This document shows, piece by piece, positions 1-64,000 of a DNA stretch of 64,000 nt. Source of the stretch: Dehalococcoidia bacterium (GTDB taxonomy: Bacteria; Chloroflexota; Dehalococcoidia; UBA2979); assembly GCA_965219085.1 (NCBI GenBank), contig OZ244720.1:736001-800000 (forward strand). Reading direction: 5' to 3'. How positions within the stretch are numbered: position 1 is the first letter of the stretch; the number at the start of each line of letters is the position of its first letter. The notes below the pieces were generated by a model that was not told the DNA's origin, did not search any database, and saw only the letters and a list, made by a program, of their open reading frames with translations. The position numbers were made by a program, and so were the translations under genes.

Positions 1-1109
1 CGTCGCCCGTCGTCTACGACCCCTGGGACGGCACGCACCTCAATGCCAACACCGCCGTGCTCGCGCGCTCGGGAAGCGGGAAATCGTTCGCGACCAAGCT
101 GGGCGTGCTGCGCGGGCTCTGCCGGGGCGTCACCGCCTACGTGATCGACCCCGAGGGCGAGTACGCGGACATGGCCCGCGCCGCGGGCGGACGCGTGCTC
201 TCGCCGGGCGTCGCGGGCGAGGGCATGAACCCCTTCGTCATCGACTCGGGCGATCCCGAGGAGCTGCTGCTGCGCATCGGCAGCCTCAGGCGGCTGATCG
301 AGGTGATGATCGGGGAGTCGCTCGGCGCCGAGCGGCGAGCCGCCCTCGACCACGCCCTCGCCGCCTACTACGCGCAGCCGCGCGAACGCACCGGCTTCCG
401 CGACTTCTACGCGTTCCTCAAGGGCGACGAAGCCGATGGCGACCCCGGCCTTGCCAGGCTGCTGCGGCCCTTCGCCACGGGCAGCCTCCGCCACCTGCTC
501 ACCGACGAGGGCGACGACCTGCTCAAGAGCGAAGCGCTGGTGACGGTCTTCGACCTGCGGCTGCTGGAGCCGGAGCTGCGGCCGGCCGCAGCGATGGTCT
601 GCACCGAGACGGTCTGGGCCGCCGCCGCGCGCGACCCGAAGCCGCGATTGCTGGTCGTCGACGAGGTCTGGTCGATCATGCAGCACCCCGAGGGCGCGGC
701 CTTCATGGTCTCGCTGGCGAAGCGGGCGCGGAAGCACCGGCTGGGACTGCAGTTCATTACCCAGGACGTGCAGGACCTGCTCTCCGAGGACCCCTCGCGC
801 GCGATCACCGGCCACTCGGGTCGCGCGCTGCTTCAGAACGCCGCCTTCAAGCTCCTCCTCCAGCAGGACGCCGCCGCCATCTCGACCGTCGGCGACGCCT
901 TCGACCTCCCCCAGGACCTGCAGCGCTGGCTGCTGTCGTGTCCGCGCGGCGACGGGCTCCTCCTCGCCCGCGGCAACCGCTTCCCGATCCGCATCGAGGC
1001 GACGCCCGAGGAGGCGGAGCTGATCGAGTGGCGGCCCGGCTCGCACCGGCAGGGCAGCGCGACCCCAGCGCCGCAGGAGCCGGCCGTTCCCGAACCGGGC
1101 GACCGATAG
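1..1109 (+). CDS. VirB4-like conjugation/secretion ATPase (5'-partial)
   Basis: Walker A ARSGSGKS, VIDPEGEY, Walker B LVVDEVW, RARKHRLGLQFITQD; the frame is open to the window edge. Confidence 0.85.
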   Translation, partial: SPVVYDPWDGTHLNANTAVLARSGSGKSFATKLGVLRGLCRGVTAYVIDPEGEYADMARAAGGRVLSPGVAGEGMNPFVIDSGDPEELLLRIGSLRRLIEVMIGESLGAERRAALDHALAAYYAQPRERTGFRDFYAFLKGDEADGDPGLARLLRPFATGSLRHLLTDEGDDLLKSEALVTVFDLRLLEPELRPAAAMVCTETVWAAAARDPKPRLLVVDEVWSIMQHPEGAAFMVSLAKRARKHRLGLQFITQDVQDLLSEDPSRAITGHSGRALLQNAAFKLLLQQDAAAISTVGDAFDLPQDLQRWLLSCPRGDGLLLARGNRFPIRIEATPEEAELIEWRPGSHRQGSATPAPQEPAVPEPGDR

Positions 1110-1192
1110 GGATGAGCAGGGAGGACGCAGCGATGACCAGCACGGCCCGGCCGTAACGCCAACCCGACCAACACACCGAGAGGAACACCAAG

Positions 1193-3772
1193 ATGAGACT
1201 CAACCCCTTCCGCAGAGCGACGCCCAGGCCGCCTGTCCTGCTGGCGGTGACGCCGCCGCGCTCGGGCGAGCGCACGCTGCTCGGCGTCGAGAACCTGCTC
1301 GCCTCGATCGCCGTCCCTGAACCCTTTGCCCTCGAGCTGGCCGGCGACGAGGACGGCGTCACGCTCATGGCGCGTTGCCTCGACGAGCAGGTCGTGCGCG
1401 GCCAGATCGCCACCCACTACCCGCAGGCCCGCATCCAAGCGCTGGAGCCGGAACAGGATCCCCTGCGCCTCGCCGAGGGCGAGCAAGCCTGGGGCACGAC
1501 CGTGCGCGCGAGCGGCCCCGAGTATGTCTCCCTGCGCGTCTTCCGCGACGACGACCTGCTCGACGCCGGCTCCGACCCGCTCCTCTCCCTGCTTGGCGCG
1601 CTCTCGTCGCTGCGGGAGGGCGAGCGCGTCGTCGCCCGCCTGCTGCTGCGCTCGCTCGGTCCCGACTGGTCCCAGGCCCACCAGCTCAAGGCCCACCAGC
1701 GGCCCGTGCAGGAGCCGCATGACAGCGCCTACACGAGCCAGGTCCGCCAGCACCGCAACGACGGCGTGGCGATGGCCGTCCTCGGCGCTGGCGCCATCGC
1801 CGCCATCAAGGGCTACCAGTGGTGGCAGGCTGGCGAGACCTGGAAGGCGGTCGCCCTCGGCGGCGGCATCGCCCTCACCCTCGCGGCCGCTGGCTGGGCC
1901 TGGGCGCGCTTCCAGCGCGCCCGCAACCGCATCCACGACCCGCTCCTGATCAAGGAGAAGGTCTCGCGCATCGCCTTCGACGCCGAAATCCAGATCGTCG
2001 CGATCCTGCCGGCGAAGAGCGCGAAGGACGGGAGGCGACGGGCGCGGGAGCTGCTCGAGCCGGTGGCGGCCGCCTACCGCCACTACGACCACCCCGCGGG
2101 CGCCCGCCTGCGGGCCGGGAAGGTGCGGGCCGTGGCGCCCGACCCCGCCCTGCTGCACCCTTCCGGCCCCCGGCTGCTCGGCGGGCGCAGCGTGCTCGGC
2201 GTGCGCGAGGCGGCGGCCCTCTGGCATCCGCCCGGCGCGCGCGACGAGACGCCGCTCGTGGAGCGCTCCGGCGCCAGGGTGCTGCTGCCCTCCGCCCGGG
2301 GCGTCAGGGGCGGCGCGCACGTGGGCGACACCACCGCGGGCAATCCCCGGCCCGTGCACTTCCCCGACGACCTGCTGCGCCGCCATCACTTCTACGTGGC
2401 GCGTACGCGCATGGGCAAGTCGACGCTCATGCACCACCTCGTCGTCCACAAGCTCCGCGAGAAGGCGGCGGGCCGCGACGGTGACGCGATCGTCGTCGTC
2501 GACCCACACGCCGACCTCGTGGGCGCCCTCCTCGGGCAGGTGCCCGAGTCGCTCGCCGGCCAGGTGCGCCTCGTCGACCTCGCCGCCCCGGGCGGCTACC
2601 CGGGCATCAACCTGCTCGACACGCGGGTTTTCGCCGACCGCGACCGCACCGCCGACTCGGTCGTGCGCGTGGCGAGGGGCCTCTGGGAGCAGTGGGGCCC
2701 GCGCATGCAGTCGATCCTCGAGCAGACCGTGAAGACCCTGCACGAGGCCAACGCCCACCCCGCCACCGCCGCCGACGAGCAGCACACGATCCTCGACGGC
2801 CTGCCGCTGCTCTCCGACGACGGCTTCCGCGGACACGTCCTGGAGCGGGTCTCCGACCCCTTCCTGCTCGACTGGTGGGCGCGCGACTTCGGGGGCTGGC
2901 GACGCGAGTACCGCGCCGAAGCGCTCGCGCCCGTGCAGACGCGCCTCTCCTACTACGCCTCCTCGAAGCGGGCGCGCGCCATTCTCGGTCAGCCCCGCTC
3001 CACCATCGACCTCAGGCGCACGATCCTCGACGGCGGCATCCTCTTCGTCTCCACCGCGCAGGGCACGGCAGGGCGCGACGTCGCCGCCCTCGTGGGCGCG
3101 TCGATCCTCAACCTCGTCGACGCCGTCATCCGCGAGCAGGGTGACCTGCCGCCGGAACGGCGACGCGGCGCGCTCGTCGTCGTGGACGAGATGCAGTCGA
3201 TGCCGGGCGTCGACTACGAGTCGATGCTCTCCGAGCTGGGCAAGTTCGGGGCCTCGTTCGTGCTCGCCACGCAGAGCCTCGACAAGCTCGAGGACCTCTC
3301 ACGCACGATGCGCAACACCCTGCTCGCCAACGTCGGCTGCCTCGCCGTCTTCCAGGTGGCCGGCTCCGACGCGCGCGAGCTCGTCTGGGAGCTGGACCGC
3401 GACCGCATCTCCGAGGAGGACATCGTCTCCCTGCCCGTGCACCACTGCTACGTGCGCGCCACCGTGGGAACGGAGCGCATGCCGGCCTTCTCGATGCAGG
3501 TCCTCAAGCCGGAGGAGGGCGACGCGGATGTCGCCGCGGGCATCCGCGCCGAGGCGTCCTCCTACCTCCTCACCGAGGAGGAGATCGCCGCCGGCCAGGC
3601 GGAGGGCCGCAGGCGCGTGGAGGAGTACCGCAAGGGCGTCGAGGCGCTCCGCGCCGGCGAGGCTCCCCCGGCAGCGCAGGGCGACGGCGCGTCGGTGGAC
3701 CCCGTGCGCGGGAAGCCGCGCAGCAAGCACTTCCAGCCGCCCGCCGGGGGCTCCGGGGAGGATGAGGCGTGA
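1193..3772 (+). CDS. VirD4/TraD-like type IV coupling protein (HerA/FtsK-type ATPase) with two TM segments
   Basis: ARTRMGKST, VVDPHAD, VVDEMQ, KFGASFVLATQSL motifs; hydrophobic hairpin around aa 190-240. Confidence 0.85.
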   Translation: MRLNPFRRATPRPPVLLAVTPPRSGERTLLGVENLLASIAVPEPFALELAGDEDGVTLMARCLDEQVVRGQIATHYPQARIQALEPEQDPLRLAEGEQAWGTTVRASGPEYVSLRVFRDDDLLDAGSDPLLSLLGALSSLREGERVVARLLLRSLGPDWSQAHQLKAHQRPVQEPHDSAYTSQVRQHRNDGVAMAVLGAGAIAAIKGYQWWQAGETWKAVALGGGIALTLAAAGWAWARFQRARNRIHDPLLIKEKVSRIAFDAEIQIVAILPAKSAKDGRRRARELLEPVAAAYRHYDHPAGARLRAGKVRAVAPDPALLHPSGPRLLGGRSVLGVREAAALWHPPGARDETPLVERSGARVLLPSARGVRGGAHVGDTTAGNPRPVHFPDDLLRRHHFYVARTRMGKSTLMHHLVVHKLREKAAGRDGDAIVVVDPHADLVGALLGQVPESLAGQVRLVDLAAPGGYPGINLLDTRVFADRDRTADSVVRVARGLWEQWGPRMQSILEQTVKTLHEANAHPATAADEQHTILDGLPLLSDDGFRGHVLERVSDPFLLDWWARDFGGWRREYRAEALAPVQTRLSYYASSKRARAILGQPRSTIDLRRTILDGGILFVSTAQGTAGRDVAALVGASILNLVDAVIREQGDLPPERRRGALVVVDEMQSMPGVDYESMLSELGKFGASFVLATQSLDKLEDLSRTMRNTLLANVGCLAVFQVAGSDARELVWELDRDRISEEDIVSLPVHHCYVRATVGTERMPAFSMQVLKPEEGDADVAAGIRAEASSYLLTEEEIAAGQAEGRRRVEEYRKGVEALRAGEAPPAAQGDGASVDPVRGKPRSKHFQPPAGGSGEDEA

Positions 3773-5442
3773 GGCCCGAGCGCGACCTGCCGCGGCTGCT
3801 CGCGGCCATGCCTTTCCTCGACCGGCTGGAGCTGGTCGCCGTCTCCGGCTGGTCTCGGGGCGCGGTCTACGGGAGCATCCGGGCGCTGGAGGAGGCGGGG
3901 CTCGTGGCCTCCCTCCCCCACGCCTCGGAGCTCGTTGCCCCGACGCGCCGCTACGCCCTCACTGCGGCCGGCCTGCGCCGCCTCGCCGCCGAGGAGCGCG
4001 TGGGCATGCACGAGTTACTGCGCTCGCGGCCCCTCTCGGCGCATGGGCGGCGCATCCTGCTGGAGCGGCTCGACGCCGTCGCCGTCATCTACCGGCTCGC
4101 CTCCGAGATCGCCAACCTCCACTACCCGATCCGCTTCCGCTGGTACCGGGCGATGCCGATGGACGCCGCCATCGCCCTCCCGGACGGCCGCACCGTCGCC
4201 GTCGTGCGACAGGGGCATACCGCCGATCGCACAGCCTACGCCAAGCGGCTCTGGCGGCTGCGCGAGGGGCCGCGGCCGGGCGCGTTCCTGCTGCTCGCAC
4301 CCGATGAGGTGCGCCTCCGGCACACGCGCCGGCTGATGACGGGAGCGCCCGCGCCCGCCTTCCTCGCCCTGGAGCGCGATGCGATCTCGTCAGGGCCGGG
4401 CGCCCGCATCTGGCGCACGGCGTCCGGCTCGCCCCTCCTTGGGCTCGGCGAGGTCCTGTCCCACGTCGCGGCGCGCGGCGCGTGGCCCGAGGAACAACCG
4501 CCCGCTCTGGCCTCGTTCCCGCGCGACCTGCCTGCCGATCCCCCGGGGTCCCCTGCCGACTGGATGCTCCCCGCGCTGCTCAAGCCCACCGAGAAGCGCG
4601 TCCTCGACTTGCTCTGCGACTGGCCGTGGATCACGCCCGCGCACCTCGGCGTCCTGCTCGGGCTCGGACGGTCGCGGCTCTCCGCGATCGTGCAGCGGTT
4701 GGAGGCGATGGGCCTGCTGGTCGACTCCGCTGTCGCCGGCCGCCGCCGGCTCGGCCTCAGCGACCGCGGGCTGGCGGTGCTCTCCCGGCGTGACCGCGCG
4801 TCTGTGGGCGACGCTAGAAAGCGCTGGAGCATCGCACCCCTCGATCCCGGCGCCGCCGGCTGGCGCAACGTCTCCGGCCGGCGCAGCCGCCAGCTCCTGC
4901 GCAACATCGAGCACACCGCGTCCGTGCACGCCTTCATCTCGGCGCTGGCCGAGCAGGCGCGGGCTTCCAGCTGGGAGGTCGGCGAGCTCGACCCTCCGCG
5001 CCGCGCCTCGCGGTACTTCCCCTACGACGACCGGCTGCACTCCATCCAGCCCGATGCCTTTGGGATGCTGCACCGCGGCGACGAGATTTGGCCCTTCTTC
5101 CTCGAGTGGGAGCGGCGCGCCGTGCACCCGGCCACGATGGCGGCCCGCCTCGCCCCCTACCTGCGCTACTACGCCTCCCACCGGCCCACCGACGACCACG
5201 GCGCCCGGCCGGCTGTCCTCGTCGTCTTCGACGACGAGCTCGCGGCGAACCACTTCCTGCGCGTGGCGCAGGGGGAGCTAGAGCGCGCGAGGGTCGCGGT
5301 GCCGCTGCGAGTCTCGTTCGAGCGGCTCCTGCGGGCAGAGGGGCCGCTGGGACGTGCCTGGCGCGTTCCGGGCGCGCCTCATCAACAGGCGGGGCCGCTC
5401 TCCGGCCACGCCGTCGCCTCCAGTGGGGATTCCGGGCGCTGA
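3769..5442 (+). CDS. Replication-relaxation family protein with wHTH domains
   Basis: IQPDAFG..FFLEWERR..RLAPYLRYY PD-(D/E)xK-like motif; GTGA overlap with the upstream gene. Confidence 0.7.
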   Translation: MRPERDLPRLLAAMPFLDRLELVAVSGWSRGAVYGSIRALEEAGLVASLPHASELVAPTRRYALTAAGLRRLAAEERVGMHELLRSRPLSAHGRRILLERLDAVAVIYRLASEIANLHYPIRFRWYRAMPMDAAIALPDGRTVAVVRQGHTADRTAYAKRLWRLREGPRPGAFLLLAPDEVRLRHTRRLMTGAPAPAFLALERDAISSGPGARIWRTASGSPLLGLGEVLSHVAARGAWPEEQPPALASFPRDLPADPPGSPADWMLPALLKPTEKRVLDLLCDWPWITPAHLGVLLGLGRSRLSAIVQRLEAMGLLVDSAVAGRRRLGLSDRGLAVLSRRDRASVGDARKRWSIAPLDPGAAGWRNVSGRRSRQLLRNIEHTASVHAFISALAEQARASSWEVGELDPPRRASRYFPYDDRLHSIQPDAFGMLHRGDEIWPFFLEWERRAVHPATMAARLAPYLRYYASHRPTDDHGARPAVLVVFDDELAANHFLRVAQGELERARVAVPLRVSFERLLRAEGPLGRAWRVPGAPHQQAGPLSGHAVASSGDSGR

Positions 5443-5518
5443 GGGCGGCGCGCCGTACGCTGGCCGCTGTTGGGGTCACCCGGCAGGCGGCGGGGACAGG
5501 CGCTCCCGCAATGGGACG

Positions 5519-5842
5519 CTACGCGACCGCCCGACCCGCCTCCAGGCGCTCTGCGCAGGTGGGACACACGGCGGTACTGGGCTCCCCGGCCGCCGGCAGC
5601 AGGTGATGCAGCAGCCCCAGCTCGAGGGCGAGATTGAACAGCGCGACCAAGTGCCCCTGGTCCGGTCTCGTGCCCGACCGCCAGCGCCGCACGCAGCGGG
5701 CGTTCAGGCGCAGCCGCCGCGCAAGCCCCCGCCACGACAGCCCGGCCGCCTGCAGGAAGCGCTCCAGCCGCTGCGGGAAGTCCGGCGGGAAGGGCGATGG
5801 CTCCACATGGTAGACCCACTGCTGTTGCCGACCCACGTTCAC
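5519..5842 (-). CDS. XRE-like HTH protein
   Basis: GLSWRGLARRLRLNARCVRRWRSGTRP; GTGA-coupled to the upstream ORF. Confidence 0.7.
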   Translation of the reverse strand: MNVGRQQQWVYHVEPSPFPPDFPQRLERFLQAAGLSWRGLARRLRLNARCVRRWRSGTRPDQGHLVALFNLALELGLLHHLLPAAGEPSTAVCPTCAERLEAGRAVA

Positions 5843-6096
5843 GCCGTCCCACCGCCGGAGCCAGCCGCCTCGGCATCGAGAACGGCCAGCGTCAGCCGCA
5901 TCATGGTGCACATGCCGCCTTCCGTCAGGCCCGGCCGCGGGGCCGCCTCCTCCAGCCGCTCCTCGAACGCGCACAGCTCGATCGCGAACTCGTCGGGCGA
6001 AGCGTCAGCGAGCTCGTCCATTCGCCGCACCCACGCACCAAGTTCCTCCGGGAAGGGCGGCGCGCGGAAGTCCGCGCTCCGATCTCGACGTTCCAC
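5839..6096 (-). CDS. small acidic hypothetical protein
   Basis: ORF packed between two HTH genes, with an overlapping stop/start. Confidence 0.5.
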   Translation of the reverse strand: MERRDRSADFRAPPFPEELGAWVRRMDELADASPDEFAIELCAFEERLEEAAPRPGLTEGGMCTMMRLTLAVLDAEAAGSGGGTA

Positions 6097-6101
6097 GGTT
6101 C

Positions 6102-6392
6102 CTATCTCCCCCGTCGGTATACGACGGTCACGTCCTCGCCCGTCAGGGCCGCGAGGCCCCCGGGCACGCGCATCGCCAGCCGCACCAGCGAGAGCATCGC
6201 CCCGCCGTTGGGGGCCGCCCCCTGACGCCAGCGCAGCAGCTGGCGGCTGTCCACCCCCAGCGCCACGGCCAGCCCCTCCCAGGAGAGCCCTGTCAGCTCC
6301 TTCAGCGCCGTCAGCCGCTCGACGAAGTCCTCGGGGACCAGGGCGACGCCCGGCGGAAACGACGCGACGGCCGCGGGACCTCCGCTAGACAT
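6102..6392 (-). CDS. XRE-like HTH protein (paralog of 5519-5842)
   Basis: GLSWEGLAVALGVDSRQLLRWRQGAAP. Confidence 0.7.
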   Translation of the reverse strand: MSSGGPAAVASFPPGVALVPEDFVERLTALKELTGLSWEGLAVALGVDSRQLLRWRQGAAPNGGAMLSLVRLAMRVPGGLAALTGEDVTVVYRRGR

Positions 6393-6627
6393 CGGTCCGC
6401 TCAAGGAAGAACAGTTCGTCGAACTCGGCGATCCCGAGCTCCGCCATGAGGCGCGCCCGCACCTTCGCCGAGGGGCTCCGCCTGCCGCTCATCAGCTGCG
6501 ACAGGTAGCCAGGGTTGATGCCGACGCGCCGCGCCAACTCGGTCTGGGTCATGTTGTGGCGGGCGAGGTGCTCCCACACGACCTCGGGCCTGAGCCTCAC
6601 CCGCAGCGACGGCTGCCTGCGCTTCAT
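6385..6627 (-). CDS. XRE family HTH regulator
   Basis: MTQTELARRVGINPGYLSQLMSGRRSPS. Confidence 0.85.
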   Translation of the reverse strand: MKRRQPSLRVRLRPEVVWEHLARHNMTQTELARRVGINPGYLSQLMSGRRSPSAKVRARLMAELGIAEFDELFFLERTDV

Positions 6628-6821
6628 GCCGCGTCGTCCCTCCGCGGCGGCTCGCTGCCGGCTCGAGTGTCGCAGCCGGACGTGGGCGGTTGCCCCGCCG
6701 CGCCGTCTCCGTAACCGTCGGGGTGGGCGAGGGCGTGGCGCGCGATGATGCGGGCCAGTGCCCGCAGGCCCTCGAGGCGCATTCGCTCCTGTTCGTCGGT
6801 CAGCCGCTGCTTCGTACTCAC
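6624..6821 (-). CDS. small hypothetical protein
   Basis: ATGA overlap with the HTH gene; amphipathic RLEGLRALARIIARHAL. Confidence 0.45.
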   Translation of the reverse strand: MSTKQRLTDEQERMRLEGLRALARIIARHALAHPDGYGDGAAGQPPTSGCDTRAGSEPPRRDDAA

Positions 6822-7104
6822 GCTTGGGTCCCACTGAACAACTCGCTGCCGGCACCGCGCGGGGTGACAGGCTTGTGAACCACGGGTGTACACTCGGATA
6901 GTACATCCGTTCGTTTCACGAGAGATTAGCGATTCTCGGGCGCCGAGGCAACAGTTCTGTGACCGATCCGGCCTTTTTGCAAGGAATTGCTTGCTCCGAT
7001 GTCACAACGATGTAGCTGGGACGCGGCAGGCGACCTCGATCACGCTAAGGTGAACACGCAGATGAGGAGAAGGAGGCGAGGCTAACGCATCGCGGGACCC
7101 TGGA

Positions 7105-7250
7105 GTGCAGTGCGCGATCTTGGACGGGCTGCCCATGCTCTCAGAGCCCGCGTTCCGGAAGGGGGTGCTGCGCGGCGCGCGCCTCTTGGACCCGCCAGCA
7201 ATCAGGCCGACGCCTTGGCACCCGTCCAGACCCGCCTCGCCTATCTCGGG
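7105..7250 (+). pseudogene. degenerate internal fragment of a VirD4-like gene
   Basis: ILDGLPMLSEPAFRKGVL and ADALAPVQTRLAY match ILDGLPLLSDDGFRGHVL and AEALAPVQTRLSY of 1193-3772. Confidence 0.65.
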
Positions 7251-7544
7251 ATGGGGCGGGCGGCCCCGCGCTCGCCGCGTCATGGGGTAAGCCTAGAACC
7301 CCGCGCCGCGATTTTCCCTACCCGGCATCCCTCTGACTGAACACGGCGATCTCCAGTTGGCGGGGTTTCGAGTCGGCGGCAGCCCGAAGCGCTTGGCGCG
7401 CCTGAATCTGCCGAACAGGCGCTTGACCGACCCGCAGCCCGGAACACGGGCTGACACCGAAGCACTTGCGGCATGTAGCTGGCAGCCCCCGACGCCCAGA
7501 ATTCCCCTTGCGCGGCCTTGCTCCCGCGCGAACGCCCCGCGCTC

Positions 7545-7751
7545 GAGGTGGGGCGCGGGAGGAGTAGCGGTTGCGGTCGCTACAGCTAGCGACACCTGAG
7601 TGGCGACTGGCTCGGGTGTCCGGTGCGCTGTGACGGTCGGAGGCTGACGCCTCCTGACTCGGGGCCGAGACTGTGGTCTCGCCGCCGCAGGCCGTCGCCA
7701 GTAACACCAGCGAGCAGGCGAGCCCCGGCAAGAACGATCGGCTCCCCGCAT
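7545..7751 (-). pseudogene. frameshifted lipoprotein N-terminus remnant
   Basis: lipobox-like LVLLATAC, followed in another frame by a Thr/Pro/Ala linker. Confidence 0.4.
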
Positions 7752-8039
7752 GATGGCCCACCTCCGGGTGCCCGGTCTTAGAGACCGGGCGGCACATCGC
7801 ACTGCGTGTCAAGGACCATACCGTGGACGCGTTGCACCGGGGAGAGAGTTCACCGAAGAAGCACCAGCAATGTCCGCGATGTCACACCACGTTCACTTCC
7901 AAAATGTATATCGTAACTGGCGGGTAACTCAGTTCGGGCGGCGTGAGTTCGACAGGCCGATCGCCGGGCCGGAGAAGCGGTGTGGGATCACCGGAATCCA
8001 AGAGCGGGTGCGCGGCAGACGGGCTACTCAGAGATGGTC

Positions 8040-8140
8040 CCGGCCCGGACCACGTCGTGGCGACGCTCGACAAGCGGGATGCCCTCGACGGGCTGGACGT
8101 GCTGCCGGGCTTCTCCTGCGCGGTGAGCGCCGTCGTTGGC
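8040..8140 (+). pseudogene. Uma2/DUF820 endonuclease C-terminal remnant
   Basis: TLDKRDALDGLDVLPGFSCAVSAV resembles the typical Uma2 C-terminus. Confidence 0.5.
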
Positions 8141-8180
8141 GCCCGTTCCGTCCCGGAGCGCTCTGGACACGAGCGAACGC

Positions 8181-8723
8181 ATGACCGCGGACGCGACTGA
8201 TCCGCAACTGGCGAGTCAGGGCCGACGCCTCGCCGGGGCCGTGCTCGACGGCCTGCTGTTCGTCCTCACCCTCGGTATCGGCTGGGTCATCTGGTACCTG
8301 TTCACGGCGCGCGGTGGGCAGAGCCCGGCGAAGCGGCTGCTGGGCATGCGCGTCATCCTCGATGACGGCGCGGTAGCCAGCCGGAGCTGGATGCTCATCC
8401 GCGATCTGGCAGTGCGCGTCATTGCCTTCGGCGCGGTCAACCGGGTGCTGGTCGCGGTGCTCGGTGCGGACGCGGGCGGTGCCATCTACGGGCTCGTCTT
8501 CGTCGTGGCGGCGCTGTGGTGCGTGTGGGACGCGGACCGCCAGTGCCTCTGGGACAAGATCGTGCGGACGCGCGTCGTGTACGGCCTGCGCGCCCCCGCC
8601 AGCGCCTCAGCGGGCCGCCGCAGGATCCTGCCCGACCTCCGCACTCGCTGGGATCCTCTCGACGCTTCGGCGTACACTTGTTCTGAGAGCGTACGGAACC
8701 TCGCCGATCCTGTAGGCGAGTAG
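8181..8723 (+). CDS. RDD family membrane protein
   Basis: RRLAGAVLD, GQSPAKRLLGMRV, RQCLWDKIVRTRVV. Confidence 0.85.
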   Translation: MTADATDPQLASQGRRLAGAVLDGLLFVLTLGIGWVIWYLFTARGGQSPAKRLLGMRVILDDGAVASRSWMLIRDLAVRVIAFGAVNRVLVAVLGADAGGAIYGLVFVVAALWCVWDADRQCLWDKIVRTRVVYGLRAPASASAGRRRILPDLRTRWDPLDASAYTCSESVRNLADPVGE

Positions 8724-8771
8724 CGCGGCAGGGCGGTGCCAGTCCGGCCGCGAGCCAGGGAGCACGAACCG

Positions 8772-10385
8772 ATGAACGACCGACCCGACCCCACGCCGGC
8801 AGCGCTTTATGCCCGCGTCTCCAGCGACCGCCAGGACGTCGACCTCTCCGTCTCAGCCCAACTCCGGGCGCTGCGCGACTACGCCGAGAAGAACAACTAC
8901 CTCGTCGTCCGCGAGTACGTCGATGAGGCCGAGAGCGGGCGCGTCGCCGACAGGCCCCAGTTCCAGAAGATGCTCGACGAGGCCAGCGGCGCGGACGCCC
9001 CCTTCCGTGAGATCCTCGTCTGGAAGTTCTCGCGCTTCACCCGCAAGCGCGAGCATGCCGTCGCCTTCAAGTCGATGCTGCGCCGCCGCGGCGTCCGCGT
9101 CGTCTCCATCACCGAGCACGCCGACGACACGCCCACCGGCAAGCTCATGGAGGCGATCATCGAGAGCGTCGACGAGTTCTACAGCGAGAACCTGGCACAG
9201 GAGGTCATGCGCGGCCTGCGCGAGTCGGCCTCTCGCGGATTCTGGGTCGCTCCCCGCGCTCCGTACGGCTACCGCAGGGTGCAGGTCCAGGACGGCCCGA
9301 GGACCCGACCGAAGCTGGAGCTGAATCCGCCCGCTGACGGCATGGTCCGCCGCATCTTCGAGATGGCGCTGCAAGACCGGAGCGTCCTCGACATCAGCAA
9401 GACCCTCAACGCCGAGGGCATCCCGAGTCCCGCAGGCAAGCGCTGGAACAAGACGACCATCCACCAGATGCTCGCCAACGAGACCTACACGGGGACCCTG
9501 CTCTGGGGCGTCACCGCCAAGGACGGGCTGCCACCCGTGCGCGTGGACGACGCCTTCCCGGCCATCGTTTCCCGGGAGGAGTTCCGGCAGGTCGCGGCGC
9601 TGCTGCGCGCGAGGGCGCCCGCGCAGGTCCACCCCCGGCGCGCCGGTAGCCCCTACCTGCTGAGCGGGCTGGTCAAGTGCCATCGGTGCCGCAGGGCGCT
9701 CACGGCCGCCGAGGCCAAGAGCGGCAAGTACACCTACTACGTCTGCCAGTCGTTGCTGAAGCGGGGCAGCGGCACGTGCGAGACGCCGCGCCTCAACGCG
9801 AAGCGCTTCGAGCAGCTGATCATCGACCAGATCCGGGAGCACGTCCTCACCGAGTCCAACATCCGCGACCTCGTGCGGCTCGTCGATGAGGAGATGGACG
9901 GAGTGGCCCGCGAGGAGCGGGCGAAGCTCGAGAGCATCGAGGCGGAGCTGGCCGAGGTGCGCCGCCGGATGGACCGGCTGTGGCACGCCGTCGAGACCTC
10001 CGACCTTGAGGTGAACGACATCCTGCCCCGCATCAGGCAGCACCAGGAGCGCCAGGGACGCCTCGAGGCGGCGGCCCAGGATGCCCGCACGGCGCTGTCG
10101 GAGCGTCGCGTGGTGCTGGACAGCGTGGAGACCATCGCCGCCTTCGCCCGGGAGATGAGCGAGTTCCTGAGGACGAGCGACCTGACCGAGTCGAAGGCCT
10201 TCATCCGCTCCTTCGTGAAGGAGATCGCGGTGAAGCCCGGGACGGCGACGATCCGCTACACGATCCCGACGCCTCCCGACAGCACAATCGGCGGTCGAGA
10301 TGCCGCGGAGGTTGAGTTGCCCGAGGCAGTTCGCAGTACAGTCCAGTATGGCTGGGGACCAGGGATTCGAACCCCGACCTACTGA
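8772..10385 (+). CDS. large serine recombinase (resolvase, recombinase, Zn-ribbon and coiled-coil domains)
   Basis: YARVSS catalytic Ser, APYGY, LLSGLVKCHRC..YYVC; the gene ends inside tRNA-Gln. Confidence 0.95.
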   Translation: MNDRPDPTPAALYARVSSDRQDVDLSVSAQLRALRDYAEKNNYLVVREYVDEAESGRVADRPQFQKMLDEASGADAPFREILVWKFSRFTRKREHAVAFKSMLRRRGVRVVSITEHADDTPTGKLMEAIIESVDEFYSENLAQEVMRGLRESASRGFWVAPRAPYGYRRVQVQDGPRTRPKLELNPPADGMVRRIFEMALQDRSVLDISKTLNAEGIPSPAGKRWNKTTIHQMLANETYTGTLLWGVTAKDGLPPVRVDDAFPAIVSREEFRQVAALLRARAPAQVHPRRAGSPYLLSGLVKCHRCRRALTAAEAKSGKYTYYVCQSLLKRGSGTCETPRLNAKRFEQLIIDQIREHVLTESNIRDLVRLVDEEMDGVAREERAKLESIEAELAEVRRRMDRLWHAVETSDLEVNDILPRIRQHQERQGRLEAAAQDARTALSERRVVLDSVETIAAFAREMSEFLRTSDLTESKAFIRSFVKEIAVKPGTATIRYTIPTPPDSTIGGRDAAEVELPEAVRSTVQYGWGPGIRTPTY

Positions 10386-10422
10386 TCCAGAGTCAGCTGT
10401 CCTACCATTAGACTAGTCCCCA
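10349..10422 (-). tRNA. tRNA-Gln(CTG)
   Basis: TGGGGAC..GTCCCCAG-CCA acceptor, GCTGA-CT-CTG-GA-TCAGT anticodon arm, GTTCGAATC T-loop. Confidence 0.97.
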
Positions 10423-10458
10423 GCGGTCGATCCACCCTAACAAACAGCGGCCGACGGG

Positions 10459-11973
10459 TCACGATCCCGCCGCATCATCCTCGACGGCCTCGGGCGGGTA
10501 CGCCTCGACGAGCACGGGCACGGCCGCGCGCATGCGCTCGAGGCAGGGCGTCGCGCCGACGATCTCCATCGTCTCGAACAGCGGCGGGGTGACGCGCTTC
10601 CCGGTCACCGCGACGCGACACAGCATGAACAGGTCGCCGGCGCGCAGGCCGATCTCCTCGGCCGCAGCGCGGAGCGCGGCCTCCAGCGGCTCGGCGTCCC
10701 ATGTGTCGGCGAGGGGTTCGAGGGCGGTGATCGCGGCCTCCAGCGCGGGGGCGGCGCGCTCCGGCGTCTTGCGCATGCCGCGCGCGATGAACTCGCCCGG
10801 CTCGGCCACCTCGACCTCCTCGGTGAAGAAGAAGTCGGTCATCGGCGCGACCTCGGAGAGCAGCTTCACGCGCTCCTGGATGAGCGGCGTGAACGCGTCG
10901 ACGAGCTCGCCGTCGAGGGGGCGGGCGACCTCGGCGGGCAGGTCGTCGTCGAGGCGCTGCGCGAAGCGGCCGGCGAGGTCGTCGAGCGACAGCGAGCGCA
11001 TGTACACGCCGTTCATCCACTCCAGCTTCTCGGTGTCGAACGTCGCCGGCGCCGGGTTGAGGCGGGCGAGGTCGAACGAGGCGACGAGCTCGTCGCGCGA
11101 GAGGATCTCGGTCGAGTCGTCGAGCGCCCAGCCGGTGATGGCGAGGAAGTTGCACAGCGCCTCGGGCAGGTAGCCGTCGGCGGCGTAGTCGAGCACGGAC
11201 TTGGCGCCCTGGCGCTTGGAGAGCTTGCCGCCGCCGGGGCCGAGGATGACCGGCGTGTGCACGAAGATCGGCGGCTCGTAGCCGAGCGCCTCGAACAGCC
11301 GCACGTGGCGCGGCGTCGACGGGATCCACTCGTCGCCGCGCGTGACGTGCGTGATCTCCATCGCATGGTCGTCGACGACGTGCGCGAGGTGGTACGTGGG
11401 GAAGCCGTCCGACTTCAGCATCACGAAGTCGTCGAGGACGCGGTTCTCGTAGGTGATGGCGCCGCGGATCAGGTCCTCGAACGTCGTCGAGCCCTCGCGC
11501 GGCATGCGGAACCGCACGACGTGCGACTCGCCCGCCGCGGCGCGGGCGGCTGTCTCGTCGGGGTCGAGGGCGCGGCAGCGGCCGGCGTAGCCGGGCGGCT
11601 GTCCGCTCGCGCGCTGCTGCTCGCGCAGCGCGCGCAGGTCGTCGGGCGTGCAGAAGCAGCGATAGGCGTTGCCGTCGGCGAGCAGCCGCTCGATCGCCTC
11701 GTGGTAGCGCTCGAGGCGCTGCGACTGGATGTACGGGCCGTACGGCCCGCCCTCCGCCGGCCCCTCGTCCCACTCGATGCCGAGCCAGCGCAGGGAGTCC
11801 TCGATGCGCTGCAGCGAACCCTCGACGGCGCGCGACTGGTCGGTGTCCTCGAGCCGCAGCACGAACGCCCCGCCGAGGCGGCGCGCGTGCAGCCAGCTCC
11901 ACAGCGCGGTGCGGATGTTGCCGACGTGTGGGTCGCCGGTCGGGCTGGGCGCGTAGCGTAGTCGCACGGTCAT
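10459..11973 (-). CDS. gltX: glutamate--tRNA ligase
   Basis: RYAPSPTGDPHVGN, RLEDTD, KLSKR. Confidence 0.97.
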   Translation of the reverse strand: MTVRLRYAPSPTGDPHVGNIRTALWSWLHARRLGGAFVLRLEDTDQSRAVEGSLQRIEDSLRWLGIEWDEGPAEGGPYGPYIQSQRLERYHEAIERLLADGNAYRCFCTPDDLRALREQQRASGQPPGYAGRCRALDPDETAARAAAGESHVVRFRMPREGSTTFEDLIRGAITYENRVLDDFVMLKSDGFPTYHLAHVVDDHAMEITHVTRGDEWIPSTPRHVRLFEALGYEPPIFVHTPVILGPGGGKLSKRQGAKSVLDYAADGYLPEALCNFLAITGWALDDSTEILSRDELVASFDLARLNPAPATFDTEKLEWMNGVYMRSLSLDDLAGRFAQRLDDDLPAEVARPLDGELVDAFTPLIQERVKLLSEVAPMTDFFFTEEVEVAEPGEFIARGMRKTPERAAPALEAAITALEPLADTWDAEPLEAALRAAAEEIGLRAGDLFMLCRVAVTGKRVTPPLFETMEIVGATPCLERMRAAVPVLVEAYPPEAVEDDAAGS

Positions 11974-12905
11974 GCGGCATCCTCCTCGGTGTACGCGGCT
12001 ACCTCGTGGTCAGCGCGGAGCGCCGCGATGGCGTCCTCGACGTCCTCGGGGAGCGGCGCGACGAACTCGCGCCACTCGCCTGTCGAGGGCAGGCACAGCC
12101 CGAGCCGGCGGGCGTGCAGCGCCTGGCGCGTGATGCGCGGCGAGGGGGAGCCGTAGAGGCTGTCACCGATGATCGGGTGGCCGATGGCGTCGAGGTGGAC
12201 ACGGATCTGGTGCGTGCGGCCCGTGAGGATGCGCACCTCGACCAGTGCTGCCTCGTCGCCGTACTGCTCCAGCACGCGGTACTCGCTGAACGCCGGCTCG
12301 CCCTTCTCGACGACGGCGCGCCGCGTGGGGTCGGCCGGATCGGGCCCGAGCGGGGCGTCGATGCGGCCGGCGGCCGGCTCGACGAAGCCCTCGGCGATGG
12401 CGTGGTAGACCTTGAGGATCTCGCGCGCCTTCCACTGCGCGCGCAGCAGGTCGCGGGCCGCCTCGGTCTTCGCGAACGCGATCGCCCCCGAGGTGTCGCG
12501 GTCGAGGCGGTGGACGAGCCCGGAGCGCGCACCGCCGATGGCGGCGACCTCCGGCCGGTGCGCGCGCACGACGTGCACGAGCGTGACCGCGGGGCGCCCC
12601 TGCACCGGGTGGACGAGCAGGCCGGCCGGCTTGTTCACGACCAGCAGCTCGTCGTCCTCGTACAGGACGTCGAAGTCCGCCTCGGCAGCGAGTGCGTCAA
12701 GGTCGGGGGTCGTGGGCAACCGGATCGTGATCTGGGCGCCCGAGCGCACGCGGCGGCCGGGTCGGGTTTGCGGCTTGCCGTCGATGTCGGCGTGTCCGGC
12801 CTCGATCAGCCGCTGCGCCTGCGAGCGCGAGAGGTGCGTGAGGTGCGCCCCGACGAGCTGGTCGAGGCGCTCCTCGGCGTCCGCGGTGAACCGCTCGACC
12901 TGCAT
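11970..12905 (-). CDS. RluA/RluD-family pseudouridine synthase with S4 domain
   Basis: NKPAGL, HRLDRDTSG, TGRTHQIRVH. Confidence 0.95.
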   Translation of the reverse strand: MQVERFTADAEERLDQLVGAHLTHLSRSQAQRLIEAGHADIDGKPQTRPGRRVRSGAQITIRLPTTPDLDALAAEADFDVLYEDDELLVVNKPAGLLVHPVQGRPAVTLVHVVRAHRPEVAAIGGARSGLVHRLDRDTSGAIAFAKTEAARDLLRAQWKAREILKVYHAIAEGFVEPAAGRIDAPLGPDPADPTRRAVVEKGEPAFSEYRVLEQYGDEAALVEVRILTGRTHQIRVHLDAIGHPIIGDSLYGSPSPRITRQALHARRLGLCLPSTGEWREFVAPLPEDVEDAIAALRADHEVAAYTEEDAA

Positions 12906-12918
12906 CAGGCGCCTCGCG

Positions 12919-13443
12919 TCACTCGGCCGCTTCGTCCGGCGCGTCGGGCCGTAGCGAGAGCAGGATGAGCGCGATCACGCCGACGACGATCGAGGAGTCG
13001 GCGAGGTTGAACGCGGGGTAGTGGGTCGGGTCGATGAAGTCGGTGACCTCGCCGCGCAGCAGGCGATCGATGAGATTGCCGACCGCCCCGCCCAGCACGA
13101 GCGCCAGCGCCACCGTGTAGAGCCGGTCACCGGCGGGCGCGACGTACAGCAGCACGAGCACCACGGCGACCCCGACGAGAGAGCTGACGACGAGCAGCGG
13201 ACCTGCGCCCTGCAGGATACCGAAGGCCGCGCCGGTGTTCTCGACGTGGGAGATACGGATCAGCTCGAAGCCGGCCGGCCACGTCTCGCCCTCGGCGAGC
13301 CAGCCGCGGATGAGCGCCTTCGTCGCCTGGTCCAGCACGACCGCGGCGATCGCGATCGTGGCGAAGAGCCGCGCCTGCGGCGCGTGCGAGGCCGGTGCGG
13401 ACTCGCGCACGGAGGCGCCGGGGCTGGCTTCGATGCGTTCCAT
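12919..13443 (-). CDS. lspA: lipoprotein signal peptidase II
   Basis: NTGAAFG, GAVGNLIDR, AFNLADSSI. Confidence 0.95.
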   Translation of the reverse strand: MERIEASPGASVRESAPASHAPQARLFATIAIAAVVLDQATKALIRGWLAEGETWPAGFELIRISHVENTGAAFGILQGAGPLLVVSSLVGVAVVLVLLYVAPAGDRLYTVALALVLGGAVGNLIDRLLRGEVTDFIDPTHYPAFNLADSSIVVGVIALILLSLRPDAPDEAAE

Positions 13444-13623
13444 GGGGTCATCGTAGCCGAGCGCGCGGTTCCAGTCCGAGGCGGGCGCGCGCGGCCGGGG
13501 AGCTCGCGAGCCGCCCCACTACGTGGGTAGTAAGCGCGGTTGTGACCCCCTCGCAACGCCCGATACGATGGATCGGCCGCGAGGATCTCCCGGGCGTGGC
13601 CGCCCGAGACGAGAGGGGGAGCC

Positions 13624-14229
13624 GTGACGACCCAACAGGCCGGCAACAAGCCGAGTCGCCCACCCGAAGCCGACCGACTGCCTCCGGGGCAGCGGCTCAC
13701 CGACGGCTGGCCAGTGCTCACCTACGGCTCGACGCCTCGTGTCGACCTCGCGACGTGGGAGTTCCGCATCTTCGGCCTGGTCGAGGGGGAGCAGCGCCTG
13801 AGCTGGGATGAGTTCAACGCGCTCCCGCAGATCGATACGACCACGGACATCCACTGCGTCACCACGTGGAGCCGCTACGACAACCGCTGGCAGGGCGTCC
13901 GCTTCCGCGACCTCCTGGAGCTGGTCACGGTGCTGCCCGAGGCGAACGAGGTGATGTTCCACTCCTACGGCGGCTACACGACGAACGTGCCGCTCGACGA
14001 GCTCATGGGCGACGACGTGCTCCTCGCGCACAGCCACGACGGCCAACCCCTCGGACCCGACCACGGCGGCCCGCTGCGCGGGGTGATCCCGCAGCTCTAC
14101 TTCTGGAAGAGCGCGAAGTGGGTGCGCGGCATCGAGTTCCTGCCCGAGGTCCGCCCGGGCTTCTGGGAGATGTACGGCTACCACATCCACGGCGACCCGT
14201 GGAAAGAGGAGCGCTACGTCGGCGACTAG
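13624..14229 (+). CDS. molybdopterin-dependent sulfite-oxidase-like oxidoreductase (YuiH-like)
   Basis: LPPGQ, DIHCVTTWS, HGGPLR, YFWKSAKW, GFWE..GYH. Confidence 0.9.
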   Translation: MTTQQAGNKPSRPPEADRLPPGQRLTDGWPVLTYGSTPRVDLATWEFRIFGLVEGEQRLSWDEFNALPQIDTTTDIHCVTTWSRYDNRWQGVRFRDLLELVTVLPEANEVMFHSYGGYTTNVPLDELMGDDVLLAHSHDGQPLGPDHGGPLRGVIPQLYFWKSAKWVRGIEFLPEVRPGFWEMYGYHIHGDPWKEERYVGD

Positions 14230-14299
14230 CCTCGTCTGTAGCCGCCTGCCTCGTCTGTCGAGGAGCCCCGAAACTCGGCCCACTCCCCCGCATGGCAGA

Positions 14300-14325
14300 G
14301 AGAGGCCCGCGTGAGCGGGCCTCTC
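14300..14325. terminator. hairpin between convergent genes
   Basis: GAGAGGCCCGC-GTGA-GCGGGCCTCTC perfect 11-bp stem. Confidence 0.65.
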
Positions 14326-14347
14326 CGTGTGCGACCGCTGCCGTGGT

Positions 14348-15120
14348 TCAGGCGATGCGGCGTCGGGTGTAGACGGCCGCGCCCGCGACGAGCATGACGG
14401 CCGCGGTGAGCGCTGCCCACTGCCACGCGGCGGGCCCGCTGGTAGCGGTCACCAGCCCGGCGTTGCCGGTGTTGGGACGCGGCATGGTCTGCTGGACCAC
14501 CTCGATCGTGGCGGTCGCCTGCGTGCCGCTCACGAGGTCGAGCAGGCGGATCGTCTCGGTGGTGGCGACGCCGTGTCGACGTTGTCGACGCCGCGCGAGG
14601 GGTCGGGCTGGCCGCCGTCGAAGCCCGTGAACAGCCCGGTGTTCTCCTCGGTGCCGGCCTCGTAGGCTCGCAGCTCGATGGTCTGGCTGAGCGGCGTGTC
14701 GCCGTCGAAGAGCGCGACCGACTGCAGCCCGACGAAGCCGTCGTTCGTCGCGACGAGCATCTGCGCCGTGGGGAGCAGGTCACCAGGCTCGGCCGTCACC
14801 TCGAAGACTACCGTCGCGCCGCTCGCGGGGGCTGCGTCAATCTCGCCCGCGCCGAGCGCGGACACCGCCTCGGCAGGGTTGCCGATCTCGGCGATACGCT
14901 CGATGGCGAGCGACGCCTCGGCGTCGCGGGCCCAGAGCGCGCCGGAATCGGTGTGCACGAGCCAGGCCCCGGGACTGAGGATCTGCTCCGGGTCGCTCGC
15001 GTTGGTGATCGTCACCCGGAACGTCACCGGGCGGGCGGCCTCCGTGGTACTCGCGAGGCCGGACAGCATTGCCGCGGCCAGGGCGAGCACCAGGATCGCT
15101 GTGATGGGGGTACGGAACAT
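14348..15120 (-). pseudogene. spondin-domain surface protein with a frameshift near 14573
   Basis: signal peptide, LSPG, MLVATNDGF, YEAGTEEN; restoring one base joins it to the PNTGNAG-TM-RRR tail. Confidence 0.75.
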
Positions 15121-15195
15121 GTTGCACCCCTCCTTTCTCGCACCTTTCCAATACCTAGTCTCGCACATTTCAAGACCAAGTATCACACTGGGGCG

Positions 15196-15227
15196 AAAAA
15201 AAACGCGCCGGCCAAGAGTCGGCGCGT
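15196..15227 (-). terminator. Rho-independent terminator, probably the original terminator of the malic enzyme gene
   Basis: ACGCGCCGGC/GTCGGCGCGT stem with an A8 tract on + (U-tract on -). Confidence 0.75.
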
Positions 15228-15256
15228 CGGGCGATCGGATCGGAGTTGGCGCTGCT

Positions 15257-16438
15257 AGACCGTATGGAGTGACCGGCTCCGAGTTCGCAAACTCGCGGGT
15301 TACAGACGCGAGGCATGCAGAGCCGCATGCGAAAGGAGCCGGTCAGGAAGATGACTACCACATACGCAGGGATGGATGCACACGCGCGGGCGATCCACGT
15401 GGCGGTGCTGGCGCCGGGGGCCGAGCGGCCCGAGGAGTGGCAGCTGGCGAACGAGCCGAAGGCGGTGAAGCGGCTCGCGCAGCGCCTGCGGCGCATGGCG
15501 CCGGGGCCGCTCGTGGCCTGCTACGAGGCCGGGCCGGGCGGCTTCGCGCTGCAGCGCCGGCTGGAGGCCGAGGGCGTCGAATGCCGGGTGATCGCCCCGG
15601 CGCTGATCCCCAGGCGACCCGGCGACCGCGTCAAGACCGACCGTCGCGACGCACGGAAGCTCGCCGAGCTGCTGCGCGCGGACCTGCTCACGGCGGTGCA
15701 TCCCCCGACCATCGACCAGGAGGCGGTGCGCGACCTCTGCCGGGCGCGCGAGGACGCCGTGACCGACCGCACGCGGGCGCGCCACCGCCTGGCGAAGCTG
15801 CTGCTGCGGCGCGGCATCGCCTACGACGGGCGGAACTGGACGCTGCGGCACCGCCGCTGGCTGCTGACGCTGCGCTTCGAACACCCGGCCGCGCAGGCCA
15901 CCTTCGACGACTACCTGCGCGCGCTCGAGGGCGTGGAGGAGCGGCTGCGCACGCTGGAGCAGGAACTGGCCGCGTGTGCCGCCAGCGACGACTACCGCGA
16001 GGCGGTGGGGCTGCTGCGCTGCTTCCGCGGGGTCGACACGGTGACGGCGATGACGGTGCTGGCCGAACTCGGCGACGTCACGCGCTTCGGCAGCGCCCGG
16101 CAGCTGATGTCCTACCTCGGGCTGACGCCGAGCGAGCACAGCAGCGGGGCGCGCCAGCGGCGGGGGCCGATCACGAAGACAGGGAACAGCCACGTGCGCC
16201 GCATCCTGGTGGAGAGCGCCTGGCACTACCGCCACCCGCCGCGGGTCGGCGCAGCCCTGCGCAAGCGGCGGGAGGGCCAGCCGGGCTGGGCCGTGGTGCT
16301 GGCCGACCGGGCGCAGACCCGGCTCTATCGCCGCCACCGGCGGCTGGCCGCTCACGGCAAGCCGTCGGTCGTGGCGAACACCGCCGTCGCCCGCGAACTT
16401 GCGGGCTACCTGTGGGCGGTGCTGCGGCGTATCCCCGC
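15257..16438 (+). mobile_element. IS110/IS1111-type element copy 1, 3'-truncated (transposase from 15351)
   Basis: matches the 20325-21874 copy up to RRIP; DEDD motifs GMDAH/YEAG/KTDRRDA; right end missing. Confidence 0.9.
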
Positions 16439-16596
16439 CGGCCTCGACCTCCCGAACCATCTCCAGCCGGGCAGCCGGTGTCAGACGCGCGTTAGGATGT
16501 GCCACGAGAGGCTCCTCTCCTGCTCCTGGTGCGTTCGTGACACACACAGCAGCAGGCGGAGCCCCTCACCTGCAACAACCTACGTGGGAACTACAC
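16436..16596 (-). mobile_element. IS481-family left-end remnant
   Basis: TGTAGTTCCCACGTAGGTTGTTG end identical to that at 19252; N-terminus VAHPNARLTPAARLEMV; flanked by CTAG. Confidence 0.8.
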
Positions 16597-18075
<1,479 letters not shown>

Positions 18076-18287
18076 GTACTGCACTCCTGTAGCGCAGTGC
18101 GGGGCGGTGGCGCGTAATGTTGCGGCAGGTTTCCGACTGGCGCTAGTACCCCGCGCAGAGTTCGTCTGCGTTGCGGCCAACACGTGCTAGAATGCATGCG
18201 CTGGCCCCCGGAACGCCGACCGGGAAGCCACTCCCCTCTGGACGCCGAGTCGAATCGAGGCATGCACTCGTGAGAGGGAAGAACCAC

Positions 18288-18755
18288 GTGAGATCCTTGA
18301 ACATGCCGGGCGGTCGCCGCGGAGGCGGCGGTCTGGTCTTCGTGACGGTGGTCGCCGCTGCCGCGGTCGCCGTGTTCCTGTGGTGGCGACGCCGCCAGGA
18401 CGCACGGATGCGGGAAGCCGCCGAGACGCCGCAGGCGTGGGCGCCGCCCGCCGCGCCCGCGCCAGCCGCGCAACCCGAGCCCATGGCCGCTCCGGCCCAG
18501 CCCATGGCGGCTGCTCCAGCCGCGCCCGCGGCGCCGCCGATGGCGCCACCGGCGCCGGCCGCGCCACCGGCGCCGGCCGCCCCGCCGATGGCTCCTCCGC
18601 CAATGGCGGCGCCCATGCAGGCGCCGGCGGCGCAGCAGCCCGTGGCGGCGGCGGTCCCTAACGGGAACGGGCACCCGCCGATGGCTGCCGCCCCCGACGG
18701 CAGTGGCGTGCCGATGTATGCGCAACCGCTCGGAGCGATGCCCGTCGCCCGGTAG
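18288..18755 (+). CDS. single-pass membrane protein with Pro/Ala-rich tail
   Basis: RBS-like GAGAGGGA, TM segment then WWRRR, PMAAP repeats. Confidence 0.6.
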   Translation: MRSLNMPGGRRGGGGLVFVTVVAAAAVAVFLWWRRRQDARMREAAETPQAWAPPAAPAPAAQPEPMAAPAQPMAAAPAAPAAPPMAPPAPAAPPAPAAPPMAPPPMAAPMQAPAAQQPVAAAVPNGNGHPPMAAAPDGSGVPMYAQPLGAMPVAR

Positions 18756-18954
18756 CGGGCAAGCAGACCCTCAGGAACTGGTTCACGGCCTCGCTCGGCA
18801 CTCCGGGCGGGGCCGTTTTCTCGTATCGCAGCCCATTCGACGCGCGCCGGACACGACAGCGTGGGTCGCGCCCGACGGTGACCGGCCCGCCGAGCGCGGT
18901 CCGGATGCACGTATGACCGTGGGTGCGGGCGTTGGTATCCTCGGAGAGTCAGCA

Positions 18955-19030
18955 GCCCCCATCGTCTAGGGGACCAGGACGCCACCCTTTCAAGGTGGAA
19001 ACAGCGGTTCGAATCCGCTTGGGGGTACCA
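18955..19030 (+). tRNA. tRNA-Glu(TTC)
   Basis: GCCCCCA..TGGGGGT-ACCA acceptor, CCACC-CT-TTC-AA-GGTGG anticodon arm, GGTTCGAATCC. Confidence 0.97.
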
Positions 19031-19098
19031 AGGTTTTTAGGGGTTCCTGCAATTTACCGTTCGGTCGATCGCACGAAATGGGGCCATTTTGGGGCCAT

Positions 19099-19250
19099 CT
19101 ACTCAAGCATGTCGTCGAGCGCTTCGGCCGCCGCGTCCTGTTGGCCAGGCAGCACATGGGTGTAGACGTCGAGCGTGAACGCTGCACGAGAGTGCCCGAG
19201 CCGCTGCGCAACCGTCTTGGGGTCGACGCCTGCCCGGATCCATTGGCTAG
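19099..19250 (-). pseudogene. tyrosine integrase C-terminal remnant
   Basis: GVDPKTVAQRLGHSRAAFTLDVYTH; cut off by IS481. Confidence 0.85.
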
Positions 19251-19251
19251 C

Positions 19252-20321
19252 TGTAGTTCCCACGTAGGTTGTTGACACCTGCAGGGCGTCTTGAACCCTG
19301 CAGGGGTTGCTCGTGAAGGGAGCCTCCGGGAGAAGGTGTGAGTAACAAGCCAGCACCTTGCACCTGGAGGCTCCGATGCATCGTAACGCCCGACTGACCT
19401 TCCTCGCCCGCCGCACGATGGTGGAACGCATCGCCGCGGGCCGCGCGGTCGCGCACGTCGCCGCCGAGATGGGCGTCTCCCGTCCGACCGCCTACAAGTG
19501 GTGGCGACGCTGGCTGGAGGAGGGCGAGGCCGGTCTCGAGGACCGCCCCAGCCGCCCGCGACGCTCCCCGGCGCGTGTCCCGGCACGGCTGGAGCGCGCG
19601 ATCGAGCGCCTGCGCCGCCGCGAGAAGCTCGGTCCGGCACGCATCGGCTTCCGCCTCGGGATGCACGCCTCCACCGTCCACCGCGTGCTGTGCCGCCGCG
19701 GCCTCAACCGCCTCGCCTGGCTCGACCGCCCGAGCGGGCAGCGGATCCGCCGCCCCCGGCGCTACGAGCATGCCCGCCCGGGCGACCTGCTGCACATCGA
19801 CGTCAAGAAGCTGGGGCGCATGCCCCCGGGCGGCGGCTGGCGCGCCCACGGACGGGGCCAGGCGCCGCGCAGCCGCGCCGGCTACGCCTTCATCCACTCC
19901 GCCGTGGACGACCACACGCGCCTCGCCTACAGCGAGATCCTCGCGGACGAGCGCGCCGTCAGCGCAGCCGCCTTCCTGCAGCGGGCGTGGGCCTGGTTCG
20001 CCGAGCTCGGCATCGAGGTGCGGGCCGTGCTCACCGATAATGGCGGCGCCTACAAGAGCCGCCTGTTCAGCTCCGCCTGCCGCCTCAGCGGCGGGCGGGC
20101 GAAGCGGACCCGGCCCTACCGCCCGCAAACCAACGGCAAGGTCGAGCGCTTCCACCGCACGCTGCTCGAGGAGTGGGCCTACGTCCGCGTCTACCGCAGC
20201 GAGGCCGAACGCGCAGCCGCCCTCGGACCTTCGCTGCACCGCTACAATCATCACCGTTGCCACACCGCGATCGGAGGTGAACCCCCGATCAGCCGTGTCA
20301 ACAACGTCCCGGGACACTACA
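19252..20321 (+). mobile_element. IS481-family element (transposase 19376-20326)
   Basis: IRs TGTAGTTCCCACGTAGGTTGTTGACAC / TGTAGTGTCCCGGGACGTTGTTGACAC; HIDVKK, VLTDNG, NGKVERF. Confidence 0.93.
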
Positions 20322-20324
20322 CCT

Positions 20325-21874
20325 GATATGGAGTGACCGGCTGTCAAGCAGCACCGGCGGTGGTCGTGGCGATCCGGCTCCGGAACGGGGGGAGATGGAC
20401 GAACGAGGGCGCTGCTTCGACGACGTGTCACTCTGATATTCGCGGGTTGCCTGTGGCCTTGCCGCATGACCGTGCTTCGCCGGGAGGGGTCGCCGTCTAG
20501 CATCGCGGGTTGACGGCGCCGGGCGCCGCTGCCGCATAGGTGTACCGCGCATCCTCCTGAGCCTGCCCTCGCTCATCCACCCCCTCCTGCTCCGGAACGG
20601 CGTACCGCCGTCTCCGCCCTCGCCGCGGACCGGGCGCGTTGTATCAGGCCGCCGCCTGCTCCCGGGCGCCGGCCTTCGGCTCTCCCGCGGATGCGGGGAT
20701 ACGCCGCAGCACCGCCCACAGGTAGCCCGCAAGTTCGCGGGCGACGGCGGTGTTCGCCACGACCGACGGCTTGCCGTGAGCGGCCAGCCGCCGGTGGCGG
20801 CGATAGAGCCGGGTCTGCGCCCGGTCGGCCAGCACCACGGCCCAGCCCGGCTGGCCCTCCCGCCGCTTGCGCAGGGCTGCGCCGACCCGCGGCGGGTGGC
20901 GGTAGTGCCAGGCGCTCTCCACCAGGATGCGGCGCACGTGGCTGTTCCCTGTCTTCGTGATCGGCCCCCGCCGCTGGCGCGCCCCGCTGCTGTGCTCGCT
21001 CGGCGTCAGCCCGAGGTAGGACATCAGCTGCCGGGCGCTGCCGAAGCGCGTGACGTCGCCGAGTTCGGCCAGCACCGTCATCGCCGTCACCGTGTCGACC
21101 CCGCGGAAGCAGCGCAGCAGCCCCACCGCCTCGCGGTAGTCGTCGCTGGCGGCACACGCGGCCAGTTCCTGCTCCAGCGTGCGCAGCCGCTCCTCCACGC
21201 CCTCGAGCGCGCGCAGGTAGTCGTCGAAGGTGGCCTGCGCGGCCGGGTGTTCGAAGCGCAGCGTCAGCAGCCAGCGGCGGTGCCGCAGCGTCCAGTTCCG
21301 CCCGTCGTAGGCGATGCCGCGCCGCAGCAGCAGCTTCGCCAGGCGGTGGCGCGCCCGCGTGCGGTCGGTCACGGCGTCCTCGCGCGCCCGGCAGAGGTCG
21401 CGCACCGCCTCCTGGTCGATGGTCGGGGGATGCACCGCCGTGAGCAGGTCCGCGCGCAGCAGCTCGGCGAGCTTCCGTGCGTCGCGACGGTCGGTCTTGA
21501 CGCGGTCGCCGGGTCGCCTGGGGATCAGCGCCGGGGCGATCACCCGGCATTCGACGCCCTCGGCCTCCAGCCGGCGCTGCAGCGCGAAGCCGCCCGGCCC
21601 GGCCTCGTAGCAGGCCACGAGCGGCCCCGGCGCCATGCGCCGCAGGCGCTGCGCGAGCCGCTTCACCGCCTTCGGCTCGTTCGCCAGCTGCCACTCCTCG
21701 GGCCGCTCGGCCCCCGGCGCCAGCACCGCCACGTGGATCGCCCGCGCGTGTGCATCCATCCCTGCGTATGTGGTAGTCATCTTCCTGACCGGCTCCTTTC
21801 GCATGCGGCTCTGCATGCCTCGCGTCTGTAACCCGCGAGTTTGCGAACTCGGAGCCGGTCACTCCATACGGTCT
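20325..21874 (-). mobile_element. IS110/IS1111-type element copy 2, complete (transposase 20644-21780)
   Basis: subterminal IRs TATGGAGTGACCGG at both ends; CT core at 20323-24 and 21873-74; long non-coding right end. Confidence 0.92.
20400..20570 (-). ncRNA. putative bridge/seekRNA of the IS110 element (boundaries approximate)
   Basis: duplicated scaffold ATGCGGC..CAACCCGCG flanked by segments matching the donor junction and the target flanks. Confidence 0.75.
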
Positions 21875-21876
21875 AG

Positions 21877-23052
21877 GGATGGTCTGAACAACTCGCCTGA
21901 GCGGGTGAGCAGATGCGATCATGGGGCGACCCGGAGAGGGGCGGCCCATGCAGCAGCGTTCGTTCGGCAGCGTCGAGTACGAGCACAAGAAGGTCAAGAC
22001 GAGGCGGCAGGCGTTCCTCGAGCGCATGGACGGGCTCGTCCCCTGGGCTGAGCTGGAGCAGCGCATCGCGCCCGTCTACCCGAAGCGCGGCCGCGGACGC
22101 CGCCCCTACGCGCTGCGCGTGATGCTGCGCATCCACTGCCTGCAGCTCTGGTTCAACCTCAGCGACCCCGGCATGGAGCAGGAACTCTACGACTCCCGCT
22201 CGATGCTCGAGTTCGCCGGTCTCAGCCTCTCCGAGCCGATCCCCGATGAGACGACGATCCTCAACTTCCGCCACCTGCTGGAGCGCCATCAGCTGGGAAC
22301 GGCGCTGTTCGCGACGATCAACGCGCACCTGGCACGGCAGGGGCTGCAGGTGTGCGAGGGCACGATCGTGGACTCCACGATCATCAGCGCGCCGTCATCG
22401 ACGAAGAACCGCGAGCGTGCGCGCGACCCCGAGATGCACCAGACCAGCAAGGGCCGGCAGTGGTACTTCGGGATGAAGCTGCACGCCGGCACGGATGCGC
22501 GGACGGGGCTGGTCCACAGCGTGAGCACGACGGCGGCGAACGTCTCAGACGTGACCGAGGCGCATCGCCTCTTGCACGGCGGCGAGACGGAGGCGTGGGG
22601 CGATGCCGGCTACCAGGGAGTGGAGAAGCGCCCGGAGCACGCGGGGTCGGAGGTGAGCTGGCAGGTGGCGATGCGTCCGGGTCTCAGGCGGCAGCTGGCG
22701 CCGGGGGGCGAGGAGGCGCAGGCGGAGCGGCGCAAGGCCTCGGTGCGCGCCAAGGCTGAGCATCCGTTTCTCTACGTGAAGCGGCACTTCGGGTACGCGC
22801 AGGTCCGCTACCGGGGTCTTGAGAAGAACCGCCAGCGTCTCATGCTGCTGCTCGGTTTCACGAACCTGTTGCGAGCCGAGCCTCAGCTCGCCTGATCGCG
22901 GGAGCGCTGCGTCCGGAATCGCTCCCGCAGGCGAGCCCGCAGCGGAGTGGGAACGGGATCGCCCCCTGAACCGCGGCATCGGCCCCCGCAGCGCGGCTCG
23001 GCACGCCGATCGGCCCGCACCGCGCCCGATACGCCACCTGTTCAGACCTTCC
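21877..23052 (+). mobile_element. IS5-family element (transposase 21948-22895)
   Basis: IRs GGATGGTCTGAACA / GGAAGGTCTGAACA; CTAG duplication at 21873-76 and 23053-56; IPDETTILNFR, WYFGMKLH, GDAGYQG. Confidence 0.95.
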
Positions 23053-23289
23053 CTAGGTCATCGACGGGCTGGACACAGCAGCCCATGCTGCCATCGCAGC
23101 AGCGCCGACATGGCGACGCGGGCGTGCAAAAGGGGTCTTCCCGGTTCTACGTAATGCTCTCGTCCTGAGGCCCCCCGAGCGGGGGCCAGGGATCAGTCCT
23201 TGGGGGCTCCCGCAGCCACGCCGGAATGTCTCGCACCGCATGCGCCGCTGGTGGCCCAGAGCAACGGACCGCCCTGGGTGGACCCATTC

Positions 23290-23580
23290 GGGGACGACGA
23301 CCGCCAGACGTGGGCGGAGTGCCTGCGCGGCGAGGTCGCCGAGGGCTTCAGCCGCGTCGTCTTCGAGGGGGCAGCGTCGACGACCTCGTGGCCTGCTCGG
23401 AGCGCCTGCAGGTGACGGCCCTCTACGCCCTGCACGACGGCGGGTGGGTCTCCTGCATCCTCGGCGCGCCGGAGTGGGTGAACGCCGAGTTCCGGGAGTT
23501 GTTCGCCGAGGGCGTTCCCTCGATCACGCCGCTCGTCGTCAGGAGTGAGGGGCCTCCGGAAGCCAACTGCCTGAGCTTGG
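23290..23580 (+). pseudogene. orphan domain fragment of a lost protein
   Basis: CLRGEVAEGFSRVVFEG then frameshift to GSVDDLVAC..LGAPEWVNAEFRELFAEG; no start. Confidence 0.4.
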
Positions 23581-23624
23581 CGGGTTCGAGCGCTGCAAGA
23601 GTTGCTCAAACGCAGCCCGCGTGG

Positions 23625-24281
23625 TCAGTCATCCAACAGACCGTTCCGCACGGCCCAGACCACGATCTCCTGCTTCGTGGCAACGCCGAGCTTGTTCTGA
23701 ATCGTGTAGATGGCGTTCCTGATGGTGACGGGCTTGACTCCCCTGGCCTCCGCAATCGCGCTGTATGACGTGCCCCGGGAGAACGCCGCCAGTATCTCCC
23801 GCTCCCTCCGCGTCAGCTCGTCGTGCTGCTCGTCAACTTCCGCCCCGCTTCGTATCCGGCCGAATACCCGCCTCACCACCTCGTTCGGCACATGCATCTC
23901 ACCGGCAGCCACGACCTTCACCGTGCTCAGGAGCTGGTCCATTCCGGATGTCTTCTGAAGATAGCCGGTCGCACCGGCGGCCAGCGCCTCGATCACCGCG
24001 TCCTCCTCGGTTGAGGCGGTCAGCATGATCACTCGTGTGTCGGGCGCGGAATCCATGATCTCCCGGCACGCCTCCACGCCGTCCTTCCCGGGCATCATGA
24101 CGTCCATGACGACCACGTCGGGTGACAGTTCTGAGGCTGCTCGCACCGCCTCCACTCCGTCCCTGGCCTGTCCGACCACCTCGAACTCCTCAGTCTGCTC
24201 GAGCATCGACTGGAGACCTTCCAGCATGATCGAATGGTCGTCGACGAGCAGGACCCTGATGCGGCTAGACTCTGTCGACAC
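23625..24281 (-). CDS. NarL/LuxR-family response regulator
   Basis: VLLVDDH, VMDVMMP, ELTRREREIL HTH. Confidence 0.93.
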   Translation of the reverse strand: MSTESSRIRVLLVDDHSIMLEGLQSMLEQTEEFEVVGQARDGVEAVRAASELSPDVVVMDVMMPGKDGVEACREIMDSAPDTRVIMLTASTEEDAVIEALAAGATGYLQKTSGMDQLLSTVKVVAAGEMHVPNEVVRRVFGRIRSGAEVDEQHDELTRREREILAAFSRGTSYSAIAEARGVKPVTIRNAIYTIQNKLGVATKQEIVVWAVRNGLLDD

Positions 24282-24282
24282 G

Positions 24283-25539
24283 CTACGCCTCCTGTACCTC
24301 GCGACCCAACGGCATCACGCAGGTGACGCACGCGCCACCATCCGGCCCCCGGGGCTCGACGATGAGGCGTCCGCCCAGGCGCTCGGCGCCCGCGCGCATG
24401 TTTGCGAAGCCGTGGCCGCGCTCCTCGTAGTCGCCGGGAAGTCCCGGCCCGTCGTCCGACACCGAGAGCCTGATCTCACGCCGTCCGAAGTCGAGCCCGA
24501 TCAGCACCCTGCTCGCGTCGGCATGGCGGAAGGCGTTGGTGAGGGCGTTGTGGGCGATCGTGAACAGCACACTCCTCGCCTCGATCGGAAGAGGCGGCTC
24601 CACGCCGTTCTGCGTCAGCTCCGCCGGCACCGAGGTAACGGATGTGAACGTCGCAACGTGGGAGTCCAGGGTCCTGCCCAGCTCCCTGCCGTCGAATATG
24701 CGGCCCATGTCTATCGGGTGTCTCAGCTGCCAGATGGCGGTCTTCGACAGCAGGGAGGTCGCTTCGAGCCTGGCGCTGAGCTCCTCATTGGAGTCCCCGG
24801 CAAGCCGCCTGGCGGCATCGATACCCAGGCCGATCAGGTACGCGGACTGCGCCGTCGTGTCGTGAACGGACTGGGAGAGCTCGATCCGCTCGCGTTGAAG
24901 TACCTGCTCCCGTTCCGCCGCGGCCCTCCACCTGGTCCGCTCGAAGCCGACGATCAGGTTGACCGATGCAGCCACCGCGTACATGACGAAGAGTCTGGCC
25001 AGGAGGGGCTTCTCGTCGCGTACCCCTGTGTCGATTCCGTCCCCAACCGAGAGGCTAATCGCAAGATAGAGGAGGGCCACGCTCGTCACACAGGCCATGG
25101 TCAGCCTGAACGACGTGAAGACCACCGCGTACCCGGCCAGCGGGGGGTAGTAGAGCAGGTGCAGGAAGTAGTGGTTGAACCCTCCCCCGACCACCGTGGC
25201 GCCCGAGATCATAGTGAGATCCATCACGGCGAGCGCGACGAGCCAGCGCCAGGTGATGGCCGTGTTCGCGAGCCGGTAGTGCGTGTATCCGTTGAACGCG
25301 ACCAGCAGCAGGGCCAGCGGTACATACACGACGTACATCTCCGGCCAACCCACAGGCCGGTAGGCCAGCTGCACGAGCACGAACGCGACCACGAACCAGT
25401 GCAGCCAGACCAGGACGGTCGCGACGTATCTCAGCCCGTCCGGGTCGAGCCGGATGAGCGCCGAGCCGCTGAGCCGGACGGCGCTGGAGGGTGTCCCGAT
25501 CGGGTCCAAGCCCCGGCTCTGGCGGTGCGCCTGAGACAT
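24283..25539 (-). CDS. membrane sensor histidine kinase (HisKA_3)
   Basis: several TM segments, VHDTTAQ, NALTNAFRHA, DDGPG, GHGFANM. Confidence 0.9.
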   Translation of the reverse strand: MSQAHRQSRGLDPIGTPSSAVRLSGSALIRLDPDGLRYVATVLVWLHWFVVAFVLVQLAYRPVGWPEMYVVYVPLALLLVAFNGYTHYRLANTAITWRWLVALAVMDLTMISGATVVGGGFNHYFLHLLYYPPLAGYAVVFTSFRLTMACVTSVALLYLAISLSVGDGIDTGVRDEKPLLARLFVMYAVAASVNLIVGFERTRWRAAAEREQVLQRERIELSQSVHDTTAQSAYLIGLGIDAARRLAGDSNEELSARLEATSLLSKTAIWQLRHPIDMGRIFDGRELGRTLDSHVATFTSVTSVPAELTQNGVEPPLPIEARSVLFTIAHNALTNAFRHADASRVLIGLDFGRREIRLSVSDDGPGLPGDYEERGHGFANMRAGAERLGGRLIVEPRGPDGGACVTCVMPLGREVQEA

Positions 25540-26044
25540 GTTCTCCCCGGGATGCACACGAGAGCAGGGAGCATCTAGCTGGTCCAAGCAGTGCACCCCT
25601 GCCTGCAAATCTCGCTGACGCGGGTTGAGTCCACAAGAGCAGGCGTACCTGTCTCAGTCGCAGAAGGGCACTCCCTCAGAGCAAACAAACTTGCCTCCTC
25701 ATTGTGTCGCTCGGCACTTACCAGTAGCTCGAGCGATCTTCACGATCGACCGGACACGGAGTGGATCGTTTCGTCCAACCAGCCGGACCAGGGGTAGGCG
25801 CGCGGACACCCCAGACCGTGCGTGGAAGGCATTCAGATGGCGCTCGGCAGACCAGTCGATGCACCTGTAGGCGCGGGCGGAACGCCGGCCCCGGCCGTCG
25901 TTGCGCCGCTCGGTGTGGCCACCGTGCACGTCGAAGCACTGACCCCCTTTTTATGTCATCTATTCGTCGGCTGTCAATGACGCCTGCTGCGTCCGATCCC
26001 GCCAGGCCGCACCTCGGCACCGCGCCTGCTGGAGTAGTGCGCCA

Positions 26045-29000
26045 TGGCCTCTAGCCGACAGGCCGCCGCTCGCGCCGTCCGGAACGTCCCCCTGACGTGG
26101 GCCCGTCGCACCGTCCCATCTCGCTGGTGCTGGCTGCGCTCGCCTTCACATGCATGCTGTCGGGCACCCGCACGAGTTCGCTGACGGCCTGAGGCTACAG
26201 CTGGTAGGTCAGCGGCATGGGTGAGCTGAGCGAGGACACGTTCAGCTGGGGGGACCAGACGATCGAGGTGAAGCCGGTGTTGCTGCAGTCCGGCCACCTG
26301 CTGCTGAGCGTAGCGCCGGAGCCGGCCGACGGGTTCGTGCTCGACATGGACGGAACGGGGTTTGCCTCGGCCGACGCCACGTTGCGCCGGAATGACACGT
26401 TGATTGGGTACCTCTGGACGGCCCCGGACCTGAGCTGGGCGAAGGACGACACGGTCGCGCTGCGCCTGAGCTGGGTGGAGGCGGAGGAGGACCCCGCGTC
26501 GGCGCAGGAAGTGGTGACGGTGGTGAAGGATGCGACGGCGACACCCACACCGACACCCACGCCGACCCCCACACCCACGCCAACGCCCACGGCCCCGCCG
26601 GCCCGGCCCACGGGACTCTCCGCCACGGCCTCCCCTGGCGCGATCGCGCTGAGCTGGGATGACCCGTCCGACGCGACCATCACGCACTACGAGGTGTTCC
26701 GGCGGGACACCACGATCCACGCGCTCGGGGAGTTCATCACGCTCGAGGCGAACACGGGCTCGGCGGCCACCACCTACACGGAAGTGAGCGTGGAGCCAGA
26801 GCGCAAGTACGTGTACCGGGTGAAGGCCGTGAACGCCCACAGCGCCAGCCAGTGGTCGAGCTTCGCCAGCGCCACCACCCCGCCCGCGCCCGTCCCGCCT
26901 GCCACCGAGGACCTGGCCGCAGCCGGCCTCACCGCCACGCTTCCCGAAGGCGGCGGCGTGGCCCTGAGCTGGACCGCTCCGGTGGAGGACGCCGATAGCG
27001 TCACCGGCTACGAGGTCCTGCGCGCGGTGGGCAACGGGGAGCTGACCACCCTGGTCTCCGACACCGGGAACACAGCCACCAGCTACACCGACGCGACCGC
27101 GACCGCGACCGCGACCGCGACCGAGGCGGGCGAGACCTATGCCTCCCAGGTGAAGGCGATCCGGGGCGAGGAGCGCAGTCAGCCATCGGGCGAGGCCCAG
27201 GTGCAGGTCCCCCACGCCGCCGCCGACCTCGCCCCCAGCGGGCTGACCGCCACGCTGGTCGAAGGCGGCGGCATGAGCCTGAGCTGGACCGCGCCGGCGG
27301 AGGACGCCGCCAGCGTCAGCGGCTACGAGATCCTGCGCGCCGTGGGCGACGGAGCGCTGACCACGGTGGTGTCCGACACCGGGAACACGGCCACCGCCTA
27401 CACGGACGCCACCGCGACCGAGGGGGGCCAGACCTACACCTACGAGGTGAAGGCGATCCGGGGCGAGGAGCGCAGCCAGGCCTCGGGCGAGGCCCGGGTC
27501 CAGGTCCCCCATGACGCCGTTGACCGCGCCCCCAGCGGTCTGACCGCCACGCTTGTCGAAGGCGGCGGCGTGAGCCTGACATGGGCCGCCCCGGCGGAGG
27601 ACGCCGACAGCGTCAGCAGCTACGAGATCCTGCGCGCCGTGGGCGACGGCGAGCCGGCCACGCTCGTGGCCGACACCAGTTCCACGGCTAGCACGTACGC
27701 CGACGCCACGGCGACCGAGGCGGGGGAGACCTACGCCTACCGTGTGAAGGCCATCCGGGACGAGGACCGCAGCGGGGCGTCCGGCGAGGCCCAGGTCCAG
27801 ATCCCCCATGCCGCCGTTGACCGCGCCCCCAGCGGCCTCGTCGCCACGCTGGTCGAAGGCGGCGGGGTGAGCCTGAGCTGGACGGCCCCGGCGGAGGACG
27901 CCGACAGCGTGACCGGCTACGAGATCCTGCGCGCTAAGGGCCAAGGCGGGCTGGCCACGCTGGTCGCCGACACCCAGTCCACGTGACCACCCATACGGAC
28001 GCTGCGGTTACGGAGGCCGGCGAGTCCTACACCTACGAGGTCAAGGCCATCCACGGCACCGAGAAGAGCGACGCCTCCAACCAGGCCGTGGTGGCCGTGC
28101 CACAGGCCGCCGAAGATCTGGCTCCCTCCAACCTGACAGCCGCGGTTGCCGAAGGCGGCGGCGTGACTCTGAGCTGGACCGCCCCTGCGCAGGACGCCGA
28201 CGGCGTCAGCGGCTACGAGATCCTGCGCGCCGTGGGCGGGGGAGAGCTGACCACCCTCGTGTCCGACACCGAGTCCACCGACGCGACCTACACCGACGTC
28301 ACCGCGACCGGGGCGGGCGAGACCTACGCCTACCAGGTGAAGGCCGTCCGCGGCGAGGACCGCAGCGAGCCCTCGGCCGAAGCTTCGGTCGCCCTGCTCG
28401 CGGCCGCCGTCGCGGCGTGCGAGTTCGATGCCGAGGGCGGTGATCTGCCCGCGGACAGGAGCACGGCCTGCACGCTCGAGGTCGGCGGTTCCGTGCGCGG
28501 CGAGCGCGGAGCGGCCAGCGATGTCGACTGGGTCCGGGTCGACCTGCAAGCCCTCGCCACCTACCAGTTCGACATGCGCGGCAAGTCGACCGGCTCCTGG
28601 CAGCTGGTCGACGGCGTGCCCGCCTTCGTCTCCGTGGGCACACTGGAGGATCCAAAGCTGCTGGGCATCTACGACGCCAGCGGCGCCCTGGTCGCGGGCA
28701 CGGACTCGGAGGTGGCGGGCACGGGCAAGGACAGCCGCATCGCGTCGTTCAGTCCCGCCGCCGACGGCGTCTATTACATCTCCGCCTCGGCCGAGGGCGC
28801 CTGGACGGGAACCTACGAACTCTCGCTGACGGTGACGGCCGGCACGCACGTGGCGGATCTGGCGTTGCTCGCCCCGACCGGCCTGACCGCCACCATTGCC
28901 GACGGCGGCGGATACACGCTGACGTGGACGGCCCCCGCGGAGGCGGCCGATTCGGTCACCGGCTACGAGATCCTGCGCGCCGTCGGCGAGGGAGCGCTGA

Positions 29001-30565
29001 GGACCCTCGTCGCCGACACCCGGTCTACGGCGACCGCCTACACGGACGCGACCGCCAGTCAACCGGGGACGAGCTACGCCTACCGCGCGATCGCCCTGCG
29101 CGACGGGGTGAAGAGCCAGCAGTCCAACGAGGCATCGGTCGACCTGCCGGTACGCGGCGGCGTGACGCTGACCTGCCCCGCGACCGACACCGATTGCAGC
29201 GGGACGGGACCGGCGGACCTGGCGGTCACGAAGACGGCCGCCGGGCTGCGGCTGAGCTGGAACCCGCCGCCGGAACCGACGCTGACCGGCGCCGAGACGA
29301 CGGTGCTGCAGTACCAGATCATGCGCTCGCCGGGCGATGACGACTACGGCCTCATGACCCGCGTCGACGCCGATGCGCGCAGCTACCTCGACACCACGGC
29401 GCGGCGCGGCCAGTACCGCTGCCAGGTGCGCGCGATCTATTTCGTGAACGAGGCCTGCGCCTCGCTGCGTGACATCGATGTGGACCTGATGATCGGCGGG
29501 ACCGAGTACGAGCCGGTCGACGGGCTGAGGTCGGACGGCACGACGCTGTGGGCCAGCGACCGTAGCAGGGCCGCCATTCTTGCGTTCAGGCTGTCAGACG
29601 GCGTCCGCGACGGTAGCAGGGACATCATCGCCGAGGACAACTCAGACCCCCGTGGTCTGTGGGGGCGCGAGGGCACGCTCTGGGCGCTGACCGAGTCCGG
29701 GTCCGGGAGCACGAAGATCACGCTGGATGGCTACTCCCTCACCGACGGGACATTCGGTAACCGCACGGCGCGGCTCACGCTGGGGCCCAAGGCGGACACC
29801 ACCGGTGCGCCGACATCGGGATACGGACTGTGGGCGGACGAGGACACCTTCTGGATATCGGAGGTGCCGTCCTCGTCCCTCTTCGCCTACGACTGGGCCG
29901 ACAGCGGGACGCTGGCCAGGAACCCGGGGAAGGAGCTGAGCCCGAGCATATCGTACGCCAGCCTCTCCACATCGATGTGGGGCGATGGGACGACGATGTG
30001 GATGGCCACCTCGCTCTCCGGGTCTTGAGAAGAACCGCTAGCGTCTCATGCTGCTGCTCGGCTTCACGAACCTGTTGCGAGCCGAGCCTCAGCTCGCCTG
30101 ATCGCGGGAGCGCTGCGTCCGAAATCGCTCCCGCAGGCGAGCCCGCAGCGGAATGGGAACGGGATCGCCCCCTGAACCGCGGCATCGGCCCCCGCAGCGC
30201 GGCTCGGGACGCCGATCGGCCCGCACCGCGCCCGATACGCCACCTGTTCAGACCTTCCCTAACGTACGCGGGGGCGAGCGTCGCCGCGGGGAGCTTCGCC
30301 GCCGCAACCGCGCTCGACACGACGTGGACGGCGCCGGCGGCGACCACCGCCGATCAAGAGATCACGCTGACGCTGACAGTGACCGACGACAGCAGCCCCA
30401 CCAACAGCGCGGCGAGCACGGTGGTCGTGATCGTCAGGCCGGATCGGGCGCCGCTGGTGGAGGTCAGTCCAACGGCGGCGATCGTCGCCGGCGTCGCCCC
30501 CGAGGTGAGCCTGGAGGCGACGGTCACGGACCACGAGACCGACAGCGACGACCTGACTTACTTAA
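26045..30565 (+). pseudogene. giant FN3-repeat/PPC surface protein, frameshifted (~27984) and IS-disrupted
   Basis: about 8 LSWTAP..GYEILR..YEVKAI repeats, PPC-like domain, propeller-like segment, Ig/PKD-like piece at 30263-30563. Confidence 0.8.
30020..30258 (+). mobile_element. IS5 right-end remnant
   Basis: near-identical to 22814-23052, ends TGTTCAGACCTTCC followed by CTAA. Confidence 0.9.
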
Positions 30566-32194
30566 GCCCTGATCCACCGAAGAAGAGCGCGCGAGGGGCT
30601 GCGGTTGGGTGCTCCGCTGTAGCTGGGACAATGGGTTTTGAGAATTCACGTCACAGCCACAGGGAGCACCCATTCGATGCTAGCAGCGAGTAACCCCGAG
30701 CGGATAGACATCGCCTCAGGCGACGACCGCCTCGTGGACCACGCGGGCCTGCTGCTCCCCGCCACGCTCGCTGGCCGGCTCGGCCTCCGTGCACTGGCGG
30801 ACGCCCACCTCGACCTCGGTGACGCAGCGGGGCGCGCGAACGCCGGCGACAAGCTGCTGACCCTGGTCGCCTCGGCGCTCGCGGGCGGCGACTGCATCGA
30901 CGACGCCGCTGCGTTGCGCGCCGGCGGGACGGCGAGCGTGCTGGCTTGCACGGTCAAGGCGCCGTCCACCCTGGGCACGTTCTTGCGCAGCTTCCGCTGG
31001 GGCCACGTCCGCCAGCTCGACCGCGTCAGCCGCGCATTGCTCGCCCGCGCATGGGCGGCCGGGGCGGGACCCGGCGCGGCGCCGTTCACGATCGACCTCG
31101 ACTCGACGATCTGTGAGACCTACGGCCTGGCGAAGGAGGGCGCCCGCCACCACGGCTACACGGGCGTGCACGGCTACCACCCGCTGCTCGCCGTTGCGGC
31201 CGGGACGGGTGACGTGCTGATGGCGCGACTGCGCGAGGGCCGCGCCAACACCGCCCGCGGCGCCGCCCACTTCCTGCGTGAGACGGTGGCGCGGGTCCGC
31301 GACGCCGGGGCGAGCGGGCAGCTCACGGTGCGCGCCGACAGCGGCTCCTACAACCACGCGGTCGTCGCCGTCTGCCGCAAGCAGGATGTCCGCTTCTCGG
31401 TCACGATCCGCCAGCAGCCGAGCGTGCGTAGGCTGATCGAGGCGATACCGCAAGCGGACTGGACGCCGATCCCGTACTGGCTGCCGGGCGGCGCCGATGT
31501 CGCCGAGACGACCTACACGCCGTTCCAGCACACGGGGGACGCCAGCGCGGTCCGGCTCATCGTGCGGCGCGTCAAGCCGGCGCCCGGCTCACAGCTCGTA
31601 CAGCTACCACGCCTTCATCAGCGACCGCGCGGGGGAGATGATGGAGCTCGAGGCGGACCATCGCCGTCACGCCGAGGTCGAGAACGCGATCCGCGACCTC
31701 AAGTACGGCGTCGGGCTCAACCATCTCCCCTCGGGCCGCTTCGCCGCGAACGCGGCGTGGCTCGCGGTGCAGGTGATCGCGCACAACCTCGCCCGCTGGA
31801 CGGCACGGCTCGGGCTCGGCGAGGGAATCGTCACCACCAGGACGCTCAGGCGGCGCTATTTCGCCCTCGCCGGACGGCTCACCCACTCGGCACGGCGCTG
31901 GACCCTGCACCTCCCCAGGCGCTGGCCCTGGGCCGGTCAGCTGGCAGCCGCGCTCGCGCGACTACGGGCGATACCGCTCCCGGCCTGACGCCCGCTCACA
32001 GCGCCGGCCCGGGTCCGAGGCTCGCGCCAGCATGCCCGCGCACGCCTCGCGCTCCCCAGCTCCCGCGCCCTCAGCGCCCCCGAGCTACGCTGAGCGACGG
32101 CTCATGGCTCCGGCCGGCGAACACCGACACACCTGCCGAACTCTCCGGCATACCGGCATCCCGCCCCCTCAAGCCTCGATCGGTGTATTCGGGC
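30566..32194 (+). mobile_element. IS1380-family element with frameshifted transposase (~30677-31988)
   Basis: IRs GCCCTGATCCACCGA / GCCCGAATACACCGA; IDLDST, GYHPL, VRADSG, ENAIRDLK. Confidence 0.85.
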
Positions 32195-32196
32195 TT

Positions 32197-32890
32197 AGCA
32201 GCACAGCTCCAGCAGCGCGCTCGACCGGCGTCGCGAGGCGAGTGGCATCCGCGCACGCGGCGGCCAGCGCCGAGGCGCGGGCGCCCGCTCCGCGCTCCGG
32301 CACGCGCAGCCGGTCGGCCCTGACGACCATCTCCGCGAGGTAGGTCCGCGTGTAGGCCGCGCCCGAGGCCTCGGAGTCGCCCATCGTCATCTCGAGGAAA
32401 CCCCTGAGCGTCGTCCTGAGCGACTGGGGCGCGCCGATGCACCGCAGGTAGTCGCCGAAGGTCTCCTCCCCGTCGAGCTCCGCGAGGCGGCTCCCGCTGG
32501 CGAAACCGAGGGACTGCCGCTCGGCGAACAGCCCCCGGAACAGCCGGGCGGCGGGCCGGGGCGCACGGCGTGAGAGCAGGCCCAACGCCCGCTGCCGGGA
32601 GGTTGCGGAGCAGGTTGGCCGGGGAGAGGCGGGGCGTCATCGTCACCCAGCGGCCGCCGCGGTACCAGCCGAGCCGCATCTTCGACGGAAGGAGCGGCAG
32701 ACCGAGTTCGCCGCAGATGCGGAAGGCGACATCGTAGGAGGAGCAGAAGAAGTCGGCGCCGGTGTCGATGGAGAAGCCGTGCACCTCGTCGCTGCGGAGG
32801 CGCCCGCCCACTCGGTCGCCAGCCTCGAGCAGGAGCACTTCGAGACCGCGCCGCCTGAGGGTGTAGGCGGCGGCCAGCCCACATACAGCG
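32197..32890 (-). pseudogene. FAD-dependent amine/protoporphyrinogen oxidase-like fragment
   Basis: GLAAAY..LLEAGDRVGGRLRS..IDTGA; frameshifts; truncated by IS1380. Confidence 0.7.
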
Positions 32891-32945
32891 AGTGTATCTG
32901 CGAGCGGGTATCAATCTATACGACCTCTCGACCGACTGCCCCCTG

Positions 32946-34655
32946 CTATTCCCTATCCTTCAGGAAGTCTGACAGGCCGTCCATAGTGATCGTGGCCCGG
33001 CCGCCAGTTGCATGATAGAAATTGCTGGCTCCCTGGAGCAACATGTGGTCACGATCACCTGGGTGGCTTTGCCAGGATACGTCGTAGCTCAAGCGGTCCA
33101 ATATCGCGGGGGTCGCCGAATAATCCGTACCGACCAGCAAGACTACTGCAGCGCGAAAGTCCTTCTGAGCCTTGGAAGTCTCGGGAACTCGTGGCCCATG
33201 CTCAGCGATGATGTCATCAATCGTATACGCCTCGAACCCACTGGCGGTGAACACACGATACCCATTGTCATCCTCAATGACATTGCCTTCCTCGCCCCAC
33301 AGCCATTCGCCGTTCACCGCAATTCGGAAGTCCGGGACGTCCTCTGGAGGTATGAGGCCCGCCAGATACAACTCTATGGGGCAGTACACGTAGAGACTTG
33401 GGCTGAATTCGTGTGAATACCTCCCGTCACCGAGATCTATCATCGTGGAAATGTTATACCCGTCCAGAATGCAGTGGTCGTTGATGAATCCCCAATGTGG
33501 ATAGGGTGGCACGACGAAGTTCGCCCACCGATGCATTAACTCGTGGAGAAGAACACCATTGACAAAGTCTCCCCCCCAACTGTAATCGTAAGTATTAATG
33601 TAGATCACACCCTGAAGCTCTTTCGCGGACTCCCATCTCTGGCCTTCGGCGAAAATCAGCTGCCCAACTCCCTTTACATCGTTCTTTACCCCAACGTAGT
33701 AGGCACCGTGAGGAACACCCGGCTCAAGCCGGTCACTGGTCAAGTTGGCCACAAATACTAGAAAATCGAACTCATCGTTGAAGTATTCATAGAAACGTGC
33801 TGCGTATTCTGTCAACGGCACATCACGTCCACCATAGGCGAGGTCTTCCTCGACGGGTAGGACGAACACATTGTCGTTGTATATCTGCGGGCCTGCAACA
33901 GCGATAGACGGAGGGACGGGCGTGGGCGTGGGCGTAGGGACGGGTGTGGGCGTTGCAGCAGGGACGGGCGTGGCCGTGGGCGTAGGGACGGGTGTGGGCG
34001 TTGCAGCAGGGACGGGCGTGGCCGTGGGCGTCAGCGTTGGTTCTGGCGTGGGAGTTGCGGTCGGGCGTGCCGTGGGCGTAGGGACGGGTGTAGGCGTTGC
34101 AGCAGGGACGGGCGTGGCCGTGGGCGTCAGCGTTGGTTCTGGCGTGGGAGTTGCGGTCGGGCGTGCCGTGGGCGTAGGGACGGGTGTAGGCGTTGCAGCA
34201 GGGACGGGCGTGGCCGTGGAGGTCGGGACAGCGGTGGGCCTTGCAGTAGGTACGGGCGTGGCCGTGGGCGTCAGCGTTGGTTCTGGCGTGGGAGTTGCGG
34301 TCGGAGTGGCGGTCGGCGCGGTCGGTGTCGGGGTCGGCGTGTCGGTCGGGATGGGCGTAGGAGTCGGCGTTGCCGTAGATGCAGCGGTCGGTGTGTCGAT
34401 TGGTGAGGGCGTGGGGGTCGCCGTTGCGGTCGGTGTCGGTTCGCGGGTAGTCGCCTCGGTGGGCGTCACAAGGGGGGCTGACGCTTCCTCCGACTCGGAC
34501 CTACAGGCGACAGCGACGAGCACGAGCAAGACGCCCACCAGACCAGGGACGGAACGTACCGCTAGAGTTCGTAGCGGCGAACTCCCCGGGCGGGGGCGTG
34601 GCTTCGCCAGTTGTATCTTCGCCCCAAGCATTCGACGGGCCTGTTGGCTCCTCAT
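32946..34655 (-). CDS. lipoprotein with Pro/Thr linker and zincin metalloprotease-like domain
   Basis: LVAVAC lipobox, PT repeats, [13 protein letters not shown]. Confidence 0.75.
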
Positions 34656-36745
34656 CCCTCGACCTTTGGATTAGGTGGGTTAGCTTGGTCATAATTGCTG
34701 CTGCCCCAGCATCCGACGGCGCCGTCGGTCCTCACCCCGCAGGTGTGGAGCCACCCGGCGCTGACCGAAGTGAACTCCCCCGGCGGTGGCGTGGCTTGAC
34801 CAACAACATTGCCGCCGAAATCATCATTGGAGCCCCAGCATTCGACGGCGCCGTCGGTCCTCACCCCGCAGCTGTGGAGCGCCCCGGCGCTGACCGAGGC
34901 GAACTCCCTCGGCGGTGGAGTGGCCTGGCCAACAACATTGCCGTCCTCATCCTCGTTTAACCCCCAGCATTGGACGGAGCCGTCGATGCTTACCCCGCAG
35001 GTGTGGAACCACCCGGCGCTGACCGAGGCGAACTCCCCGGACGGCGGCGTGGCCTGACCAACTACATTGCCGTCATCATCCTCGTTGAGTCCCCAGCATT
35101 CGACGGCGCCGTCGGTCCTCACGCCGCAGGTGTGGAGCGCCCCGGCGCTGACCGAGGCGAACTCCCCGGACGGCGGCGTGGCCTGGCCAGCAACATTGCC
35201 GTCCGGATCCTCGTTGAATCCCCAGCATTCGACGGAGCCGTCGATGCTTACCCCGCAGGTGTGGAACGCCCCGGCGCTGACCGAGGCGAAGGAACCTCCG
35301 GGCGGCGTGGCTTGACCATCCTCGTTTAACCCCCAGCATTCGACGGCGCCGTCGGTCCTCACCCCGCAGGTGTGGGCGGCCCCGGCGCTGACCGAGGCGA
35401 ACTCCCCGGACGGCGGCGTGGCTTGACCATCCTTGTTGAATCCCCAGCACTCGACGGCGCCGTCGATACTTACCCCGCAGGTGTGGAACACCCCGGCGCT
35501 GACCGAGATGAACTCCGCTTGCGCCGCTCTGGCATCTCTTCGCGGAGCCGTCAGCCCGCGGGCCTGTTTACCCCAGCATTCGACGGAGCCGTCGGTCCTC
35601 ACACCGCAGGTGTGTCTGTCCCCCGCGCTGACCGAGGCGAACTCCCCGGACGGCGGCGTGGCATACACGCTGGACCCCCAGCATTGGACGGAGCCGTCTG
35701 CCCTCACCCCGCAGGTGTGGCCACCCCCGGCGCTGACCGAGGAGAATTCCCCCGACGGCGGGGTGGCTTGACCAACAGTATTGGCTCCCCAGCATTCGAC
35801 GGAGCCGTCGGTCCTCACCCCGCAGGTGTGGAATAATCCAGCGCTGACCGAGGCGAACTCCCCGGACGGGGGCGCGGCCTGTCCATGTCCGTCCCAGCCC
35901 CAGCACTGGACGGAGCCGTCGGTCCTCACCCCGCAGGTGCGGCCACCCCAGGCGCTGACCGAGGCGAACTCGCCGGACGGCGGCGTGGCCTCGCCATACA
36001 CGCTGGACCCCCAGCATTGGACGGAGCCGTCTGCCCTCACCCCGCAGGTGTGGCCACCCCCGGCGCTGACTGAGGAGAATTCCCCGGACGGCGGGGTGGC
36101 CTGCCCAGATCTGTCCGAGCCCCAGCATTCGACGGAGCCGTCGGTCCTCACTCCGCAGGTGTGGTGGTTACCCGCGCTGACGGAGACAAACTCTCCGGAC
36201 GGGGGCGTGGCCTGGCCTAATGAATCGCTGCCCCAGCATTCTACGGAACCATCCCCCCTCACCCCGCAGGTGTGTCCTTCCCCCGCGCTGACGGAGGCGA
36301 ACTCCCGGGCGGACCTGGTCTTTGGTGCGGCGGCAGTCGCCGTGGCTGCGGGCGTTGCCGCTTCCGGTGCGGCGGCAGTCGCCGTGGCTGCGGGCGTTGC
36401 CGCTTCCGGTGCGGTGGCAGTCGCCGTGGCCGCGGGCGTTGCCGGGGTGGTTGGAAGAGCGGTAGGGGTGGGCGTTGCGGCTTCCGGTGCGGCGGTGTTT
36501 GTCACAGCCGATGTGGGAGCATGTGTTGGCTCAGGATTGGCCCCCTGCTCCGATGAGGTATTGGTCCTAGAATCGGCCCCGTTTGAGGGAATGGGATCTG
36601 GCTCATCAGAACACCCGACTAGCAGAATGGCGAGTGCCACGATGCCTAACAGCAGTCTGATGATCGCCTCTGACACTGCTTTCACGTCCTTAGTTTCGCT
36701 CACCTTCAAGCTCGTTCTCGTACAGGAGAACGTAGCGAGTGACAC
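34652..36745 (-). CDS. lipoprotein with 14 RCC1/BLIP-II-like repeats
   Basis: LLVGC lipobox; 14 x [22 protein letters not shown]. Confidence 0.9.
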
Positions 36746-36769
36746 GCATGCCTATGATCCTCCTCATGC

Positions 36770-39700
36770 CTACCAGAACCCGCCGAGGATCCCGATGATG
36801 GCGCTCACCACGTCGCGCACGGCCCCGCCGATGTCGCCGAGGACGCCCCCAACAGCGGCAACCGTCGAGAACACCGCGTCAACCCCGAGGATGACGGTGT
36901 CGGCAACCAGTTCGGCGAGGTTGCAGACCAGGTCGGGATTCAGTTCGCACACCGCCGCCGCGACCAGGTTGACGAGGTCGCCCAGCGTGTCGGGCAGTGT
37001 TCCGCTCAACTGGTTGTCGTGCAGGGCGAGAATCTGCAGGTTGAAGAGCTTGCCCAGCTCGGGAGGCACCTCACCTTCAAGCTCGTTCTCGTACAGGAAC
37101 AGGGTTTCCAGCTTTGTGAGGTCGCCCACCTCGGGCGGAATCTCCCCGGAGAGCTCGTTCGCCTGGAGGGCCAGCACGTTCAGGCTGGAGAGCTTGCCCA
37201 GCTCCGGCGGTATCTTGCCGCTCAACTTGTTGTCGCCGAGCAGCAACAGCTCGAGGTTTGGGAGGTTGCCGAGTTCCGCGGGTATCCCGCCACTCAGCTC
37301 GTTGCCGGCGAGGAGCAGGCGGACCAGGTTGGAGAGCTTGCCGAGCTCCGCCGGGATCGCCCCGCTCAACTGGTTGTCATTGAGGTACAGCGCCTCCAGC
37401 TGCTCGAGGTCGGCCAGATCCGCGGGGAGTGCCCCGCTGAGCTGGTTGTCGCTGAGCTCGAGCTCGGTCACATGACCATTGCTATCGGTGGTGACGCCGT
37501 ACCACGAGGCGAGCGGGGCATCGCTCGCCCAGTTCGTGCGGTTCCGCCAGTGCCCGCCGTCCGTCGTGTTGTAGAGCGCGACGAGCGCGTCCCGCTGTGG
37601 CGACGCGGGGACGGCCCCGGTCTCACGGACCAGCGGCACCTCGATGATCGTGCTCTGGAGCCATTGGTTCACCCTTGCGGTCGTCGGGAAGAAGCGCGCC
37701 GGTGGGAGGACGCGCTCGCCCTCAACGGGGTTGAACCCGAACTCGATCCGTCCGTCCGCACGGAGCCGGGCGGTAATCCGGCCGACCATTTCTCCGTCCG
37801 ACGCCACTTCGGACGAGATCAGCCAGCGGCCCACCCGCGCATCAGTGGGGAAGAGGCGCCGGGTCGGCAGGATCAGCGCCTCGCCCTCGGGGCGGAAGCC
37901 GAACTCGACCTGGCCGGTGCTCAAGCGTCGCGCCAGGATCCGCCCCTCGACGCTCGCGGCCTCGCCTGTCTCGAGGCTTCCGGCGTGGGCCGCCGACGAG
38001 ATCGCGGGCACGGCGCCGATGAGCAGCGCGGGCGTGCCACTGTCGATCCCGGAGCAACCGAAGCTGTTGCAGGCGACGACCCAGTAGTAGTTGCGGCTGG
38101 CATTGGGGTCGGCGTGCGTGTAGCTGGCGCCGGTGAGGCCGGTCGCGAGCTCGTCGCAGAAGGAGGGGCGGCCGAAGCTGATGCGGCAACTCGATCCGAA
38201 GAAGTCGTCGTAGTAGACGGTGTAGGAGGCGGCGTCGGGGGAGGCGTCCCAGCTGACGGCGACCGTCGAGCCGTCATGTTCGTAGCGCTGGTTGGCGGGG
38301 GCCTGCGGCGGCGCGCCGGCGAGCTGGGCGGGGTTGGCGCTGTCGATCTCCGAGCAGCCGTAGTTGTTGCAGGCGACGACCCAGTAGTAGTTGTCGTTCC
38401 TATCGGGGCTGGTGTGGGTGTAGCTGGCGCCGGTGAGGTCGGTGGCGAGTTCCTCGCAGAAGCTCCGGCGGCCGAAGCTGATGTTGCAGCTGGAGGAGTG
38501 GAAGTCGTCGTAGTAGACGGTGTAGCTGTCGGCCCCCGGGGAGGCGTCCCACGTGACGACGATGGCCGAGCCGTCGTACTCGTAGCGCTGGTTGGCGGGG
38601 GCCTGCGGCGGTGCGCCGCCGAGCGCGGCGGGGTTGGCGCTGTCGATCCCGGAGCAGCCGTAGTCGTTGCAGGCGACCACCCAGTAGTAGTTGTCGTTCC
38701 TATCGGGGCTGGCGTGGGTGTAGCTGGCGCCGGTGAGGCCGGTCGCGAGTTCCTCGCAGAAGCTCGGGCGGCCGAAGCTGATGTTGCAGCTGGAGGAGTG
38801 GAAGTCGTCGTAGTAGACGGTGTAGCTGTCGGCCCCCGGGGAGGCGTCCCACGTGACGACGATGGCCGAGCCGTCGTACTCGTAGCGCTGGTTGGCGGGG
38901 GCCTGCGGCGGTGCGCCGCCGAGCGCGGCGGGGTTGGCGCTGTCGATCCCGGAGCAGCCGTAGTCGTTGCAGGCGACCACCCAGTAGTAGTTGTCGTTCC
39001 TATCGGGGCTGGCGTGGGTGTAGCTGGCGCCGGTGAGGCCGGTCGCGAGTTCCTCGCAGAAGCTCGGGCGGCCGAAGCTGATGTTGCAGCTGGAGGAGTG
39101 GAAGTCGTCGTAGTAGACGGTGTAGCTGTCGGCCCCCGGGGAGGCGTCCCACGTGACGACGATGGCCGAGCCCTCGTACTCGTAGCGCTGGTTGGCGGGG
39201 GCCTGCGGCGGCGCGCCGGCGAGCTGGGCGGGGTTGGCGCTGTCGATCTCCGAGCAGCCGTAGTTGTTGCAGGCGACGACCCAGTAGTAGTTGCGGCTCG
39301 CATTGGGGTCGGCGTGCGTGTAGTTGGTGCCGACCAGGTCGGTGGCGAGTTCCTCGCAGAAGCTCGGGCGGCCGAAGCTGATGTTGCAGCTGGAGGCGAA
39401 GAAGTCGTCGTAGTAGACGGTGTAGGAGTCCGCATCCGCCGAGGCGTCCCAGGTGAGGGCGATGGCCGAGCCGTCGTACTCGTAGCGCTGGTTGGCGGGG
39501 GCCTGCGGCGGTGCGCCGCCGAGCCGGGCGGAGTTGGCGCTGTCGATCTCGGAGCAGCCGTAGTTGTTGCAGGCGACGACCCAGTAGTAGTTGTCGTCGT
39601 CGGGGCTGGTGTGGGTGTAGCTGGCGCCGGTGAGGCCGGTCGCGAGCTCCTCGCAGAAGCTCGGGCGGCCGAAGCTGATGTTGCAGCTGGAGGCGAAGAA

Positions 39701-41905
39701 GTCGTCGTAGTAGACGGTGTAGGAGTCCGCATCCGCCGAGGCGTCCCAGGTGAGGGCGATGGCCGAGCCGTCGTACTCGTAGCGCTGGTTGGCGGGGGCC
39801 TGCGGCGGTGCGCCGCCGAGCCGGGCGGGGTTGGCGCTGTCGATCCCGGAGCAGCCGTAGCTGTTGCAGGCGACGACCCAGTAGTAGTTGTCGTCCCTAT
39901 CGGGGCTGGTGTGGGTGTAGCTCGTTCCCCTGAGGTCGGTAGCCAGCTCCTCGCAGAAGCTCGGGCGGCCGAAGCTGATGTTGCAGCTCGAGGCGAAGAA
40001 GTCGTCGTAGTAGAGGGTGTAGCTGTCGGCCCCCGAGGAGGCGTCCCAACTGACGACGATGGCCGAGCCGTCGTACTCGTAGCGTTGATTGGCCGGGGTG
40101 TCGGGGGGTGTCCTCGCGCTCTCGGGAGATGGGATGACTTCCAGGGGCAGATCCTGCGAGCTTTCGAGTGCGTAGCCGCTGTGGTCGCGCGGCAGCGACG
40201 GCAGGGCGCCGATGTCGACGGCGACGGCGGATGTCGCCGGCTCCGTTCCTGAAACGGTGAGGGGTTCGCTCTCCAGCCTGCCGGCAGCGATCGTGATGGT
40301 CGTCGCGCCGCCCTCGATCACCCCGTTGGTGGCGATCACGGGGAGCACGACCGTGAACGGCGCTCCAGTCGGCGCGACCGCCTTGAACTGGCGATCCCCC
40401 ACACTCTCCAGGGAGACCGCGACAGGCAGTGGATCGACCGTGTTGGCCCCCACACGGAGCGTTCCCAGCTTCGTCAGTCCGCCGAAGATGCCGTCAGGCA
40501 ACGCGGGCAACAGGTTGTTCCGCAGATCGAGTGTTGTGAGCCTGATCAATTCGTCAAAGATGCCGCCGGGCAGGGTGCGCAATTGGTTGTTCTGCAGATC
40601 GAGTGTTGTGAGCACAATCAACTCGTCAAAGATGCCGTCTGGCAGCTGGGCCAATGAGTTCCCGCTGAGATAGAGGGCTCCGAGCGCGGTCAACTCGTCA
40701 AGGACTCCCGCCTGCAGCGTGGTCAACTCGTTGTCGTCAAGACGGAGAGCCTGCAGCGCGGTCAGCTCGTCGAACACGCCGTCCGGCAGAACGGTCAGCT
40801 GGTTACAATCGAGGCGGAGCAGTGTCAGGCGGGTCAACGAATCGAAGTCGTCGTCGGACACGCTGCTCAGCTCGTTGGAGTTGAGACCTAGCGCTACCAG
40901 CGCAGTCAGTTCGTCGAAGATGCCGTCTGGGAGGTTCTGCAACTGGTTGTTGTCCAGGCGGAGGTTCTTGAGCGAAGGCAGCCCGTCGAAGATGCCCTCA
41001 GGGAGGCTGCTCAGGTGGTTGTCCATCAAGGAGAGGGCCTCAAGCGAGATGAGCCCGTCAAAGTCGTGGACGCGCAGGCCTGTGATGCCCGCATCGTTCA
41101 GGTCGAGCGTCTCGACCGCCGCCAGGTGGGCCTCAGTGACATCGGCGCAAGCACTCACGGGCGATGCCGCCACAATCGCGTTGCGTACCTCGGGCGTGCG
41201 GTCACAGACCCCGGCGACCGCTTCCGCACTTGGCGTCGGCGTGGGAGTGGGCGTCGGCGTGGGAGTGGGCGTCGGCGTGGGAGTGGGCGTCGGCGTGGGA
41301 GTGGGCGTCGGCGTGGGAGTGGGCGTCGGCGTGGGAGTGGGCGTCGGCGTGGGAGTGGGCGTCGGCGTGGGAGTGGGCGTCGGCGTGGGAGTGGGCGTCG
41401 GCGTGGGAGTGGGCGTCGGCGTGGGAGTGGGCGTCGGCGTGGGAGTGGGCGTCGGCGTGGGTGTGGGTGTCGGTGTGGGTGTCGGTGTGGGTGTCGGTGT
41501 GGGTGTCGGTGTGGGTGTCGGTGTGGGTGTCGGCTCGGTTGAGTCGCCAGCGGTCTCGATGAGCCAGGTTCCATCGCCCTGTGCGCTCGCCACAAAGTTG
41601 TAGACCACACCGTTGATGGTCGAGTCCTCGATTGTGATGCTGTTCCCGCTGGTGAAGAAAAGGAAACGTCCACGCCCGGACGCGTCAACCGAGAACTCGA
41701 AGCTAGTACCCGGGTAGGTGCAGTTCTCGCCGGATTCGACGATCAGGCCAGCGTGGCACTCTCCTTGCGTGCCCTGAGCGCCCACATGTGCGCCCCCGGC
41801 CACGACGGGGAGGAGGACAGCGACAACAATCACCAGCATCCAGCCCAGGCGTCGGCCGGCAGCCAGCGAAGTTCGCCTGGCGCCGGGACTGGTCCAACTG
41901 GGCAT
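36770..41905 (-). CDS. secreted LRR + 7 Cys-containing FN3-like repeats + second LRR protein
   Basis: signal peptide, (PT)n linker, [12 protein letters not shown] LRRs, 100-aa repeats, LSGxIPxELGxL LRRs. Confidence 0.88.
38030..40115 (-). repeat. seven ~300-bp tandem domain repeats
   Basis: near-identical recurring DNA at ~300-nt period. Confidence 0.9.
41232..41533. repeat. Pro-Thr minisatellite (18-nt unit, then 12-nt unit)
   Basis: GGCGTCGGCGTGGGAGTG x~13, then GGTGTGGGTGTC x~6. Confidence 0.95.
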
Positions 41906-41987
41906 CACGATGGTCCCAAACTTCTCTGCGTTTCTTCGCGTGAATGTCCTCTCCCTCGCCCGAGGACTCTCATCAGCGATGGTCTCA

Positions 41988-44429
41988 TCAGGGGGCGACC
42001 CGGGCGGGGTTGGCGCTGTCGATCTCGGAGCAGCCGAAGCGGTTGCAGGCCACGACCCAGTAGTAGTTGTCCCTGGCATCCGGATCGGCGTGCGTAAACG
42101 TTGTGACAGTGAGGTCGGTGGCGAGTTCATCGCAGAAGCTCGGGCCGCCGAAGTACAGGCTGCAACTCGAGCCGGAAAAGTCGTCGTAGTAGACCGTGTA
42201 GGAATCGGCGTCCGAGGTCGCACCCCAGGTGAGGACGATCGCCGCGCCGTCGTACTCGTAGCGTTGATTGGCGGGGGCGTCAGGCGGGGAGCCGCCGAGC
42301 TGGGCCGGGTTGGTGCTGTCGATCGCGGAGCAGCCGAAGCGGTTGCAGGCCACGACCCAGTAATAGTGCTCGTCGGGGTCGGGCCGGACATGGGTGTAGC
42401 TGGCGCCGCTCAGGTTGGTAGCCAGTTCCTCGCAGAAGCTGGGGCCGCGCGAGCCGAGCCGGCAATTCGAGTCGAAGAAGTCGTCGTAGTAGACCGTGTA
42501 GGAACCGGCGCCCGAGGACGCGTCCCAGCTGAGGACGACAGCGGCGCCGTCGTACTCGAAGCGCTGATTGGCCGGCGGTTCGGGCGGGGAGCCGCTCGGC
42601 GTCGCCGGTTGGGCGTTGGTAGCCCCGTCGGCTCGCACGTACCGACCGTGCGCGGCGTCGTACACGTACTCGCCGACACTTGTCGGCTCAGACTCGTCGA
42701 AGAAGCGAAGGTGGGTGATTTGCCGACCGCCCCACGAGGACCAGGATGAGGTGCGCTTCTGGCAGACCCGTTCGGATGTGAAGTTCGTGAGTCGGCCCAG
42801 GTCCTGAGTCTTGATGTAGATGCGGCTGCCACGCTCCGCCTCGGCACCGGCGAACTCGCAGCCCTTCACGGTACCGAGCAGCACGTACGTGACCACGCCC
42901 GCATTGGAATCCGTCGTGTACCTCGAAGGCACCCCCCAGACGCTGCCTCCGGTCCGCAGGGTCACGGCGGTGTACCCGGCGGGCGTCGAGGCCTCGAAGT
43001 CGATGCGTTGGGCGGACGGGGCCTCGGGTGGCGTGTCGGCACCCGAGGCTCGCGCGTCGGTGACCTCGCCGGTGTCGGGAGCCCTGGTGTCGGGGGCGTC
43101 ACCCATCGCAGTGACCGTGAGGGTGTAGGAGCCTGTAGCGCTGGCCCAGCCTGCCACCGCAACGTAGTGAGTACCGGACTCGGCGGCCGTCCAGCTGATG
43201 CGTGACCCGAAGGATTCCCCGCCGTCGTCGTCGAAGTCCAACTGCCGCGAATCGGAGTCATACAGGGCCGCAACCGAGTCGTCCAGAGTTCCCAGATCCA
43301 CGTCGATCCGGTACGTCTGTCCGCGCTCCGCAGCGAAGGCGAAGTAGTCGACGTCTCTCCCGTGGCCCACCATACCGGTCACTGCATCCCCGACCGTTGC
43401 GAAGGTGGCCTCGTCGGCTGAGTCTCCGTGGTCGTCCCTGGTGTCTGGAGCCCTGGTGTCGGGGGCGTCACGGATCGCAGTGACCGTGGGGCGTGGGGCG
43501 ACAGGAACCGGGGCGACCCCCTCAGACAGGTCGTCCTCGTCCTCAAACAGGTCGTCTTCGTCAGCTGAGGCGGTCACGATGACGAAGTCCCCGTCAAGCT
43601 CGACGTCATCGATGTCAAACTCGAACGAGCTGTCCTCCTCGAGCTGGCTTTCCAGCTCGTCCATCTCAGACTCGGCAGTCCGTTCGTTGCGAAACAGGGC
43701 CGCGATTGTGATCTCGACCAGGTAGTCACTATCGCCTCTGCGGAGCGATACGCCGGCGGCACGGCAGCCACGGATTTCGTAGCCCAGGCATTCCTCCTGT
43801 GCGGAGGAGATCCAGCCTTCCCCTGCTCTCTTCAGAGCCCTTCCCAAGTCGCTGTCCGCGTCGTCCAACAGGGATCCGGAGCCGCTGTCGAGCATCCTCA
43901 ACACGCGCTTGACGGCCTCGGCATCTCCAATGACCATCCGACCTCGGTCCTCAAAGAGCGCGACCGACTCGTGGCGCCACGCTGCTCCCTCCCACAGTTC
44001 GGACCCCCGGTACTGGTCGTCGTCATAGTCGCCGTCCTCGAGTTGGTCCCTGACGTGCAAAAAATCGATGTCGCCCTCAACCACGAGCAGATGCCAATCA
44101 TCCCCGGAGGCGACGACAAGCGTCGTGAGCTCGTCCGTCAGGACTCCCATCTCCTCAAGGCCGTACTCGCTCAAGTCTTCAAATTCGTCCCTGAGTGCTC
44201 TGGGTGCTCTGGGTGCTTCTTCTCGCCTAATCTGATCGAGGTCATAGACCACGACGTTTTCGGAATCGGCGGGGACGAGCGCCAGGATCGCGGCCGACTC
44301 GGAGCTTCCACCTCCTCCTGTCGCGCACGCTTGTACGAACGCGGCCGCGAGGAGCAAAGCGGCAAGGAAGCGCAGGGACGGGACCTGTGAACCCGCGTCG
44401 TGCCCTGTTGCCATGGTGGTCATCGGCAT
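41988..44429 (-). CDS. lipoprotein with PPC domain and two Cys-FN3-like repeats
   Basis: FVQAC lipobox, DDHGDS..DVDYFAF..DDGG, repeats shared with the downstream gene. Confidence 0.85.
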
Positions 44430-44449
44430 CGGCGCTCTGTGTCATCCCT

Positions 44450-44506
44450 GGACCGTATGGAGTGACCGGCCCCGAGTTCGCAAACTCGCGGGTCATAGAC
44501 GCGAGG
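44450..44506 (+). mobile_element. IS110 left-end remnant
   Basis: GACCGTATGGAGTGACCGGCCCCGAGTTCGCAAACTCGCGGG nearly identical to 15258-15313. Confidence 0.8.
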
Positions 44507-44868
44507 GAGCCGCTCCTCTTCCCGCATGCGTGTCTGCATCGTCACGGCCCGATCCCGCCGCAAACAAGTGCCAGATGCCCTGGACGCTCGGGGCATTTGC
44601 CCTGTCAAGCGACAGCGGGTGCCTCCGAGTGGCGCGAGGACGCCGCTTACTACATGTCGTCGCGGCCAGCCTCGCAGGGTCGGGTGCCCTCGATGATCGG
44701 GCCGTGTCTGCGGCACGCCGCCAGTTGCTCAACTCCTGCAGCGAGCGGAGGTGTCCTACGGTGCGTCAGTCGTCCGGGCCGGAGCGGTAAGGTGATGGCG
44801 GCGTGGCCGGCGGCGACCCGACTCGCCACGTCAACTCGGGCATGCGCCCGTCGATCGTTCCGCCCTGG

Positions 44869-44985
44869 CTACGCACCGTCCTCGACGTAGTCGTCCAGCA
44901 GTCCGTTCCGTGCGGCCCAGAGCCCAGCTCCTGCATCGATCCGACCGCCAGCTTCGCTCGAATGCCGTACACGGCGTTCCGAGAT
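44869..44985 (-). pseudogene. LuxR-type regulator C-terminal remnant
   Basis: RNAVYGIRAKLAVGSMQEL..WAARNGLLDDY, paralogous to the two intact regulators. Confidence 0.7.
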
Positions 44986-45016
44986 GCGTTTGTCCGGTGA
45001 CACTCTCGTCTTCTTA

Positions 45017-46264
45017 TTAGCCCCGCTCCCGCGGAATCACGCACGTCACGGTCGCGCCGCCCATGGCGCCCCTCGGTTCGACGACAAGACGGCCTCCCAA
45101 TCGCTGAGCGGTCCCGTCCATGTTCTCGAAGCCGCGACCGTGCCGCGCATAGTCGGTGGGTAGCCCTACTCCGTCATCCAACACCGATAGCCGCACCTCA
45201 TCCTTCCCACATGCCAGGTGGATCGCCACCCTGCTCGCTTCGGCATGGCGGTAGGCGTTGGTGAGCGCGTTGTGCGCGATCGAGAAGAGCAGGCCCCTGG
45301 TCTCGGTCGAGAGGGGCGGCTCGACTCCGGTCTGAGTCAGCTCGCAGGGCACAGAGGTGACGTTGGTGAAACTGGTGGCGTGGGATCTGAGAGCGGAGCT
45401 CAACGCGCGGCCCTCGTAGATGCCGCCCATGTGGATGGGGTGTCTCAACTCCCAGATGGCGGAGCGGGACAGCCGGGAGGTCGCCTCCAGGGTGGCGGCC
45501 AGCTCCAGGTTGGCGTCCCCGGCCTGCGCCTTCGCGGTGTCGATGCCGAGCCCGATCATGTACGCCGATTGCGCCGTGGTGTCGTGGATCATCTGGGAGA
45601 ACTCGACCCGCTCACGCTGCAGGTCGCGCTCGCGCTCCACGGCCTGCCTCCACCTCGCTCGCTCGAACCTGGCGATGATGTTGACAATCGCGGCCACCGC
45701 ATACATGACGAGAATCCGGGCGAACAGGGCCCTCTCCTCCGTCGCAGCAGTGTCGATGCCGTCCCCAACGGTCAGGCTGATGGCCAGATAGAGAACGGCC
45801 ACAAAGGTCGCGCAGGCCATAGTGAGCCGAAAGGAAGTGAGAACCACCGCGTACCCGGCAAGCTGAGGGTAGTACAGCAGGTACAAGAACTGATGACTGA
45901 ATCCTCCGCCTATTGCGATAGCGCGCGAGAGTATGAGTACATCCAGCGTTGCATTCGCGAGAATCCAACCCCGTGTCACGGCCTGCTTCGTCGCCAGCCG
46001 GTAGTGCGTGTATCCGTTGAGCCCTATCAGCAACAAGAGCCCCGGCAGATACAGCGTGTAGGTCTCCAGCCAATCCACCGGTCGGTACACCCACAGCACG
46101 AGACCGAAGCCGACGATGAACCAGCGTGCCCAGACGAACGTCCTCGTGATGAGTCCTAAACCGTCCGGGTCGCCGTCGCCGCGCTCCCAATCGGTCATGC
46201 CAAGGACATTTGCCGCCGTGGTGACCAGGTGGACACCCCGGCTGTAGTGGGATCCTTGAGCCAT
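45017..46264 (-). CDS. membrane sensor histidine kinase (paralog of 24283-25539)
   Basis: IHDTTAQSAYMIGLGID, NALTNAYRHA, DDGVG. Confidence 0.9.
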   Translation of the reverse strand: MAQGSHYSRGVHLVTTAANVLGMTDWERGDGDPDGLGLITRTFVWARWFIVGFGLVLWVYRPVDWLETYTLYLPGLLLLIGLNGYTHYRLATKQAVTRGWILANATLDVLILSRAIAIGGGFSHQFLYLLYYPQLAGYAVVLTSFRLTMACATFVAVLYLAISLTVGDGIDTAATEERALFARILVMYAVAAIVNIIARFERARWRQAVERERDLQRERVEFSQMIHDTTAQSAYMIGLGIDTAKAQAGDANLELAATLEATSRLSRSAIWELRHPIHMGGIYEGRALSSALRSHATSFTNVTSVPCELTQTGVEPPLSTETRGLLFSIAHNALTNAYRHAEASRVAIHLACGKDEVRLSVLDDGVGLPTDYARHGRGFENMDGTAQRLGGRLVVEPRGAMGGATVTCVIPRERG

Positions 46265-46479
46265 CTCCCCTCCCGAACAGCGCTGAGCCTCAGGGGGTGC
46301 CGTCATGGGGGACGTGCCCAGGCCCACCGTCCCCAACTCAGCCGATGCTGCCTCCTACAAGAAGGGAGTGCCCGTTCCAACCGGGCAAGAGTACCTGGGG
46401 TAGATTCATGACGCCGCCGGCGCAGCGATCGATCGGCTCACGGGCGGGTGAGGAAGACAAGGCCGGGGAGCGCATCGCC

Positions 46480-47154
46480 CTAACCCTCCGGGTCATAGTC
46501 ATCCAGCAGCCCGTTCCGCGCTGTCCAGAGCACGAGGCGCTGCATGGACGTAACCCCCAGCTTTTCCTGGATGACGTAGATGGCGTTTCGAACGGTGACC
46601 GGCTTGATACCCCTCCGTTCCGCTATCCGGGCGTACGACATGCCCCCTGCGAAGGAGACGAGTATCTCCCGCTCCCTCGCAGTCAGCCCGGCGGCGTCGG
46701 CCGCATCTCCCACGTCGGCGGCAGCGCGGACCGACGCGAACACGCCCCGCACAACCTCAGGGGGCAAGCGAAACTCTCCCCGATACACGCCTCGCAGCGT
46801 CGACAGAAGCTGTTCCCGGTCGGTTTCCTTCTGAAGGTACCCGGTCGCCCCGGCGGCCACCGCCTCCAGCACAGCCGTTTCCTCGTCCGCGACCGTCAGC
46901 ATGACTACACGCGTCTCGGGGGCGGACTCCATGATCTCCCGGCAAGCTTCCACTCCGTCTTTTCTCGGCATCATGACGTCCATCACCACTACGTCCGGAG
47001 ACACCTCGGCAGCCACTCTGACTGCCTCCTCGCCGTCCCCCGCCTGTCCCACCACCTCGAACTCGCCGGACTGTTCCAGGACGAGTTTCAGCCCCTCCCT
47101 CACGATGGAGTGGTCGTCTACCACCATCACCTTGATGCGCCCGTCCGCTGTCAT
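46480..47154 (-). CDS. NarL/LuxR-family response regulator
   Basis: VVDDH, MDVMMP, LTAREREIL. Confidence 0.93.
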   Translation of the reverse strand: MTADGRIKVMVVDDHSIVREGLKLVLEQSGEFEVVGQAGDGEEAVRVAAEVSPDVVVMDVMMPRKDGVEACREIMESAPETRVVMLTVADEETAVLEAVAAGATGYLQKETDREQLLSTLRGVYRGEFRLPPEVVRGVFASVRAAADVGDAADAAGLTAREREILVSFAGGMSYARIAERRGIKPVTVRNAIYVIQEKLGVTSMQRLVLWTARNGLLDDYDPEG

Positions 47155-47344
47155 CCCGGCTTCCTCTCAGCCGAACTCCGGCAGGGTCACGCAACCGACC
47201 ATTGCGCTACCCGGATGGTGACCTCCGCGATCGTCTCCCTTTCGACCGTGAGCTTGCGAAGCGCTTTGGTGGTCCACAGGCCGGGTTCCTAGGCGCCCCA
47301 GCCAAGCTAGCCAGCCGGTGCTGCCTCCGCAACAGCACGAACCC

Positions 47345-47745
47345 TACCCCGACGGCTGCACGCGCGGCGAGGCGGTCTTCGACCCGGAGACCGAGCACTG
47401 CTCGTGCAGGTACCGCCGCTCCCCGAGGAGCGGCTCTACCCGAAGGAGCAGGCGCTGGTCGACCTCGTCGCCGCCGAGCGGCTCCAGGGCCGCCGGGTGC
47501 TCGTCTACGCCACCCACACCGGACGCGCGACATCACCGGTCGGATGGAGGAGTTCCTCGGCCGCCACGGCTTCAGGGTCGCGGTGATGAAGGCCGACGCC
47601 GTGCCGCCGGGGCGCCGCGAGGCGTGGGTGGCGCAGCGGGTCGAGGAGGGCGTCGACGTGCTCATCTGCCACTCCCGGCTGGTGCAGACGGACCTCGACT
47701 TAGTCGACTTCCCGACGATCGTCTGGTTCGAGACGGAGGTCTCGG
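47345..47745 (+). pseudogene. SNF2/helicase C-terminal domain fragment
   Basis: PKEQALVDLV..GRRVLVY..DVLICH.RLVQT.LDLVDFPTIVW across frameshifts. Confidence 0.65.
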
Positions 47746-48100
47746 TTTTCCAATCCACACCAAACACTGCGCTACTCCTGGGCCGTGGCCTTGCCTCCGA
47801 GAGGCGAGTAGAGCGGTTTGCAGACCTGGAGGCGGGCGTTCTGACGGCCACAGCTCGAAACGGCGTCCCCACGACGAACGTCGCCGTGCGGACGCGACCG
47901 TGCTCCGCGCGTGGGCGTGCAGAAGTTCCAGATCTCGTCGAGGTCCGCGCCCGTGTCTAAGGGCCTCACCGTTCCAGTACTGCTGGGCGCGCCGTAGGTC
48001 ATGCCACTCGTCCAGTGGGCTGACCACTCCTGTGCTTCCCTCGGCAGCCCCTTCGGCGGCCTGTCCGGACCCAGAGCCTCGAATGACGAGCCTCCGAGCA

Positions 48101-51100
48101 CTACCTGCCAGAGTCTCTTGCACTGCCGATCCACACCGCGATCCATTGGTCGACGAGCGATACGACCCGCGCATTCACCGGCGGGTTGGCCCCGAGCAAC
48201 CGATCGATCTCAGTTCTGCACTCCCAGAGTGCCGTTGTCATCTCTCGCCCGCGGTGCAGAGTGGCGAGCAACGCCGGGACGATGAGCGACTCGGTCGGAG
48301 GGTGTCGAAGCCCGATCGCTGCGATCAGCGTCGATACGACTCGAACCGCAGACTCCAAAGAGCACTCGGGACCCTCGAGGGTTGCGATCAGCGCTCGGGA
48401 CGCGTCGTCCGTCATGTAACCGTTGGCCTCGAGCAGGCGATGGATGTCCGCTGGCTCGACCCGCACGAACCGGTAGTGCATCTGAGCGATGCGAGCGACG
48501 AACGCCGAGTACTGCTCGTCCGTCAGTTCTCCCGATCGGCGCAACTCTCGCAGCACCGCCTGTGTGTTCACAGCCTTGGTGCCGAACACGCTGGCAAGGG
48601 TGGCTAGTCCAAGGTCGTCCGAGACGAGAAGCGGCCGACCGCGCGGGTCTTCGCCGCCCGCGAAGATCGCAGCTACGCCGGTGTCCCCAAGAGCGTCCTT
48701 AAACACTTCGAGGGTGTCCGGCTCGGCATCAAGGACGGGGTACGAAGGGACGGCAGCGAACGACTCGGCGAGTTCCAGGAGCGATCGGGCAAACCCTGCA
48801 TGCTCGGCCCACTCATCATCGGATAGTTCCACCCACGAGTACGAACCGTCGAGGTTCTTCCCCATGTGCCCTTGGGGCCGCTTTGGCAAGGTCGTCTCGT
48901 AGACCAGTTGCCGCAGTTCGTCGAGTACGGCCTGAGGCACGCTGATGCGGCGGAAACGACGACGGAGGTGCTCTACGAGCCCGAGCTCATGGATGGTGAG
49001 CAACGCCAGCATGTCCAGCACGATGTCGTCGGACTCGCAGAGCGCGTTCCTCGCCCGGTCTGTCTCGGCCTCGGCGCCGGCCCCGAACCGGATGCGAAGT
49101 CCCTCGCCCGCAGTGCACGCTTGCCACACCTCCGGCGCCGGGCGGTCGAGATAGGCGCAGAGGAATGCGAACGGTACCTGATCGTCGCGGTACAGCCTCT
49201 GGAGTTCGCGGGCGAACCGATCACGGTCATCGACGACCTTGAAGATGCTGGTCATGTCATCCGGGGCCACCGCGACGCTCGTGATGTCGGTATTTCCGGG
49301 AAACCGCTCTGGGAACTGGGAGGTGGTCTCCTGAAAGGCGCGGACATACTTGCTCTGGACGTCGACGACCGCAACGGACAGCTCGCCGACGCCCTCCTGG
49401 AGCGGGACCACATCGCCGCGACGATGGCCCCGTAGCGCCACGGCAAGGTCTTCGCCCGACCGCAAGTCATGGTCCGAGAGGCGCTCCTCGCCCTCCTCAA
49501 GGATGAGCCACCACTCTTCGCGGGAGTCCCGCCGGAGCAGCACGGCGCATCCGGGCTCGACCGTCTCCGGGGTGCCTAACTCGTCCTCCTCGCTCATGAA
49601 CAGACCAAAGTAGCCGAGGTGTACTGATGCGTCGCTGATCCCATAGCGTCTTGCCGCGTAAGCCTCCTCCAAGTACTCGGACTCGCCGAGGAGCCGCTTG
49701 AGTTGAGCCAGCCCGAGAAGATCCCGTGGCTCGTCGCGGAGTTCCGAGGCGTCGATGTCTCGGACGGTCGCCAGCGCCCTCTCTCGGTCGCCGCACCAGA
49801 GTAAGGAGTAGGCGAGCTTGAGTCGGTCCTGCGGGGTAGCGTCGTCTCGCGAGCAGATGGCGTCCCGGCGCTCCGCCGCAGCGCCCACATCGCCGACGTA
49901 ATTCAGGATCTGCGCCTCCGTGTCCAGCGCGGGCTTCGGGGGGTGAGGATGCTGCTCGCGCATTGTCCGCGCCCAGTCGAGCGCCTCGCGTAGCCTCTTG
50001 CTGTTCTGAAGATTCCGGAGGAGTTCGAGCGCGCCTGGGTGCAGGACATCGCCGTTCACCACTTGCCCGTACTGGTCCGCCGCGTTGGAGTACTGCTCCT
50101 GCTGGCTGTAGAAGGCGGCCAACCCCAGCCCGAACTTGTTGCGATCGGACTCACCCGACCGCTCGATCGCTCGCAGGAACGAGGTCTCGGCGGCGGCACC
50201 CTCACCGCGAAACGCATGGCGCCGGGCGGCAAGATACAGGAGTCTCGGGTCTTGGGGACGCCGTTGCAACGCCTCATCGAGAAGCGGTCCGACGGAGTCC
50301 TGGCTCCCGAGGGCGTACTCGGCCTCGCCGAGCAGCTCGGCTTTGCCGATGTCATCCCATTCGCGCCGATCGAGCGAGAAGCTGCCGCGGAGGAGCGCCA
50401 CCGCCCCCGGCCGGTCGCCCGACCCGAGGGTGGATGCGGCATGAGGCACGAGAGCCCTCGCCCGAGTGTCGGGATCCTCAATAGAGTCGAACGTGGTGCG
50501 CGCCCCGGGGAAGTCGTCTGTCTCAAGCAAGATCAGGCCCTTGTTGTAGAGGCCCGCGGAGTCGCCCGGACGTCTCCGCAGGACGGCCTCAACGTCGGCC
50601 ATGGCCCCCGTGGTGTCTCCAACGTACAACCGAGCCCCAGCCCGGATGCTCAGGGCGTGCAGGACGCGCGCTTCCAGATCCGTGCTCTCCAGCAACGCGA
50701 GCGCCTTGGCGGCGCACGTCTCGGCCTCACGACACTCGACGATGGGCTGATCGGCGAAGCCAGCCTGCACCGCGAGCATCTGGCACTCGGCAAGCACGAT
50801 GTGCGTTTCGGGATCGTCCGCGTCGTCGTCGACAAGCCAGCGGGCGAACTCGACCGCCTCGCCGAAGCGCTGCTGCTCGGCCCGAATCCGGGCAAGCGCG
50901 AGGACGCATCGCGGATCATCCGCGATCCACGCCTCAGCGGCGACGAACTCCTCCATCTGATCGGCCTCGCCGGCTTTCCAGAGCGCCCCTAGCAGCACGG
51001 CCGCCGCGTGCGAATCCCGGGGCTCCAGGTCGAGCGAGCGGCGCGCCAACTCCACTGCGCGGCGCGGGTCGCCACGAAGCCCAGCCGCCACCGCGGCGTT

Positions 51101-51385
51101 CGCCAACGCCGCCGCGTCGTCGGGTCGCAAGCGGTAGGCTTCCTCGAGGTAGGCGCAGCCTTCCTCGATCGCTTCAGCGGCGAGGGCGCAGGAGCCGAGC
51201 AGCGTGAGCAGGCGGTACTGAATGTCGTCAGGGAGGTCCTCGGCCGTGCGCCTGACGAGGTCGAGGATTGCATGCGCTGCGGTTACCTTGCCGGACTCGA
51301 AGAGGCTGCGCGCTGAGTTGACCTGGACCGAGGCTTCGCCGTGTTGGGAATCCGCAGAGACGTCCTGATCGGCAGGAACGGCCAC
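48101..51385 (-). CDS. TPR + GreA/B-C-like + PIN-domain protein (candidate defence effector)
   Basis: TPR-like helices; LAVALRGHRRGDVV; IVLDMLAL..VPQAVLDEL..LVSDDLGL. Confidence 0.7.
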   Translation of the reverse strand: MAVPADQDVSADSQHGEASVQVNSARSLFESGKVTAAHAILDLVRRTAEDLPDDIQYRLLTLLGSCALAAEAIEEGCAYLEEAYRLRPDDAAALANAAVAAGLRGDPRRAVELARRSLDLEPRDSHAAAVLLGALWKAGEADQMEEFVAAEAWIADDPRCVLALARIRAEQQRFGEAVEFARWLVDDDADDPETHIVLAECQMLAVQAGFADQPIVECREAETCAAKALALLESTDLEARVLHALSIRAGARLYVGDTTGAMADVEAVLRRRPGDSAGLYNKGLILLETDDFPGARTTFDSIEDPDTRARALVPHAASTLGSGDRPGAVALLRGSFSLDRREWDDIGKAELLGEAEYALGSQDSVGPLLDEALQRRPQDPRLLYLAARRHAFRGEGAAAETSFLRAIERSGESDRNKFGLGLAAFYSQQEQYSNAADQYGQVVNGDVLHPGALELLRNLQNSKRLREALDWARTMREQHPHPPKPALDTEAQILNYVGDVGAAAERRDAICSRDDATPQDRLKLAYSLLWCGDRERALATVRDIDASELRDEPRDLLGLAQLKRLLGESEYLEEAYAARRYGISDASVHLGYFGLFMSEEDELGTPETVEPGCAVLLRRDSREEWWLILEEGEERLSDHDLRSGEDLAVALRGHRRGDVVPLQEGVGELSVAVVDVQSKYVRAFQETTSQFPERFPGNTDITSVAVAPDDMTSIFKVVDDRDRFARELQRLYRDDQVPFAFLCAYLDRPAPEVWQACTAGEGLRIRFGAGAEAETDRARNALCESDDIVLDMLALLTIHELGLVEHLRRRFRRISVPQAVLDELRQLVYETTLPKRPQGHMGKNLDGSYSWVELSDDEWAEHAGFARSLLELAESFAAVPSYPVLDAEPDTLEVFKDALGDTGVAAIFAGGEDPRGRPLLVSDDLGLATLASVFGTKAVNTQAVLRELRRSGELTDEQYSAFVARIAQMHYRFVRVEPADIHRLLEANGYMTDDASRALIATLEGPECSLESAVRVVSTLIAAIGLRHPPTESLIVPALLATLHRGREMTTALWECRTEIDRLLGANPPVNARVVSLVDQWIAVWIGSARDSGR

Positions 51386-51795
51386 TGTTGCGGCGCCAGC
51401 CGACCTGAGCTCCCGTCGCTCAGTGCCGCCACAGCCCGAGCGTGAGCAGGCGGCGCAGGAAGCGCCAGCAGTGCGCGCGCACCAGCCCCCGGCGCGCACG
51501 GCGCAGCGACCGCTCGCGGCGCTGCCGCTCCTCCCCGAGCCTGGACTCGTCCCAGGGGTAGGTGTCCGGCGGCAGGGTCAGTTCGTAATCGCCGACGAGG
51601 ACCAGCTCGAGCTCGCACATGCGCACCCAGGCGCGGGCCCGCTCCACGCCGCTCGCCCCCCTGTCGAGGTGCGCGATGCGCTGTCGCCGCCACTCCACGA
51701 TGACGGGCGCGGCCTCGCCGTAGACGAACTTGGGAATGACAACTCCATTTGGCCCCACCGTGATGATGAGTTCTGGCCCCACCCGGCGGTCGTGA

Positions 51796-52569
51796 TCAGG
51801 TCGTAGCTGCACCTCCCCTCGTGACGCGCAGGCGGTAGGACTCGCTGCCGGTCTCGATGATGTGGGCGCGGAAGGTGAGCCGGTCGACGACGGCGGCGGC
51901 GAGCCGGGGGTCGGCGAAGGTCTCGCCCCACTCCGAGAACGGGGCGTTGGAGGCGACCGCCACCGACGCCCGCTCCTCGCGCTCGGTGAGGACCTGGAAG
52001 AGCAACTCGGCGCCGCGCCGGTCGAGCTGCAGGTAGCCGAGCTCGTCGAGGCAGAGCAGATCGAGCCGGCCGTAGCGGGCGACCACGCGCGAGAGCATGC
52101 GCTCGTCGGCGGCCTCGGCCAGCTCGTTCACGAGCTGTGCCGCCGTCGTGTAGCGCACGCGCAGCCCGCGCTGGCAGGCGGCCATGCCGAGGCCGATCAG
52201 CAGGTGCGACTTGCCGGTACCGCTGTCGCCGAGCAGCACCACAGGCTCGCCCCGTTCGACCCACTCGCAGCGCTCGAGGGAGGCGAGCAGCGCCGGGGCG
52301 ACGCTGGGCGCCGCCGCCAGGTCGAAGTCGGCGAGGTGCTTGAGCCTCGGGAAGCGCGCCTCGTGGACGCGGCGCTCGCGGCGGCGCGCGTCGCGGTCGT
52401 CGAGCTCGGCCTGGAGCAGCTCGGCGAGGTAGGCGAGGTGGCTGAGGCGGTCGCGCAGCGCGGCCTCGGCGAGGGAGCCGGCCTGCTCGCGCACGGTCGG
52501 GAGGCGCAGCGCGCGACTGGTCGCTTCGACCGTCAGTGCCGCCGCCTGCTCGGTCACCGGCGCGCTCAT
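51796..52569 (-). CDS. istB: IS21 AAA+ helper ATPase
   Basis: GDSGTGKSH, LCLDELGY, AVVDRL. Confidence 0.93.
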   Translation of the reverse strand: MSAPVTEQAAALTVEATSRALRLPTVREQAGSLAEAALRDRLSHLAYLAELLQAELDDRDARRRERRVHEARFPRLKHLADFDLAAAPSVAPALLASLERCEWVERGEPVVLLGDSGTGKSHLLIGLGMAACQRGLRVRYTTAAQLVNELAEAADERMLSRVVARYGRLDLLCLDELGYLQLDRRGAELLFQVLTEREERASVAVASNAPFSEWGETFADPRLAAAVVDRLTFRAHIIETGSESYRLRVTRGGAATT

Positions 52570-54095
52570 CGCGCACTCCCGGCGAGCAGCGCGTCGTAGC
52601 CGGCCAGGCTCGGGGCCGGGCGGTCGAAGCGCCTGAGCGCCGGCCGCTCCACGACGGCGGTCGCGCGCCGACCGTCGGCGATGCGCCGCGCCTCGATGGC
52701 GACCAGCGCCGGGTCCACCGCGCCCACTCGCTCGACCGCGTCGAGCGCGGCGTGCACGGCGACAAAGGGGAGGCGGCGATGCAGGAGCAGTACCTCGACG
52801 AGCACGCGCGTCCCCTCGCGGTCGCCGAGCTTGCGGCGGGCGCGCTGCCAGAAGCGCTCGTGCGCGGCGGTGAAGCCTCCGTCCGCCCGGGCCTGAGCGA
52901 GCGCAACCGAGCCGGGCAGCGCGCCGGGCTTGCGCGACAGCACTTCGAGGTAGTGGTCGAGCACGAGCACCTCGGCGCCCTTGCGCGCGCTGCGCTCGTG
53001 GCGGGCGACCTCGCGGCCCTCGGCGTGCACGGTGAGCGCCGCGCCGCCGAGGCGCACCTCCACCGTGCGGCCGGCGTAGGCCGCGGGGACCGAGTAGCGC
53101 GAGCCGCGCACCGCGATGCGCGCCTTGCGGTCGGCCTTCGCCCGCAGCGCGACCGTAGGGTCGTACGGCTCGGTGGGGAGGGGCCTGAGCGCGGACCGCT
53201 CGGCCTCCGCCGCCTGGCCGACGGTGGCGAGGCGGCCGGCGATGTGGCGGGCGTCGTCTGTGCGGTCGGCTGCCTCGAGTTGCGCGTTCAGCTCGGCGAG
53301 GCTCTCCACGCGCGGGACCGGCACGAGGTGGCGGCGGCGGAAGCGGCCGACCTCGCCCTCCACGCCGCCCTTCTCGTGCGCGCCCCCGGCGCCGGGCTCG
53401 CAGAAGAAGGCGTCGAAGCCGTAGTGCGAGCGCAGCGCGGTGAAGCGGTCGCTCTCGACGCGGTCGCGCCCGGCGAGCACGCGCACCACGGCCGCTTTGA
53501 GGTTGTCGTAGCGGACCCGCCGCGGCACCCCGCCGAGGCGCTCGAAGGCGACCGCGTGGCCCTCGAGGAACGCCTCCTGGCCCTCGCCCGCGAAACAGAC
53601 GTGGACCGCCCGCCCCGAGTGCGAGAGCCGCATCACGAACATCGAGAGCTCGGTCAGCTCCCCGTCCAGGAAGACGCTCACCCTGCCGAAGTCGGCCTCC
53701 GCCTCCTCGCCCGGAGGATGCAGCTGGGGGATCGTCACCTCGACGCTGCCGGACTCGAGCTCGCGGCGCAGCCGGCCGACGTAGGCGCGCACCGTCGACT
53801 CGGCGACACTCACGCCGCGCTCGTCGACGAGGCGCTGCCAGATCCGCCGCGCGGTGTGGCGCTGCTTGCGCGGCGCGCTCAGGTCGGCGACCAGCCACTC
53901 CCGGATGACCTCCACGTACGGACCGAGCTGCGGCGCCAGGCGGGGCGCCCGCTTGCGCCGCGGCGGCAGCGCCGACCGCAGCGCCTGCCGCACCGTGCGC
54001 CGGTGCACGCGGTGGCGCCGCGCCAGGCCGCGGATGGACACACGCTCCTCGCGCCGGTCTCGTCGGATATGCTCGAACAGCTCCACCCTCGACAA
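52566..54095 (-). CDS. istA: IS21 transposase
   Basis: AEADFG, YDNLK, EKGGVE. Confidence 0.93.
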   Translation of the reverse strand: MSRVELFEHIRRDRREERVSIRGLARRHRVHRRTVRQALRSALPPRRKRAPRLAPQLGPYVEVIREWLVADLSAPRKQRHTARRIWQRLVDERGVSVAESTVRAYVGRLRRELESGSVEVTIPQLHPPGEEAEADFGRVSVFLDGELTELSMFVMRLSHSGRAVHVCFAGEGQEAFLEGHAVAFERLGGVPRRVRYDNLKAAVVRVLAGRDRVESDRFTALRSHYGFDAFFCEPGAGGAHEKGGVEGEVGRFRRRHLVPVPRVESLAELNAQLEAADRTDDARHIAGRLATVGQAAEAERSALRPLPTEPYDPTVALRAKADRKARIAVRGSRYSVPAAYAGRTVEVRLGGAALTVHAEGREVARHERSARKGAEVLVLDHYLEVLSRKPGALPGSVALAQARADGGFTAAHERFWQRARRKLGDREGTRVLVEVLLLHRRLPFVAVHAALDAVERVGAVDPALVAIEARRIADGRRATAVVERPALRRFDRPAPSLAGYDALLAGSAR

Positions 54096-55268
54096 CTCCT
54101 CGTCCTTCGCTCGGGGATGTGACGTTCACCCGAGCGTAGTCACTGGATCGGTCGGGGGTGGGGCCAGTTCAGACCATCACTGGGCCTCCAGGTGGGGCCA
54201 CTTCAGACTGTCACACCCACGAACTCCTCGCCCGCCTCCGCCTGCAGCGTCACGACCTCGGGGGGGTCCCGGTGGGGCTTCGTGACCCGCTCGCGTCCGA
54301 CTGCCGGCTGCGCGAGGCCCTGCAAGGCGGTTGGAGTCCCGTCGTCGCGGCGCGCTCCGGGTGGCTCCGTCGCCGGTGCGGTCCCGCCGTCCTGTTGCGA
54401 CTCCACCCGCGACAGCCTGCGCTCCCACGCCCGCAGCGCCTCGGCCTGCAGGTCCGCCAGCGTCCGGAACTCGTCGCGCAGCGCCTCGACGGCCTCGTCC
54501 AGTCCCTCCACGTCCTTGTCGAGCATCTCCGTGCGGCGCTCGAGTGCGTCCAGGCGGCTGCGCCGCCGGGCCGCCTCCGGGTTGGCGCCCCGCCGTTCCA
54601 GCGCCTCCGTGACCAGCGGGGTCAGGCGACCTTGGTCGAGCACGCGCCACAGCGCCTTGCGGTCGATGCCCAGCTGCCTCGCCGCCCCGCCGTGTCCCGC
54701 CTCGTGATGAGGTCGCGCAGGTTCGCCAGCAGGAGCTGCTCGCCCTCCTGTTCAGGGCTCTCGTGTCCGTCCATCGCGCACTCCGCTGTCCCCGGGCCTC
54801 GCTTCGGGGCTGCCCCACCTGCCCCATTTCCCGCCCCAACCCCGTGGAACGGGGACTGTACAGGAACTGATCGGCCTGCCCCACCTGTAGGGGCGCTCTT
54901 TCCGTTGGCGCCACTGGGGTTTGCGGGGACGACTGCCCCATCGTCACCAACGTCTATTCTCTGTACAGCCCGCTGACATGGAAACCCGCCCCAGGCATGG
55001 GGCACAGTCCCCTCCAAGGGGACTTCACGCGTGACATGTGTGCCGGGGACCTCGCGCCGCTCCGCCGGTTCACGTTGATGCGGCTGAAGGGCGCACGTCC
55101 GGCCCGTTCCGGGGGACGTGCCTGCGAGGTCGCTCATGGGCGACGGCCCGTAGCCGGTTCCGGGTAGGTGGCCGTATTCTGGCGGAGCGCGAGCGGCGTC
55201 CTCGCTTCCCGTCGGGAAGCAGTGTTCTCACGCACGGGGATGCATCCGATCCGAGGGGCGGTGGCGGC

Positions 55269-56042
55269 TTGGCTGAGTGGTCGAACCTCGACGACCTCGT
55301 GGAGCGGGCGTGGCGCTCATTCGAGCGCGCGGCTGCCCTGCGCTCGCGGGTCAGCCCCGCCATCCCGATCCTGTTCTTCGGCGACCTCGACGCCTACCGC
55401 GGCTCGCCGCTGCGAGTGCTGACCGTCGGTCTCAACCCCTCGCTGGAGGAGTTCCCCGCCGGTGAGCCGTTCCTGCGCTTCCCGTTCGCCGCCGAAGTCG
55501 CGAGCGGGGACCGGGATCCCTACCTCAAAGCGCTCGCGGCCTACTTCCGCACCGACCCGTATCGCAACTGGTTCAGGCACTTCGAGCCGCTGCTCGGCGG
55601 CACGCAAGCGAGCTACTACCCGGGCGAGGCCTCGACCGCGCTGCACACCGACATCTGCTCGCCCGTCGCCACGGACCCGACCTGGAGCCGACTGGGTGAG
55701 AGCGATCGCGCGCTCCTCGAGGCCGACGGCGGCCCGCTCTGGCACGCGCTGCTGGAGGCGCTGGAGCCCCATCTCGTGGTCCTCTCCGTCGCGAGGCGTC
55801 ACCTCGATCGCATCAGGTTCGACGCGCCGGGCGGCTGGCGGGTGATTCACGCCTTCGAACGAACGGGTGGCGGAGCGCCACGCTCGCGGCCGTACGAGGT
55901 CAGCGCGCGCTGGCACAGGGTCGGCGGAGGCCGGTCGCTCTTCGTCTTCTGCCCCGCCGGCCGGACCCCGCTCACGATCAGCAACGAGCAGAAGCGTGCG
56001 CTGGGCGCGCACGTGGTGGAGGTATGGCAGCGTGAGCGATAG
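55269..56042 (+). CDS. uracil-DNA-glycosylase-superfamily-like protein
   Basis: PILFFGD..VLTVGLNPS..HTDICSP.AT..LEALEPHLVVLS. Confidence 0.6.
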   Translation: MAEWSNLDDLVERAWRSFERAAALRSRVSPAIPILFFGDLDAYRGSPLRVLTVGLNPSLEEFPAGEPFLRFPFAAEVASGDRDPYLKALAAYFRTDPYRNWFRHFEPLLGGTQASYYPGEASTALHTDICSPVATDPTWSRLGESDRALLEADGGPLWHALLEALEPHLVVLSVARRHLDRIRFDAPGGWRVIHAFERTGGGAPRSRPYEVSARWHRVGGGRSLFVFCPAGRTPLTISNEQKRALGAHVVEVWQRER

Positions 56043-56889
56043 CGCCTGCTTCGTGCAGTTCCCGCATCCGGGCGACGAACGTGATGCTGCGTTGGGCAGG
56101 GTCTGGAGTCCGTACTCCATTGGCGAGCGCTGCATCGATCACGCACGGAATTTCATGCAGTTCCGTGGTAACTGGATCGCCGAGGGCGGCAGGGTCCACA
56201 GCGGCGAAATGTGGGCGTGGGGCGAGTGGGAAGCACAATCCGAACTGGTGCGGAGCCTGGACTCATCTGGCGGCCCGGGACTCCCTCACCATCTCTGGCG
56301 GCCGTACTACGTCATCCCGCAGGGCGGGTACGAACGCCTGCACAACACCGACCCGTTCATCTTCGGCGAGCGCTTTCTCTACTCGAACTGCAAGCAACCG
56401 TCGCGACCGGGCCTGCGGCGTCTTGGCGTCGGTTCCCTGATCGCGTTCGGCAGCAAGCGAGGCGACTGGGTACTCGACACTGTGCTCGTGGTAGCCGACT
56501 ACGTTGACTACACGGCGTCCGAGGCGTCTCTCGCGCTGGCGGACGAGGTCCCCGAGGCCTTCGTGGCCGTGACCGCCGGACCGCTTGCGGACAACGGCGA
56601 GGAGGCGACGCTCAGGCTGTACCGGGGCGCGACGCCGGATGATCCGGTGGACGGGATGTTCAGCTTCTTCCCGGCCATGCCTGCGGGCCTCGACAAGGGC
56701 TTCGAGCGGCCAGGCGTGGAACTCGACGCGCGGTACTTCACAAAGACGCTGCCGCAGAACTACAAGCGGTCGTGTGGCCTTCCGTCCGACGTACTGCGCG
56801 CACTCTGGGAGCAGCTCGCGGCACAGGTGCGCGAGGCAGGGCTCGTGCTCGGCACGTACGCGGAGGTCCCGGAGCAGCATCAGGGATAG
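56032..56889 (+). CDS. hypothetical protein, possibly Nmad2-like nucleotide-modification-associated domain
   Basis: 11-nt overlap with the upstream gene; NTDPFIFG..YSNCKQ..LGVGSLIAFGS. Confidence 0.5.
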   Translation: MSDSACFVQFPHPGDERDAALGRVWSPYSIGERCIDHARNFMQFRGNWIAEGGRVHSGEMWAWGEWEAQSELVRSLDSSGGPGLPHHLWRPYYVIPQGGYERLHNTDPFIFGERFLYSNCKQPSRPGLRRLGVGSLIAFGSKRGDWVLDTVLVVADYVDYTASEASLALADEVPEAFVAVTAGPLADNGEEATLRLYRGATPDDPVDGMFSFFPAMPAGLDKGFERPGVELDARYFTKTLPQNYKRSCGLPSDVLRALWEQLAAQVREAGLVLGTYAEVPEQHQG

Positions 56890-56972
56890 GCCCTCGAGTC
56901 GAGCCGTCACGACCACAGACCGGGAATCGACGCCCCGGAGCGAGACGATCAGTACGGGAGGCCGACGATCCG

Positions 56973-57653
56973 ATGACACAGGACCGCGAACGACTTGTAC
57001 GGAACTTCATCGACCTTGGACGCGAGATCCTGCGCTGGGATCGGCGCGCGGCGTATGGCCCGGACTGGTCCCGTGTCGCGCCTGCCCCACCCGCCATCGG
57101 TCTGGCTTCGCCCGGCTTCCTCGGCGAGGACTACCGCGGAGTCGTCGTCCTTGGGCAGAACCCGGGGCACGGCGAGCACCGCGGCGGCCCGCACCGCAGG
57201 TGGGACCAGTTGCTGGCGGCCTGGCGCGACGAAGGAACACTCCGGGCCTACCGCGAGGCTTTCAAGTTCTACGTGCAGGACTTCCAGCACGTGACCACAT
57301 GGACGAGTTGGAGTGAGCCCCTCCTGCGGTCCGCCGGGCTCGCGCCGCGCGATGTCGCGTACCTCAATCTCGGCAAGAGCCCGCTCACGGGCAACCCCCC
57401 ACCGAGTCCGCGAGATCACATTTTCAAGGCGGACTGGTACTGGACCCACAAGCAGCTTGAGCTGCTCGACCCCGTGGTCGTCGTGGCCGGTGGCCTCGCG
57501 GTCGCTCGCCTCCTTGCGCACTTCTGGCCCGCCCCCCCGTTCGGCGTCATCCCCCAGAATCGGGCGCGGTCTCAGAGCAAGGCGACTCGCGAGGCTCAGG
57601 CGCGCAAGATCGGGAGAAAGATGAAGGAAGCGCAACGCAGAGCCAGACGTTAG
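56973..57653 (+). CDS. second UDG-superfamily-like protein
   Basis: PGFLGEDY..VVVLGQNPG..VAYLNLGKSP..QLELLDPVVVVAGG. Confidence 0.6.
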   Translation: MTQDRERLVRNFIDLGREILRWDRRAAYGPDWSRVAPAPPAIGLASPGFLGEDYRGVVVLGQNPGHGEHRGGPHRRWDQLLAAWRDEGTLRAYREAFKFYVQDFQHVTTWTSWSEPLLRSAGLAPRDVAYLNLGKSPLTGNPPPSPRDHIFKADWYWTHKQLELLDPVVVVAGGLAVARLLAHFWPAPPFGVIPQNRARSQSKATREAQARKIGRKMKEAQRRARR

Positions 57654-58313
57654 GCCGATCGCCACGGAGCAGTAGCTGCGCCGACATCCAGTTCGCTGCG
57701 CTGCTCGCCTCGGGCGACGAGGCAGGCGAAGGCTTCGGATTCCGCCCTCGCCTTGAGCCCGCTGTCACGGCGCTGTGCGGGCTCCCCCGCGTCGTTCACC
57801 CGGCGTTCCCGCGTGTCTGACGGCCCCTTTTAGACTTCCCTCCGACGGAACTTCCTGTGTTTTGCGGTGGAATACGGCCTTCCCTTGAATTTGCCGCCCG
57901 GCGCGTCCTGTAGGGGCCTTTCCCCTTGACCTGCCTGCGTTTTCGGGGACTTCCCTCTCTCGGAACTCACGTCTTTTCCCTGTACACGCCCATGACACCC
58001 GTCGGGCCAGCCCGAAGCCGGGTCCGACGCTATTGCCACGCGTGCCCTCCCCTACAGGGCATTCCGCCGCGAGGCCCACCACCGCACACTCGATCGCCGT
58101 CACCAGCACCGCCAGGAGGAGGTGATGGGCACTGCGACGGCGAGCGATGACCGTGGCCGGCATGGGCGAAGCGCGACCCTGAACCCGAGGTCGCGCTTCG
58201 CTGACGCCCGCGGGCCGACGACTTCATCGATGTAGTCCTCCGCGGGGGATTACGGCCGGAGCGGCGGTCCATCACGCTCTTGCCTGTGGAACGGGCGCAC
58301 GAGGTCGGACGAG

Positions 58314-58508
58314 ATGAAAGCGGCGAAGCGGCGCGAGCGCACGAGGCGCGGCCACACGGGTGGCCCGGAGCCGCGCGTGGTCGCCATCGAGTTCCGGCCC
58401 GCACCCGACGCCGAGGCTCGCCTGCGCCGCATCGCCGCGATCCTGCTCGAACACGCGACCCGGGCAGCCTCGCAGGCAGGCGACGGGGAGCGCCCGGAGG
58501 TCCGGTAG
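58314..58508 (+). CDS. small basic hypothetical protein
   Basis: GAGG RBS; PAPDAEARLRRIAAILLEHA. Confidence 0.45.
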   Translation: MKAAKRRERTRRGHTGGPEPRVVAIEFRPAPDAEARLRRIAAILLEHATRAASQAGDGERPEVR

Positions 58509-59349
58509 GGAAAGGTCGCATCGCCCCGCGAGCGGGTCGAGAGCGCCGAGCGTGCGCGCACGGGCAGGGGCCGACGGGCTCGAGCTTCGCCACGCGGCTG
58601 GCCACCAACTCGGCCGCGCCCTCGGCGATCCAGGGCGGGTGGAACGCCCAGCAGGCGTGCGCCAGTTCGTGGGCGATCAGGTAGCGGTCCTCCTCGTCGT
58701 CACGGCAGTAGTCGTCGCCATCGACTCCGGCCGCGACGGCCTCCGCCCGCCCGGCCCGTCCGGACGCCGCCTGGAGGGGGCGTCCTGAAGCCGCCTCGGC
58801 GCCCGCCGGGGGCGGCGGCGGCGGCGTTCAGCACCTGTTGACCAAGTGTATTTTTCCCATTGACCGACTCTTTGGCGTCCGGTTTCCTTCCCAGCGAACC
58901 AGCGGCCCCAGCGCGATGCAAGAGCGTGCCTCGGACCGCTTGTGGGGGACGAGTTCGGATGGCGCCAAACAGCTTCACGGACGCAGCACCACTGGCGGCT
59001 GCACAGGCTGCGGGCGTATTGGCACAGACACACAACCCCCCGAGACATAAGGAAGACCACGGAGAAGCAGCCGGAGGAAGTCGCCCGACACCTCCCGAGC
59101 ACTTCGGCGTTCGCCGAAGCGATGGAGCCATTGCCGAACGCGCGCCCCGCGTGTGGCGCCGGGCCCCGTGAAGCGGGACCCACAGAGACACTACGAGCAC
59201 TGGTACCGTTCCGGTGACTGCAGGTGTGTCAACGCCTCTGGGTGTAGCTCCCCGGCCCGACGTACCCCATCGCCCGCTGCTGCGCCATCACGCGTCCCGG
59301 GCAAGCTCTCCCCCTTCGCCCTCCCTGCCGGAGTGCTCGAACGTTGACC

Positions 59350-59652
59350 ATGGCAAGGGTCACGAGGTTGTGGGTGACGACTGGCGTCCTGCTGCTGGCG
59401 AGCGCGCTCATCGTCGTTGGCGAACGCGCGTCCGCCCAGGCGCCCGACACGACCCCTCCACGCCTGGTAAGCGTTCAGACCAACACTGCCGGCACGCACA
59501 TCATCCTCACCTTCTCGGAGGACATCGCCGCCAGTCCACTGGTCTACCTGGCAAGTGATTTATTCAACTCCACGCCGTCCGACTTTCTGCGGGCGATCAT
59601 GAACGTGACGATCGGTGGGCAACGAGACCTCTTGACGGCATGTCGATGTTGA
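59350..59652 (+). pseudogene. truncated N-terminus of a secreted Ig-like protein
   Basis: signal peptide then DTTPPRLVSV..IILTFSEDI; breaks at the next gene. Confidence 0.5.
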
Positions 59653-62600
59653 AGCGATCCTGGGGCCGCGGCGCGCGCCGCCCGAGGCGATCGGGCGCCT
59701 TGCTGTCCGCCCTGCTCGCCGCGTTGGCGGCGGCGGTCGCGCTGACCCTGTTGTGCTTTCCGGCGCAGGCGCACGATGGCCACGATGGCGGGGCGCCGGC
59801 CAAGCCGACCGGCCTGGACGCCGAGGTCTCGCACGACGCCGTGAGGCTGACTTGGAACGACCCCCAGGACGAGAGCATCAGCGGCTACGTGATCCTGCGG
59901 CGCGACAAGGCCATCCACGCGGAAGGCAGCTTCGCGACCGTCAATCCGGACACGGGCTCGCAGGCGACGAGCTACACCGACCATGCGGTCGAGCCCGAGA
60001 AGCAATACGTGTATCGGATCCGGGCCATCAGCGAGCACGGGCTCGGCCGGCATTCGGGCGAGGTCGCCGTCGAGATGTCGGCCGCGAAGGGGGTCGACGC
60101 ACGGGCCGCCGCGCCCGAAATCACGAGCACCGCACCCTACACGGTCGCGGAGGGCTCGACGGCGGTCGCCACCCTTAGCGCGACCGACGCGGACACCGAT
60201 CCCAACGACCTCACCTGGTCGAAGACGGGCGGCGCCGATCAGGCCGTGTTCACGCTGAGCTCGGGCGGTGTCCTCGCCTTCGCCTCGGCCAAGGACTACG
60301 AAACCCCGGACGACGCCGACAGCGACGGGTCGTACGAGGTCAGCGTGCAGGTCAGCGACGGCACGAATAGCGACACGGCGGACCTGGTCGTCACGCTGCA
60401 GAACGTGATCGAGCTGGAGACGACGATCAGCGGACCGACGACGGTGTCGTTCGCCGAGAACGACGCGACCCGCGTGGCCAGCTTCAGCGCCTCTTCCGAC
60501 GATGACCGTGACGGGTTGCAATGGACCATCAGCGGCGCCGACGCGCAGCACTTCACGATCGACACTCCGCCGGGCGCGCTACGCTTCCACATCGATCCCG
60601 TCTCGCCCAACATCTTTGCCAAGCTGCCGGACTTCGAGGATCCGGACGACAGCGACGCGGACAACAGCTACTCGATCTCGCTGCAGGCCAGCGCCGGCTC
60701 AGCGGCCACTTCATCTCTCGCGCTGACCGTTTACGGTGGGGGATGTGGACGAGGCGGGGGCGATCTCGCTCTCCACGGCGCGGCCCAGGATGGGCTCGGC
60801 GCTGACTGCGACGCTCACGGACCCGGACGACGTCAGCGCCGGTACGGTCACCTGGCAATGGGCACGCTCGTCGGGGCCGAACGCCTGGACGGTTATCAGC
60901 GGCGCGACCTCGGACAGCTACGAGCCGGTCGCCGCGGACACGAACGCGTTCCTGCGCGTAACGGCGACGTACAACGACGAGCACGATTCCGGCCACAAGA
61001 TTGAGCAATCGACCGCCAACGTGGTCACGGGACCGCTGCTGAACTCGCTTCGGGTCAGCACCGGCAACGCAACATCGGATGCGACGCACGCGTTGACGCC
61101 GGGGTTCGCTGCTCAGACGCTGCACTACGCCGTCGGCTGCAATGACAACGACACGATGGGGGTGACCCTGAGCGCGCCCGCGAGCGCGCGCGTGGCTGTC
61201 GACGGGATGCTGGTCGCGAGCAACGGCGCCGCGGTCGATGTTGCAGTGACCAAGACGAGCGATGTGAGGATCAGCGTCACCGACGCCGAGGGCGCCGACA
61301 GCGTCTACTGGGTCCACTGCCTTGAAGACGTGTTCTACCAGTTCGAGACCGTCCGGCGTCCCGGCGTCGAGGGCGTATTCGACGGCCTGCTCATGCTGCT
61401 CCACGGTGGCTATCTCGTGATGCTGGACAACGACGGCGTGCCCAGACACCGGCGGAGACACAGCGATGCGGTGTCGCGTGCGTGGTTCTTCCGAGTCGAT
61501 CCGGGTGGGCTCTATCGGTACGCATTCCCCATGAGAACGCTGAGCGGAATGAGGCACGTCGTCCTGGATCAACACCTGCAAACGATCGACGAGCGGGTCG
61601 GCACGGCGCTGCCGCTGAGCAACACCGACCACCACGCCTTCGCGATCCTGCCCAACGGCGACTATCTGCTGATCGCCTACGAGGGACCCGTGAGCCGAGA
61701 CCTCAGCCATTTGACATTCACGGACCAGGACGGTGGCGCCTACGGCACGATGGAGGAACTGACCGATTCGGCGGTTCAGATCACCAGCTCGGCCGGCGAG
61801 GCGCTGTTCACCTGGAACTCCTGGGGGCAGATGCCGCTCGAAGATTGCGTCCAGCATCGCTTCGCGCGAACCCAACCTATCCCCGGATATGCGCATCTCA
61901 ATTCAATCCAGAAGGTTGGCAACTTCGTCGTCGGATCGTTCCGGGGGTGCTCTAGGGTGCTCGCCATTGACGCCAGCAGCGGAGCCGTGGCGTGGCGAGT
62001 GGGGCGCACCAACCTGAGCGACGATCAGTGGGCGGCCCGAAACATCGGCCCGGCGCCGATCCTGCCGGTCAACGATCCCGAGGGCGAGTTCTGCGGTCAG
62101 CACTCCGCGACGATTCTGCCGAACGGCCATCTGCTGCTCTACGACAACGGCACGGCGTGCCTGATCGATCCCTGGACACGCCAGTCGGTCCGGACGGACG
62201 GGGTGTACAGCCGCGCGCTGGAGTATGCGCTGGATCACGTCGCCGGCGAGGCGGTCTTCGTCCGCGATCACTCTCTGCATGGCGATCGCGAAGCGTTCGG
62301 CTATTCCAGCGGGCAGGTCGTGCTGATGGAGCATGGAGACTGGCTCGTCAGTTGGGGCCGAAATCTGCGCGGCCAGCCGGCCCCGGAAGAGGCGGTCACG
62401 CAGGTCGATCCGGCCACGGGCCGGGAGAAGTTCGCGATCCGTTTTACGGCGGCCAATCCGGAGGCGCGGCCCAACCTGATCGCCAGCCCAGTCCCGGCGG
62501 ATGCGCTGGCGCCACGGGCCGGTTCCCTGAAAGTCAGCCTCCCGGCCAGCGAGCACACCTCGGTCTTCCACAGCGGCGCCGGCGACTCGCCGCAGGTGGT

Positions 62601-64000
62601 GGTCGCCTTCAGCCGCCCGGTCGTTGACTTCGACACGACCTCGCGGTCGCTGCTGGTGTCGGGCGCGACCGTCGCGAGCGTCAGCCCCCACGCCGTCGCC
62701 GGTGAGCCGGCCAACTCGTACCTGGTTACGCTCACGCCCGCCGGGGATGGCGCCATCACCTTCCGGCTCCTGATCGGATGGACCTGCGCAGAGGGCGGCA
62801 TCTGCACGGCCGACGGCACGGCCCTGACGGGGACGTCCGCGGTGCTGGTGATCGGGCCACCCGTCTCGGTCACGTTCGATCAGGCGACGTACAGCGTTGC
62901 TGAAGGGCGCACGCTGGCCGTGGGCGTGCGGCTCAGCGCGGCCCACCACGGCGTCCGCGGCGTGAGCGTCCCTGTGGTACTGACCACGGGCGTCAGCGCC
63001 TCGGCCGGCGATGTCACGGCGGGGGACAGTGTGACCTTTGCTGCGGGCGAGATGCAGAAGACGCTCGCCTTCGAGGCTGCGGATGACGATCTCGTCGAAG
63101 GTCCCGAGACCGCCGTGCTTGAGTTCGGTGCGCTGCCGCACGGCGTGACCGCGGGCGCCGCCGCCGCCAGCTCGACGGTGACGGTCACCGATGCCGACCA
63201 GGCGGAGATCAGCTTCACGCTGGACCCTGAGCAGGTCGAGGAAGGCAGCGAGGCGAGGCTCGCCTTCGCGATCACCAACGGCGTCACCTTCGAGCGGGAC
63301 CAGACCATCGACCTGACTTTCGGCGGTGCGGCCACGCCGGGGGACGACTTCACGATCCTGGACGGGGGCGGCAACACGCTGTCGGCCCCCTACGCGCTCG
63401 TCTTCCGGGCGGGGGCGGCCTCGGTCGACGCCACACTGTGGGCAGCTGACGACGCGGAGATCGAGCGCACCGACGAAACCGTGATCGTGAGCGCCAGGCT
63501 CGCCCTGACCGACGCCTTGCTCGGCACGCGCACAGTCACGATCCCGCCGAGCGACGTCCCCGAAACGCCCGTGGTGACGATCACGCCGGAGAGCGCGGTC
63601 AGCGAGCCTCAGGTGACCGAGGGTCAGGAGGCCACGTTCAGGCTGACGCGCAGCGGGCCGCTGACGGCGGAGCTGACGGTCGGCGTGAGCGTGGCAGAGA
63701 CCGGGGCGATGCTGCTGGGCGCGCCACCGGCGAGCGCGACCTTCGCGGCCGGCGCCAGCCAGACCACGCTGACCGTGGCGACCGACGACGACAACGAGGT
63801 TGAGGATCCGAGCATCGTCACGGTGACGATCACACCGGGTTCCGCCTACGAGACCGAAACGGGCGCGGCGTCCGCCGAAGTCGTCGTGGTCGACGACGTG
63901 GCGCGCCTGGCGCTGCGCGTTGGGCCGGCCGAGGTCACCGAAGGCGGAGGCGGAACGGTGGCGGTCGAGATCACCAACGGGGTCACCCTACCGGCCGCGC
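59640..64000 (+). CDS. giant surface protein (FN3, cadherin-like, arylsulfotransferase-like, Calx-beta); frameshift ~60731, 3'-partial
   Basis: signal peptide, DYETPDDAD; frame from 60733 reads open to the window end with DHH, HLNSI, QHSA, YDNG, SRALEY and DDDLVEGPET. Confidence 0.8.

Follow-up and report, generated by a model that had tools for sequence, protein, structure and literature searches.

An IS1111-type insertion sequence from a Dehalococcoidia bacterium with a predicted two-loop guide RNA directed at the ends of IS481-family elements

ISX, an insertion sequence of an uncultured member of the Chloroflexota, is very probably guided by an RNA with two loops and appears to use the ends of IS481-family elements as landing pads in its host genome. 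This reading is drawn from DNA sequence. It concerns a window of 64,000 nt, the whole stretch of DNA that was analysed (positions 736,001 to 800,000 of contig OZ244720.1, assembly GCA_965219085.1 of a Dehalococcoidia bacterium), together with other copies in the genome and relatives found elsewhere. Coordinates are those of the window unless given as genome positions. An initial annotation had read a bridge/seekRNA in the non-coding end of the element and had proposed that it is aimed at the junction made by IS481 insertion. The RNA reading was borne out by a consensus structure and by covariation of guides and flanks, and the targeting proposal stands in a restricted form.

ISX belongs to the IS1111 group of the IS110 family, as judged from the domain matches of its transposase, its subterminal repeats and their extensions, and the long non-coding region 3′ of the gene. 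The intact copy in the window (copy A, the second of two) lies on the minus strand at 20325-21872 and measures 1548 bp, or 1550 bp with one AG core. Its left end, ACCGTATGG, starts at 21872 and its right end reads CCATATC, with the final C at 20325; the predicted circle junction is ATATC-AG-ACCGT. The DEDD transposase ORF (20644-21816, minus strand) encodes 390 aa from the first ATG or 378 aa from the ATG at 21780, longer than the 330–350 aa that are quoted as typical, and not as defining, for IS1111 transposases (PMC11187229). It matches PF01548 (73 bits; the DEDD, RuvC-like N-terminal domain), PF02371 (80 bits; the C-terminal domain) and the NCBIfam model NF033542, “IS110 family RNA-guided transposase” (256 bits, cut-off 140), and its translation contains YLGLTPSEHSSG, which fits the C-terminal domain motif GL-P----S(T)G given for IS1111 transposases in the same paper. 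The right and left subterminal repeats, AGCCGGTCACTCCATA (20327-20342, minus strand) and TATGGAGTGACCGGCT (21853-21868, minus strand), form a perfect 16-bp inverted repeat in which ATGGAGTGACCGG/CCGGTCACTCCAT is contained. The terminal extensions are AGACCGT on the left (7 nt including one core) and ATC on the right (3 nt), in agreement with the IS1111 hallmark of subterminal inverted repeats of about 11–17 bp with a left extension of 7 (or 6) bp and a right extension of 3 bp. Downstream of the stop codon 319 nt are non-coding (20325-20643), compared with 56–92 nt upstream of the start; a long 3′ non-coding region is another IS1111 hallmark (both in PMC11187229). A scan of 20250-21950 found no sigma-70-like promoter or terminator. 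Relatives conserve a TTGACA located 17 nt from the right end; no -10-like hexamer was seen after it when the sequence was read by eye across the predicted circle junction.

The 319-nt region downstream of the transposase gene is well supported as the predicted source of a two-module RNA of the seekRNA/bridge type. Two guide pairs on the minus strand flank one shared scaffold, (A)TGCGGC...CAACCCGCG(A), and all four guides that the initial annotation had placed there were confirmed base for base. The target-binding module (20483-20557, minus strand), delimited by the RNAalifold consensus and by pair counts, is composed of an outer stem GGAGG/CCUCC, a CGC/GCG stem, a 10x10 internal loop, an inner UGCGG/CCGCG stem and a hairpin. 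Its 5′ guide, TACACCTA (20537-20544, minus strand), is complementary to the top strand T-AG-GTGTA, that is, to the core and the IS481 tip, and its 3′ guide, TGCTAG (20497-20502, minus strand), runs in the same sense as the left flank and core, TGCT-AG; together they spell the target TGCT-AG-GTGTA. The donor-binding module (20418-20482, minus strand), recognised from the same consensus fold and pair counts, has a closing stem CGGCG/CGUCG. Its 5′ guide, ACGGTC (20468-20473, minus strand), complements G-ACCGT, made up of the last core base and the left end, and its 3′ guide, ATATCAGA (20432-20439, minus strand), runs in the same sense as the right end ATATC followed by the AG core and the first base of the left end. 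The circle junction is thereby matched from both ends, and the proposal that loop 1 reads the target and loop 2 the donor was upheld. The order of the target guides, with TACACCTA complementing the top strand 5′ of TGCTAG complementing the bottom strand, is that described for IS1111 seekRNAs (PMC11187229).

In the RNAalifold consensus of 12 variants the guides fall in internal loops, as anticipated, with the exception of part of the 5′ donor guide: helix 7 pairs its GUCAU with GUGAC, which leaves this guide partly outside the loop. Double changes occur at 33 of the 40 consensus pairs, in an alignment that had been fitted to the covariance model; 92.7% of the cells are paired compared with 81.6% in shuffles, and this drops to 25–47% when the pairing partners are slid. 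A covariance model built from the consensus detects the RNA at 47 of 56 related loci and, in those with an orientation, directly 3′ of the transposase gene. The single-sequence fold of 20322-20643 (-155.2 kcal/mol, z = -2.47, with 1 of 100 shuffles equally stable) is weak evidence by itself, and its long-range pairs were discarded. A scan against curated RNA families was unproductive: Rfam 15, applied to 15000-27000 with E up to 1, returned a tRNA and one weak unrelated match and nothing on the non-coding region. Of 24 listed public runs, all available as assembled contigs, four were compared with the element. The two RNA runs among them yielded contigs of the transposase gene and none over the non-coding region, with a depth of 4.5 in one and up to 7 in the other. 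We infer that the RNA would be expressed and bound by the transposase, that ISX would form a circle, and that its sites would be chosen by base pairing rather than by protein contact.

Guides and flanks also covary. Of 53 distinct element/flank records, drawn from metagenomes, relatives and the source genome, 29 contain in their own non-coding region the reverse complement of their own core plus five bases of right flank (a 7-mer), compared with 55 of 2556 (2.2%) when flanks are swapped in from other records. At least nine natural guide classes were found in which the guide changes together with the flank. The 5′ target guide TACACCTA of ISX matches the right flank T-AG-GTGTA, and the corresponding guides of relatives match T-AG-CTGTA (TACAGCTA), AG-GGTGAG (CTCACCCT, where the pairing is one base off register with respect to the scaffold), AG-CGATA (ATATCGCT), AG-TGATA (ATATCACT), T-AG-GAAC (CCGTTCCTA), T-AG-GTTC (GAACCTA), T-AG-TGTCC (GGACACTA) and T-AG-AGGTC (GACCTCTA). 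The agreement between the 3′ target guide and the left flank is weaker, with a 6-mer match in 6 of 29 records compared with 3.3% of controls. The donor guides follow the ends of the element in the same way: ACGGTC accompanies the left end ACCGT in ISX, AGGGTC accompanies ACCCT and ACTGTC accompanies ACAGT in two diverged families, and a relative with the 3′ donor guide ATACAAGA has the right end ...CCATACA-AG. When the copies of the source genome are aligned, the variable columns are the two target guides and the donor guides are invariant. Variant letters in a public run are likewise confined to the target guides (20500, 20502, 20537, 20538, 20543 and 20544). An exact search of metagenome contigs with a 26-nt stretch of the target loop carrying the TACACCTA guide gave no matches.

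Copy A ends on the right in ...CCATATC, followed by AG (20324-20323) and GTGTAGTGTCCCGGGAC, which is the inverted-repeat tip of an IS481-family element (IS481-a, 19251-20322, plus strand; Pfam LZ_Tnp_IS481 and rve; NCBIfam NF033577, 328 bits), as had been claimed. The right-hand tip of IS481-a, GTGTAGTG (20322-20315, minus strand), is the right half of the ISX target, and CTAG lies on the other side of that element at 19247-19250. To the left of copy A the flank reads CCATCC-CT-AG, so that, again as first noted, the guide is matched by CTAG only. Elsewhere in the genome lies a second full copy (copy B), with 2 differences over 1549 positions and no change in the transposase sequence. The independence of copies A and B is shown by right flanks that diverge beyond 5 nt and by adjacent IS5 elements in opposite orientations. 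Both copies are inserted at CT-AG|GTGTA, with the left flank CCCT and with GTGTA as an IS481-type inverted-repeat tip. The remaining copy in the window (copy C, the first of the two, 15259-16438, plus strand) comprises element positions 1–1180 and has no guide RNA region; with copy A it forms a 1184-nt inverted repeat that is 100% identical. Its left flank was confirmed as TGCT-AG (15253-15258), and it is the sole copy that matches the left guide TGCT. Copy C breaks at element position 1184, where it is fused to a 160-nt remnant of a second IS481-family element (IS481-b, 16439-16596, plus strand) composed of the antisense start of a transposase gene and the repeat tip and followed by CTAG at 16597-16600; the relative orientation of IS481-b and copy C is as at copy A. 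An orphan ISX left end, 93% identical, is present at 44452-44506 (plus strand) with the left flank CATCC-CT-GG. Inspection of the flanks of all copies in the genome, a check that had been recommended, thus placed A and B at IS481-type tips and C against an IS481 remnant.

On the left side of copy A an IS5-family element (21877-23052, plus strand; NCBIfam NF033581, 331 bits) has its end GGATGGTCTGAA adjoining the CTAG of the ISX left junction and has CTAG on either side. The sequence CAGACCATCC, common to the left of copies A and B, was considered and set aside, being neither ISX nor target: it is the terminal repeat of an IS5-family element of 1180 bp with about 14 full copies and YTAR duplications. 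Beyond the IS stack, the ORF list contained no recognisable N-terminal part of the tyrosine-recombinase fragment. In run X1 one contig passes directly from 20322 to 21873, lacking 1550 nt (2 nt ambiguous), and represents an empty site. It is no proof of excision, since a paralogous empty IS5-CTAG-IS481 junction exists at genome position 1670610.

How closely ISX is tied to IS481 can be gauged from the genome as a whole. Both intact copies adjoin IS481-type repeat tips. There are 15 such tips, and CTAG-G stands, now or formerly, in front of 5, of which 2 carry ISX; it is absent from all 9 tips that follow CTAG-C or CTAG-A. The 9-mer CTAGGTGTA (CT-AG-GTGTA) has an order-1 expectation of 1.64, and was observed at four empty sites (genome positions 752592, 1428198, 1670620 and 3084388) and two filled ones. 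Five of these six sites are IS481-type tips. The exception, at genome position 1428198, cannot clearly be assigned to an IS481 end, and it is there that the perfect 11-mer TGCTAGGTGTA (genome position 1428196) is found empty. Insertion at one position and in one orientation in another element's terminal repeat was observed in a small number of cases, two to three copies here and one relative in another genome (L070), which has a one-base guide change and adjoins a different IS481-family element (42% identity by tblastn). The proposal that ISX is aimed at a junction made by IS481 therefore holds for the source genome, on the strength of both intact copies and five of six sites. It is not absolute: only tips preceded by G (5 of 15) qualify, four sites are empty, and the left guide TGCT is matched at copy C only.

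We propose that the guides of the target loop would read opposite strands of TGCT-AG-GTGTA while those of the donor loop would read the element's own ends, the two donor guides together holding the abutted ends of the excised ISX. Recombination at the common AG would then set ISX in a single orientation between CT-AG and AG-GTGTA. Insertion of an IS481-family element with the end G-TGTA at its preferred CTAG would create CT-AG-GTGTA and would be almost the sole source of the 9-mer, making IS481 ends the landing pads of ISX.

Other explanations have to be weighed against this one. ISX could be RNA-guided and its link with IS481 incidental, the RNA simply specifying a short motif close to CT-AG-GTGTA, with CTAG sequences serving as hot spots for IS5, IS481 and ISX alike and without dependence on, or adaptation to, IS481. 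We consider this unlikely, although several observations agree with it. The target is merely 9–11 nt long and, as noted, one of the six sites is not clearly an IS481 end. L076 and L096, relatives from two further genomes that carry these guides, have GTGTA flanks with no recognisable IS481 transposase gene alongside, other close relatives aim inside an IS1380 transposase gene, at GGTGAGG repeats or at other sequences, and IS5 and IS481 are stacked at a single CTAG without ISX, for example at genome position 1670610. Against an incidental link stand the five of six sites that are IS481-type tips, where the order-1 expectation of the 9-mer is 1.64, and the retention of the TACACCTA/TGCTAG guides by relatives with transposase identities of 82% and 71%, which points to a stable, repeated target. 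Elements of three other lineages, L070 and L073 among them, are also located at a CTAG next to the end of a repeated element.

The order of events might instead have been reversed, with ISX arriving first and IS481 and IS5 inserting later at the CTAG offered by its junctions. The left junction CT-AG|ACCGT indeed recreates CTAG, and IS5 lies exactly there in both intact copies with CTAG on both sides; IS5 may well have arrived after ISX. For IS481 the scenario is highly improbable: the right junction ATATC-AG-G offers it no CTAG, from which it follows that IS481 was present before ISX, and the IS5-CTAG-IS481 junction at genome position 1670610 exists without ISX. It is scarcely credible, finally, that the transposase protein alone picks the target and that the guide-like matches reflect chance or hitch-hiking. 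The RNA is known here from sequence only, and many copies of the TACAGCTA class sit in a single repeated setting, that of IS1380, with which they may have been duplicated. However, nine guide classes shift with their flanks, own-flank matches far exceed those of swapped controls, and transposases that are 95% identical carry unlike guides and sit at unlike flanks. The family has, moreover, been found to be RNA-guided by experiment (PMC11187229 and PMC11208160). Targeting of IS481 ends by an RNA-guided ISX remains the reading we prefer.

A second IS110-family element, ISY (1507 bp, with a 419-aa transposase), was encountered always within the donor-loop DNA of ISX. Its insertion point is CAACCCG|CGAATATC, and the putative target of its guides is GATATTCG|CGGGTTGCC. 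The chances seem evenly balanced that this Chloroflexota lineage has a three-tiered, RNA-guided arrangement, in which IS481 would create CT-AG-GTGTA by inserting at CTAG, ISX would read this junction and ISY would strike the donor-loop DNA of ISX. If so, ISY would disable ISX while using its most conserved sequence as a safe multi-copy site, and single-base guide changes (TACACCTA compared with TACAGCTA) would move ISX between host IS elements.

IS4321 and IS5075 are IS1111-type elements that reportedly target transposon ends, and IS4321 is said to occupy a fixed position in one orientation within the terminal repeat of a Tn3-family transposon. ISX resembles them in its subterminal inverted repeats and in its fixed site and orientation in the terminal repeat of another element. 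It differs in that the host is an IS481-family IS and not a Tn3-family transposon, that the setting is an uncultured member of the Chloroflexota, and that the target spans both the IS tip G-TGTA and the CTAG site, and so exists only after IS481 insertion. The core of ISX is AG, whereas that of IS621 is CT. The RNA of ISX has the same general plan as that of IS621. The bridge RNA of IS621 has target and donor internal loops whose opposite-strand guides overlap at the core dinucleotide (Durrant et al. 2024, PMC11208160), and ISX similarly has a target and a donor loop and shows covariation of guides with target and donor across relatives. Unlike IS621, as described there, its RNA lies 3′ of the gene, the 5′ side of the loop pairs with the top strand, and the subterminal inverted repeats are long. 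The seekRNAs of ISEc11, ISKpn4, ISPst6 and ISPa11 are RNAs of 70–100 nt that target a short linear site, attC sites or REP sequences, and natural reprogramming between relatives has been described (Siddiquee et al. 2024, PMC11187229). ISX shares with these elements the non-coding region 3′ of the gene, a top-strand complement 5′ of an overlapping bottom-strand complement, a left end extension of 7 nt and a right one of 3 nt, and naturally reprogrammed relatives; its transposase is longer (378–390 aa compared with 330–350 aa), and its RNA is deduced rather than purified. Searches by title and abstract found no published IS1111 element aimed at IS481 inverted repeats (the supplementary target lists of PMC11187229 and PMC11208160, covering hundreds of IS, may hold similar cases), nothing closer on IS110-family insertion into terminal inverted repeats or other IS, and nothing relevant on nested or mutually targeting IS110 elements.

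The mechanism is already known; what ISX contributes is a further family member with an ecological twist, and not a new principle. It provides a clean natural example, from an uncultured phylum, of seekRNA/bridge-RNA elements choosing safe sites. Since its target comes into being only through the insertion of another IS, one element's spread would determine the niche of the next. The guide classes, at least nine in number and some only one base apart, form a natural reprogrammed series that could guide efforts to engineer IS1111-type recombinases, a group that has received less study than IS621.

ISX, the IS1111-type element whose copy 2 (here copy A) occupies 21872-20325 on the minus strand, is 1548 bp long, starts with ACCGTATGGAGTGACCGG, ends with CCGGTCACTCCATATC and is flanked on both sides by the dinucleotide AG. 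Its transposase (378-390 aa) carries the Pfam domains PF01548 (DEDD_Tnp_IS110) and PF02371, includes a GLTPSEHSSG motif, and matches the NCBIfam model NF033542 'IS110 family RNA-guided transposase' at 256 bits (cut-off 140). A perfect subterminal inverted repeat of 16 bp (21868-21853 and 20342-20327) leaves 4 nt outside it on the left side and 2 nt on the right, giving end extensions of 7 nt (left) and 3 nt (right) in the counting convention of Siddiquee et al., and a long non-coding region of 319 nt (20643-20325) lies 3′ of the transposase gene. ISX shares the IS1111-group hallmarks set out in PMC11187229, its protein length alone lying outside the 330-350 aa given there. A scan of 20250-21950 found no promoter-like site.

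The surrounding genome (3.31 Mb, one contig, 69.8% G+C) was searched with BLAST for all ISX copies, and seven copies or fragments were recovered. Copy B is full-length, with 2 differences from A over 1549 positions and none in the transposase it encodes. Copies D (89% identity) and E (95%, internally deleted) represent older variants, each split by a 1507-bp insertion, and copy C is copy 1 of the window. The remaining fragments are a distant left end and an orphan 55-nt left end at 44452-44506. The latter is preceded by CATCC-CT-GG (region 44443-44506); this CATCCCT is common to the left flanks of A and B, and the unique DNA that lies farther upstream does not belong to an IS5 end.

The flanks read in the initial annotation were recovered. 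Copy A is bordered on the right by AG-GTGTAGTGTCCCGGGACGTTGTTGAC, where the inverted repeat of an IS481-family element occupying 19251-20322 (NF033577, 328 bits) has its tip, and on the left by CCATCC-CT-AG, while the left flank of copy C is GCGCTGCT-AG. Copy C (15259-16438) is incomplete: it breaks off at position 1184 of the element, where roughly 160 nt from a second IS481-family element are fused to it. This remnant has the orientation relative to ISX that is seen in A and consists of the antisense start of the transposase gene and the repeat tip, with CTAG after it. We infer that insertion at TGCT-AG-GTGTA and subsequent deletion form a fitting history for this copy. Copy B has CAGACCATCC-CT-AG on its left and AG-GTGTAACGTCCACAGACGTTACAC-CTGTAGTGTCCCGGGACACTACAC-CTAGG on its right, the latter comprising two miniature palindromes built from IS481 repeat tips. 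The 10-12 nt common to the left of A and B were considered as possible ISX sequence and proved to belong, as its terminal repeat, to an IS5-family element of 1180 bp (NF033581, 331 bits) that is present in about 14 full copies with 4-bp YTAR duplications. Since the shared nucleotides are an IS5 repeat and A and B adjoin opposite ends of that element, the two are independent insertions at the same type of site, CT|AG followed by GTGTA.

The four guide strings claimed for the non-coding region are all present, the target pair at 20544-20537 and 20502-20497 (TGCTAG) and the donor pair at 20473-20468 (ACGGTC) and 20439-20432, and both pairs border the scaffold (A)TGCGGC...CAACCCGCG(A). A consensus fold built from 12 variants predicts a target module (20557-20483) in which stems GGAGG/CCUCC and CGC/GCG lead to a 10x10 internal loop that holds both target guides, with the inner stem UGCGG/CCGCG and its hairpin beyond, in agreement with the proposed two-loop organization. 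In the donor module (20482-20418), closed by CGGCG/CGUCG, the guides surround the equivalent inner stem, and the 5′ guide is not entirely looped because the fold pairs its 3′ part, GUCAU, with GUGAC. Searching with a covariance model from the 12-variant alignment recovered the RNA at 47 of the 56 related loci. Their records are labelled as metagenome-assembled genomes of Chloroflexota, Planctomycetota, Acidobacteriota and Bacillota, and in the oriented loci the RNA immediately follows the transposase gene on its 3′ side. In an alignment fitted to the model, which favours structure, paired cells reached 92.7% vs 81.6% in shuffles and 25-47% with partners slid, and double changes occurred in 33 of 40 pairs. 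Within ISX, contigs of RNA runs match the transposase gene only. Six loci with 61% transposase identity (L023, L049, L050, L078, L081 and L089) carry two complete guide-RNA units in tandem, some 380-500 nt apart; the 3′ side of the target loop of the second is ATATCAGA, the donor-type sequence of ISX.

When A, B, D and E are aligned, the variable columns are the target guides and the donor guides are constant. Copy E, with guide TACAGCTA, lies at GGT-AG-CTGTAC within an IS1380-family transposase gene (NF033539, 335 bits), of which eight uninterrupted copies display the empty site. Matches to the non-coding region occurred in 17 of the 61 related genomes searched, that of the window included. 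Elements with TACAGCTA lie at T-AG-CTGTA in 14 distinct records. Records from kin are not independent, and many TACAGCTA copies share one repeated IS1380 context with which they may have been duplicated. All five distinct records with CTCACCCT lie at AG-GGTGAG, with a pairing one base off the scaffold register: in this class (loci L005, L021, L028, L042 and L043; relative genome G015) the 5′ guide pairs one base nearer the inner stem than in the others and the 3′ guide is in register. The loop either accommodates a shift by one base or is only partly described by the pairing model. Among 46 metagenome contigs sharing the ISX right end, guide classes ATATCGCT, ATATCACT, ATACCGCT, CCGTTCCTA, GAACCTA and GCTGCTA correspond to AG-CGATA, AG-TGATA, AG-CGGT, T-AG-GAAC, T-AG-GTTC and T-AG-CAGC, respectively. 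A family with 71% transposase identity has GGACACTA at T-AG-TGTCC and GACCTCTA at T-AG-AGGTC, and its donor guide ACTGTC matches a left end ACAGT; in another family AGGGTC goes with ACCCT. In public sequencing run X1, variant letters fall exactly at guide positions 20500, 20502, 20537, 20538, 20543 and 20544 and spell CTCACCCT/CGTTAG guides.

A test made without reference to the scaffold agrees: in 29 of 53 distinct records the non-coding region contains the reverse complement of the record's own core+5 flank, vs 55 of 2556 comparisons with the flanks of others. Among the 24 misses are elements that are interrupted, truncated or one mismatch away. The left flank corresponds more weakly to the 3′ guide (6-mers, 6/29 vs 3.3% in controls; 5-mers, 15/29 vs 20.7%). 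In copy D (genome 3172964-3175988) the target guides, AAGCACTG and CATCAG, fit neither of the two flanks, of which the left is GGCT-CG. Its right part, running from the 1507-bp insertion through the ISX right end into some 845 nt of flank (743 nt mismatch-free), is nearly identical to that of E. D looks like a recombinant.

Counting all three tip sequences, the genome has 15 IS481-type tips, preceded by CTAG-C (8), CTAG-A (1), CTAG-G (3) or ATATC-AG-G (2), or inside tandem palindromes (1). The three CTAG-G tips are empty ISX targets and the two ATATC-AG-G tips adjoin A and B. CTAGGTGTA is unoccupied four times vs 1.64 expected (order-1 Markov), three of these sites being IS481-type tips; the fourth, at genome 1428198, is also the perfect 11-mer TGCTAGGTGTA and continues into a TGTAG...GTTGCAGG stretch, perhaps a degenerate repeat. 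The right junction, ATATC-AG-G, has no CTAG in it, and IS481 therefore cannot postdate ISX there; the left junction recreates CTAG, so the IS5 copies may have arrived after ISX. The empty site reconstructed for A has an identical counterpart in an IS5-CTAG-IS481 junction at genome 1670610, and one contig of run X1 connects 20322 directly to 21873, a join that may come from this paralogous empty site. IS481, ISX and IS5 elements are stacked at 19100-23056, with CTAG at 19247-19250, CT-AG at 21876-21873 and CTAG after 23052, and the stack seems to have originated at one single CTAG. Beside it are a tRNA gene (18955-19027) and a 50-aa C-terminal tyrosine recombinase fragment (PF00589, 22 bits, below cut-off); no N-terminal part of that gene was recognised on the far side.

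The proposal that ISX is aimed at the junction made by IS481 is supported for this genome, where A and B lie at IS481 tips and C is consistent. It is not absolute: two relatives with the same guides adjoin no recognisable IS481 gene, and the lineage has other targets. Two Chloroflexota-labelled relatives (L076 and L096; transposases 82% and 71% identical) carry TACACCTA/TGCTAG and are both inserted at CT-AG|AG-GTGTA; in the 2.1 kb to the right of each, tblastn detected no IS481 transposase, and in L076 the flank is the 15-nt GTGTAGTAACTTCAC followed by CTAG. Locus L070, with guide TACAGCTA, adjoins CT-AG-C-TGTACTGAC, with which an IS481-family element (42% identity) ends, and the target of L073, T-AG-TGTCCTGAGTTGTTAACGCG, equals the end of a repeated 1.2-kb unit of the window's genome, where that end is flanked by CTAG. 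By these sites, landing on CTAG plus a repeated-element tip is a recurring but not the sole habit of the lineage.

The insertion splitting D and E is a second IS110-family element, ISY (1507 bp; 419-aa transposase, NF033542 158 bits, 27% identity to that of ISX), at genome 1083100-1084606 and 3174362-3175868 and also in L029, L176, L177, L179, L180, L182 and L184. It always lies within ISX-type donor-loop DNA, between CAACCCG and CGA(A/G)TATCAGAG, in 2/2 copies of this genome, 4/4 full copies in one relative and two truncated copies in another, across at least four different ISX backbones. Run X1 has a loose end at 20443. The ISY 5′ non-coding region includes GATATTCGC, the left half of its site, and from these positions ISY looks like an IS targeting the guide-RNA gene of another IS. 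Elsewhere in the window, 26500-42600 holds long tandem arrays of several families (D1-D9; periods 12-24, 111, 129 and about 300 nt), probably repetitive coding sequence of large surface proteins.

The order of the ISX guides, top-strand complement first, is that of IS1111 (PMC11187229) and the reverse of that of IS621 (PMC11208160). A 2026 preprint reports that IS621 can recombine half-matched substrates, with which the weak match on the left of A and B agrees. By analogy with tested relatives, the transposase would bind the guide RNA, the donor loop would hold the abutted ISX ends and the target loop would pair with both strands around AG, where strand exchange would insert ISX without duplication; the mechanism would be the one already known for seekRNA/bridge-RNA elements.

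IS4321 and IS5075 are known to target the terminal repeat of another mobile element. ISX resembles them in this, its host element being IS481. In the limited literature searched, we found no report of nested IS110 targeting or of IS481 ends serving as targets of an IS1111-type element. The initial observation is confirmed and the sequence comparisons support its interpretation, with the caveats noted. What is new in ISX is the IS481 host, a target straddling the host tip and its insertion site, the phylum and the natural guide series.
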